This document shows, one piece after another, positions 1 through 64,000 of a stretch of DNA of 64,000 nt. The position numbers were made by a program, and so were the translations under genes. The DNA comes from Octopus sinensis (taxonomy: Eukaryota), in assembly GCF_006345805.1 (NCBI RefSeq), contig NC_043014.1:37820001-37884000 (forward strand), written 5' to 3'. Within the stretch, counting starts at the first letter, position 1. Each line of letters starts with the position of its first letter. The notes under the pieces are model-generated. The model was not told the DNA's origin, did no database searches, and saw only the letters and a list, made by a program, of their open reading frames with translations.

Positions 1-164
1 TTATTTACAATTTCTGTTCATCTGCTAAGTTTGCTGTGCTGTTATCTTAATATAACTTTACTATTAATCCAACTTCCCAAACATATGTGTAAGTATCAGT
101 GGAAAATACTGAGTTGTAGAACAATAGGATCCATAATAATATTAATAATAATAATAATAATGAG

Positions 165-510
165 ATTATTGTATACAGTGCTCAGGTGCACCACAACTTG
201 TCAAAAGTGCGTATAAAGCATATGCAGTAATGTAGAAATGTCTTGGAAGTGAACAGTGTATGAGTCAGATACATGCTTGCATGTGTATGGAGGGGAGAAA
301 ATCAGGTGTAGTGTTGGTGAATCTCAGGAAGCATGGAAGAGTGTTTTATGGTGTTCTCTATCGGTATGTACAAGTATCTGTAGAAAATATTGTGCTGTAG
401 AACCACAGGATCTATGTGAGTACTTTACACTATTCTCCATTGAAATTGGTGCTATTTTAAACCACAGGAAGTTAATGTTCAGATTTTATATGGGGTATAT
501 AAGATGACCC
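165..510 (-). mobile_element. CR1/L2-like LINE 3' end with (ATT)n tail
   Basis: Degenerate frame containing NIFYRY...FIRTFDKLW, followed by an (att)n tail on the minus strand. Confidence 0.55.
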
Positions 511-535
511 TTAGTTTTGGGATGATTTTTTTTAA

Positions 536-734
536 AGTTCAAATTACGCCCTGTACACTGGTATACATGGTGTGTTTATGGGAACTTCTGTAGGCCAAAG
601 ACCTATTTTTTGTTGTTGAATTTGTTGAAGTTGTAGAGGAAGAAATTCCAAATATGGAAGCAAAACTTAGAATGACAAACAATAAAAAAAAAAATGTAAA
701 AAACACGAAACAAAATAAAAAAAATTGTAAGTAA
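536..734 (+). pseudogene. Inverted SLC16-like remnant: TM10-like segment joined to a charged C-terminal-like tail, with a +1 frameshift
   Basis: Plus frame SSNYALYTGIHGVFMGTSVGQRPIF, then after one extra T in a T6 run (605-611) VVEFVEVVEEEIPNMEAKLRMTNNKKKNVKNTKQNKKNCK* (stop 732-734). The first part resembles MCT TM10 (AVYSALFGLFIGSYVSLTPVILVDLLG-type) by eye only. Confidence 0.5.
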
Positions 735-864
735 ACCACAGACAAAAGTTTTAGAAAGTGAGATAAAAGACATCCCTCTGTGAGATACCCACACTTGATA
801 TGCGGAAAATGAGCAGGTAAAAATCTCATATTGTGTATAATGTATACAAAATCCTTATACTCAC

Positions 865-1021
865 CTGACCATAGAAAATAGATAGCGATCATGAATAGGG
901 TGTTTCCATTCTTCAGTATTTCATAGTCAAAGAAGATAGCCAGATTTTTAATAATGGAATGGATGCAAGACATTTTCTTTGTAGCGGTTTGTTTATCCTT
1001 TTCGTCACTTGCGTTGACTGT
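865..1021 (-). CDS. SLC16: SLC16/MCT-family transporter exon (end of loop, TM7)
   Basis: 157 nt, tactatttcag|ACA...GTCAG|gtgagt, phase 0 to 1. Encodes TVNASDEK...LAIFFDYEILKNGNTLFMIAIYFLWSG, matching the MCT pre-TM7 motif FDxxLLKN. Confidence 0.88.
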
Positions 1022-1273
1022 CTGAAATAGTAGAACAAAGACAGAAAAAGGAAAAAGAAATGAAATGTGTGATTGGTATAAGCCATTATACATATCTGTA
1101 ATAGCCAGCAAGGAAAAATCTAAATGATTGCTCAAACAACTGGTCAAGATCTGGTAACCAGAAATCCCTCAAAATCTCACCTTGCCATATAAAAAATAAA
1201 AGAAAAGATAAATATATAATAAAATAAATAGAAAATAAAATTAAAAGTAAATATTTACATACATACAGGCACA

Positions 1274-1672
1274 GGAGTGGCTGTGTGGTAAGTAGCTTGC
1301 TTACCAACCACATGGTTCCAGGTTCAGTCCCACTGCGTGGCACCTTGGGCAAGTGTCTTCTACTATAGCCTCGGGGCGACCAAAGCCTTGTGAGTGGATT
1401 TGGTAGATGGAAACTGAAAGAAGCCCATCGTATATATGTATATATATGTATGTGTGCGTGTATGTTTGTGTGTCCGTGTTTGTCCCCCTAGCATTGCTTG
1501 ATAACCGATGCTGGTGTGTTTATGTCCGCTTCACTTAGTGGTTCAGCAAAAGAGACCGATAGAATAAGTACTGGGCTTACAAAGAATAAGTCCCGGGATC
1601 GAGTTGCTCGACTAAAGGTGGTGCTCCAGCATGGCCACAGTCAAATGACTGAAACAAGTAAAAGAGTAAAGA
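1274..1672 (+). mobile_element. Dominant SINE family A (GGAGTGGCTGTGTGG head, internal TA/TG microsatellite, AAGAGTA tail). Other copies: + 3226-3677, 13208-13645, 20124-20512, 42003-42425, 51475-51920, 52452-52800; - 6352-6750, 11505-11900, 18455-18842, 19470-19876, 27918-28262, 41120-41840, 45562-45940; plus fragments
   Basis: More than 15 mutually alignable copies in the window. Confidence 0.9.
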
Positions 1673-2375
1673 GCATGCATACATACATATATATTGGTGT
1701 TCAGGGTGATTGCAGTCCCTATAAGCATATATGTATACAATTAAGTGCTTTTCCTACAGCATTAGGGCATTTTGGCTCTTATTTCTAGCAATGTAGGTGT
1801 CCTGACACCCCTAGTCAATTTTAATGGCAATTATATTTTCCCCTTATGGTATCACATTGCACATGGTTGTTTACAGTCATTTTTGTATAGGCATTAGCGA
1901 TTCCCTAAATCATCCATAAATTTTTATGGTGAATACATATATGCTGAGAGTGAATTAAGCCTGCTATCAGCTGACTGAGTAGTCTTTGCTGAAGAGGTTA
2001 TGGAAATAGCTGAAACTTAATGTTAAGTATAAAGAATTCTCGGCTGGTATTCTTGGTGATTGTAGTCCCTATGAGCATATATATATATATATATATATAT
2101 ATGTAGGGAGAGTTTACGAAAAAAACAAAAGACGAAGACAGGTGGTGTACAAAACAAACAGATGTATTAGTATAACGCTCAGGAATAGAAAAAGTCGTTT
2201 ATGTTTCGAGTCTACGCTCTTCTACAGAAAGGTACACAGAAAAAACAAGGAGAGAAAAAAATGTGTGTAGTGGCTAACGATCTATCATGGTGACTAGTGC
2301 CGGACAGAAGGGTCAAACACGAGGAGGAAAGTAAGGGAGATAACAAGTTAAAGATGACCCCCAACACATATATAG

Positions 2376-2940
2376 ATATTGTTGGCATCCTTTTTGTCTC
2401 ACAATGGAGTTGCGCATAAAATAATCTAGTCTGGCTTTTACATTTCATATCCTAATACATCTCCTACTGTGGCTATGTAGTCCTATCCTAGACAAACACT
2501 CCCTCTGGCAGGTGTCACAAATGTAGCAAAGACTTTGCCTGGCTGGTTGTAATGTCATAGTTTCTTGTTGACGTCTTTTCTTGTCTTTCCATTTCTCTTC
2601 TCTCTCTCTCTGTGTCACTCCTTTGTGTTCCCTCTTTTACAGTACGTCGCCAATCTCCACGGTTGCTGGCAACTGCTTCCCAGTTGCTAATATTGATGTT
2701 GCAGACCTTCATGTCCCTTTTGCAAACATCCTTGTATTGTAAGAACAGTCTTCCCACAGACCTAGTGCCCCTAGCAAGCTCTCCGTAGAGTATGTCCTTG
2801 GGGATTCTGCCACCTTCCATATGGCTAACATGTCCAAGCCATCTTTGTGTGAGGAGTGCAAACATGCTTGGTATTCCTGCTTGCTTGAGGACATCTTTGT
2901 TGGGGACATGATTCTGCCATCTGATGCCAAGGATTTAGTG
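2376..2940 (-). mobile_element. RTE LINE 3' fragment
   Basis: RWLGHVSHMEGGRIPKDILYGEL...W..AVASNRGDWR and the terminal CDTCQRECLSRIGLHSHSRRC motif. Confidence 0.9.
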
Positions 2941-3399
2941 TTCGATATATATATATATATATATACATAAACATTTATGTGCTTTTCCCAGAGCATTAGA
3001 ACATTTTAGCTCTTATTTTTTGCAATGTAGGTGTCGCATTTAGCGACAATTATATTTTTTCTTTATGGTAACACATTGTTCATGGCTGTTTGCATTAATT
3101 TTTGCATACACACACACACACACACACACACATAATGTACCGTTCTGTGATAGAAGATTCAACAGAAAAAGTACTCCATCTGACGAGAGATAAATATTAT
3201 TTATTTAAAGTACACAATACGCGTAGAAGTGGCTGTGTAGTAAGTAGCTCGCTTATGAACCGCATGGTTCCGGGTTCAGTCCCACTGCATGGCACCTCGG
3301 GCAAGTGTTTTCTATTATAGCCTTGGGCCGACCAAAGCCTTGTGAGTGGATTTGGTAGGCGGAAACTGAAAAATAAAAAGCCTGTTGTATATATGTACG

Positions 3400-3458
<59 letters not shown>

Positions 3459-4304
3459 GTATGTGTATATGTTTGTGTGTCTGTGTTTGTCACTGCAACA
3501 TCATTTGACAACTGAAGCTGGTGTGTTTACGTCCCCGTAACTTAGTTGTTCAGCAAAAGAGACCGATAGAATAAGTACTAGGCTTACAAAGAATAAGTCC
3601 TGGATCGATTTGCCCAACTAAGGGGCGGTGCTCCAGCATGGCCGCAGTCAAATGACTGAAACAAGTAAAAGAGTAAAATAATACATGTATTTAAGCATTT
3701 CTAATAGCTTCATATTTTGAGAAAACTCAAACATATTCTCGAGGTACAAACTACATAGGATAAGGAACTAAAAGAATTTAATAATAGATACATATGCACG
3801 CACACACACATACATGCATGCACACACATGCATACATACATACATGCAAGCATGTACAGGCACACACATGTGCACAAACAAACAAAAAGGAGCAACAGAC
3901 AGAGTCAAAACTATTGAAAAGGTTGCAAGACGCAACGGAAATTTTAGAAAAATAAAAAACAAATAAGTGGAAATTTTACTGATGAGTGTGTTAAATTATA
4001 AGGCACCAAAAGAGAATGACTCTCCCCAGACATAACAAAACAAAAAATTAATCAGAAATAAGTGAAAAAGTAAAAAGAATTATCTCCCTTAGATTTTAAA
4101 TTATAAGACTGGAAAAAATAGTGACAAATTAATCTGGTACAGAACTGAGATTTTCAATGAGTGTAAACATATGCCTAAGTTCCTTTTGAAGAATTGTAAA
4201 ATTCTGCCTATAATATACATATCTATGTATATATATGTTGATTCGCTAGCTTCTGCACGCATTTTTTTCTCTCCTTGTTTCTCTCCATGTTTCTTTTCTG
4301 TGTA

Positions 4305-4342
4305 TCTTTCTGTTGAAGAGTGTAGGCTCGAAACGTAAAAGA
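4305..4342 (+). ncRNA. Hammerhead-like motif with U at core position 6, in a Penelope-like repeat
   Basis: ucuuu-CUGUUGA-a-gagu(guag)gcuc-GAAAC-GUA-aaaga. Sister copies at about 2195-2240 and 59787-59830 (minus) read CUGUAGA. Confidence 0.5.
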
Positions 4343-4465
4343 CTTGTTTTATTTATATTCCTGAGCGCCATACTAATACAATTGTTTGTTTGTATTCCAC
4401 CTGCCTTCGTCTTTTGTTTATTTTCATAAAGCTTCCCGTTATATATATATGTATATATGATATAT

Positions 4466-4524
<59 letters not shown>

Positions 4525-4563
4525 ATATATTATATATATATTACATATACATACATATACATA

Positions 4564-4613
<50 letters not shown>

Positions 4614-4841
4614 ATATATATACATATGTATATATAATATATATATACATCTGCATACACTCACCCATATGAAAAAATGTAAATGTCAAATGATGAAAAT
4701 GAGTGCTCAATATCAGATTGGTGGATATGCAAACTATGTGTGGGTATGCCCGAACAGCGCATATGTAAGAATACATTCAAATATGAAATAGAGCCAGTAC
4801 TAGTGTGATAAACATTATCAACCATGTGTACTCATTGTGTA

Positions 4842-4900
<59 letters not shown>

Positions 4901-5306
4901 GTATATATCTATATGATAATATATATATTTAACTTTTTTATACTTTTTGGTTAGATAAAAAGAAGTTTAAAGATTTAAAAATTTATAAATATAAATTTTA
5001 ATAATTTAAATTTTAAATTGTATATTTTATATTATATATATATATATATTTTGTATATTATATTAATTACATTTATTTTTTGTTTTTTATGTTTTGGTTT
5101 ATGTCTATCACTGTTTGAGTTGCCTAATAGTGGTTTTATCTCTAATTTAATTTATATATATATATATAATAATAATATTAGGGAGTAAATCCAACTTACA
5201 GAGAAAAATTAGATTTAGGATTAAATCTAATTTTATAGTATAAATATGTATTGGTTTATGATTTTCACTGTTTGATTTGCCTAATAGTAGTTTTATATCT
5301 AATTTG

Positions 5307-5343
<37 letters not shown>

Positions 5344-5838
5344 ATAAATATATAAATACATACATACATACACACACACACGCACACATGCAAACCCACA
5401 TATATATATGCATATATACATATGTATACAACAGGCTTTTTTCAGTTTCTAACAAATCTGCTCACAAGGCTTTGGTTGGCCTGGGGTTACAGTGCAACAC
5501 AGTGGGGTTGAACACGAGGCCATATGATTGGGAAGTAAGCTTCTTAACTATGCAGCCACTCCTTTTTCAGTTGTTTCAGTTAATTAAAGGAGACAAATTG
5601 TTGTTTTATTGTTGTTTAAAACTAGATCAACTCAGATAGAGTAGACTCATAATTAAAGACATTCCAGCCATGCCCATCACATCTTTTCTTGTAATAGTGT
5701 TCACTGGACTTTGTTAATTTAATGTGACTCTACACAGGGCAGCAGAATGTTATTTAAGGGAGATCTGACCGCTATTTTTAGGATGTACAACATACTGCTC
5801 TGGTTGTTCATTTGAACACTGAGAAGACCTATAACTGA

Positions 5839-6058
5839 CCCTTAAGCATTCAAATTACTCGGTCAAATGTAATACTTACTTAATTGCATTGTTCGGAATG
5901 AATGAAGCATCATCTCATAGCTTTGAGATTTCAATGATGTGATTGCATAGTTTTAGAATGACATTGCAGGGTAGGTGTGAAAGGATGAATCTGGCTGGTT
6001 TGAACATAAGACAGGTAGAATATTTGGGCCAGATATGGTTGGTTTAAAAGCGAAAGGG
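5839..6058. mobile_element. piggyBac-type MITE, degenerate left end
   Basis: ccc...aaaggg|TTAA termini; left TSD mutated to ctga. Confidence 0.6.
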
Positions 6059-7597
6059 TTAAAGGAATTCTGCCCATGTGTGTGTGTATGTATGTATGTG
6101 TGTATGTGTGCATGTGTGTGTGTGCATGTACATTTGCATTTCTGTTTTTGTATGTTTGTGTGTGTGTGTGTGTGGGGGTATATCTGAGTATGCATGTGTG
6201 TGTGCATGTGTTTGTATTAATATTTATGTGTGTGCTTATGCATTCTTGTATGTATATGCTTGTGTGTGTATGTGCATGTGTTTGAAAGTATGTGTGTGCA
6301 TGTGTGTGTGTGTATGTGTGTAGATGTGTTTGGATGTGCATTTGTATATACTCTTTTACTTGTTTCAGTCATTTGACTGTGGCCATGCTGGAGCACTGCC
6401 TTTAGTCGAGCAAATCGACCCCAAGACTTATTCTTTGTAAGCCTAGTACTTATTCTATCAGTCTCTTTTGCCAAACCGCTAAGTTACCGGGACGTAAACA
6501 CACCAGCATCAGTTGTCAAGTGATGTTGCGGGGACAAACACAGATGCACAAACATATACACACGCACACATGCATATATGTATGCATATATACGACAGGC
6601 TTCTTTCAGTTTCCGTCTACCAAGTCCACTCACTAGGCTTTGGTCGGCCCGAGGCTATAGTAGAAGACACTTGCCCAAGGTGCCACGCAGTGGGACTGAA
6701 CCCAGAACCATGTGGTTGGTAAGCAAGCTACTTACCACACAGCCACTCCTATGCTTGGTTATTGTGTTTGTGCTTGTGTGTGTGTGTGTGTGTGTGCATG
6801 TGTGTGTGCGTCTGTGTGTGTGTATATTCCTGCTTATGTTGGTCCTCCACTTGTTGGCTTATTTATGTCCCTGTAATTTAGCAGTACAACAAAAACAAGA
6901 CCAGTTGAATAAACATCAGATTTTAAAAAAAGAATATTAAACACTGGGGTCAATTTATTTGATTAGACCCTTCAAGGTAGTGTCCCGGCATGGCCACAGC
7001 CCAATGACTGAAACAAGTAAAAGATGAAAGATACAAATCTACGTATAACATAAAATATGATATAAATTATAATATAAATTTATCTTTGGGTAGCAACTGT
7101 TATTTTCTATTTGCTTATCCCTAGAAAATATGAAAAATGGTTAACATTTCCTTCAAAATTTGCTTTTGTTACATCTATTTAAACCCCAAAGAATCCCTCT
7201 CAATCTATTGCTATGATGCTCCTCCATTATTCCTGCTTATGATCAAAGATGCACGTATTGTTATATTTGGGGATGGCCACATTTTGGTCAATTAATCATA
7301 CAAGCTATATACTTGGTCTTGATTTCAACATTATTATTATATAATTTTAGTGTCCTTTGTCTAAGCTCTTTCATCACACATCCTGTGACCTCTTTAGTGA
7401 TTCTTTATCCCATGTGTCCCTTCTTGTTCTGTTTGAGAATAATAATAAGCTGAAGTGAAGATCAGGTATATAGGGCATGTGTTTAATTGACAAATATATG
7501 ACCATCTCCAAATATAGCAATATCTGTTTTAACACACTATTTCACATCAAGAATCTTACAAAACGAATACATCAATGTAATATAAATATATATTTAC

Positions 7598-7710
7598 CAT
7601 TAGTGAAACACGGGTCTCATCAAGACTATTTTCTGAAGTTGTTTTCTTGACAGTCTCTGCATTGTTATCTATTACTGGAACATTTAGCTGCTGAGATGTG
7701 CTTATTTCAT
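7598..7710 (-). CDS. SLC16: SLC16/MCT-family transporter exon (central cytoplasmic loop); missed by the ORF track
   Basis: 113 nt after a strong pyrimidine tract, tttctcttttag|AT...CTAATG|gtaaat. Open frame NEISTSQQLNVPVIDNNAETVKKTTSENSLDETRVSLM. Phase 1 to 0 exactly bridges the flanking exons. Confidence 0.82.
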
Positions 7711-8826
7711 CTAAAAGAGAAAGAGAAAAAAGAAAGAAAATATAAGAAAAAGACGAAACTTTAAAGGGAAAAGAAATAAAAAGAGAAGTAGATTGCTGTT
7801 GATTAATCTGTGTAACACAGTTTTTGTCCTTGGGTAGCGACTGTTATTTCCTATTTGTTTACCCCTAGAACGTATGCAAAATGGTTAATATTTCCTTCAA
7901 AATTTGCTTTTGTTACATTTATTAAAACCCCAAAGAATCCCTCTCTACACATGTCTATGATGCTCCTCCACTATTTCTGCTCACAATCAGAGATGTACAT
8001 ATTGTATTGTCAGCCATTAAGGGACATACTCAAGTAGTTAACGCCAAGCTACTGACAAACAAATCTGTGATATTGACCAGAATATTTGCTATAATGATAT
8101 TTTTGCTTCAGCAACTCAGCACTGAATTTGTCTGAAATGTAATGGAAAATAGGTCAGTTTCAAAACATTGATGTCCTTGTGACAAAAGCAAAGTCTGAAG
8201 GGAATAGCAGTCATTTCCTTTGGTTTCTGGATAGAACAAATTTGGAAATAACACTGACCAAAGATAAAAAACAATAAAATTTTTGTTACAGTGTTATTTC
8301 TGAGAATAGATGAGTGATATAATCCTTTCTACTATAGGTACAAGGCTAGAATTTTTTAGGGAAGGGGTTGTTAGTTGTTTAGATCAATCCCAGTACTCAA
8401 CAGGTACGCATGTTATCAATCCTGAAAGAATGAACGGTAAAGTCAACCTTAGTAGCATTTGAACTCACGACATTAAGCTGTAAGAAATACTGCAAAGCAT
8501 TTTGTCCAATGCGGTAACAATTCTACCAGCTTGCCAAGTGTATATAGAAAGTCTTATCAGTGGGTGATCTGCAGAATGGGTCTAAACAGATGCAGAATGG
8601 AGAGCAGCATTATAATAAAACCAATATAGTGATGGGGATGATAGGGAGGGCTGCTCAATGATGATGGTGATCACGTCACTTGATTGCAAGACTGACCAGG
8701 CTATCAGATGTTGTTACACGTCGTTAGGTTACAATGCACTTTTGTATTGTTTTAAATAATAGCAAGCATTCTGCATGGTGGTTGGCTAGAGATGAAGTGT
8801 CAAAATACAATCCAAAAACGAATATT

Positions 8827-9319
8827 CACCAGAAAAAGTTAATGGTGTCTGTTTGGTAGTCCGGCTTCATGAGACCTGGTAAGTCAATTACAGCAGATGT
8901 ATACATCAACCAACTGGACGAAATGATGAGTGAACTTGTAATTAAACAAATGTGATTGGCCAATAGAGACATGCCAGTTCTCTTGCAAGACAATGCTTGA
9001 CAAAATGTTGCACAAAGAATGCTACTCAAGTTACAGGAACAGAACTTGGAAGTTCTGTCATCCACCTTGCACCAACTGACTATCATGTTTCTAGGCATTA
9101 GACAACTTTTTTGCAAGGAAAGAACTTTAAACCTGAAGAAGATGCAAAAACAAGATTTCATCACCTCTTGCTCTTCAGAATTCTTCACTGCTGGTATAAA
9201 TAAGCTACCGATAAAATAGCAAAATGGTGTTGATAATTTAGGTGCATACTTTGATTACTACATTACTTTTTGTTGGGATAAAGTAAAATAAACTTTCAGT
9301 TCGAAATCAGATATTCCTT

Positions 9320-9320
<1 letters not shown>
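8827..9320 (+). mobile_element. Mariner transposase 3' relic
   Basis: QKKLMVSVW, LLQDNA, DYH..DNFLQGK and FFTAGINKLP..GAYFD; stops and deletions present. Confidence 0.9.
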
Positions 9321-9386
<66 letters not shown>

Positions 9387-9413
9387 CTATGTATGTATAG
9401 ATATATATATAAT

Positions 9414-9776
9414 TAGAGAAGAACCACCATGTAGCAATTCAACAATGATACAATTACATCAAAATATATAGAAAAAACTTAAATATACAATATAACATAT
9501 ACCTATAATTAAGTAAAGTACTAAATAATAAATAGATAGTATATAATTATATACTATCTATTTATACTATAAATAGTATAGATAAATAGAATAACAACCA
9601 CGATGTGTAACAACATCAGACTGCCTGGTTGGTTATGCAATCAATTATATACTATTTATTTATTATTTTGTACTTACTTAATTATAGGTATATGTTTTAT
9701 CGTATACCTAATCTTTTTCTATATATTTTGATTTAATTATATCATTGTTGAATTGCTACATGGTGGTTCTTCTCTA
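9414..9776. repeat. Foldback with about 135-bp inverted arms between (TA)n tracts
   Basis: 9414-9549 is the reverse complement of about 9643-9776. Confidence 0.85.
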
Positions 9777-9869
9777 GTTTATATATATATATGTATTGTA
9801 TATTGTGAAATTTGATTTAGTATTACTAAATTGAATTTTTCCCTGTAAGTTTGGAATCATATTCCCTAA

Positions 9870-9908
<39 letters not shown>

Positions 9909-10294
9909 AAAATCAAAATCAAAATCGAAATCGATCAACATCAAAGGAAATTGTAGCTGTGATACTAGTGCTGGTGGCACGTAAGAGAACCATCCGAACG
10001 TCGCCGTTGCCAGCGCTGCCCCGACTGGCCTCCATGCCAGTGGCACGTAAAAAGCACCATCTGATCGTGGCCATTTGCCAGCCTCGTCTGGCACGTAAAA
10101 AGTACCCACAACACTCATGGAGTGGTTGGCGTTAGGAAGGGCATCCAGCCGTAGAAACATTGCCAGATCAGACTGAGCCTGGTGCAGCCTTCTGGCTTCC
10201 CAGACCCCAGTTGAACCATCCAACCCATGCTAGCATGGAAAACGGACGTTAAACGATGATGATGATGATGATGATGATATACACACACACACAA

Positions 10295-10328
<34 letters not shown>

Positions 10329-10331
10329 ATT

Positions 10332-10365
<34 letters not shown>

Positions 10366-10832
10366 AAGGGAAAGAGAGACCATGCTTACATATGCACACA
10401 AACACACTCACACATTAAGACATATATAAGACCACAGTACAGAAGTTTACTAGAGGGAATTTTTTTACAAGTTATGAAAATACATAATCAGTCATAGTCA
10501 AAACTGTATACACAAGTGCACAATGACACAAATAAATATTGACACATACATTAGTAGACTTTGTAATACATAAACAGAAAAAATAATAAATCCTATGTAA
10601 TCATTAAATTATTTGTCCATTCATACGTTGGTAAATTTCCCCACAAAGTAGACATAAACCAATGAGAACCTCAACCGTATTTTTCACAAAAGTACTGGTT
10701 AAGATATAGGTTATATACTCACGTCATCACTAGATAGTGATAATATGTGTATTTAGCCGATGGGCTATATATGTGTGTATATAACCCATATAGATGGGAA
10801 ATAGGAAGGTGATGGGATTCTAAGGATGATGG

Positions 10833-10863
<31 letters not shown>

Positions 10864-11002
10864 ACTTATAAATAAGAGCAAACGAAAAAATTTTTAATGC
10901 CAAATATGCCGAAACTAGACACATTGTCCATAACCATATAATTTATCACAATAAGCACGTTACTCGAAAAAGGTCGACAGAAATTTCTAAAAAATTCCGT
11001 TA

Positions 11003-11062
11003 TTATCATATCGGACCGATTTCAGAGTTAGTTCATAAGAACCTTCCCTTCGTCAGTGATAA
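11003..11062 (-). ncRNA. Type I hammerhead ribozyme motif with complete core, in a Penelope-like repeat
   Basis: uuauca-CUGACGA-agggaagguuc(uuau)gaacuaacucu-GAAA-ucgguccga-UA-ugauaa. Stem I is 6/6 bp, stem II 9/11 bp, stem III is palindromic, and the cleavage triplet is AUA. Confidence 0.8.
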
Positions 11063-11111
11063 ATGTGGCAAAGAAATAAATGAAATACTTACTCATACCC
11101 ATATATATATA

Positions 11112-11495
11112 TGAGCAAAACGCCCTCCACCCCGTCCAATGGATGGTACTGAGTTGTCAAACATTTAAACCAAATTTTCTCAAAACAACTTGTCCGACCA
11201 TCCCATTTTGTCACATTATTTCAAGCCACCTGGCTATTTTTGTGCAAACTGCATGTGCCTTTTCCTGTAGTATTGATCACAACAGCTGATGTACTTGCAT
11301 GTATAAATGCACGTTCCCACGGCTTTATCGATCGCATTCTCATCTGGAATCGATTTTTGTAATTTTTTCAAGACTTATACATGCCCTGATACCGTCAGTG
11401 TCTGCATATCAAGTTTGAGCGCGATTGGATGGAGGATGCCTGAGATCCTAGAAGACACACACACAGACAGACAGAACGGATTTTATATAATAGAT
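11112..11495 (-). mobile_element. Helitron-like non-autonomous element (related copies at 39795-40253 and 47064-47402)
   Basis: Minus-strand 5' end A|TCTATTATATAAAA; subterminal hairpin consensus ccgtcc-aat-ggacgg near the other end; no TSD or TIR seen. Confidence 0.5.
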
Positions 11496-12714
11496 ATACT
11501 CTTTACTCTTTTACTTGTTTCAGTCATTTGACTGCGGCCATGCTGGAGCACTGCCTTTAATCGAGCAACTCGACCCCGGGACTTATTCTTTGTAAGCCCA
11601 GTACTTATTCTATCGGTCTCTTTTGCCGAACCACTAAGTGACAGGGACATAAACACACCAGCATCGGTTGTCAAGCAATGCTAGGGGGACAAACACAGAC
11701 ACACAAACATACACGCACACCTATATATATATACATATATACGATGGGCTTCTTTCAGTTTCCATCTACCAAATCCACTCACAAGGCTTTGGTCGGCCCG
11801 AGGCTATAGTAGAAGACATTTACCCAAGGTACCACACAGTTGAACTGAACCCGGAACCATGTGGTTGGTAAACAAGCTACTTACCACACAGCCACTCCTG
11901 CGCCTATATATACATATTTAGAAGGTTGTTTGTTATGGCTAGTCAGAGAGTAACCATTGGTTACCATTATAGAAGCAACTCCTCAGACTCAAAAGTTAAC
12001 AGATTTTTGAGTCTGATAAGCTACCCATGCAGCTAAGTGCTTTATAGAAATGAAACCAATGGTCACTCACTGTCCATTTTCCATTCTGACATGGGTTTGA
12101 TGGTTTGACAGGAAGGCGGCAAGCTGGCAGAAACGTTAGCACGCCGGGCGAAATGCTTAGGGTTGTTTCGTCTACTGATACACTCTGAGTTCAAATTCCG
12201 CCAAGGTTGCCCTTGTCTTTCATCCTTTCGGGGTCGATAAATTAAGTACCAGTTACGCACTGGGGTCGATGTAATTGACTTAATCTGTTTGTAATGGCAG
12301 ACGAAATACCTATTTCTTTACTACCCACAAGGGGCTAAACACAGAGAGGACAAACAAGGACAGATAAACGGATTAAGTCGATTATATTGACCCCAGTGTG
12401 TAACTGGTACTTATTTAATCAACCCCAAGAGGATGAAAGGCAAAGTCGACCTCGGCAGAATTTGAACTCAGAACGTAGTGACAGATGAAATACCTATTTC
12501 TTTACTACCTACAAGGGGCTAAACACAGAGGGGACAGACAAGGACAGACATAGGTATTAAGTCGATTACATCGACCCCAGTGCGTAACTGGTACTTATTT
12601 AATCGACCCCGAAAGGATGAAAGGCAAAGTCGACCTCGGCGGAATTTGAACTCAGAACGTAGCGGCAGACGAAATACCGCTAAGCATTTCACCCGTCTCT
12701 GCCAGCTCACCGCC

Positions 12715-13135
12715 TTAAAACTCACTCTGTTTTCTGCCATTGTTCTGGTCTCATTCCAGCTTCTCCACCCTTCTCATCTCCTTTCCTTGTCAATGGTCTT
12801 TCACTATGTGGTTTTAGGGCACCGTGCTGTCCATTTACTCTCAGGCTACCACTTTAGAACCACCATACAATTGCTTTCTCAATCTCGTCTTAGGATGTGT
12901 CCAATCTAGTTCCAGCGTCTGCATCTTATTTCGTCACTGATCCTGTTGATGCCTGTTGTTGTATCAATTGTGTCATTTCAAACTCTTTGCACCCACTTGA
13001 TGTCGAGTATTCTCCTTAAGCATGTAAATTGGGAGCTACCAATAGTTTTTTTCTTCCATTTTGGTCACTTTCCACTTTTCACATCCATAGACTAATACTG
13101 GAATAATGCACAGAGATTCTCAGTGGTTTATGGTG
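12715..13135 (-). mobile_element. Degenerate RTE LINE 3' fragment
   Basis: IPVLVYGCEKW...CLRRILDIKW...RRWNxIGHILRR...PKTT, with stops and frameshifts. Confidence 0.8.
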
Positions 13136-13372
13136 GTTGTTGCATTGGGTGTGCTGTCACACCCAATGCCACCAAATTTCAAGCAGGTGTATAACAAATG
13201 TGGTGCAGGAGTGGCTGTGTGGTAAGTAGCTTGCTTACCAACCACATGGTTCCAGGTTCATTCCCACTGCATGGCACCTTGGGTGAGTGTCTTCTACTAT
13301 AGCCTCGGGCTGACCAAAGCCTTGTGAGTAGATTTGGTAGACGGAAATTGAAAGAAGCCTGTCGTATATATG

Positions 13373-13449
<77 letters not shown>

Positions 13450-14017
13450 GTATGTGTGTGTATGTTTGTGTGTGCTCCCAACATCGCTTGACAACTGTTT
13501 ACATCCCCGTAACTTAGCAGTTCGGCAAAAAAGACCGATAAAATAAGTACTAGGCTTACAAAGAATAAGTCCTGAGGTCGATTTGCTCGACTAAAGGTGG
13601 TGCTCCAGCATGACTACAGTCAAATGACTGAAACAAGTAAAAGAGAGTATTAAGATTTGTTATTAAATCAAGTTTGCCATTATTGATGGGTGTACAGTGC
13701 ACACCTAACACACCCAGAATATACGCCCCTGATGTTTACTTTGTCTGAATATTTACCAATATATTAATGATTACATAAGCTTTTTTTCTGTGTATGTATT
13801 ACAAAGTCTACCAAAGTATGTGTCAATATTTATTTATGTCATTGTATGCTTGTGTGTACAATTTTAACTGTGACTGGTTACGTATTTTCATAACTTGTAA
13901 AAAAATTCCTTCCAGTGTACTTCTGTACTATGGTCTCGGAGTTTATATCTGTGTAAATGGGTGAGTGTGTGTTTGTGTGCATGTATGAGTATTTGTGTGT
14001 GAGTCTCTCTCTCACTC

Positions 14018-14052
<35 letters not shown>

Positions 14053-14641
14053 TTACGGGGGGGGGGATATAAACACACCACCATCAGTTGTCAAGCGATG
14101 TTGGGGGACAAACACAGACACACAAACATATACACATACTTGCTATTTACAAGTAAAAGAATAAAAGAATACCAGATTTTTATTACGAACGATCTTCTCT
14201 TAGACCAGCTGATCTCACCCCAGCTACTGAGTTCGAGTCTAACCCATCACTCAGTAGATTCCCAGTGCAGTCATTTATCATTTCAAGTATTTCTATGTCT
14301 ACACTCCCTATTGTGAGATAACCGTTGACCCTTCTATCTTGGGAACATCTAAACATTGACATACATTTAAAAAAACAAAATTCTTCCTGTTAGATTTCCA
14401 AGTCTCCGCCTCACTAGCTTAGCCCATGTTTAATCACTTATAATCTGACTATGCAACAGGTTGTATTGTTTTACACATTACCAGTGGTACTTAGGAGTGA
14501 CTTGATACACACACACTCAAACACATTTATATCTCTATATGCATACATGTATATACATACGGCTACAAATGTCTTTCATCATCATCATCATCATCATCAT
14601 CTTCATCACCATCACCCTCATCAGCATGATGATGATGATGT

Positions 14642-14677
<36 letters not shown>

Positions 14678-14837
14678 AATAATAATTTCGGCCTACGTGA
14701 ATTGTTTTTGAGTGTACATTGTCTGGGAGACTCTTCTTATAGTAGAAGAAATAGCTAAATTTTTTGGCTGCTATTTCTAAAAGTTCGCTATGTAGTAAAG
14801 CAAATTTTTTTACTGAACCCTAATTATATAAAGTAAT

Positions 14838-14875
<38 letters not shown>

Positions 14876-15770
14876 TAGAAATAGAAAAACCCACAACTTC
14901 ATCAACTCTAAACAATATTAACTCAACCAAGCCATAAAATATTAAATAATATACTTAGCATTTATATTCATAATCCCCAAATTTTCCATATTATGTACTA
15001 CAAGTGTTTCATGAGGTATTGTTGAGTATGGCATTGTTAAGACACAAAGTCTCATTCAAAAACTCATTATGTTTACACACTCCCAATCATCAGGTCTACT
15101 TTCACCACATTTATAAATATAGCTACTCCTTATATATTGCTATGTTTGTCAAATTTAGTTACAAATATATAAGTATAAATAAATAAATAAATAACTTCAT
15201 GAACCTTATAAATTTAAGACATAAAATTTAAGGAATAAAAACAGATATGAAATGCGACTAAAAAATACGAATGAAAAAATACAAATGAGAAAAATGAAAA
15301 AATACGAATGAAAAAATACGCACATATACACACACTGTGCATGTGTGTGTGTGTGCGAGTGCATGTGTATGTGTGTGTGTGTGAGTGTGTGATATTCTAT
15401 TAGTCTGCAAAGCATTTCAGTCATCAGGTTTCATCTGAGATGTTCTCACAAGAGGCCACAACCAGGTAGTTGTGACATTTTCAAAACTGTCAGAATCAAG
15501 ATGGCAGTGGAATTCTATTTTAAGTAGCCATATAACTTATTTTACTTTTTGGAATTTTCAGAAAATGTTTGTGAATTTGGGTTCTACACATGGGAATTAG
15601 GGTTATATAATCATGCAAAAACCCCAAAAAATTTTCAATTTTTGGTGCGTGATTTTAGCTGTTATTTCTCATACCCTTCTCATTTGTTTGTCAGTCTGAT
15701 GTATTGATCGGTCTATTGTTGGGATTTGAGCCAAAAATTAAGACTATCTGTATTTTAAACTGTAATTTAA

Positions 15771-15991
15771 CCCTTTTGATACCAACCTGCCTGAAACTGC
15801 CTCTGGCTCTGTAGTACAAATGTCTTCTTTTCATAAGTTTTGAACTAAAATCTTCCACCAAGCCTTAGTCACAATTTATGTTCCTAACACTAGCTTAATG
15901 ATAACTAAATTATTTTGCTAAATTCTTTGTTATATTTAGAATAATTGTAAAATATACAGAGCACCTCAAAATAAATACGGTAACAAAAGGG
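15771..15991. mobile_element. piggyBac-type MITE
   Basis: TTAA|cccttttgatacc...ggtaacaaaaggg|TTAA. Confidence 0.8.
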
Positions 15992-17066
15992 TTAAGAAAA
16001 GGTGCTGTGCTGTGGGACAGAACTCAGAACCATGTGGTTGAAAAGAAAACTTCTTATCACACAGCCATGGCTGTGTCTATATGCAGGAAAAAAAAATTGA
16101 TTTGCAGATTAAATATAAATGTTAGCAATTCAATGGCTGTTCCTCTAAACAACTATTATCTACTAAACTTCGCTTTAGTCAATAGAATAAGCGGCTAGGA
16201 TAAAAGCTTGCTACAGCTTGATACGTAAATTCTATTTAATATTCATACATCTTTCTAGGCTTAATTTTCTAATGGTAATATATAAGTAGATTACATGTAT
16301 AAGTTAACTATGCTTATTATTGCATTCAAATTTGGCCGATTCAATTGTCATGGCCGATAACAGTACCAACTGATTAGTACCTGAGCAACTGGAATGTTAA
16401 AAGCACCATTCGAGCATGATCATTGCCAGGGCTGCTGACTGGCTGCTGACTGGCTCCCATGCCAATGGAACATAAAAAGCACCATTCGTGTGTGATCATT
16501 GTCTTACAGGCTCCTGTGCTGGTGGCATGTAAAAGCACCATTCAAGCATGGTCATTGCTAGTGCTTCTGGACTGGCTCTTGTGCAGGCGGCATGTAAAAA
16601 GCACCATTTGAGTATGGCCGATGCCAGTACTGCCTGACTGGCCCTCATGCCGGTGGCACATAAAAGCACCCACTACACTTTTGCAGTGGGTGGTGTTAGG
16701 AAGGGCATCCAGCTGTAGAAACTTTGCCAGATCAGATTGAGGCCTAGTGCAGCCTTCTGGCTCACCAGCCCTCAGTCAAACCATCCAACCCATGCCAGCA
16801 CGGAAAGTGGACGTTAGACGACAATGATGATGATGACAGTAACTCTTGAGCCCTTTTATAGTTATTATATTCAAATACCTATCAATTACAAGTAATGTAT
16901 TCATTAAATCCCCATTTATTATGAATAATGCATTCACTTTGAATACATTAATTTGATACCTGTTTTAAATTTGAATGCAATAATAAGCATAGTTAACTTA
17001 TGCATGTAATCTATTTATATATTACCATTAAAAAATTAAGCCTAGCACTTTTTCACACAGCTGTTC

Positions 17067-18280
17067 TCATTCCATTCGCAACACATGACCATACAAGTGC
17101 AGTCGTCTCTCTTGCACACCACATCTGATACTTTTTAAGTCCAACTTTTCTCTCAGGGTGCTTACACTCAGTGTATGCACACTGACATTATACATCCAGC
17201 AGAGCATACTGGCCTCATTCCTTGCAATCTTATGCATGTCCTCAGCAGTCATGGCCCATGTTTCACTGCCATGTAGCATGGCTGTTCGTACACATGCATC
17301 ATACAGTCTACCTTTTACTCTGAGCGAGAGGCCCTTTGTCACCAGCAGAGGTAAGAGCTCACTGAACCTTGCCCAGCCTATTCTTATTCTAGCAGCTACA
17401 CTTTCAGAGCATCCATCCTCGATACTGACCTGGTCACCTAGGTAACGGAAGCTATCAACTACTTGTAGTTTTCCCCCCTGGAATGTGACGGAAGCTGTTC
17501 TCTGCATATTTTCAGTGTTTATTGCACCTGAGCATTTGACACACACAAAAACTATCATTCCAGTTAGCCTTCCTTTGATATTGCTGCACCCCTTATGTGT
17601 CCATTGCTTACACTGGGTACATCTTATGGAGTTTCTACCTATGCCTTTTCTACCTAATTAGTTGGGCTATGAGCCTCTCCATGACTTTCATTACCTGATC
17701 CAACAACTTGATACCTCTGTAATTATTTGTATCTAATGTGTCACCTTTACCTTTGTAGCAGTTGACTATGGCACTGCTACACCAGTCATTGGGTATGACT
17801 CCTTCATGTATCACCTGGTTGACTATATGGGTGACTAGACTATAGCCGACACTGCCAGATCTTTTAAACCTCTCTGCAGTGATTCCTGATGGGCTGGGGG
17901 CTTTTTCTGTGTTCATACCCCTAATTACTATATTACCAAGGTACTGTCAATTCGGATAGCTGGTCCTTCTGTTGGGTCGACATTTGGCAGACTCTCTTTC
18001 TCCCATTCATTCTCTTTATTTAGCAACCTTTGGCGTCTTCAAGTCTCTCTCCTTGCAGCCATCATCCATGTGGACACCTTTATCTCCTATGACATCACGA
18101 TTCTCTTGCAACGCATACACTATCTTGCAACACAAAGCACCTCATGTCTTTGGTCCTCATGACAGAGAACATTGGCAAAGTTTTTCTTATCTGCTTCCCC
18201 TCTGGCTAAATAAACCTGTCTCCTAGCTTCCCTTCTGGCAGTCTGATAGAACTCCCTGCTACCACTGTTCTTCCAGTCCA
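17067..18280 (-). mobile_element. RTE-clade LINE ORF fragment with internal deletion of the RT core
   Basis: KAPSPSGITAE..IPNDW..YKGKGD..NYRGIKLL joins at about 17650 to a Cys-rich insert, then VVDSFRYLG..LHGSETW..LHLYGHVLRM. Confidence 0.9.
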
Positions 18281-18983
18281 TGTGGTAAGAAAAGCTTGCC
18301 TCCCAACCACATGGTTCCAGGTTCAGTCCCACTGTGTGGCAGCCTGGACAAGCATCTTCTACTGTAGCTTCAGGTCAACCAAAGCCTTATAACTGGATCT
18401 GGTAACTGGAAATTGAAGGAAGCCCATTGTATATGTGTGTGTGTATGTGTATACTTTTTACTCTTTACTCTTTTACTTGTTTCAGTCATTTGACTGTGGT
18501 CTTGCTGGAGCACTGCCTTTAGTCGAGTAAATTGACCCCAGGACTTACTCTTTCTAATCCTAGTACTTATTCTATCAGTCTCTTTTGCTGAACCACTAAG
18601 TTACGGGGATGTAAACACACCAGCATCGGTTGTCATGCAATGTTCGGGGGACAAACACAGACACACAAACATATACACACACACATACACATACATATAC
18701 ATATATACAACAGGCTTCTTTCAGTTTCCATCTACCAAATCCACTCACAAGGCTTTGGTCGGCCCGAGGCTATAGTAGAAGACACTTGCCCAAGATGCCA
18801 CACTGTGGTCCATAAGTAAGCTGCTTACCACACAGCCACTCCTTTTTTTTCTGTAGTTCCAGCTTAGAGTTGCGGCCATGATGATGCACAACCATTGAAA
18901 ATTATATATATACATATATTTATATATAATATATAATATATATATATATATATATAATATATATATATATACATATATTATAT

Positions 18984-19029
<46 letters not shown>

Positions 19030-19064
19030 ATATTATATATATATATTATATATATATATTATAT

Positions 19065-19132
<68 letters not shown>

Positions 19133-19134
19133 TT

Positions 19135-19208
<74 letters not shown>

Positions 19209-19671
19209 TGTGTGTCTGTATGTTTTTGTTTGTATGCCAATACCGCTTGAGAACTGGTGTTGGCATGCTTATATACCTGTAACTTAGTGGTTCAGCATAA
19301 GAGACTGATGGAATAAGTAGCAGGCATAAAAAATATAGAAGTACTGGCGTCGATTCATTTGACTAAAATTCTTCAAAGTAATGCCCCAGCATGGGCACAG
19401 TCTAATGATTGAAACAAGTAAAAGATAGAGAATATGTGTATGTAATTCATTTACTTTTTCTTTTATCTTTTTTTTTTATTTGTTTTAGTCATCTGACTGC
19501 AGCCATGCTGGAGCACCACCTTTTTTAGGTTGAACAAGTTGACCCCAGGAATAATTCTTTGTAAGGCTAGTACTTATTCTATCAGTCTCTTTTGCTAAAC
19601 TGCTAAGTGATGGGGGACGTAAACACGCCAACATTGGTTGTCAAGCGATGGTGGGGGGACAAACAAACACT

Positions 19672-19702
<31 letters not shown>

Positions 19703-21653
19703 TATATATATATATACAACGGGCTTATTTCAGTTTCCGTCTACTAAATCTACTCACAAGGATTTTGGTCGGCCCAAGTCTATAGTAGAAGACACTTGCC
19801 CAAGGTGCCACACAGCGGGGCTGAACCTGGAACCATGTGGTTGGGAAGCAAGCTACTTTCCACACAGCCACTCCTGCACCTATTCATTTATTTTGAATCT
19901 TTGTCTGAGTAGTTACAGATGGGAAATCCCATACATGTTCTCTACATGTCTATACTGATTATGAGGCAAGCTGGCCTCATAATGTTAGCGTGCTGGACAA
20001 AACGCTTCGTTGCATTTCGTCTGTTTTCACATTTTAAGTTCAGGTTCCACTGAGGTCAACTTTGCCTTTCTTCCTATGAGGTCAATAAAATAAGATTGTT
20101 ATAACTGCTACATCACAGGCGTAGGAGTGGCTGTGTGGTAAGTAGCTTGCTAACCAACCACATGGTTCCGGGTTCAGTCCCACTGCGTGGCACCTTGGGC
20201 AAGTGTCTTCTGCTATAGCCCCGGGCCGACCAACGCCTTGTGAGTGGATTTGGTAGACGGAAACTGAAAGAAGCCTGTTGTATATATGTATATATATGTA
20301 TGTGTATGTATATGTTTGTGTGTCTGTGTTTATCCCCACAACATCGCTTGACAACCGATGCTGGTGTGTTTATGTCCCCGTCACTTAGCGGTTTGGCAAA
20401 AAGAGACCGATAGAATAAGTACTGGGCTTACAAAGAATAAGTCCCGGGGTCGATCTGCTCGACTAAAGGCGGTGCTCCAGCATGGCCGCAGTCAAATGAC
20501 TGAAACAAGTAAAAAAAAAAAAAAAAAAATTCATTTCATTTTGAAAATTAACTATCTTGTGTGTTTAGTTTAATGGTCTATCAATGTAAACAGTGAGTTT
20601 CTTTGCCACAGGGGTCTGGAAGACACTCAGCAAGAAATGGAAATAAAACTGAAAGAAGAATATAATAATAATGACATAATAATAACTAGCTGACCCGGTG
20701 CCATCAAAAGTGACAGCTAATCGTTGTATTTTATATATGATTTAGGTGTAAAATACGGCACATAATAATCACAGATACAAACATTCACATACTTCCCTTG
20801 TACATGAACACGCATACACACATATACTCACACGGAGTTGAAATGCTGTTTGATTTTTTTTTTCCAGCATTGAACGTTCATCATTCCATTTCCATTGCAT
20901 GCACGTACACACACACACACACACATACACACACACGCACAAACACACACACACACAAACATTCACATACTTCCCTTTTACATACCCATACATATACTCA
21001 CACAGAGTTGAAATGCTGATATTTTTCAACCTCTTCCTTTGATATTCATCTATCGTCCCTTCTTTTTTCATGTTATGATGGAGAAAAACAGAAGATACAC
21101 GACACTCTTTTTGCCACTTCCTTTCTCTCGTTGCAGTTACTTTCTCTCACTCTCTTTCAGTCAGGGCTATTACTCTCACTACTTCTCCTTCACTGAATTA
21201 CTATTTTCTCTCCTCTCCCTTCACTTATACCCTTTCTCCTACCTCGGTCTTCTCCTACTCTGTGATTTTGGACAAATATATATACTTTGCAGGTAGCATG
21301 TAAAAATACCTTTTGAGCATGGTCGTTGCCAGAACTGCCTTATTGGCCCTCATGCCGGTGGCACGTAAAAAGCAGCCACTACACTCTCGGAGTGGTTGGC
21401 GTTAGGAAGGGCATCCAGCTGTAGAAACTTTGCCAGACCAGATTGAGCTTGGTGCAGCCTCTAACTCACCAGTCCTCAGTCAAACCGTCCAACCCATGCC
21501 AGCATGGAAAGCGGACATTAAACGATGATGATGGTGATGATGATGATGATATAAAAACATTACGCGCATTATTATATTAGGAGATAATGATGATGGTGAT
21601 GATGATAATGATGAAATTGATGATGATGATAAAGAAAGAGTCAATGAACTTAC

Positions 21654-21929
21654 TCAAAGGTATATCCTTGTCAGTATTCTCGACAAGCTTGTATTTTAAG
21701 GGTCGGCACAGAGCTCCAGCAACTGCCATGTTGAGTACCAAACTTGAGAGCATGAGTAAAGTGCCTCTCAGTCCATAATAAGCCAAGAGATTTTCAGTGA
21801 TGTAGTTGACGACAAACACACCAGCTCCATTGCCCGTGGTAGCAAGGCTTACTGCCAAAGCTTGTCTTGAGCTGAAGTACAGTCCGACAACAACGTTTGC
21901 AGTGAAGAAACATAATCCAGTGAAAAGTC
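21654..21929 (-). CDS. SLC16: SLC16/MCT-family transporter exon (TM4-TM6)
   Basis: 276 nt, tttctctttag|GA...TTTGA|gtaagt, phase 1 to 1. Encodes GLFTGLCFFTANVVVGLYFSSRQALAVSLATTGNGAG...YYGLRGTLLMLSSLVLNMAVAGALCRPL, matching the MCT patterns YFxxRRxLA, YGWRG and GALxRP. Confidence 0.93.
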
Positions 21930-22520
21930 CTAAAGAGAAAGTAAGCGGGGAAGAAAAGAAAAAGAAGAACACATATAAATAAATCTACATATACATAGAT
22001 ACATACATAAATACATACATACAGTTTTTTTACCTTGTCTTATATATATATATAATATATATATATATATACTCTTTACTCTTTACTCTTTTACTTGTTT
22101 CAGTCATTTGACTGTGGCCATGCTGGAGCACCGCCTTTAGTCGAGCAAATCAACCCCAGGACTTATTCTTTGGAAGCCTAGTACTTATTACTATCCGTCT
22201 CTATTGCTGAACCGCTAAGTTACGGGGGACTTAAACACACCACCATCGGTTGTCAAGCAATGTTGGGGACACACAGCCATAAATATATAAATACATGTAT
22301 ATAATAAGTTTAGGTGAAAACAGAGTAAAAATAGACATTAAAATATATCTAACAAAATATTTAAATAATCAAGACAGGCAGGAGGCATTATTATATAGAA
22401 TAAAATGAAATACAGATTTTCATACTGTTTTAGAAAAAAAAAAATCATAGAATTACTGAAAGTTTCAGGGACCACAAAGTTTGCTGCAGAATAAGTACCC
22501 CGCCACTGAATATTAATAGC

Positions 22521-22552
<32 letters not shown>

Positions 22553-22557
22553 TAATA

Positions 22558-22604
<47 letters not shown>

Positions 22605-22659
22605 ATTAATGATAATTATAATAATAATAATAAATAATAATAATAATAATAATAATAAT

Positions 22660-25224
22660 GACCCCAAAAAGTTCTACCAAGAACTGGGCAAAAATAAAAT
22701 AGAAGTCACTGCAGCACCAACAGCAGAAGAATTGGAAGAATTCTAGAAAGAAATATGGTCGGCGAACGAACAGCCCAAAAAAGGAGTATGAAAATAACAA
22801 ACTCGGCATCTGAACAACTTTGGACCCCCATAACAACTGAAGAGGTCACCCAGGCACTGCAAAAACTAAGCAACTGGAAGGAACCTGGGCATGACAAGAT
22901 CCCCAACTTCTGGTTGAAATATCTAACAGGAATGCACAAAAAGCTGGCTGAAAACTTTAACAGCATACTAGCAGAGCCAGAGACAATGCCTGAATGGCTC
23001 ACGAAGGGGAAAACCATCTTAATTCCCAAATCAAATGAAACAACAAAACCAAAAACTACAGACCAATAACCTGCCTCCCTACTATGTTCAAGGCATTTAC
23101 TGCAGTGATATCGCAAAGGCTGAACAAGCACCTGGACGAAAACAAACTGTTCCCAGAAGAGCAGAAAGGATGCCGCAAGGCTCATATGGCTGTAAAGATC
23201 AACTAATGATTAATAAAGCCGTAACTGAAGACAGCCACAGAAAGAAGAAAGGCCTCAGTATGGCCTGGATTGACTACAAAAAGGCGTTTGATAGCATCCC
23301 CCACACATGGATCCTCGAAACACTAGCCATTAACAAAGTAGCACCAACAATCATAAATTCATAGAGCACTCTATGAATAAATGGCAAACAGTCCTACACC
23401 TCCAAACAAAAGATGGACTCATGAAAACCAAAGACATCCCCATTAGAAGAGGAATATTCCAGGGAGACACACGCTCTCTCCACTCCTTTTCTGCTTGGCA
23501 CTGTCACCTCTATCTGATATGCTAAATAGAACTGGATGCGGATATAAATGTTACGGCAAAACGATCAGCCACCTTTTATATATGGATGACCTAAAACTAT
23601 ACGCTGCAAATGACAAACAGCTGGAACACTATTAAAGACATTTCATGGATTTACCAAAGAAATAGATATGAAATTTGGATTAGAAAAATGCGCCAAAGTA
23701 ACCATGAAAGGGAAAACTAGTTAAAGAGTACCACTCACACTAGATAAAACCAATGAAATAAAAGAATTAGACCAAAGCCAACTTACAAATACTTAGGAAT
23801 CCATGAACTAGATAAGACACAACACACACAAATGAAAGAGAAAATAAAAAAGAATATTATAGATGAGTTAGATCAATACTAAAACAGAGCTCAATGCTAA
23901 AAACAAGATAATAGGTATCAACACTTTAGCTGTCCCAGTTATAAGTTACAGCTACAATATCCTTAACTGGACACGAAATGAACTGTCCAAAATAGATAGG
24001 AAAAAAACAAGAAAAATACTGACAGGATCTAGGATGCATCACCCAAAATCTGACATAGAAAGACTATATATACAACGTATAGAAGGTGGTAAAGCCTTAT
24101 ACAGCTGGAAAACTACTATAAATAACCACCATAGGACTGCAAAAATACCTACTTCAGAAGGAAGGAAAACTGATCCAGATAGCAGCAAAACACGAGCAAA
24201 ACAAAAACTGTTCTCAGTATTTAAGGAAGCTGACAAATACAAACAAGAAATCATACCACCTAATAAACACAAAGAAGAAGAAGAAGATGATGAAGAACAA
24301 CAAAAGCTATAAAACAAATGAAATCCAAACTAAAAATAGAACAGCAACGAACCATGATAAAACGATGGCAAGTAAAGCCCCTTCATGGTAAATACTGCAC
24401 TAAACTAAACGCAAAAGAAATAGACAAAGAAAAATCCCAGCAATGGTTGAGAAGCTCAGGACTCAAAGCAGAAACAGAGGGATTTTTTATTGCAGTACAA
24501 GACCAAAGCCTCCCCACCAGAAATTACCAAAAACATGTAATGAAAGAAATATTACAAGTAACTGCAGAATATGTGGAGATGGACAAGAAACAATAAATCA
24601 TATTATCTCTAGCTGCCCAGTCCTGGCTAAGAAGGAATATATTCACAGACATGACAAGTTTGGAACCTACATACATTGGAAGCTATGCCAACATTATGGA
24701 ATAACAACAGAAAAAAGATGGTATAGGCACACACCAGAAAAGGTCACAGAAAACGAGAAGAGCAACCATACTCTGGGATATGCCGATACACACAGATAGA
24801 GAAATTAAGGCCAACAGACCAGATATAGTTGTCAGAGATCATGAAGAAAAAAAATGCTTTCTAATTGATGTATCAATACCGGCAGATGACAACGTGTCTC
24901 TAAAAGAAATGGAGAAACTCTCAAAATACAAGACCTGGAAATAGAGGTAACTAGAATGTGGAACCTGAAAACAGAAACAATTCCTATCATAGTAGGTGCA
25001 TTAGGCATGATAAAAAAATATTCAGACAAATACATAACAAAAACACCAGGACTTACAAACACATATAACATACAGAAAGCACTAGTAGGCACTGCACACA
25101 TCCTACGCAGAACACTTTCCATACAATAACCATCAGAGCATCACAACAAATCACAGCACATACCCAAGGCACACAGAGCTGCGCTCGGTAGTGAAGTGAA
25201 AGCACGCTATAAAAATAAAACTAC
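22660..25224 (+). mobile_element. R4/Dong-clade non-LTR retrotransposon (RT plus restriction-like endonuclease), 5'-truncated and frameshifted
   Basis: Frame fragments MAWIDYKKAFDS, RGIFQGD, YMDDLKLYA, the CCHC knuckle CRICG..HIISSC, RHD and the RLE motif RPDIVV..LIDVSIP. (AAT)n arrays on both sides. Confidence 0.92.
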
Positions 25225-25338
25225 TAATAATAATGATAATAATGATAATAATAATAATATAATGATGAGATGATGATGATGATGATGATAATAATAATAA
25301 TAAATAATAATAATAATATAATAATAATTAATAATAAT

Positions 25339-25888
25339 GCCCTGATGCAGTGCCAGGCAGTGGCTCTCATGGCTTCTGATCTTAACTGATTGGAAGTGTT
25401 ATCATGTACATTGTTTTGTCTTGGTATAAAAGATGGGCTACAGCAATATTCTGCTCAATACCACAGATTTGCTTGTCAGTTGTTGACCTTAACCAGTTGA
25501 GCATGTCCCTTATAGGCTGACGATATGTGCATCTCTGATCACGAGCAGAAGTAGTGGGGGAGCATCATAGCCATGTGTTGAGATGGATTCTTTGGAGTTT
25601 GAATAATTTACCTCTGGAGATGTGTGTCTTGTTCAACATCCTAAAGCAACCCTTATTCAGGGACCTTTTGAGCAGGATGAGCTACTTGACCTGAAGAAAA
25701 TTCTAAATGGGCCCCACCTGCAAGGTCATGTGCTGTTTATCTTGATATGAGATCACCATGTCGCGCACATATGGTTGTGATGCATGTGCCTGGTGTACCC
25801 TTATCAGACGGGTAGTCATGATGGGTATGCTGGGCTTCGTATATTTTACCCCAGTGTCACTTTGATGGCATGCACTGCTCTCTCACTC
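25339..25888 (+). mobile_element. 550-bp non-coding element embedded in (TAA)n
   Basis: Bounded by (aat)n on both sides; close homologue in reverse orientation at 62206-62757. Confidence 0.85.
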
Positions 25889-25898
25889 AATAATAATA

Positions 25899-25946
<48 letters not shown>

Positions 25947-25975
25947 TAATGCTGATGATGGTGATGATGATGATG

Positions 25976-26020
<45 letters not shown>

Positions 26021-26347
26021 TTGATATAATAGTAATAATAATTATAATAAAAGCCAACAGTAACAATAATTAGGTGCAGGTAATGGAAAAGAAAGTCAGT
26101 GATGAAATCTAAATTGCTTTGCAAATTTTATAAAATATTTTTCAAGTTTAGGATTGGTTAAAAAACTTGCATGTATACATATAAATATATATACATATAC
26201 ATATGTATACATATATATACACACACACACATATATATATATATACATATACACATATACATATAAATATATATATATATAAATACATATATATACATGT
26301 GTACATACATACATACATGCATATATATACATATATATATATAAGTG

Positions 26348-26682
26348 CGAAGGCGCATGGCTCACTGATTAGAGCGTCGAGCTTATGATTGTGAGGTTGT
26401 CAGTTCAATTCCCGGACCGGGCTGCTTGTTGTGTTCTTGAGCAAGACACTTTATTTAATGTTGCTCCAGTTCACTCAGCTGTAGAAATGAGTTGCGACAT
26501 CACTGGTGCCAAGCTGTATTAGCTTTTGCCTTTCCCTTGGATAACATCAGTGGTGTGGAGAGGGGCGGCTGGTATGCATGGGCGACTGCTGGCCTTCCAG
26601 AAACAACCTTGCCTAGACTTGTGCCTCGGAAGGTAACTTTCTAGCTGAAATCCCATAGTCATTCATGACTGAAGAGGGTCTC
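26348..26682 (+). mobile_element. tRNA-derived SINE sharing a central core with the 44.6-kb SINE (related copy at 54425-54687, minus)
   Basis: tRNA-like head followed by gtgttcttgagcaagacactttattt..gttgctccagttcactcagctg. Confidence 0.8.
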
Positions 26683-27089
26683 CATATATATATATAATAT
26701 ATATACCACATCGATTTCTTCGTCTGCCGTAAGGCATCCTTTTCCAAATACGCCAGCTAAGCTAAGTTGAACTGTCTAAAGTCGTAAGACACCCATGCTT
26801 TTGTCCTGTTATTACTATTATTGTTTTTTGTATTTATATTCGTGTAGCATTGTCCATTTTTCTGTCCTTGTTTCGTATACATTCGATCCTTTTTCCAAGA
26901 AATCTAATGCTCGTAGCTTAGTTTTTCCTTGGGGCTGGCCGGATTGGAGCAATCTCAAGATTAATCAGCCGAAATTGCAAGGATGATCCGGTTCTTGACT
27001 GAAGATTAGAGGCTTCGAATGACCCGTCTGTTTTTTGTGTCGTCTATTTGAGTGTTTTGCGTTCTTGTCCCATTTTGTATTTTTATATA

Positions 27090-27190
<101 letters not shown>

Positions 27191-28133
27191 GATTGATAGA
27201 TATATAGATACATATGTATATATGTATAGGCAGTGATGGGATTCAAATGTTAATGTTTTATGGTTGTTCACACAAACTGGTAATTAAAATTACAAAAGTC
27301 TGCAGTATCAGTTCTTAAATTTTCTTCCTTCTTTGCATTGGTGTGATTTATAGAATATAAATATAGCTGGGCGGGGGGGGGGGGGGACAAACTAACAGGA
27401 AGTTTTCATGTCAGTAGCTAAATGATATATGATACTGTGAGTCGACTTCTGGGTCGTCAAGGAAAGGGTTGAAACCAACTAAATAAGTAACAATCATGCT
27501 GCTGATTTGTGTCAATGAAGACACAGAATAACATTTTGAGCATAGTTATTTATAATCAGGTGATCTTCAAATTCAGCAGCTCAAAATGAAAAAAATTGCT
27601 CAAACCCATTTGAATTACAAACTTAGAAATTTCTCAATAAGCTAGTAGCCACCTTCATACTTAACAAAAAATTCCAGCACATGATGATGATGATGATGAT
27701 GTAATTCACTTTTGATCATTAGAAGTTTAAATTCTTTTCAAGTTCTTTGATACTATTTTCTATAGTTTTGTTCAGGTTTTTAAAGATAGTTACAATTAAT
27801 ATTTGAATTTGGATTCAGGTTACATGAAAATGTTACTTTGAAATCTCAAAACAAACCCCCCAAAAAATCTTGAATTTTTTTTGTCTTCTTGCATATTAGA
27901 ATTTTACTGACTATACACTTTTACTCTTTTAATTGTTTCAGTCATTTGACTGTGGCCATGCTGGAGCGCCGCCTTTAGTCGAGCAAATCGACCCCTGGCC
28001 TTTTTCTTTGTAAGCCTAGTACTTATTCTATCGGTCTCTTTTGCTGAACTGCTAAGTTATGGGGACGTAAACATACAGTATTGGTTGTCAAGTGATGTTG
28101 GGGGGACAAACACAGACACACAAACACACACAC

Positions 28134-28164
<31 letters not shown>

Positions 28165-28579
28165 CGATGGGCCTCTTTCAGTTTCCGTTTACCAAATCCA
28201 CTCACAAGGCTTTGGTCGGCCCATGGCTATAGTAGAAGACACTTGCCCAAGATGCTACACAGGTGAAATACAAGTATTTTTTTTCTTTCAACAAGTGTAA
28301 TTCTTCAGTAGACATTTGAAGAAAAGAATTTTATTTCCCAAGTTATTTTTCTCTTAATTTCACTTTGAAATCCATAAATCACTCTATAAATTTTTTTTTC
28401 AACCTGTATTTTTGCATTTTACCAAAAACCTATTGAAATACAAAGGGCTTTTTTCAACACACCTGATTCTTCAATGGAGTTTAAAAATATAAACTTATTT
28501 TTCAATTCTTTGACAATATTTTCTCTAACTTCATATTTTTATTTTGCTCATATTTTTGAATGGTTATTAACATTAATAT

Positions 28580-28895
28580 GGAGGTGCAATGGCCCAGTGG
28601 TTAGGGCAGTGGACTCACGGTTGGAGGATCGTGGTTTCAATTCCCAGACCGTGCATTGTGTGTGTTTATTGAGTGAAAACACCTAAAGCTCCATGACGCT
28701 CTGGCAGGGGGTGGTGGCGACCCCTGTTGTACTCTTTCGCCCCAACTTTCTCTCACTCTTTCTTCTTGTTTCTTGAGTAATGCTGCAATAGACTGGCATC
28801 CCGTTCAGCTGGGGGGAACACATATGCCATAGAAACCGGGAAACCGGGCCCATGAGCCTGGATAGGCTTGAAAATGGTGCATAAATAATAAAAAT
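28580..28895 (+). mobile_element. tRNA-derived SINE (head-only copy at 46261-46355)
   Basis: Head ggaggtgcaatggcccagtggttagggc..ggtttcaattccc and an A-rich tail. Confidence 0.75.
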
Positions 28896-29150
28896 AAATT
28901 AACATTAATATATGCATTATTTCACTGAGGTTGACTTTGATATTCATCCTTCTGGGGTTGATAAGATAAGTACCAGTAGAGCACTGGGGTTAATATAATC
29001 AACTTATCTCATCCCCCAAAATTACTGAATTTGTGCTAAAATTTTAAAACCAATATCAATATTTGCATCATGTGACATGCAAATTTTGGTTTGAAATACC
29101 CACCAAACAACCTTTGAACTGCTGTTTTTACTTGTATTTTAGCATAAGTA

Positions 29151-29390
29151 CCATATTTTAACATGTATAAGGAACTCTTAAAATTAGGTGAAAAATTAGG
29201 TTAAAAAATTAGGTAAGAAATTAGGTTAAAAATTCGGTAAAAAATTCGGTAAAAAAAATTAGGTCATAAATTAGGTTAAGCAATATCGATCGTAATATGA
29301 TCTCTTACAAAAACTTTTTTGCAAATTTTAAGCCCCCAAAATTAGGGAATTCCTTATAGATGAGAGTTCCTTATACACATTAAAATATAG
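29151..29390. mobile_element. Tc1/pogo-like MITE with a roughly 12-bp AAAATTAGGT tandem core
   Basis: TA|ccatattttaacatgtataaggaactc...gagttccttatacacattaaaatatag|TA. Confidence 0.65.
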
Positions 29391-30851
29391 TATATTAAGC
29401 AAACAATTGTTGTAACAAATGACCATCATTTTCTTAATAGAAATTAATTTGTTTTAGCATGGCAAACCAAACAAACATCTAACATAAAAGAGACAAAGTC
29501 TTTTACGTGAAACTATGTTTTTCTTCTGTTAGTTAACCACGAAATGAACTTTTATTCAATAACTGGCCATGAAGATTGTTTATAATATTGAAGTACTTTC
29601 ACAATGCTCATTAACACAACTTGAACAATGCACCACCAGGAAAATATGATGATCCTCCTGAGAAAATTTCTAAAAAGTGATTCTAAGAACCAAGATCAAA
29701 GTAGTGGTTGAACAGCAAATCGCAATAGTAGGATGTGTTGACATTGTAAGATTGAAGAAACTATTCTAAATGACTAGAGTATGAATCAGGCTGAGGAATT
29801 CAAGAAAAGAATATGGTGGGCAACTTGTTATCCATAGGAATCTTATTTATGATCACTACAAAATTTGAGTTCATTATCGTTAAAGGAATATGGAATGTTG
29901 TATCACTAGGAACAAATATAGATACCCAATAGGTTTCTCTTTAAAAAAGAGATGAATGATTATTTTGTATCAAAAGTATATAATATATATGTAAAGTAAG
30001 GCAAGGAGCTGGCAGAATCATTAAGATGCTAGGCAAAATGCATGGTGACATTTCGTCTGTCTTTACATTCTGAGTTCAAATTTCAGCCAAGGTTGACTTT
30101 GCCTTTTACCCTTTTGGGGTCGATAAAATAAGTACCAGTTGAGCTCTGGGGATGACGTAATTCACTTAGCCCCTCCCCGCAAATTGCTGCCTTTGTGTCA
30201 AAATTTGAAACCAATATATACATAACTAGCACTATGACCCAGCAACGCCAGGTCATAGTGCTAGTGCATGCATATACAGCTGCGTGCGTGCTCACATACA
30301 CGCGAGTATTGTCCAAAGCTCTGACCAATCACATACAGCTAGCTGGCATTCAATTGGCGTATCAAGTTTCGGGCATTTTGATTGGGTTTTGGATAGAAAA
30401 TTCACAAAAAAGTCACTTCTATTGATTTTTTAATGGTTTTGCAGGTTGACTGGGGAAATATAAAGATATGCACGACCACCCTTGAACGGTTTTAAATGAC
30501 CATAAAAAGTGCGAGCCCTCTAACTAAAAAATTGTGGATTTGTATAGAGGACACACACACAGACATTTTGCCATTTATATATAGAGAGATGCAGCTGAAG
30601 GTAAGGGAAGAACAGTTTCTTAAAAAATTAGAATCCCACCACTGCATATGTATGTATGTGTGTGTGTGTGTGTGTGTGAGACACTAATTGTAACTGAAGC
30701 TGCTGAATCGCCTATATTGCAAGAAACAAGAGTTAAAACCCTAAATGCTGTATGAAGTGCACAGTGCACTTTATACAGCATTAAGGGTTTTACATTTATT
30801 TCTTACAGAATAGGTGCTATTCAACATCCTCAGTTATAATTAGTGATGACT

Positions 30852-30891
<40 letters not shown>

Positions 30892-30894
30892 TTT

Positions 30895-31510
30895 AGGTCT
30901 CACCAAGGAAATGACTAGAGATCGAGACCTATGGAAGTATGCTGTGCGTGAGAAGACCCGGCAAGACCAGTGAGAACAGTCAAAATCAAACCAAATCAAC
31001 ATCAGTGGAAATTGCAGCTGTGGTTAAGCGAACCATCCGATCGTTTGTCCGTTGCCAGCCTCGCCTGGCCCCCGTGCCGTTGGCACGTAAAAGCACCATC
31101 CGCTCGTGTCCGTTGCCAGCCTAGCCTGGCCCCCATGCCGGTAGCACGTAAAAGCACCATCCGTTCGTGTCCGTTGCCAGCCTCGCCTGGCCCCCGTGCC
31201 GTTGGCACATAAAAGCACCATCCGCTCGAGTCCGTAGCCTCGCCTGGCCCCCGTGCCGGTGGCACGTAAAAACACCATCCGTTCGTGGCCGTTTGCCAGC
31301 TCTGTCTGGCATCTGTGCAGGTGGCACGTAAAAAGCACCCACTACACTCACGGAGTGGTTGGCGTTAGGAAGGGCACCCAGCCGTAGAAACACTGCCAAA
31401 TCTGACTGGGCCTGATGAAGCCTTCCGGCTTCACAGACCCCAGTTAAACCGTCCAACCCATGCTAGCATAGAAAATGGACGCTAAATGATGATGATGATG
31501 ATGATGATGA
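30895..31510 (+). mobile_element. RTE LINE ORF end plus 3' UTR with internal roughly 57-bp minisatellite and (GAT)n tail. Related 3' ends at 9905-10275, 16395-16835, 21290-21550 (+) and 34820-36003, 37255-38570, 43765-43990 (-)
   Basis: Begins with the ORF end LTKEMTRDRDLWKYAVREKTRQDQ*, then repeats, then ggaagggca(c/t)ccagccgtagaaac...(gat)n. Confidence 0.82.
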
Positions 31511-34500
31511 TGATATATATATTTATGCATGCATCTCTCACTATATTTAAACATGGACGGAGAATATAGCAAACATATTTCTCCGAAATAGTCCTCCCAC
31601 TTGTAAGATACATTTAGTATAACACAAATAAGAACATAAGCACCTTTCAAGCAAACAGGTACTTATTGCACTCTGACTTTTCATTATATATTTTGCTTAT
31701 TTGAATTATTTTTACTGGCCACTTTATCATTTCTATAGATAATAATTTATTTGAATTTTAAATATATATATATATATATATATATACATACACACACGCA
31801 CACTGCAATCCATCCATACACACATACATGCATATACATACATTCATATACATATATGCATACATACATACATACATACATACATACATACATACATACA
31901 TACATACATACATACATACATACAAACTCACATGCACATCCCTTATCTTATAAATTTATGTCTTTACATGCATGTTAGTCATGGAAGATCTTGAATTCAT
32001 GACCTGCTGACAAAATATTTGTTATCAACAGTTGTCTTGATATTAAAGTTGTTTTGGCAAATTAAGTGTGTAATCAGGCAGATGTTAATAAAATACTTAT
32101 GTAAATATTGTTTTCTGTAGATCTTTGCTGTTGTTTCATCAGATAAAAATAAAATCACGAAAAAAAAAAATTGCAAAGATAACATTTCACAAACCTAAGA
32201 TTTTTGAAATCCATCAAGATTTTAAATATTTCATTTGTTCTCTCAAATCATTCTCATTTCATCCTCTTCTATGGACTAACACAAGGAGGTCCTTATGAAA
32301 GCCCTTATGAAAGGACATCAATACCACCAACACAAGATGAGAGTAAAGCTTAGCACATCCAGCGTGCCAGATCTGCTGGATATCTCTAGGATTTTTGACC
32401 AACTGTCTCCATGCCATATGGCTGTGCAAGCAGGGCTTGGGTATACTCAGCAATGACAATAACAGCAGGAACATCACCAGCACCGCCCTTTCTACGCAAC
32501 TGAGAAGTAGCTCAACCACAGCAGACTAGTCACAAATTGATTCCCTGACAATTAGAATCTGCAGTACTTTAAGATGGGCCCCAGATTGGATTTATCTTCT
32601 TCTTCTTCTCCTCCTCATAAGAGGAGAGTGGAGTGGATTTTTGGGCTGTGTGACTGACCTTTCTTTTTGTGATCTAGCTGAATAAAAGAAAATAGACACA
32701 AACAAAGAAATGTGGACAGCAAACAACTGATTTGTCTAATGATATGCAAGAGGACTACATCAGGCTAGTAGTGATCCAGTGTGTCTGAGGTCATTGGATT
32801 ATTCATGAATCATAGAAAATACAAATACAATAGAGGTACCATAAACACAGTCTCACACATGTGTATACATATACTTGTAGGGCCATGCATTTATATGTGT
32901 GTTTGTGTGTGTGTGTGAAAATTTTCTTATGTCCAAATAAATTAAAATACTTAAATAACATTATGAATAAATTATATTCTGAATGATATATTTTTTAATA
33001 TGAGTATGCAAAAAAGAAAAAGAAAAAAGAAAAAATTTACACTGTTTAATTATTTTATATAGTATTTGCTGGCCTGTTACTGTTAATAAAGGTTAATGTT
33101 AAGAGAACATTAAAAAATAGTGTTGCAGCTAGTTAATTTGATAGATAATCAAACAAATAGACAAATATATAGTCATAAATATAGAGATGGATAGATTCAT
33201 AATTAGATAGAGAGATAGATAAACAGGCAAAAAGATAAGCAGACAGATAGACAAATTATTAGACAGAGAGAGAGAGAGAGAGAGAGAGATGCAAGCAGCT
33301 CACTAGTTCTGGTGAAACTGTGAAAGCTATGGGAACAGCCCAGTCCTCCAAACCAAACCAAAATAAATAAAAAAGTTCAATATAAATAAATAGCAATAAA
33401 TATTAATTTATTTCCTGGTCTCTTTTCCTCTGCAATGTTCAATCTGATAATAGAGTAGTCTTAATACATAAGCAGAATGCATAATTCGACACCAAAAGTC
33501 CAGTGGTAGGCTTTGAAGATCCTCTTGAACAAATAAGTGGCAGAAAATGTGATGAGTCCTACTAAAGCAGTTCCTATAAAACAAAAGCAGATGGGAATTT
33601 GGGGCACAGCACTGGTGGTGGAAGTTATCCTTTCTGGTACTGACCTTTGAACAAAAGAAACATTTTTATCCTAGGCACAATTATTTCTTATCCTGATACC
33701 ATAAAAAAGTAGTTTAGTTCAAAGAAAGGAAATAACATCATTACTTCATTGTATTGTTTTTCGAGCTTTGGTTCACCATAAATGATGGACTTAATAGAAA
33801 TATTTGAAAAAGACAAAAAAAGTACAAGAGTGACTGGATGGTTACTGATGTGAAGTTGAATTTATGGTAATCGTCTCTGAGAGAAATTTGACAAACAGAA
33901 CAAGACTATATTAGAATCTCAGGGAAAGAGGACTCTTCTCAAAATTCGAGATATCTATGACATTTTTCTATCTTTCCTTGGGGTAGAAGAGCTTGGTTCA
34001 AAGGAGATTTGATTGCTACTTCTACTGGACGAGTCACTGTGCAGAGCTTTCTTTGCTGGTTTCACGAAAAAAGTATAGGAAGAGAATGGATCAACTTTCA
34101 AACATAAGCAGTAGAACAATAACCAAATGAATTAAATTCTACTCCTTGAAGCAGCTTGTCATTTTCCTTATAAAACTAAGTAGGGTGTTGGTAGTATTTA
34201 ATGTTTTTTTATATTTATTAGATAAAGCTTTTTAGTTTTTTTCTTGATGATTTTAGAAATTGTTGTAGTGTACCTCAGAAATATATATACATACATGCAT
34301 ATAAAAATACATAGCTATATATGCATGCACAAGTACTCATACATTTCTATACATATAGACTCACACACACACACGTGTATGTGTGTGTATGTATGCATAT
34401 AAGCATGTATGTATGTATGTATGTATGTATGTATGTATGTATGTATGTATGTATGTTGTATGTATGTATGTATGTGTGTGTGGTTTGTATGCATGAATGC

Positions 34501-34994
34501 ATGTATACATATATACTTACTTGTATCTATTTATATATTTATATATACATATATATGCGTGTGTGCGTGTGTGTGTATGAATATATGGATAGAGCTTACT
34601 TGGAAATGGTTGTGTGGCATTCAGTCATATAATAATATAAATAATATATATATACATACATATATGAACATACTTACATATATATGTATATACATATGCA
34701 TATGTGGGCACAGGATGTCACATGCATATGTATATACATATATGTGTAAGTATGTACACATATGTATGTATATATGCATATATATATTATTTATATGAAT
34801 ATATACATATTCATATATATCATCATCATCATCATCATCATTTAACGTTCGCTTTCCATGCTAGCATGGGTTGGACGGTTCAACTGGTGTCTGGGGAGCC
34901 CGAAGGCTGCACCAGGCCAGTCAGATCTGGCAGTGTTTCTACAGCTGGATGCCCTTCCTAACACCAACCACTCCGAGAGTGTAGTGGGTGATTT

Positions 34995-36003
34995 TATGTG
35001 CCACCGACACAGGTGCCAGACGAGGCTGGCGAACGGCCACGCTCGGATGGTGTTTTTATGTGCCACCAACACAGGTGCCAGACAAGGCTGGCAGACGACC
35101 ACGCTCGGATGGTGCTTTTTATGTGCCACCGACACAGGTGCCAGACGAGGCTGGCGAACGGCCACGCTCGGATGGTGTTTTTATGTGCCACCGACACAGG
35201 TGCCAGACGACCACGCTTGGATGGTGTTTTTATGTGCCACCGACACAGGTGCCAGACGAGGCTGGCGAACGGCCACGCTCGGATGGTGTTTTTATGTGCC
35301 ACCGACACAGGTGCCAGACAAGGCTAGCAGACGACCACGCTCGGATGGTGTTTTTTTTATGTGCCACCGACACAGGTGCCAGACGAGGCTGACGGACGGC
35401 CACGCTCGGATGGTGTTTTTATGTGCCACCGACACAGGTGCCAGACAAGGCTAGCAGACGGCCACGCTCGGATGGTGTTTTTTTTATGTGCCACCGACAC
35501 AGGTGCCAGACGAGGCTGACGGACGGCCACGCTCGGATGGTGTTTTTATGTGCCACCGACACAGGTGCCAGACAAGGCTAGCAGACGGCCACGCTCGGAT
35601 GTGTTTTTATGTGCCACCGACACAGGTGCCAGACAAGGCTAGCAGACGACCACGCTCGGATGGTGTTTTTTTTATGTGCCACCGACACAGGTGCCAGACG
35701 AGGCTGACGGACGGCCACGCTCGGATGGTGTTTTTATGTGCTACCGACACAGGTGCCAGACAAGGCTAGCAGACGACCACGCTCGGATGGTGTTTTTATG
35801 TGCCACCGACACAGGTGCCAGACAAGGCTAGCAGACGACCACGCTCGGATGGTGTTTTTTTTATGTGCCACCGACACAGGTGCCAGACGAGGCTGACGGA
35901 CGGCCACGCTCGGATGGTGTTTTTATGTGCTACCGACACAGGTGCCAGACAAGGCTAGCAGACGACCACGCTCGGATGGTGTTTTTTTTATGTGCCACCG
36001 ACA
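34995..36003. repeat. About 62-bp minisatellite, about 16.5 units, expanded inside an RTE 3' UTR
   Basis: Unit gtgccaccgacacaggtgccagacNaggctNNNNgacgNccacgctcggatggtgttttttat, counted 16 times plus a partial unit. Confidence 0.95.
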
Positions 36004-36177
36004 CAATATTTATATATGCATATGTGTGTGCGTGTGTGTGTGTGTGTGTGCTTGTGCATGCATAATTGCACCTGTTGGGTTTTCTTTAATAATATACCAC
36101 ACCAGAAGAGGTCAATTTATACAGTTTACCTTCTTTAGTAAATCAAATTGTGTGACATTTCCATACATAAGTGGTTT

Positions 36178-36210
<33 letters not shown>

Positions 36211-37211
36211 GGTATTGAAAATTACTGTTGTGACAAGTAATAAAAGCATTCATATGTGTACACATAATGCCTAAATAAAATAAGCAGTGAACAAAACGAC
36301 ATGTTAAAGAATAGAGAGATATAATTTAAAACGAGAAAATTGTTAGAAAAAAATTATTAAGATTTTTGAGATTATAAAAATATCAAAATTATTATGAAAA
36401 AAATTATAAACATAAATATTTGAAATGAACTTCATTTGACTAGAAAAATAAAATTTTAATCAGTGAGAAATAGAAATAGTCCAGAAATAATTAAGGAATT
36501 ATTATGAAATATTTTGTAATAAAAATATATATGAAAGGCACTTTATAAAATGAACATAAAATTATAGAAATAAAATATAAAAGGACAAGTAACAAACAGG
36601 AAGTGAATTTCTTTCTATCCGCCATTTTGATTTCTGCATCCAGCGTTTGTAACATCAACCTTGAGTAGCCACATGTGAAGAATTTTTTGTTTTTGTGTAT
36701 ACTTTTTGGCTCTGCTGGTACTGAATGTAGACTTGGAACACTTTAAACAAGAGGCTTTTTTAATTTTAAAAAATTTTTGGGATTGCGGGAGATATCTTGT
36801 TGTCCACCGAGAATATATTAACTTGCTCTTTCTATCAGGTGATGGCTGTTTATTTTACACCCACATCGGCAACTTCCTTACATCATAACAGCGACTCCCT
36901 TTTGATGCAGTCAAAAATGTAAAAGAGAGAATAAAGAAATCATATAACAGACAGCTAGAACGTACAATCGGTTGGAAAATTACACAGATGATGGATACAA
37001 AGAATAAAAGTAGAATAAAATAAAAAATTTCAATGAGAATTGTGAAAAATATATCTAAATTATAAAACTAAATATATTATTTCTTTAGTTTTATATTTCT
37101 GATTGTATTGTCTTTCTACATCATATGCCTGCATATATATATATATTTCTGATTGCCTGCATATATATATATTTATATTTCTGATTGTATTGTCTTTCTA
37201 CATCATATGCC

Positions 37212-37254
<43 letters not shown>

Positions 37255-38780
37255 CATCATCATCATCATCATCATCATTTAACGTCCGCTTTCCATGCTA
37301 GCATGGGTTGGACGGTTCAACTGGGGTCTGGGGAGCCCGAAAGCTGCACCAGTCCAGTCAGATCTGGCAGTGTTTCTACAGCTGGATGCCCTTCCTAACG
37401 CCAACCACTCCGAGAGTGTAGTGGGTGATTTTATGTGCCACCGACACAGGTGCCAGACAAGGCTGGCAAACGGCCACGCTCGGATGGTGTTTTTATGTGC
37501 CACCGACACAGGTGCCAGACGAGGCTGGCAGACGGCCACGCTCGGATGGTGTTTTTATGTGCCACCGACACAGGTGCCAGATGAGGCTGGCAAAACGGCC
37601 ACGATCGGATGGTGCTTGTTACGTGCCCACAGCACGGAGGCCAGTCGATGCGGTACTGGCTACGGCCACGTTCGGATGGTTTTCTTGTGTGCCACGTGCC
37701 ACCTGGCACTGGTACCACAAGGATACAAATTCCATTGATGTTCATCTATTTTGATTTGTTTTGATTTGATTTGATTTTCACTTGCCTCAACAGGTCTTCA
37801 CAAGTGTCACAAGAAGGTAGGTATGCACAGGTGGACTGACTACGTCCCAGGTAGGGGCCATGGGTTATGGCCTGACTAGTCTTGCCGGGTCTTCGGATGG
37901 TGTTTTTATGTGCCACCGACACAGGTGCTAGATGAGGCTGGCGAACGGCCATGATCGGATGGGGTTTGTCATGTGCCCACCGCACTGACTACAGCACTGA
38001 TGGATTTCTTGTGTGCCACAGGCACTGGTACCACAAGATACAAATTCCATTGATGTTCATCTATTTGTCTATTTTGATTTGATTTGATTTGATTTGATTT
38101 TCACTTGCCTCAACCGGTCTTCACAGGTGTCACAAGAGGAAGGTATGCACAGGTGGACTGACTAGTCTTGCCGGGTCTTCGGAAGGTGTTTTTATGTGCC
38201 ACCGACACAGGTGCCAGATGAGGCTGGCGAACGGCCATGATCGGATGGTGTTTGTTACGTGCCCACAGCACGGAGGCCGGTCGATGCGGAACTGACTACG
38301 GCCACGTTCGGATGGTTCTCTTGTGTGCCACCGGCACTGGTACCACAAAGTGTGTGCCACCGGCACTGGTACCACAAAGATACAGATTCCATTGATGTTC
38401 ATCTATTTTGATTTGTTTTGATTTTGATTTTGATTTTGATTTTCACTTGCCTCAACAGGTCTTCACAAGTGTCACAAGAAGGAAGGTATGCACAGGTGGA
38501 CTGACTACGTCCCAGGTAGGGGCCATGGGTTATGGCCTGACTAGTCTTGCCGGGTCTTCGGCAAGACTATATGTATATATATATATGTATATATATATGT
38601 ATATATATGTATATATATATTTGATATAATTTATAGAAGACATGAAATAGAAGAAGCAATATAAACATAGATATGCAGAACAAAAAGGCACCCAGAAATT
38701 CAGAAATGTATAAGATAATAGTTCTTTATATATATTATATATATATATAAGTATCAGATAATAATAAAATTGAAATTTAC

Positions 38781-38924
38781 CACCAATGACTCCGAATGTT
38801 ATGATTAGCATCTCCACATTTATGGCAAAAACACTGAGTAGTAGTCCAAATGATCCAAATATGCTGCCAAGAATGATAACAAATCGGTGACCAAAGCGAG
38901 ACATGAGGGCACTGGCTAAAGGAC
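38781..38924 (-). CDS. SLC16: SLC16/MCT-family transporter exon (motif A loop, TM3-TM4)
   Basis: 144 nt, ttcattttctag|GT...TGGTG|gtaaat, phase 1 to 1. Encodes GPLASALMSRFGHRFVIILGSIFGSFGLLLSVFAINVEMLIITFGVIG, with the MFS motif A-like GPxxSxLxxRFGxR. Confidence 0.93.
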
Positions 38925-39131
38925 CTAGAAAATGAAGAAATGGAATATATATAATTATTACATAAATTGAAGTTGATCTGATTCGAGGAGGGAATAGAAA
39001 AAAAGAAAGCTGGTTAAGTACCTGGCAAAATTCTGCTTTAAGGTTACCATATAACCCCTCATAACTTTTTTATTTACATTATTTACATTATTTACATTCA
39101 ACAGATATTTGTCCTCATCTTGCTTGCTGTT

Positions 39132-39177
39132 AACACAACATTTCGGCTGATATACCCTCCAGCCTTCATCAGGTGTC
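39132..39177 (-). ncRNA. Minimal type I hammerhead ribozyme motif, near complete
   Basis: gacac-CUGAUGA-a-ggcug(gaggguauau)cagcc-GAAA-U-GUU-guguu. Has an extra A after A9, U at 15.2 and no stem III loop. Confidence 0.65.
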
Positions 39178-39264
39178 TTGGGGAAATTTCGAACTTGGGT
39201 TCTCTTTCCTAAGGAATTTTTTGATGTTATTATTATTATCATTATTATAATTATTATTATTATA

Positions 39265-39388
<124 letters not shown>

Positions 39389-39649
39389 TCACTACTAACC
39401 CCAAGATTCTGAGTTCAATTCCAGGCAGTGAAGGTGCATGGCTCAGCGGTTAGAGTGTCGAGCTTATGATCGTGAGGTTGTGAGCTCGAATCATACAAAC
39501 TTTGTACGAGTCTATATCTCATAGAATTCAAGCTGTAATTACTGGCAAAGGCAGTCCTACCCTATATTAAAATAATTTTGTTTGAAATTTTAAGGTATTT
39601 CCATTATTTTGTTCAACCCCTGTATCATCATCATCATCATCATCATTAC

Positions 39650-39706
<57 letters not shown>

Positions 39707-41332
39707 GTGTGTGTGTGTGTATAAATATATAAATATATATACATATAGATAAATGGATAGATAAATAGATAAATATATAGATATATATGTAAATACGAGC
39801 AAAACGCCCCCTGTCCAATGGACGGTGCTGAGTTGTCAAGGATTTAAACCAAGTTTTCTCAAAACAACTTGTCCGACCGTCCCATAGGCCTGCCCTTTGA
39901 GAAACACTGATTTAACCTAAATTTGAGACACTAGCAAAGGAAGAAATAAAGATAGACTTTTTTCTATTCTAAAGAAAAATGATTTTATTCACACAAATAT
40001 GCAACTGAAGAATTCAAAGTACCAGTAAGTACATCGCAACAGCTGATGTACTTGCACATACAAATGCACGTTCCCACGGCTTTATCGATTGCATTCTCAC
40101 CTGGAATCGATTTTTGTAATTTTTTTCAAGACTTATACACGCCCTAATACCGTCAGTATCTTCATATCAAATTTGAGCGCAATCGGATGGAGGATGCCCG
40201 AGACCCTAGAAGACACACACACAGACAAACAGAATGGATTTTATATAATAGATATGTATGTATGCATGCATGTGTTCATGTATGTATGTATGTATGTATG
40301 TATGTATGTATGTATGTATGTATGTATGTATGTATGTGTATGTAAGTGCATTTGTGTGTTGTCTCCTCACAATTGCTCGAAAACTGATGTTGGTTTGTTG
40401 CCTTCAAGGTGGTTTAGCTGGATAACATAGCTGCAATTCTATGACTGAAAGAAACAAAGCTCTAAAAGATAACTCACTACACCTGTTATAATGGTGAAGA
40501 ACAGGTAAAAAATACAAAAAGGAAATGGAAAATATCAGAAGCTGTTATAAGTCTAAAACCTTGATCCAAGAAAGGCAATGAACTCACCAAAGAGTACTGT
40601 TAGGTTTTGATATATATCCAAAAACAGAAAACCTGTTGAAATATTTGTGGAAGAAGCTAGTAAGAAATGACTCGTTGCTTATGACAGCCTAAGATACATA
40701 CCTCCAAATGTGTAATATCTATTTTGAAAAATTCTAGAAGGTGCCAAAAAAAATGGTACTAGTTATGGCTGTGCATGGGACGAGTCAAGTGACCTTGAGT
40801 ACTTTGACTATTTCTACTAAAAAAAGAAAGGAAATAAAAGAAAAAAAGGAAAAGATATGTTTAAAATGATTTCAATGCTTCTAGAAATATTTCTTGTAGG
40901 AAACGGACAGAAATAACATGTTGATGAGTTTGTATAGGTTGGATATTATTGGTGATATCAGAGAGAGAAAAAAATGGCATTCTCTTTTTGGGTTTGCTTC
41001 ACTGTCTAACAAGAATTGGTACAAATATTTTTGTTCTGGTACTTCTATATACATATGCATACACCTACCTACAAATACACAAATACATACATACATACAT
41101 ACTTACGTACACATGTACATACTCTTTACTCTCTCTTTTACTCTTTTACTTGTTTCAGTCATTTGATTGTGGCCATGCTGGAGCACCGCCTTTAGTCGAG
41201 CAAATCGACCCCGGGACTTATTCTTTGTAAGCCCAGTACTTATTCTATCAGTCTCTTTTGCCGAACCACTAAGTGACGGCGATGTAAACACACCAGCATC
41301 GATTGTCAAGCAATGCTAGGGGGACAAACACA

Positions 41333-41402
<70 letters not shown>

Positions 41403-44400
41403 CACATGTATACGATGGGCTTCTTTCAGTTTCTGTCTACCAATTCCACTCACAAGGCTTTGGTCGGCCCGAGGCTATAGTAGAAGACACTTGCCCAAGA
41501 TGCCACACAGTGGGACTGAACCTGGAACCATGTGGCTGGTAAGCAAGCTCATCATCATCATTGTTCGACCGTGGTCGAGACTTTCATAGTCTTTTCAAAT
41601 GGCTAATAATGTGTGTGCGCGCCACTACTACACACATTGGAAAGCATTGTACAACCAAGTACTAAAGAAGATCTTTCCTCCTCCATGAAACAAAGCTGTT
41701 CCCGCTGGACGTCAACCCAGTATTTCTAAGCTACGGACCCAGTGATTTATTGTAAGGTTATCTCCCTAGATAGATTGCCTTCACTATGGCTAAGGAGCCC
41801 TTTCTACCCCACACAGCTACTTACCACACAGCCACTCCTGCACCTATACTGTGTACAGTTATAAGGCAAGTGGGTTGGATATTCTATATCGAACCATATT
41901 TTTGCTATTCTTTACTAAAGTTATTTACTAAAAAAAACACTCACAAAAAAAAAAAATGCCCACACAAAAAATTGAAATAGGTACATGCTTGGCTATATGT
42001 TTAGAAGTTTGCTTCCCAAAAATTTGGTTTTGAGTTCAGTGTCACTGTGTGGTATTTTGGGAATGCATCTTCTATAACCCCAAGCAGAGCAAAGCCTCGT
42101 GAGTGGATATGGTAGACAGAAACTGAAAAAAACATGTTGCGTATGTATATATATGTATGTATGTGTGTGTGTGTGTGATTGTGTTTGATTATGCCCCCCC
42201 CATACACACACACACACATGCACGCCACCATTGCTTGGCAATCTGCATTGATTTGTTTGCATCCCTGTACTTGGCAGTGCAGCAAAAGTGGCCCATAGAA
42301 TAAATTAGCACCAGGCTTTAAAAATAAGTATTAGACACTGTCTTTGATAAAAAACTAAACAAAAAAAACCATACAAAGCGTTGCTCCATCATGGCCATAG
42401 TTTAATGACTGAAACAAGTAAAGAATAGAAGGCAAATAAATTTACCAATTTTTTTTTGTTTTTAAATAAAGAATAACAATCAATTTTAGCTAGTTTGCTA
42501 CAGTTTCATTTTTTATGTATTTTTCTTAATGTCATTGGCTTTTGAGAATTTGAAAATGAAAAAAAAAGAAGAAAAAACTATCATTGGGTTATATATACAC
42601 AGTCAAGGACCTTTTATAACTTTGTTGGATCATATATACCCAATATAACATATATACCCAATCATATATACTCAATTATATATACCCAATCTGAGACATA
42701 ACACATTGGAAACATTACCGAACACATATACTCACTGTATGTGCTTTGCTTGTTTGCAGGCATACTGTGATTTAGTGCAGTGGGGATGACACCCGCCAAG
42801 CAATATATTTAATAGTTTCAAAGTTTAACAGATGGCTAGCAGTTTTGAGGGGAGGGGCAAGTTTATAACATCACTCCCTGTGCTCAACTAGTACTTAGTT
42901 TATCAACCTAGAAAGGAATGAAAGGCAAAACTGAACTTGGTAGAATTTGAACCCAAAATGTTAAGTCAGGACAAAATGCTGGTGTATAGAATATTATCTG
43001 TTAGTAAACAAGACATTTTAAAAATTTGTATTTTTTTAAAGACAATTTTTTGAAGTATATGACCTTTAGCGTACTCTTTGTTCTGGATAAATACCTTACA
43101 AGGCTAGGCCTGTGTGGTTGCCTTTGGTATGTAGTTACATTTAGTCAATATAACTATATGTGGTCTGTGTGACTGTACTTGCTTTGTGTTTATATTTAGT
43201 CTGCATGACTATTGCATGAAACATTTTTGGTCCATGTGACCACTTTTGATTTTGAAGATTGTTTAGAGAACTGGAGCATAAGAGCAGATGTTTTCCACAA
43301 TATACAGGTTTGATAAATAACTAATGCACACCACAAGAATATAAGCCCAGATATAGAGCAGGATTAAGACCAATTGGTATCCTAAGCAGAGTCCAGCAAT
43401 CGTGCTTTTAGTCCTTCAATAATTGTGCTTTCAGTCCCTATTTAGACAGCAAGATCTAAATACTAATTTCTAAAATTAAAAATCCAGTTTTCTTTTAGGC
43501 CATCCTCTTACTGATATTAAATATACCATGTTTGCAAGCATATAAAACACACATTTTATTTCTAAATGTCTTAAAGATTTGCTCTCCATCTAGTGTGGTT
43601 ATATTACAGAAGGGTTACCAAGTGTTGTTTGCTCATACATAACCCATACCTGATGTCTGGGTTAGCACATTGGACAAATGCTTAGTGGTATTTCTTCTGA
43701 CTCTTTATGTTCTGAGTTCAAATCCTGAAGTCAACTGTGTCTTACATTGTTTAATGGCTGTGTTCATCATCATCATCATCGTTGTTTAACGCCCGTTTTC
43801 CATGCTAGCATGTGTTGGACGGTTTTGACTGAGGACTGGCAAACAGATGGCTGCACCAGGCTCCAATCTTGTTCTGGCAGAGTTTCTACAGCTGGATGCC
43901 CTTCCTAACGCCAACCACTCCGAGAGTGTAGTGAGTGCTTTTATGTGCCGCTGGCACTAGGGCCAGTCAGGCGGTACTGGCAACGATCACGGAAAATCGT
44001 GTTTTTTTTTTGTTACTTTTAAGAAACATCTTTTAATTATCTGAATGAAAAATTCTCGAAGGATGAATGGAATGTTAAACTTTCTTCTGTGTGTCAACTA
44101 TTTGCAATGAGTGGATGACAACAAAACCATAGTGGTGGTGTCACCCTGGTGGCCAATTATGATTACAGAAAAACATTACAGCCAAAAAATATGAGTTTTA
44201 TGTTCTATAGAATAACTCTCTCGACCAAAGTATAAACAACTATACAGTTGATTTGAAAGAAGATAAAATTGAATATAGCTTATATGTTACATATTTATTG
44301 CTACCTATTTTATAGCACTACAGTATTCTGTCCCAACATTGTATTTTACACGTACAGAAACATGCATTTTCCGTCTACGAAACCACTTTATAATATCTTT

Positions 44401-44598
44401 TAAATAGGTGTATAATGAAACATTAAATTTGCTTTGTCAGCAATATAAAGTTGTAAAACAGGTGCGTATCTCATGCAAGAATGCATCTATTATGCTTTCC
44501 AATAAGGTAACCTGTTTTGTTTTTCTTTTTGATTATATATTTCTCATTCAAAGGCATGCCACATTAAAGCCAATTATTTGTGTCCTAACCATACACAA

Positions 44599-44928
44599 TG
44601 AGGGCGCGTGGCTTAGTGGTTAGGGCACTCGGCTCATGATCGTAAGGTTGTGAGTTCGATTCCCGGCGACGCGTTGTGTCCTTGAGCAAGACACTTTATT
44701 TCACGTTGCTCCAGTCCACTCAGCTGGCAAAAATGAGTTGTACTTGTATTTCAAAAGGTCAGCCTTGTCACTCTCTGTGTCACGCTGATTATCCCCGAGA
44801 ACTACGTTAAGGGTACATGTGTCTGTGGAATGCTCAGCCATTTGCACGTTAATTTCACGAGCAAGCTGTTCCGTTGATCGTATCAGCTGGGACCCTCGTC
44901 GTCGTAACCGGCGGAGTCTTAAAGAAAG
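44599..44928 (+). mobile_element. Young tRNA-derived SINE with 12-bp TSD
   Basis: A/B-box-like head (tggcttagtgg, gttcgattccc); TSD aaccatacacaa at 44587-44598 and 44929-44940. Confidence 0.9.
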
Positions 44929-45049
44929 AACCATACACAAAGGTTACAAAGTTAGATCAAGCTTTCAGCACTTTCTCATATGTTAAAAGAAAAGGCGTGG
45001 CTGTGTGGTAAGAAGCTTGCTTCCCAACCGCATGTTTCTAGGTTTAGTC

Positions 45050-45371
45050 CAGTAGTTGCCAAACTTTTTCTGACTGGCACCTATTTGACACTCAAGCCAC
45101 ATTCCTAGTACCTTCTCCCGCCCACTCAGCACCCCAAATGTAGATGACTTTCTGCAGCAAATTCAAAACTACATTATTTCATAAATGAAACTTAACCTAA
45201 ATAACCCATTATCTTTAGGATGGGGGCAGAGGTGGGGATGGTGGGTGCCAGTTACATCGCCCCCTTTTGATCGATGAATTTGTGCTCCACTTTTCCTCAA
45301 TGCCACCCACCCCCGATGCTTCCACCACCAACAGGGGCTGGAGACAGTACCACTCACTTCGGGAACCACTG
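45050..45371. mobile_element. hAT (Charlie-like) MITE inserted into a SINE head
   Basis: Termini cagtagttgccaaac / ttcgggaaccactg; TSD gtttagtc/gtttagta; the host SINE resumes on the far side. Confidence 0.8.
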
Positions 45372-46200
45372 GTTTAGTACCTCAGTATGGCACCTTGCAC
45401 AAGTTTCTTTTACTGTAACTTTGGGCTGACCAAAGCATTGTGAGTAGATTTGGTAGATGGGAACTGAAAGAAGCCTGTTGTGTGTGCGTGTGTGTGAGTG
45501 TGTATATATATATATATGATATGTATATATATATGCATATATATATGTATATATGTATACATTCTTTTACGTGTTTCAGTTATTTGACTGCTGTAATGTT
45601 GGAGCACTGCCTTAAAGGGTTTCAGTTGAAGAAATTGACCCCAGGACTTATTCTTTGTAAGCCTAGTACTTATTCTATCGGTCTCTTTTGCCAAATCGTC
45701 AAGTTATGGGGATGTAAAAACTCCAACTTTGGTTGTCAAGTGATAGGTGGGTGGGGGGACCAAACACAGACACAAAGACACACACATTCACACACACACA
45801 CACACACATATGGCAGGCTTCTTTCAGTTTCCGTCTGCCAAATCCAGTCGTAAGGTACTTGGCCAAGGTAGCACGCAGTGGGACTGAACTCGGAACTATG
45901 TGGTTTGGAAGGAAGCTTCTTATTACACAACCGTGACTGCGTGTACACGCACGTACACACACACACACACACACAGACATACTCTTTTACTCTTTTACTT
46001 GTTTCAGTCATTTGACTGTGGCCATGCTGGAGCGCCACCTTTAAGTCGAACAAATCGATCCCAGGACTTATTCTTTGTAAGCCTAGTACTTATTCTATCG
46101 GTCTCTTTTGCCGAACCACTAAATTATGAGGGCGTATACACACCAGCATCGGTTGTCAAGCGATGTTGGGGGGGGGGGGATAAACACAGACACACAAACG

Positions 46201-46248
<48 letters not shown>

Positions 46249-47796
46249 AAATATATATATGGAGGCGCAATGGCCTAGTGGTTAGGGCAGCGGACTTGCG
46301 GTCGTAGGATCGCGGTTTCGATTCCCAGACCGGGCGTTGTGTGTGTTTATTGAACATAGTCTTGGTAGAATGTATATTTACATTATTAAATATTATATTT
46401 ACACTTCATATTATATTATATAAGTATATATAGGTTGTACTTCGTTCAGTTTCCATCTAGCAAATATTCTATCAAGACTATGTTCAGTCTGGGACCATAG
46501 TAAAAGACACTCACTCCAGATGTTGCAAAGTGGAACAGAATCTGAGATCACATGGTTAGAAAGGAAGTTGTTTAACCACACAGCCACGTTCATTCCTTTG
46601 ATGCTGCTCTCTATTCGTCTATGTTAAAATGCAAACAGAAATGTGACAGTTAAAGGGTACATAGGAATCACAATCTCGATGCAGCTCAGCCTCACATACA
46701 GTGTAAGGAGATAAAGCCCAAAACGCTTACAAAGGAGAAAAAAATACAAAATATGATTTATTCTTTTCTACTCTAGGCACAAGGTCCGAAATTTTCGCGG
46801 GGGTGGGGAGCAGTCGATTAGACCGACCCCTATACGCAACTCCGAAAGGCAAAGTCGACCTCGGTGGAATTTGAACTCAGAACGTGAAGACAGGCGAAAT
46901 ACCTATTTCTTTACTGCCCACAAGGGGCTAAACACAGAGGGGACAAACAAGGACAGACAAACAGATTAAGTCGATTATATCGACCCCAGTGCGTAACTAG
47001 TACATATTTAATCGACCCCGAAGAGATGAAAGGCAAAGTCGACCTCGGCGGGATTTGAACTCAAAACGCCCCCGTCCAATGGTCGGTGCTGAGTTGTCAA
47101 ACATTTAAACCAAATTTTCTCAAAACAACTTGTCCGACCGTCCCATAGGCCTCCCCTTTGAGAAACTCTGATTTAACCTAAATTTGAGATACCAGCAAAA
47201 GAAGAAATAAATATAGACTTTTTTTCTATTCCAAAGAAAAAACGATTTCCTACGGCTTTATCAATAGCATTCTCACCTGAAATCGATTTTTGTAATGTTT
47301 TCAAGACTTATACACGCCTTTCAAATTTGAGCGCAATCGGATGGAGGATGCCCGAGATCCTAGAAGCCACACACACAGACAGACAGAACGGATTTTATAT
47401 AAGAGGTTATTAAAGAAGTTGTAGCAACTCCCATGCAACACGTGACATTTTAACACTCACTGTTTTTCACGGATTTTGCTAACCTAGATACCAGTATTCT
47501 CACAGTAGTTTTGGCCATATAAACAGACCACGAGACAGCCTCACCTTCTTTAGTTTCGTCTGAATTGAACAACAAACTATCTCTTTTCAGCTGCTTTAAA
47601 ATATGAAACACGAGTTCAATTGAGCACGAGATCAAGTTGCAGAACATCATTTTTTGTTTAACTACCGTAAAGTGCAAAATTTTCTCATTCATGCCATATA
47701 TAATACTCAAAAGGAACTTTAATTCAAGAACGTATGCATAATACTATTTTAAGACGCTGAATTACATATTTGACGTTACGAATACAAAAAGTATAA

Positions 47797-48907
47797 ATAT
47801 TTTCTGCAACACCTTTATGCACGTTTCAATTCTATTAATTTTTTTTTCTATGCATGAATTACTATCCATTTTAAAATTCGCGTTTCGCAACCGTTAGAAG
47901 AACACGTTCCGTTTTACAACTTCGAATTATAGTATCACAAGGCCAGAAGAAGTATGCACATCTGGTATTACATAAAAATAAAAGAAAACTGGGATCTTTA
48001 CTTTTTGACCTACAGATTTAAAAAATAACTTTTTGTAACTAAACACTTTCAAACTTCGGACACTGGTAGAATGTGTCATACAAAACATCTTTTACTCTTA
48101 GCATTTTTGAAAAAAAACTTATATTTAGGAAGTTGTTTTACGTTAAAGTTGTAGTATTTCGGTAATTTCAACCAAACAATGACGTGTATTCAACTGAATA
48201 AAATTACTGCTGTTGTTTCTCAGCAAGAACCTTCGGCGGTGTATATTTTGTTTGTCACTGTTATTTATGACAACTCTAACCCTAATCCTAAAACCTTAAC
48301 CCTAACCGTAACCCTAAAGCCCTAACCCTAACCTTAAAGCCCTAACCCTAACCCTAAAACCCTAACCATAACACCCTAACCCTAAAACCCTAACCCTAAT
48401 CCTAAAACCTTAAAACCAGTACAAACGCACGAACGATATCATAAATAACAGTAACAAACGAAATATACACCGTCGATAGTTGTGGTTTAAACAACGGCAG
48501 TAATTTTATTCAGCTGAATACACGTCATTGATTGGTTGAAATTACCGAAATACGACAACTTTAACACGAAATAACTTCGTACATATAAGTTTTTCTCGAA
48601 AATGCTAAGAGTAAAAGATGTTTTATATGACACATTCTACCAGTGTCCGAAGTTTCAAAGTGTTTAGTTACAAAAAATTATTTTTAAATCTGTAGGTCAA
48701 AAGGTAAAGATCCATATTTTCTGGAACACCTTTATGCACATTTCAATTTTATTAATTTTTTTTCTATGCATGAATTACTATCCATCTTAAAATTCGCGTT
48801 TCGCAACCGTTAGAAGAACATGTTCCGTTTAACAACTTCGAATTATAGTATCACAAGGCCAGAAGAAGTATGCACATCTGGTATTGCATAAAAATATAAG
48901 AAAAATG
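47797..48907 (+). repeat. About 195-bp direct duplication (47797-47991 and 48714-48907) abutting both ends of a MITE
   Basis: About 9 substitutions and 1 indel by manual alignment. Confidence 0.9.
47992..48713. mobile_element. Palindromic MITE with about 280-bp arms, GGATC termini and a (CCCTAA)n-like core (about 48278-48415)
   Basis: The two arms are reverse complements by direct reading; the core is degenerate telomeric repeat. Confidence 0.88.
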
Positions 48908-48959
48908 CTATAATTAATTTTTTTCTATCCCTGTGCATCCGTATTTTTTCTATATTGGT

Positions 48960-51050
48960 CCCAACGAGATTCCAAAGCAATTGAACAACACAGTATATGT
49001 TTGCACATGTATTTTAAAATAATTGAGCAATTCGTATTTGTAGATACGTTCGACGAGGTTGAACAGTACAGAATGTGTTCATCAATATTGTCTATATTGA
49101 GGACTTCGACCTTCGATCAAACAGCCTTGTTTTCTAACGAACTGCTAGTTTATATTCACAGTCATTGCTATTATCACTATGACTTGTCAACAGCGCCTCT
49201 GTTGACCACCAAGATACCACCAGGCAAAGCAGACATCATCTTAATTGCAACGTAGTTTTAGCTGCGTTTCTTTCAAGAATCAACGCAACAAGTTTTACCG
49301 AGTGTGTGCAACGTAAGTTTGGACACAAATCGTGTTGTGACGTGAAAGCTTTTTCGTAAGAGTACTTCTTACGGAATCATCATGGCTGAGGATGTTATGT
49401 AGTCGATAGATATTCTTCAGAAACGGGATCAGGCAGACTAGTTGAAGTTTGGGAAGTAAGAGAGCTTTCAAACTGTACAATGTACGTAGGTAACTTTTGT
49501 CTCACAGACTGTGGTCTTACACGAATTGCGGTAGAAAGTGCGGTAGTAGAGAAGGGTATTTTTTTTTCTGAGCGATGCACACAAACCTTTGTACTACCGT
49601 AACGTAGTTTTGCGTGAACCACTTGAGTGATTTGGGGTTCTGACAATTAAGTGAGGGATGAGGAAGATCATACTTAAGGAGATAGTGTCGATGACCTATT
49701 TAGCTGTCTCAGATCACTAGTGAAGTGTATTTACGACCAGAGCTCCGAACACTCAATTAACTCGAAGTACCTATTTCTTTACTACCCACAAGGGGTTAAA
49801 CACAGAGAGGACAAACAAGGACAGACAAACGGATTAAATCGATTATATCGACCCCAGTGCGTAACTAGTACTCAATTTATCGACCCCGAAAGGATGACAG
49901 GCAAAGTCGACCTCGGCGGAATTTGAACTCAGAACGTAGCGGCAGACGAAATACCAGTAAGCATTTCGTCCGGTGTGCTAACGTTTCTGCCAAAGTACCA
50001 TAGTGTCCAAGAAGTGGGAGAAAAGTGGGGTAGTGTTTAGATATGTGGTGGGTAGCTATGGTAAGGTTTTATGGTAGGTGCAGAGACGATAATGGATTGG
50101 TAGAGAAATAGGAAAGAGATCAAGGACGTTTGAAGTGAGAAAGAGATCAAGGATTATTTGGAGTGTCTACGTAACGTTACAAAATGTTGTAGAGAGTTGA
50201 TGCTTGAAAAATAAAATTTAGATTCTGCAGCAACATCAATGTAGGAGGATGGAGCGTGAGATCAAAACGAGTTGTGAATATTGAAGTCAACGAAGATTGA
50301 CTTCATAGAAGAAGAAAGAGGATGGAAGTTCTCGATGCAGGACGAGAGACGGCTGGTGGTTGTAGGAGTTCGGAGAGTTGTTGAGTCAGTAGATGTAATT
50401 AAGAGTGTATGTGAGGGCGCGTGGCTTAGTGGTTAGGGCATTCGGCTCATGATCGTAAGGTTGTGAGTTCGATTCCCGGCGACGCGTTGTGTCCTTGAGC
50501 AAGACACTTCATTTCACGTTGCTCCAGTCCACTCAGCTGGCAAAAATGAGTTGTACTTGTATTTCAAAGGGTCAGCCTTGTCACTCTCTGTGTCACGCTG
50601 ATTATCCCCGAGAACTACGTTAAGGGTACACGTGTCTGTGGAATGCTCAGCCATTTGCACGTTAATTTCACGAGCAAGCTGTTCCGTTGATCGTATCAGC
50701 TGGGACCCTCGTCGTCGTAACCGGCGGAGTCTTTTAGAGAATTAAGAGTGTAAGGGAGAGCCCTTTGAGTATTAATAACTTGGAATCATGGTTACTGATA
50801 TCCAGGTGAGAGATGCGTGATCGGCACTTAGAGTGGAATCAAAATATGAGCAGACATCAGCTTTGAGAATGAATGTTGGGAGTAAACTGACAGCAGAGAT
50901 GAGCTATTTGGGGGAAAAAAAGGGGGGAGAGAGTTTTGTATAGGAAGGAAGGGAGGAAGAACACGCGTCTTGCGTGTTTGTAGGAGGTGACGGGTGTGAC
51001 CTGAGTAAAACCGAGTTCCCCCAAATGTTTGATTCAAAAAATAACAACAA
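48960..51050 (-). mobile_element. Highly degenerate CR1/L2-like LINE (endonuclease and RT-tail remnants), interrupted by SINEs at 49750-49992 and 50410-50739
   Basis: Minus-frame remnants IFVDFNIHN, LQHFVT, LDLFLTSN (50000-50400) and LY..KALLLPKL..PFLKNIYRL (49400-49500). Confidence 0.5.
50410..50739 (+). mobile_element. Young tRNA-derived SINE with 13-bp TSD, near-identical to 44599-44928
   Basis: TSD aattaagagtgta at 50397-50409 and 50740-50752. Confidence 0.9.
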
Positions 51051-51628
51051 CAGTAACAACAACAACAACAACAATAATAGATTGTTTTGTGCATTCATCT
51101 GCATCCATTTATAAATCTGTTCACCATTTCACCAATCAATACAGTTGATAAGTTTTAGGAAAGACAAATTATAAACAATCAACTTCCAGAATTCAATAAA
51201 TAAAAAAAATGAAAACAAAAATAAAAAAAAAAGAAAGATGGAAGTTGCAGAGCCAGTCAAACTTGAGAACAACAACAACAAACAAAACAAAACAAAAAAA
51301 AAAGAGAAAAAACAGGTAAGTATATTTTTCTAAAGATACCAACAAAACAATAAATTTAATAATTGAATTGCAGCAAAAAAAAAAAAGAAAGTTTGACAAG
51401 AACTCCGTATTGTCACCAATGTTCCGACAAGAAAACAAAATAGGAAAAAAAAAAAAAAAAAAATGGAAAAATAGTGGCTGTGTGGTAAGTAGCTTGCTTA
51501 CCAACCACATGGTTCCGGGTTCAGTTCCACTGCGTGGCATCTTGGGCAAGTGTCTTCGGCTATAGCCCCGGGCCGAATAATGCCTTGTGAGTGGATTTGG
51601 TAGACGGAAACTGAAAGAAGCCTGTCGG

Positions 51629-51662
<34 letters not shown>

Positions 51663-51935
51663 TATATATATTGTGTGTGTGTGGTGTGTGTGTGGTGTGT
51701 GTGTGTGTGTTTGTGTATCTGTGTTTGTCCCCCTAGCATTGCTTGACAACGATGCTGGTGTGTTTACGTTCCCGTCACTTAGCGGTTCGGCAAAAGAGAC
51801 CGATAGAATAAGTACTGGGCTTACAAAAGAATAAGTCCCGGGGTCGATTTGCTCTCGACTAAAGGCGGTGCTCCAGCATGGCCGCAGTCAAATGACTGAA
51901 ACAAGTAAAAGAGTAAAAGAGAGAGAGAGAGAGAG

Positions 51936-52037
<102 letters not shown>

Positions 52038-52056
52038 AGAAGGTGTTTCAACTTAC

Positions 52057-52300
52057 CGCAGGATAGAATGAGTCCTGTGAAAATGCTGCCTATTAAGGAT
52101 ATTTTTGTTGCAGACGTTTGAAATGTGTCCAAAATCTGGATGAGCATTATTCCAAAGCAGCTGGCCAGTCCAGAACAGATAAGGTTGCAGTAGAAGCTAG
52201 CGATACAAACCACCCAGCCCCACCCACCGTCGGGTACAATAGGTATCTTTTGTAGAGGATTTTCATCGCTGGTAAGAGAGCCTTTTTTAGTTTTCGACAT
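52057..52300 (-). CDS. SLC16: SLC16/MCT-family transporter, first identified coding exon (TM1-TM2); exon begins at 52321
   Basis: Translates MSKTKK...PDGGWGWVVCIASFYCNLICSG...IGSIFTGLILSC, containing the SLC16 signature DGGWGW. Acceptor ttcttttctcag|TCAAC at 52322/52321, ATG at 52300, donor TGCG|gtaagt, phase 1. Symbol is family-level only; the orthologue is not resolved. Confidence 0.93.
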
Positions 52301-52820
52301 CCTGAGATCATGTGAAGTTGACTGAGAAAAGAAGAGAGAGAGAGAGAAAGAGAGAGAATGAAAAATAAAGAATGGTAAAGAAAAAAAAAAACAAAATGGA
52401 AAAAATGTCAGTGATAAATGAAAATGTGATGTTAACATATATATATGTGCAGGAGTGGCTGTGTGGTAAGTAACTTGCTTACCAACCACATGGTACTGGG
52501 TTCAATCCCATTGCGTGGCACCTTGGGCCGACCAAAGCCTTGTGAGTGGATTTGGTAGACGGAAACTGAAAGAAGCCCGTCGTATATATATATATATTTA
52601 TATGTATGTATATGTTTGTGTGTCTGTGTTTGTCCACCCCAACATCGCTGGTGTGTTTACGTCTCTGTCACATAGCGGTTCGCCAAAAGAGACCGATAGA
52701 ATAAGTACTAGGCTTACAAAGAATAAGTCCTGGGATTGATTTGCTCGACTAAAGGCGGTGCTCCAGAATGGACGCAGTCAAATGACTGAAACGAATAAAA
52801 AAAGAAAAAAAAAGAAAGAA

Positions 52821-52865
<45 letters not shown>

Positions 52866-53767
52866 TGTGGAGAAATAATTAAACACGCTCATTTGTATGT
52901 ATGAATATATGTATTTGTAAGTGACGGGAGATAAATTAACTCCCACGATTTAATAGAAATTACGTGGCTTCTTTCTATCCACGCAGCTACGTGATTTCAG
53001 TCAGTTTGAAACTGGACAAATAACACACTGGACTTACCCTCACTTTTATAACCATGAATTAGTGATTTAAGTTTACTGATTCTCTACACGTAGATGAGCA
53101 CCAAGAAACATAATAAGGCGGCGAGCTGGCAGAAACGTTAGCACGCCGGCGAAATGCTTAGCGGCATTTTGTCTGCTGTTACGTTCTGTGTTCAAATTCC
53201 GCCGGGGTCGACTTTGCCTTTCAACCTTTCGAGGTCGATAAATTAAGTACCATTTACGCACTGGGGTCGATGTAATCGACTTAATCCGTTTGTCTGTCCT
53301 TGTTTGTCCTCTCTGTGTTTAGCCTCTTGTGGGTAGTAAAGAAATAGGTATTTCGTCTGTCGTTACGTTCTGAGTTCAAATTCTGCCGAGGTCGACTTTG
53401 CCTTTCATCCCTTCAGAATCAATAAAGTAAGTACCAGTTGAGTACTGGGGTCGATGTGATCGACTTCACCCTCTCCACAAAATTCAGGCCTTGTGCCTGT
53501 ATTAGTTGCGAGATGGCAGAATCGTTACAGCGCCGGAAAGAGTGCTCTGTTTAGCCCCTTGTGGGCAATATATATATATATATATATATAATAATAAATA
53601 TTAGGGAATAAATCCAAATTTACAGGGAAAAAATCAGATTTAGGATTAAATCGATTTTATAGTAAAATATTATAAAATATTATTCGAGACAAAACCACTA
53701 TTTTGTAAAACAAACAAGGAAAGACTTAATCAATACATAAAATTTTAATAAATAGTCAAAAAAACCG

Positions 53768-53810
53768 CCACTACAATCGTTTCTTGTCTTGATCGACAAT
53801 CTTCAGGTGG
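53768..53810 (-). ncRNA. Minimal type I hammerhead ribozyme motif with complete core, in a Penelope-like foldback
   Basis: ccac-CUGAAGA-uuguc(gaucaa)gacaa-GAAAC-gauu-GUA-gugg. All core nucleotides are present; stems of 4, 5 and 2 bp. Confidence 0.78.
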
Positions 53811-53883
53811 ACTTCCAATAATTCAGTGTCAAATTATGAAATTTCCTTGTTTGTTTTGCAAAATAGTGGTTTTGTCTCGAATA

Positions 53884-53931
<48 letters not shown>

Positions 53932-54989
53932 ATATCCAGAAGTTACGTTCTGATTTCAAATTCCGCTGAGGTCGACTTTGCCTTTCATCCTTTCGAGGTT
54001 GATAAATTAAGTACCATTTACGCACTGGGGTCGATGTAATCGACTTAATCTGTTTGTCTGTCCTTGTTTGTCCCCTCTATGTTTAGCCCCTTGTGGGCAA
54101 TAAAGAAATAAGAAATATAATAATTGTTTCTAATTTAAGCACAAGGCCAGCAAATTGGTGGCGGGAGTGGTTAAGTCAATATCATCGATTCCACTTCTTG
54201 ACTGGCACATATTTTGTCGACTCCGAAAGGATGAAAGACAAAATTAACCTCGGATGAAGTTGCATTCAGAATGCAAAGAAGGGCCAAAAGAAAAGCTGCA
54301 AAAGTATTTTGTCTGACGCCCTAGTGATTCTGCCAATAATCTTTTCTGCTATGGAAGCAAGGTCTGAAATTTTGTGGGAGAGGCTTAGTCGATTACATCT
54401 ATCCCAGTGCTCGTATCAACTTGGTTGGGACCCCCTTCGGTCATGACTGACCGTGGGTTTGCACCTAGAAAGTTACCCTCCAAGGGTAATCCAAGGGAAA
54501 GGCAAAGGGGCCGATACAGCTTGGCACCTGTGACGTCGCAATTCATTTCTACAGCTGAGTGAACTGGAGCAACGTGAAATAAAGTGTCTTGCTCAAGAAC
54601 ACAACACACAGCCCGGTCCGGGATTCGACCTCACAATCTCACGATCGTAAGCTCGATGCTCTAACCACTGAACCATGCGCCTTCACTAGTATCAACTAGT
54701 ACCTATTTTATCGACCTCGAAAAGATGAGAGGAAAAGTCGACCTCGGCGGAATTTGAACTCAGAACGCGAAGCTGGAAAAAATGCCTCTATACATTTTGT
54801 CCGGCGCAATAAGATTCTGCTACTAATAATAATTTAAAAAAAAATACTTGAAGTGGCAAACAACATTTTAGAGTAAAAAAAAAAAAATGTAAAAATAATA
54901 CCTTGGAAGAATGAGTTAAAAATGGATTTGTTACAGAAATATGTTCGAGATTTCTTCATTCAGAGAATGTAATCTGTAAAGAAAAATTT

Positions 54990-55091
54990 AATACACAAGT
55001 TAAATAATAGTAATAATAATAATAATGATAATAATAATAATGATAATAATAATAATAACAAGTTAAATAATAATAATAATAAATAATAATA

Positions 55092-55174
<83 letters not shown>

Positions 55175-55280
55175 ATAATAATAATAATAATAATAACAAC
55201 AATAATAATGATAACAATAATAATAATAACAATAACAATAATAATAATAATAACAACAATAACAACAACAACAATAATAA
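54990..55280. repeat. Compound (AAT)n-(AGT)n-(AAC)n microsatellite; similar long arrays at 22514-22660, 25890-26060, 39225-39385 and 62758-62832, and long (TA)n at 18900-19205
   Basis: Direct reading. Confidence 0.95.
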
Positions 55281-56460
55281 GGATTTCAAATTTTGGCACA
55301 AACTCAGCAATTTCGGGGAGGGGATAAGTCGATTGCATCGACCCCAGTGTTGAACTGGTACTTATTTTATCGACCCTGAAAGGATGAAAGGCAAAGTCGA
55401 CTTCGGCGGAATTTGAACTCAGAACGTACAGACTGACGAAATGCCTATTTCTTTTTCTTTATTACCCACAAGGGGCTAAACACAGAGGGGACAAACAAGG
55501 ACAGACATAGGTATTAAGTCGATAACATCGACCCCAGTGCGTAACTGGTACTTAATTTATCGACCCCGAAAGGATGAAAGGCAAAGTCAACCTCGGCGGA
55601 ATTTGAACTCACAACGTAACGCAGACGAAATACCGCTAAGCATTTCGCCCGGCGTGCTAACGTTTCTGCCAGCTCGCTTCTTTTATAATAATAATCCTTT
55701 CTGCTATAGGCGCAAGGCCTGAAATATTTGGGGAGGGGACTAGTCGATTACATCGATCCCAGAATTTCACTGGTACATGATTTATCAACCTCGAAAGGAT
55801 GAAAGGCAAAGTTGACTCCTGTGCAATTTGAACTCAGAACGTAGCGACTGGCGAAATACCTATTTCTATTTTTTTACTACCCACAAGGTGCTAAACACAT
55901 AGAGGACAAACAATGACAGACAAACGGATTAAGTCGATTATATCGACCCCGGTGTGTAACTGGTACTTATTTAATCGACCCCGAAAGGATGAAAAGCAAA
56001 GTCGACCTCGGCGGAATTTGAACTCAGAACGTAACGGCAGACGAAATACCTATTTCTTTAATACACACAAATGGCTAAACACAGAGAGGACAAACAAGGA
56101 CAGACAAACGGATTAAGTCGATTATATCGACCCCAGTGCGTAACTGGTACTAAATTTATCGACCCTGAAAGGATGAAAGGCAAAGTCGGCCTCGGCAGAA
56201 TTTGAACTCAGAACGTAACGGAAGACGAAATACCGCTAAGCATTTCGCCCGGCATGCTAACGTTTCTGCCAGCTCGCCGCCTTATCCTTTCTAGTTAAGG
56301 CACAAGGCCTGAAATTTTAGGGGAGGGGGACTAGTCGATTATATCGACCCCAGTGTTCAACTGGTACTTAATTTATCGGCTCCAAAAGGATGAAACGCAA
56401 AAGTACCACGAAGTACCACTAAACATTTCGCCCAGCGTACTAATAATTCCGCCAGCTCGT
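55280..56460 (-). mobile_element. SINE family B tandem cluster (core ctttcatcctttcggggtcgataaattaagtaccag). Other copies at 12115-12710, 30003-30210, 46776-47066, 49750-49992, 53118-54110 and 62835-63775
   Basis: Repeated 170-190-bp modules, often head-less and in tandem. Confidence 0.88.
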
Positions 56461-56715
56461 GACCGTCTAATTTTTGAAATGGATTCCATGAGAGAAGTTT
56501 GCTACTGTGGCATACAAAGATATATTTAAAAGAGTTCTGGACATTTGGTAACAAACACATATATTTCATTTTATTTCTGTTACTTAGTGGTATTGAACAC
56601 TTTTCTGACAAATGCCTCACTTTTGGGCTGGCCGAAGATTAAACGTGAGAAGCACGTGTTTTTTGTTAATTATCTATATATTCATGCACATCACTCACTC
56701 ACTCTGTGTATGTGC

Positions 56716-56785
<70 letters not shown>

Positions 56786-57560
56786 CACTTGCTAGTACAA
56801 ACAGCAACAATTTGATATTCGGATAACAAAATTAACACTAACACCATCCATCATTAGTGATAACAACAATGCCCCCACCCTCTCTTTCTTACGCGCGTGT
56901 ACACACACACACGCATGCACGCTTGTTTGCGAAACAAACATAGTGAAAAAGATAGTAGTTTTAGCCTTGCGCTCTAGCATTTTTTTAAAAAGGAAACTTG
57001 GCACAAAAGAAATTACTTTAAACTTGCGAAAATAAAATTCGGGATGCCTTATATATTTTATATAGATGCAGATGTGTTACCTAAGATTAATTTTGAGGAT
57101 CTGATCAAAGACTTTGCAATTCAAAAAAGTAGGAAGAAACTTTTCAAATATAAATAAAGTGGAAGTATACAAAAATAAACATTATTTTCCCTCTTACTGT
57201 TTTGTTTCATTTTGAAAAATAAAAATTTATTTTATGGTTTGTTATTGTTTGTATTTTGAATTACATAATCTTTTATGGGGACACCAAAATCTTTTAAGTG
57301 CTTAGGGCCTCGATGGGTCTCAATCCGGCCCTGCTCTTTCTCTATCGCTCTCTCTCTCTCTTTATATGTATATATACATATACAAAAATGGGACAAGAAC
57401 GCAAAACATCCAGAAAGTTAGGTGAAACAAAAAAGGGACAACAAAATATCTAGACAGACGAGACAAAGAAAACAAGGACGGATCATTCGGAGTTTTCTAT
57501 CCTCAGTCGAGTTCCAGATTATCTTTGCAATTTCGGCTGGTTATACTCGAGATTGCTCCA

Positions 57561-57596
<36 letters not shown>

Positions 57597-58051
57597 ATGT
57601 GTGTGTGTGTGTGTGTGTATGTGTGTGTGTGTATGTGTGTGTATGTGTGTGTGTGTGGTGTGTGTGTGTGTGTGTTAAATAAAATGAGACACCAAAACTC
57701 AAAGACAAGGCTGTGTGGAATTTTTAGGACATTTATAAAGAGAAAGTTAGTTTTACGGCTGTTTCTCGGATATTAAGGATATACCTTCATCAGAGACGAT
57801 GTGAGATGGTCAAATAGAGGGAAATATTAGAGTTCAATATAAGGAGTTATTTGGAAAAGGAAGGAAATAAGGAGTACATAGGGGAATAAGAGAATGAATG
57901 TAAAAAATAAATAAAAATAAACATATATAAAGATGTGTATGGCATGTAGCTTCAACCGTGTTTTCTGACGTGAATTTGCTACCCGGGTATCGGTTACCGA
58001 ATTGTCCATACTAGGATAATTCATTCACCTACTTATTATAATATAAATATA

Positions 58052-58104
<53 letters not shown>

Positions 58105-58265
58105 TACGACGGGCTTCTTTCAGTTTCCGTCTACAAAATCCACTCACAGGCTTTGGTCGGCCCGAGGCTATAGTAGAAGACACTTGCCCAAGTGCCACGC
58201 AGTGGGACTGAACCCGGAACCATGTGGTTGGTAAACAAGCTACTTACCACACCGCCACTCCTGCG

Positions 58266-58322
<57 letters not shown>

Positions 58323-58331
58323 TATATATCT

Positions 58332-58415
<84 letters not shown>

Positions 58416-58419
58416 GGAA

Positions 58420-59000
58420 CGGTTTCTCTTCTGTTTTCTGGGGGGGGGGGGAATCGTTTCGCTGGCCAGATGGTACATTTGCTGTTAACATCCGCTTTTT
58501 GAAGAACTGGACATGTCGTGTCAGAGGCCACGGTGTTTCTTGCACTTCCTTGACAGCGACCAGGTGAGGTCACTGTTTACTAGACGCACTTTACCGCAGC
58601 TTGTCTCTTTGGCAGAACTACAGTCCTGAATTTAAACGTAGACTGAGGTAAAGGTGTCTGGTACCCTGAGTGTCGTCAGATTTTCACATCTCTTTGCCAG
58701 TCCGGAAATGCCGTCGGTGGATGTTCCGCCATGGCGTTCTGCATAGGATTAGTGGTAGGTAAGAGCGAAGACATCCTCTGGATGAATGAAGACCTCCTCC
58801 CCCTCCCCCTCCCCCTCCTCTTCACCCCCTCCTCCTCCCCACTCCTCCTCCTCCTCATCATCATCATCAAAAAAGGAACCACAAGTCTGAGAAGCTTCTT
58901 TTGATATGTTTGTGCTAGATGTGAAGAGACGCAAACACATAAAAACTTAATTGCATTCTTCCCGCTGTATTACCAAGTAAACATTCCGCCTTTCTTCGTT
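58420..59000. promoter_or_regulatory. CpG-rich, apparently unique island with a polypyrimidine (CCT/CCCCCT) tract; candidate promoter or first exon
   Basis: High CpG density and no match to the window's repeats; lies about 6 kb upstream of the SLC16 acceptor at 52321. No TSS evidence. Confidence 0.3.
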
Positions 59001-59456
59001 TTCATTTATGCTTTCTTTTCCGTTTTTCGTGTTTTTTTATTATTATTTATTTCCTTGTTAGACTTGTCTCTGCATGTACACAGAACGACAGCATTCTGAA
59101 GAAAAGAAAATAAACTTTTGATCATATATTTATGTAAGCACATATTCGCATACACGCATCTCGAAATGTGCAGTAGATAAACAGCCGACAACTGATGAAG
59201 GGTCATTCTTTATGTTACTTGTCTTGTTTTCCATTTGTTTCTTTCGTTGTTCGGAAAAAAAATTCGTATTCCATGTTTTCGTATTTCATGTTCCTTATGT
59301 TTTATGACGTCTTGTACCCAATATATGCATATGTATATATACATTTAAATGTAAGTATGTACATATATGTATGGATATATTCATATATATATATATATAT
59401 ATATATTAGTTTTATTATTATATGATTGAACGCCACGCATCCATTTCCAAGTAAGT

Positions 59457-59523
<67 letters not shown>

Positions 59524-59607
59524 ATATACATACAACATACTACATACATACATACATCCATACATATAGATGTATGTATGTATTTATGTATGTATGTATG
59601 TATATTT

Positions 59608-59683
<76 letters not shown>

Positions 59684-59928
59684 GACGATCAGAAAAAAAA
59701 AATATATATAGGGAGAGTTTACGAAAAAACAAAAGACGAAGACAGGTGGTGTACAAAACAACAGATGTATTAGTATAACTCTCAGAATAGAAAAAGTCTT
59801 TTACGTTTCGAGCCTACGCTCTTCTACAGGAGGGACACAGAAAGAGCAAGGAGAGAAACAAAGAGAGAAAAAAGGAGAAAAAAATGTGTGTAGTGGCTAA
59901 CAATCTATGTATAAATACACATACATAC

Positions 59929-59984
<56 letters not shown>

Positions 59985-60330
59985 ACACCCACATATTATA
60001 TATATATATATTATATATATAGATAATATGATACAATATAATATAATACACACACCTGCATTCACATACACAGAGAGTAGTTAGATTCGACTTTTGAATT
60101 ACAAGTACATCCGACAGGCTTCTACAAAGTTTTCGTGGACTCAGATTTACTCACAAATCTTGGGCCGATCCGAGGCTATGCTAAAAGTACTTGCCCATGT
60201 TGCAACGAAGTGTAAACGATCCTGGAACCTAATGCTCGCGACACGAGCTTCTTAAGCGTTCGATGATACCTGAAACACACGTCCTGAAACACACACACAC
60301 CACACACACGCATGCATGCACGCACATGCA

Positions 60331-60700
60331 GGATCTTTTCCTTTTGAACGGCACTTTGTAACATAATTTCTAGGGTTAGTTAGGGTTAGGGTTAGGGCTA
60401 GGGGTGGGGGAAGGGTATCTTTTGTCTTCACAAATGTAAATAAACCCAATCTGTTTCTTAAAGAAGGGACTTATTCATTATGCACAGAATGTTATTTACC
60501 TAAATGGAGGTCAGCGATTGGTTAAAATTGCCGAAATGCTCGAAATTAAAGACGAAATATGTTACAACATACAGAATTTTCTCAATAAAGCCAAGAAAAA
60601 AATGATGTTTTATGAACACATTCTACCCGTATACGAAGTTTAAAAGTGTTTAGTTAACTAGAAATTGTGTTGAAAAGTGCCGTTCAAAAGGAAACGATCC
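60331..60700. mobile_element. GGATC-ended MITE with TTAGGG core and 8-bp TSD
   Basis: TIR ggatc(t/g)tttccttttgaacggcacttt; TSD cacatgca/cacatgcg; internal homology to the arms of 47992-48713. Confidence 0.82.
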
Positions 60701-60903
60701 CACATGCGTACATACACACATATGCTTGCGAGTCGAAGACTTCCGTCGTATGTCTACGAAGAATTTAAACATTGGCGAAAGAAGACCATCGAGTTACAGA
60801 AACGCCCCCTCTCGTCATTCGCATTGTCAGAATTTAAATGAATCAATCATCGATCCGTTGGAAACCTGAAACGAACGATGCTATTGTTTACAAATTACAT
60901 TTA

Positions 60904-61310
60904 GGATCTTTTCGGTTTTTGAACGGCAGTTTTTAAAAATAATTTCCATGTAACTAAACACTTTTAAACTGCTAGAATGTGTTTATAAGACATCTTCTTC
61001 TCTTGGCTTTATTGAGAAAATTTTATAGATTGTAAGATATTTGTTGTTTTTTCTTCAATTTCTGCAATTTCAACCAACCAATGACGTCTATTGAGGTGAA
61101 GACATTCTGTTCCTCGTTTAAGAAACAGATTGGGTTTATTTACATTTCTGAAGAAAAAAAATACCCTTCCCCCACTCCTAACCCTAACCATAACTAACCC
61201 TTACCAGCCCTAACCCTAAAACAGGTTGAAATGCAATAGATCGATACTAGGGTCATAATTATGAGTGACAATTTCATATGAAAAAACTGCCGCTCAAACC
61301 GAAAAGATGC
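60904..61310. mobile_element. GGATC-ended MITE of the same family, opposite orientation, exact 8-bp TSD
   Basis: TSD tacattta on both sides; CCCTAA-like core at about 61175-61220. Confidence 0.82.
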
Positions 61311-61993
61311 TACATTTATATAATAAAATACCTCACGTTTCGTTTTTTCAAATTTTATTTAGGTGAGTAGATGAATCAAATGTACTTCTAAAGTAATCAA
61401 GATATAAGTATAACTGTTACTAATACTACCGGAAATATGAGCACATGCGAAATAGTTTCCTTCCTTTCTATTTTTTTTCTTTTTTTGAAAGTCAGAGATG
61501 ATACGTGATACGCCAGCTCGGCTACACGTTGCTACACAGAACATTTTCTGCAGTTTGAAACACTGACATAAAAAAATATATGCATACCAGTTCATATAAA
61601 AGTCTACAGAAACATGCTAAGAGATATTCTGAGCTACGCATGTGTTTAGTTTGGAATATCATTTAATCAGCAAATATTTTTGACGCCAATTTTCCTTTGT
61701 TTCATATCCTGTTAAGGAATAACACTTTTAGGAATTCACACTTTTAGCAATGCATACGTACACAACACACACACACACGCGCGCGTGTGTGTATATATAC
61801 ATACATTCGTATATATATATATATATGTACACACACACATATATACATAGATATCTAGCCATACATACACATCTGCGTATTTAAATGAAATTAATGAATA
61901 AAAAATTTAGTTTAACATTTAATATTAAAATCCTAAAAAGAATCTAATGATAATATAACAGTAAAAGAAACTATTATTATTATTATTATTATT

Positions 61994-62158
61994 GAGTGAG
62001 CGAGCAGAGCATGCCATCAAAGTGACACTGGGGTAAAATATACGAAGCCCAGTATACCCATCATGACTACCCGTCTGATAAGGGTACACCAGGCACATGC
62101 ATCACAACTATATGTGCGCGACATGGTGATCTCATATCAAGATAAACAGCACATGACC

Positions 62159-62205
<47 letters not shown>

Positions 62206-62757
62206 GAGTGTGAGAGCAGTGCATGCCATCAAAGTGACACTGGGTAAAATATACGAAGCCCAGTATACCCATCATCACTAGCCGTCTGATAAGGGTACAC
62301 CAGGTACATGCATCACAACCATATGTGCGCGACATGGTGATCTCATATCAAGATAAACAGCGCATGACCTTGCAGGTGGGGACCAGTTAGAATTTTCTTC
62401 TGGTCGAGTAACCCATCCCGCTCAAAAGGTCCCTGAATAATGGTTGTTTAAGGATGTTGAACGAAACACCCATTGTTCCAGAGGTGAGTTATCCAAACCT
62501 CTAAAAATTCCTTTCAACACATGGCTATGATGCTCCCCCACTACTTCTGCTCGTGATCAGAGATGCACATATCGTCAGCCACTAAGGGACATGCTCAACT
62601 GGTTAAGGTCAAACAATTGACAAGCAAATCTGTAGTATTGAGCAGAATATTTGCTGTAGCCCATCTTTTATACCAAGACAAAACATGTACATGGTGACAC
62701 TTCCAATCAGTTAAGATCAGAAGCCATGAGAGCCACTGTCTGGTACTGCATCAGGGC
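61994..62757 (-). mobile_element. Second copy of the (TAA)n element (62206-62757) plus a 167-bp 3'-end-only copy (61994-62160)
   Basis: Direct sequence match to 25339-25888; three (att)n arrays separate and flank the pieces. Confidence 0.85.
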
Positions 62758-62833
<76 letters not shown>

Positions 62834-63498
62834 CGCATTGGGTCGATATAATCGACTTAATCCGTTTGTCTGTCTTTGTTTGTCATCTTTGTTTTTAGCC
62901 CCTTGTGGGTAGTAAAGAAATAGGTATTTCGTCTGCCGTGACGTTCTGAGTTCAAATTCCGCCGAGGTCGACTTTGCCTTTCATTCTTTCGGGGTCGATT
63001 AAATAAGTACCAGTTACGCACGGGTTTCGATATAATCGACTTAATCCGTTTGTCTGTCCTTGTTTGTCCCCTCTGTGTGTAGCTCCTTATGGGCAGTAAA
63101 GAAATAGAAATAGGTATTTCGTCTGTCGTTATGTTCTGAGTTCAAATTCTGCCGAGGTCGACTTTGCCTTTCATCCCTTCAGAATCAATAAAGTAAGTAC
63201 CAGTTGAGTACTGGGGTCGATGTGATCGACTTCACCCTCTCCACAAAATTCAGGCCTTGTGCCTATAGAATTAGTTGCGAGATGGCAGAATCGTTACAGC
63301 GCCGGAAAGAGTGCTTAACGGAATTTCTTCCGGCTTTAAGTTTTGGGTTCAAATACTGCCGAGACTGGCTTTCTCTTTCACCCTTTCAGGGTCAATGGAA
63401 CTAAGTACTGGTAGAACACTACGGTCAATGTAATCGACTAGTGCCCTTCCCCAAAATTTCGGGCCTTGTGCCTATAATATAAAGGATTATTGTTATTA

Positions 63499-63546
<48 letters not shown>

Positions 63547-64000
63547 GGCGGCGAGCTGGCAGAATCGTTAGCACGCCGGGCGAAATACGTAGCCGTATTT
63601 CGTCTGCCGTTGCGTTCTGAGTTCAAATTCCGCCGAGGTCGACTTTGCCTTTCATCCTTTCGAGGTCGATAAATTAAGTATCAGTTACGCACTGGGGTCG
63701 ATGTAATCGACTTAATCCGTCTGTCTGTCCTTGTTTGTCCCCTCTATGTTTAGCCCCTTGTGGGTAGTAAAGAAACATATTATTATTATTATTATTTACT
63801 TTTTACATAGTCGGACATGCTTTTGTCTCGTCCCTTGAAGTAAGGGATTGTCACTCAATGAAACAGTGTTCTATTGGACTTACTCGTACATAAATAGCGA
63901 CTGAAAGTTTGCTGTCAACCTATTCAGAGTCGAGACTAAGAAAAATAAGTTTGTTAGTAATTATTAAAAAAAAATTATCCCTTATTTTCTTATTCAGTTT

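What the first reader, a model, noticed from the sequence alone, without database searches (positions are those of the whole stretch)
11003..11062. Complete hammerhead ribozyme on the sense strand of the SLC16 intron
Seen: CUGACGA and GAAA core, perfect 6-bp stem I, 11-bp stem II with two A-A mismatches, a palindromic stem III (AUCGG-U-CCGAU) and an AUA cleavage site predicted at 11009/11008. Established: Penelope-like elements carry minimal type I hammerheads, and palindromic stem III forms work best as dimers. Inference: the SLC16 pre-mRNA contains a potentially self-cleaving motif in the 14-kb intron between the TM4-6 exon and the loop exon.
Basis: partly seen in the sequence, partly recalled or inferred. 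Interest (0 to 1): 0.7.

Follow-up and report, generated by a model that had tools for sequence, protein, structure and literature searches.

The report
Relic hammerhead ribozyme in octopus intron
A complete hammerhead self-cleaving RNA motif does sit on the sense strand of an intron of an Octopus sinensis monocarboxylate-transporter gene, but it looks like a solitary leftover of a mobile element drifting neutrally (its Octopus vulgaris copy has a dead catalytic core), so it is an ordinary find.

Summary
The motif is real and placed exactly as described: minus strand 11062→11003, with stem I (6 bp), CUGACGA, an 11-position stem II, GAAA, the palindromic stem III AUCGG-U-CCGAU, and A17 at 11009. 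The window is Octopus sinensis chromosome CM016876.1. The host gene is XP_029647576.1 (MCT9-like, minus strand), and the motif lies in its 13.9-kb intron 3 in sense orientation.

It is not a chance product: 0 strict hits in 2296 shuffles. The window also holds a second full hammerhead-like motif (1983-2035, +) and a PLE-type minimal hammerhead (39132-39177, −).

No Rfam hammerhead model hits it, even at E≤10 on 74 nt. As a monomer the hammerhead fold (−10.3 kcal/mol) loses to a fold that sequesters the CUGA box (−14.7). Two copies cofold into the classical double hammerhead, but only one copy is present.

The motif forms the 3' tip of a ~100-nt orphan fragment lodged in a (TA)n insertion hotspot. 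No PLE ORF, pLTR or tandem partner is nearby. The O. vulgaris orthologue carries G5→A in the invariant core, and the motif has diverged 3/60 against a 4.4% background.

Verdict: a retroelement-derived hammerhead relic, evolving neutrally. It is a new member of a known kind and of low interest.

The parts
11003..11062 (-). Type-I hammerhead motif. Stem I 5' strand 11062-11057; CUGACGA 11056-11050; stem II hairpin 11049-11024; G12A13A14 11023-11021; stem III palindrome 11020-11010; A17 at 11009 (predicted cleavage 11009/11008); stem I 3' strand 11008-11003.
   Evidence: Sequence read; strict scanner hit with stems 6/4/4; 0 of 2296 shuffles give such a hit; dimer cofold is the double hammerhead.
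10999..11100 (-). Orphan fragment of about 100 nt (GGGTATGAGTAAG...CCACAT + hammerhead + TAAC) with the hammerhead at its very 3' tip. Presumed 5'-truncated 3' end of a hammerhead-bearing retroelement.
   Evidence: No other copy in about 275 kb of octopus sequence. Homology to the neighbouring foldback family begins only at 10998. The fragment is not homologous to the foldback arm.
11101..11112 (.). Short (TA)n run bounding the fragment on its 5' side (in minus-strand sense).
   Evidence: Sequence read.
10864..10998 (-). One arm of an unrelated foldback (palindromic) repeat abutting the hammerhead fragment.
   Evidence: Copies at 86-87% identity form a complete inverted pair at L027 82281-82550 and L028 103562-103831, without any hammerhead.
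10835..10863 (.). (TA)n microsatellite closing the composite insertion. Orthologous alignment to O. bimaculoides resumes right after it.
11113..11912 (-). Two further repeats nested in the same (TA)n site: a ~380-nt repeat (11113-11495) and a tRNA-derived SINE (11496-11912). They mark the site as an insertion hotspot.
   Evidence: The 380-nt repeat has copies at 39797-40253 and 47070-47405 that end at 'ggcgttttg' with no hammerhead after them. The SINE forms inverted repeat I1 with 1260-1676.
21649..21930 (-). Exon 3 (TM4-6) of the MCT9-like gene XP_029647576.1; upstream boundary of the host intron.
   Evidence: tblastn of P0005 on L027.
7598..7714 (-). Exon 4 (loop exon) of the same gene; downstream boundary of the host intron.
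   Evidence: tblastn of P0005 on L027.

Best explanation
The motif is the hammerhead ribozyme of a retroelement of the Penelope-like / non-LTR-retrozyme kind. It survives as a heavily 5'-truncated, solitary 3'-end fragment inserted in a (TA)n microsatellite inside intron 3 of the Octopus sinensis MCT9-like gene.

In its parent element the ribozyme would have cut tandem or multimeric transcripts. Its palindromic helix III (AUCGG-U-CCGAU) pairs with the same segment of a neighbouring copy to form a double hammerhead. That step is inferred from the fold and from the literature.

In the present context it is transcribed only passively, as part of the host pre-mRNA, and as a single copy. It mostly adopts an inactive alternative fold, so it probably cleaves very little or not at all.

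It has no host function. It drifts at the neutral rate and has already lost an invariant catalytic base in the sister species O. vulgaris.

Shown: the motif, its strand and intron, its non-random nature, its junction and microsatellite context, the fold energies, and the orthologue sequences. Inferred: the retroelement parent, the dimer mechanism, and the lack of activity.
For: 1. The core and all three helices are complete, with 0 strict hits in 2296 shuffles.
2. Two more hammerhead-like motifs lie in different sequence contexts in the same window: 1983-2035(+) and the PLE-type min-HHR at 39132-39177(-), which gave 0 hits in 300 shuffles. This fits the reported massive, highly variable occurrence of such motifs in metazoan genomes (PMC4209133).
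3. The hammerhead sits at the 3' tip of an orphan ~100-nt fragment bounded by (TA)n. PLEs carry their hammerheads near their 3' ends and prefer microsatellite, notably (TA)n, targets (PMC8557442).
4. A SINE, a 380-nt repeat, a foldback arm and, in O. bimaculoides, a different foldback element all occupy the same (TA)n site.
5. The two-copy cofold MFE (-34.7 kcal/mol) is exactly the double hammerhead. The monomer hammerhead fold is -10.3 against an MFE of -14.7 that pairs CUGA with UCGG.
6. The O. vulgaris orthologue has CTAACGA (G5->A) plus two pair-preserving stem changes. That is 3/60 against a background of 127/2893 = 4.4%, with P(>=3) = 0.49.
7. The min-HHR at 39132-39177 shows the same decay. 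Its core is intact only in O. sinensis, with G12->A in O. vulgaris and U4->C in O. bimaculoides.
Against: - No second copy of the ~100-nt fragment was found in the ~275 kb of octopus DNA I could read, so the parent family is not identified.
- No PLE RT/GIY-YIG ORF or pLTR is in the window; the RT remnants are LINE-type.
- The motif departs from the published PLE min-HHR hallmarks: no bulge after A9, A10.1-U11.1 instead of G-C, and a long helix III.
- No Rfam hammerhead model hits it.
- The direction of the G5/A5 difference is not fixed by an outgroup, because the O. bimaculoides site falls in an assembly gap.
- Nearest-neighbour energies ignore hammerhead tertiary and core interactions, so monomer activity cannot be excluded.
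Confidence: 0.75

Rival explanations
1. The motif is an active intronic ribozyme. In O. sinensis it self-cleaves within the MCT9-like pre-mRNA, either as a monomer using the 4-bp helix III with a GUC triloop or by pairing between two nascent transcripts, and so influences processing or yield of the host mRNA.
For: All invariant core positions are intact and the motif is on the sense strand of a transcribed intron. A 4-bp helix III hairpin is sterically possible, and invertebrate retrozyme hammerheads with 2-bp helix III plus a tetraloop cleave as monomers (PMC7229834). The two stem substitutions in O. vulgaris keep pairing.
Against: - The hammerhead fold makes up only about 0.2% of the 60-nt ensemble, and less with flanks.
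- Stem I is six weak pairs with no recognisable loop 1 / loop 2 tertiary contact.
- 10.1-11.1 is A-U.
- There is no covariance-model support.
- The sister species has G5->A in the core, and divergence equals the neutral background.
- The motif is absent from the much shorter Argonauta intron.
- PLE-type hammerheads cleave poorly in vitro even as dimers (PMC4209133).
Confidence: 0.1
2. The motif is a chance look-alike. AT-rich intronic sequence happens to satisfy the hammerhead descriptor and never was a ribozyme.
For: The fragment is single-copy in all the sequence I could read. No Rfam hit. It has non-canonical A10.1-U11.1 and two A.A mismatches in helix II. Across a genome of several Gb, a few strict chance hits cannot be excluded; the upper bound is below 1 per 2296 windows.
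Against: There were 0 strict hits in 2296 shuffles of this window, against 2 strict hits plus 1 min-HHR observed. The helix III palindrome and the exact double-hammerhead cofold were not required by the scanner, yet both are present. The position at a fragment tip inside a (TA)n hotspot is typical of such elements. The neighbouring min-HHR is demonstrably ancestral in three species.
Confidence: 0.05
3. The motif belongs to the adjacent foldback (MITE-like) element: it is a diverged left arm, or a family-specific module, of the palindromic repeat whose right arm follows it.
For: The hammerhead ends only 4 nt before homology to the foldback family begins, and in the complete copy a left arm occupies the equivalent place.
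Against: Local alignment of the fragment against the foldback left arm scores 13, against a shuffle mean of 16.2, and 483 of 500 shuffles do as well. Against the reverse complement of its own body it scores 18, against a mean of 15.6. The complete foldback copies in O. sinensis and O. vulgaris carry no CUGANGA...GAAA motif.
Confidence: 0.05

Closest known systems
Hammerhead ribozymes of Penelope-like elements (min-HHRs in pLTRs; Cervera & de la Pena 2014, PMC4209133)
   Same: Type-I topology, a 6-bp helix I, a long helix II, a palindromic helix III that allows a dimeric double hammerhead, a location at the 3' tip of a repeat fragment, a microsatellite (TA)n target, and high sequence variability between copies.
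   Different: Helix III is 4-5 bp on each side rather than 0-2 bp. There is no unpaired nucleotide between A9 and 10.1. The 10.1-11.1 pair is A-U, not G-C. There is no pLTR, no RT/GIY-YIG ORF and no tandem partner in the window. A textbook min-HHR of this kind is present elsewhere in the window, at 39132-39177(-).
Metazoan non-LTR retrozymes (tandem 170-400-bp repeats with type-I hammerheads expressed as circRNAs; PMC7229834; bioRxiv 10.64898/2026.07.22.740005)
   Same: A type-I hammerhead in a short, AT-rich, non-coding unit. Monomeric dispersed copies are common and are often intronic: about 43% of Xenopus copies overlap introns. Dimer-dependent cleavage is known for weak helix III variants.
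   Different: There is no tandem repeat and not even a full monomer; only about 100 nt survive. No loop 1 / loop 2 tertiary-contact nucleotides are recognisable.
Double-hammerhead ribozymes of newt satellite 2 transcripts (Forster et al. 1988, as cited in PMC4209133 and PMC6765202)
   Same: The single motif is thermodynamically disfavoured, while two copies form an extended intermolecular helix III and two active sites. The predicted cofold of this RNA is exactly that.
   Different: The newt motifs occur in tandem multimers that supply the partner in cis. Here the copy is solitary.
Conserved intronic hammerheads of amniotes (HH9/HH10; de la Pena & Garcia-Robles 2010, cited in PMC6765202)
   Same: Sense-strand location in an intron of a protein-coding gene.
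   Different: The amniote motifs are ultraconserved and match Rfam models. This one has a dead core in the sister species, diverges at the neutral rate, and matches no model.

Membership tests
Hammerhead ribozyme (motif level) | Invariant core C3 U4 G5 A6 N7 G8 A9 / G12 A13 A14 / A15.1-U16.1 / H17 (not G) | tested here: met
   CUGACGA ... GAA A...U A, read directly and found by the exact-core scanner.
Hammerhead ribozyme (motif level) | Three helices I, II and III radiating from the core | tested here: met
   Helix I has 6 bp. Helix II has 4+5 bp around an A.A/A.A internal loop. Helix III has 4 bp plus a triloop as a monomer, or 5+5 bp as a dimer.
Hammerhead ribozyme (motif level) | Conserved G10.1-C11.1 pair closing helix II | tested here: not met
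   The pair is A10.1-U11.1, so purine-pyrimidine is kept and G-C follows at 10.2-11.2. PMC4209133 lists G10.1-C11.1 as highly conserved.
Hammerhead ribozyme (motif level) | Match to curated covariance models (Rfam RF00163, RF00008, RF02275-7) | tested here: not met
   No hit at gathering score. No hit at E<=10 in 261 nt or in 74 nt.
Hammerhead ribozyme (motif level) | Loop 1 / loop 2 tertiary contacts needed for activity at physiological Mg2+ | tested here: inconclusive
   Helix I is open after 6 bp with no convincing continuation or internal loop. Loop 2 is UUAU. No recognisable contact, but sequence alone cannot exclude one.
Hammerhead ribozyme (motif level) | Site-specific self-cleavage after H17 | not testable with these tools
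   Needs in vitro transcription or mapping of RNA ends.
Hammerhead ribozyme (motif level) | Evolutionary support: conserved core with covarying stems | tested here: not met
   The O. vulgaris orthologue has G5->A in the core. The two stem changes are one-sided (G.U->A-U and U-A->U.G). Divergence is 3/60 against a 4.4% background.
PLE hammerhead (min-HHR in pLTR) | Located in direct repeats (pLTRs) flanking an RT + GIY-YIG ORF, usually in tandem | tested here: not met
   There is no repeat of the fragment, and no PLE ORF. The RT remnants in the window hit RVT_1 and zf-RVT, which are LINE-type.
PLE hammerhead (min-HHR in pLTR) | Helix III absent or 1-2 bp, with palindromic 15.2-16.2 / loop 3 | tested here: inconclusive
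   Helix III is palindromic (AUCGG-U-CCGAU) and the dimer fold is predicted, but it is much longer than the published min-HHR helix III.
PLE hammerhead (min-HHR in pLTR) | Extra unpaired nucleotide between A9 and 10.1 | tested here: not met
   The A after CUGACGA has a U partner before GAAA, so it reads as the pair 10.1-11.1.
PLE hammerhead (min-HHR in pLTR) | Insertion bias for microsatellites, notably (TA)n | tested here: met
   The fragment is bounded by (TA)n at 11101-11112, and the composite insertion ends in (TA)n at 10835-10863. The O. bimaculoides site is a (TA)n tract (PMC8557442).
Metazoan non-LTR retrozyme | Tandem repeats of 170-400 bp, each unit with a type-I hammerhead | tested here: not met
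   A single hammerhead and no tandem unit within the window or L027.
Conserved intronic hammerhead (HH9/HH10-like) | Sense-strand intronic position with strong cross-species conservation | tested here: not met
   The position is met, but conservation is not. The core is mutated in O. vulgaris, and the motif is absent from the Argonauta locus.

The most novel reading that the evidence does not exclude
The O. sinensis copy is still catalytically competent and cuts intron 3 of the MCT9-like pre-mRNA, while the O. vulgaris allele (G5->A) is a natural dead-core control. The two sister species would then form a ready-made pair for asking whether a sense-strand intronic ribozyme changes host-gene splicing or expression in an animal.
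Probability: 0.06. Interest if true: 0.5.

Novelty: new member of a known kind. Interest (0 to 1): 0.2.

Why it matters
Hammerhead motifs left by Penelope-like and retrozyme-type retroelements are already known to be abundant in metazoan genomes, including introns. One more decaying copy adds little.

The useful points are practical:
- Such variants escape every Rfam hammerhead model, so scans based on covariance models under-count them.
- Comparison with the sister species shows quickly that neither this copy nor the neighbouring minimal hammerhead is under constraint.
- I found no published description of hammerhead-bearing elements in cephalopods in the searchable library, so the octopus examples are a modest taxonomic extension.

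Tried and rejected
- Rfam cmscan of the whole window at gathering score, then at E<=10 on 261 nt and on 74 nt around the motif. No hammerhead hit. The motif at 1983-2035 gets only a sub-threshold RF00008 hit, 18.4 bits against a gathering score of 48.5. The min-HHR gets nothing.
- Public-collection scans for CTGANGA-N20-32-GAAATCGGNCCGATA gave 24 metagenome hits and 2 viral hits. None has stems I or II, and the number is about what chance predicts in microbial DNA.
- Self-BLAST of the motif unit against the window and against four cephalopod loci found no second copy of the hammerhead fragment.
- Exact-protein look-ups of window ORFs (17067-17558 and 8826-9188) and of P0001 found nothing on record. 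The route that worked was cluster member P0005, then the loci of P0005 to P0009.
- The idea that the 380-nt repeat upstream (11113-11495) carries the hammerhead was rejected. Its two other copies end before any such motif.
- The idea that the hammerhead is a diverged arm of the adjacent foldback repeat was rejected by alignment against shuffles.
- The search for a PLE ORF in the window found only LINE-type RT remnants.
- A scan for decayed hammerheads with one core mismatch added only the O. vulgaris orthologue.
- The O. bimaculoides orthologous site could not polarise the G5/A5 change, because it falls in a run of N.
- Lunse et al. 2016/17 (PMC5785218) is not held in the library.

Full report
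**Observation.**
The minus strand from 11062 to 11003 reads UUAUCA-CUGACGA-AGGGAAGGUUC-UUAU-GAACUAACUCU-GAA-A-UCGG-U-CCGA-U-A-UGAUAA. This is a complete type-I hammerhead descriptor.
- Helix I has 6 perfect pairs.
- All invariant core bases are present: C3 U4 G5 A6, G8 A9, G12 A13 A14, and A15.1-U16.1.
- H17 is A, at window 11009, so the predicted scissile bond lies between 11009 and 11008.
- Helix II has 11 positions: 7 Watson-Crick pairs, 2 G.U pairs and 2 A.A mismatches.
- Helix III is the 5+1+5 palindrome AUCGG-U-CCGAU.

**Chance.**
I wrote a scanner that demands the exact core and contiguous stems. It returns this locus (stems 6/4/4), a second locus at 1983-2035 on the plus strand (6/6/5), and a weak one at 53768-53810 on the minus strand (4/5/2). 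In 2296 dinucleotide-preserving shuffles of the whole window, both strands, there were 0 hits at stems >=6/4/4, 0 at >=5/4/3, and 42 at the loosest setting, or 0.018 per window. A separate scanner for PLE-type minimal hammerheads found one locus at 39132-39177 on the minus strand, with 0 hits in 300 shuffles. The motif is therefore far more than chance gives at the scale of a window.

**Gene context.**
The concatenated MFS-like exons led to a protein cluster that contains XP_029647576.1, 'monocarboxylate transporter 9-like isoform X1' of Octopus sinensis. Its locus, L027 on CM016876.1, is identical to the reverse complement of the window over 62,300 nt. Exons map to the minus strand:
- exon 1 at 52300-52046,
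- exon 2 at 38925-38773,
- exon 3 at 21930-21649,
- the loop exon at 7714-7598.

The remaining exons lie further downstream: exon 5 near 850-1010 by sequence identity to the 542-1168 ORF, the rest beyond the window start.

**Covariance models.**
Rfam 15 gives no hit in the window at gathering scores. No hammerhead family appears at E<=10 in 261 nt or in 74 nt. The motif at 1983-2035 gets only 18.4 bits with RF00008, against a gathering score of 48.5. The minimal hammerhead gets nothing. My inference is that the long interrupted helix II and long helix III are penalised by models built from canonical hammerheads.

**Folding.**
- For the 60-nt RNA, the hammerhead secondary structure evaluates to -10.3 kcal/mol.
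- The MFE is -14.7 kcal/mol and pairs the CUGA box with UCGG of helix III, so the hammerhead fold is about 0.2% of the ensemble.
- With 30-200 nt of flanks that share falls to 1e-4 or less.
- Two copies cofold with an MFE of -34.7 kcal/mol. That structure is exactly the double hammerhead: an extended intermolecular helix III, with helix I formed between the two molecules.

This matches the behaviour described for metazoan type-I hammerheads with weak palindromic helix III and for PLE min-HHRs, which cleave, and only poorly, as dimers or in tandem (PMC4209133; PMC7229834; PMC6765202). Here there is only one copy. No second copy or degenerate partner exists in the window or in L027.

**Local anatomy.**
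Read on the minus strand, the order of features is as follows.
1. A tRNA-derived SINE (11912-11496).
2. A ~380-nt repeat (11495-11113). Its other copies, at 39797-40253 and 47070-47405, end at 'ggcgttttg' with no hammerhead after them.
3. A short (TA)n run (11112-11101).
4. A ~100-nt orphan fragment (11100-10999) whose last 60 nt are the hammerhead.
5. From 10998, one arm of a foldback repeat. Complete palindromic copies of this repeat lie at L027 82281-82550 and L028 103562-103831 and contain no hammerhead.
6. A (TA)n run (10863-10835).

The hammerhead fragment is not a diverged foldback arm. Its alignment score is 13 against a shuffle mean of 16.

In O. bimaculoides the orthologous site is a (TA)n tract that holds an assembly gap and a different foldback insert. 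Alignment to O. sinensis resumes immediately after the 3' (TA)n. The site is therefore a microsatellite insertion hotspot, and the hammerhead is the 3' tip of a short truncated insert. PLEs carry their hammerheads near their 3' ends and show a microsatellite, notably (TA)n, insertion bias (PMC8557442). No PLE coding sequence is nearby; the RT remnants in the window hit RVT_1 and zf-RVT, which are LINE-type.

**Comparative evidence.**
- The O. vulgaris orthologue (L028 72908-72967) differs at 3 of 60 positions.
- One change turns CUGACGA into CUAACGA, which is G5 to A in the invariant catalytic core.
- The second is G16 to A in helix II, turning G.U into A-U.
- The third is A57 to G in helix I, turning U-A into U.G.
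- The surrounding 2.9 kb differ at 127 of 2893 aligned positions, or 4.4%. The probability of at least 3 changes in 60 nt at that rate is 0.49.
- So there is no excess conservation, and one species has a core that established hammerhead biochemistry says is inactive (my own knowledge: G5 is essential).
- The Argonauta hians locus has a much shorter gene and no hammerhead-like hit.

The minimal hammerhead at 39132-39177 gives an independent and better polarised example. It is present in all three Octopus species, but the core is intact only in O. sinensis. O. vulgaris has G12 to A, and O. bimaculoides has U4 to C. By parsimony, an ancestral intact ribozyme has decayed independently in two lineages.

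**Interpretation.**
The best-supported reading is a retroelement-derived hammerhead relic. The ribozyme once processed tandem transcripts of a PLE-like or retrozyme-like element through a double-hammerhead dimer. It now sits as a solitary truncated fragment, co-transcribed passively in the host intron, probably inactive or barely active, and evolving neutrally.

What is shown:
- the motif, its strand and its intron;
- that it is not a chance product;
- the junctions and the microsatellite context;
- the fold energies;
- the orthologue sequences.

What is inferred:
- the parent family, since no second copy could be found in the sequence available;
- the dimer mechanism;
- the lack of activity.

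Rivals:
- An active intronic ribozyme, about 0.1. The core is intact and a 4-bp helix III hairpin is possible. Against it are the unfavourable fold, the absence of tertiary-contact features, A10.1-U11.1, and the lack of conservation.
- A chance look-alike, about 0.05.
- A module of the adjacent foldback repeat, about 0.05, which the alignment test argues against.

**Comparison with known families.**
It works like the dimer-dependent type-I hammerheads of newt satellite transcripts, PLE pLTRs and some retrozymes. As for membership, it meets the motif-level definition of a hammerhead (core plus three helices). It fails G10.1-C11.1, any covariance-model match, and evolutionary support. It fails the architectural definitions of a PLE hammerhead (pLTR/ORF context, very short helix III, bulge after A9) and of a retrozyme (tandem units). 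It shares the palindromic helix III and the (TA)n target. It is not comparable to the ultraconserved intronic hammerheads of amniotes.

Intronic copies of hammerhead-bearing retroelements are commonplace. About 43% of Xenopus retrozyme copies overlap introns, although they are depleted there relative to intergenic DNA.

**Novelty and score.**
This is a new member of a known kind. I found no paper describing hammerhead-bearing elements in cephalopods, so the taxon is a small extension, but the biology is ordinary. Interest is 0.2. The most novel reading not excluded is that the O. sinensis copy is active and the O. vulgaris G5A allele is a natural dead control for testing intronic ribozyme effects. 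I give that a probability of about 0.06 and an interest of 0.5 if true.

Noticed in passing
window 1983-2035 (+): A second complete hammerhead-like motif: UCUUUG-CUGAAGA-GGUUAU-GGAA-AUAGCU-GAA-ACUUA-AUGU-UAAGU-A-UAAAGA, with stems 6/6/5 and a G.U pair at 10.1-11.1. It is antisense to the MCT9-like gene, in intron 4. It gets a sub-threshold Rfam RF00008 hit (18.4 bits, E = 0.099). It is identical in O. vulgaris (L028 81878-81930), and no orthologous alignment was found in O. bimaculoides.
   Followed up: partly
window 1695-2087 (+): The 1983-2035 motif lies 9 nt before a 43-nt segment that is repeated at both ends of a ~350-nt unit (1695-1737 and 2045-2087, 86% identical) and is followed by (TA)n. 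This resembles the 30-40-bp 'tail' and partial-tandem anatomy described for PLE insertions. A 74%-identical partial copy of the unit body lies at 2961-3108. It is followed by CTGACGA at 3181 and cut by a SINE at about 3222.
   Followed up: partly
window 39132-39177 (-): A textbook PLE-type minimal hammerhead: gacac-CUGAUGA-a-GGCUGG...UCAGCC-GAA-AUGU-U-guguu. It has the bulge after A9, G10.1-C11.1 and a 6-bp helix II. It is on the sense strand, 207 nt upstream of exon 2. It is present in O. sinensis, O. vulgaris and O. bimaculoides, but the core is intact only in O. sinensis (G12->A in O. vulgaris, U4->C in O. bimaculoides).
   Followed up: yes
window 53768-53810 (-): A weak hammerhead-like hit (stems 4/5/2) upstream of exon 1, inside a local inverted repeat (53667-53722 / 53842-53898). 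At this stringency chance gives 0.018 hits per window, so it may be fortuitous.
   Followed up: no
window 10864-10998 (-); L027 82281-82550; L028 103562-103831: A foldback (MITE-like) repeat family with ~135-nt arms around a 9-nt centre, ending in (TA)n. Only one arm is present next to the hammerhead fragment.
   Followed up: partly
window 1260-1676, 11496-11912, 13199-13485, 20115-20401, 51462-51748 and others: Many copies of a tRNA-derived octopus SINE (GGCGCAGGAGTGGCTGTGTGGTAAGTAGC...) in both orientations, several of them ending in (TA)n / (CA)n tracts. They account for most of the long direct and inverted repeats in the window.
   Followed up: no
window 34850-36130 and 37290-38400: Arrays of a 62-65-nt tandem repeat giving long ORF-like reading frames (…CATDTGARRGW…), with related dispersed copies at 9774-10223 and 31024-31456. 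The nature of this repeat was not examined.
   Followed up: no
window 17067-17946 (-), 22755-24799 (+), 2518-2934 (-): Fragmented LINE-type reverse-transcriptase remnants, with weak Pfam hits to RVT_1, zf-RVT and PHD. No GIY-YIG or PLE-type RT was detected.
   Followed up: partly
L028, L029, L030 versus L027: The size of the orthologous MCT9-like gene varies widely. The annotated gene spans are about 93 kb in O. vulgaris, 72 kb in O. sinensis, 21 kb in O. bimaculoides (a truncated model with N gaps) and 11 kb in Argonauta hians. The difference reflects the repeat load of the introns.
   Followed up: no
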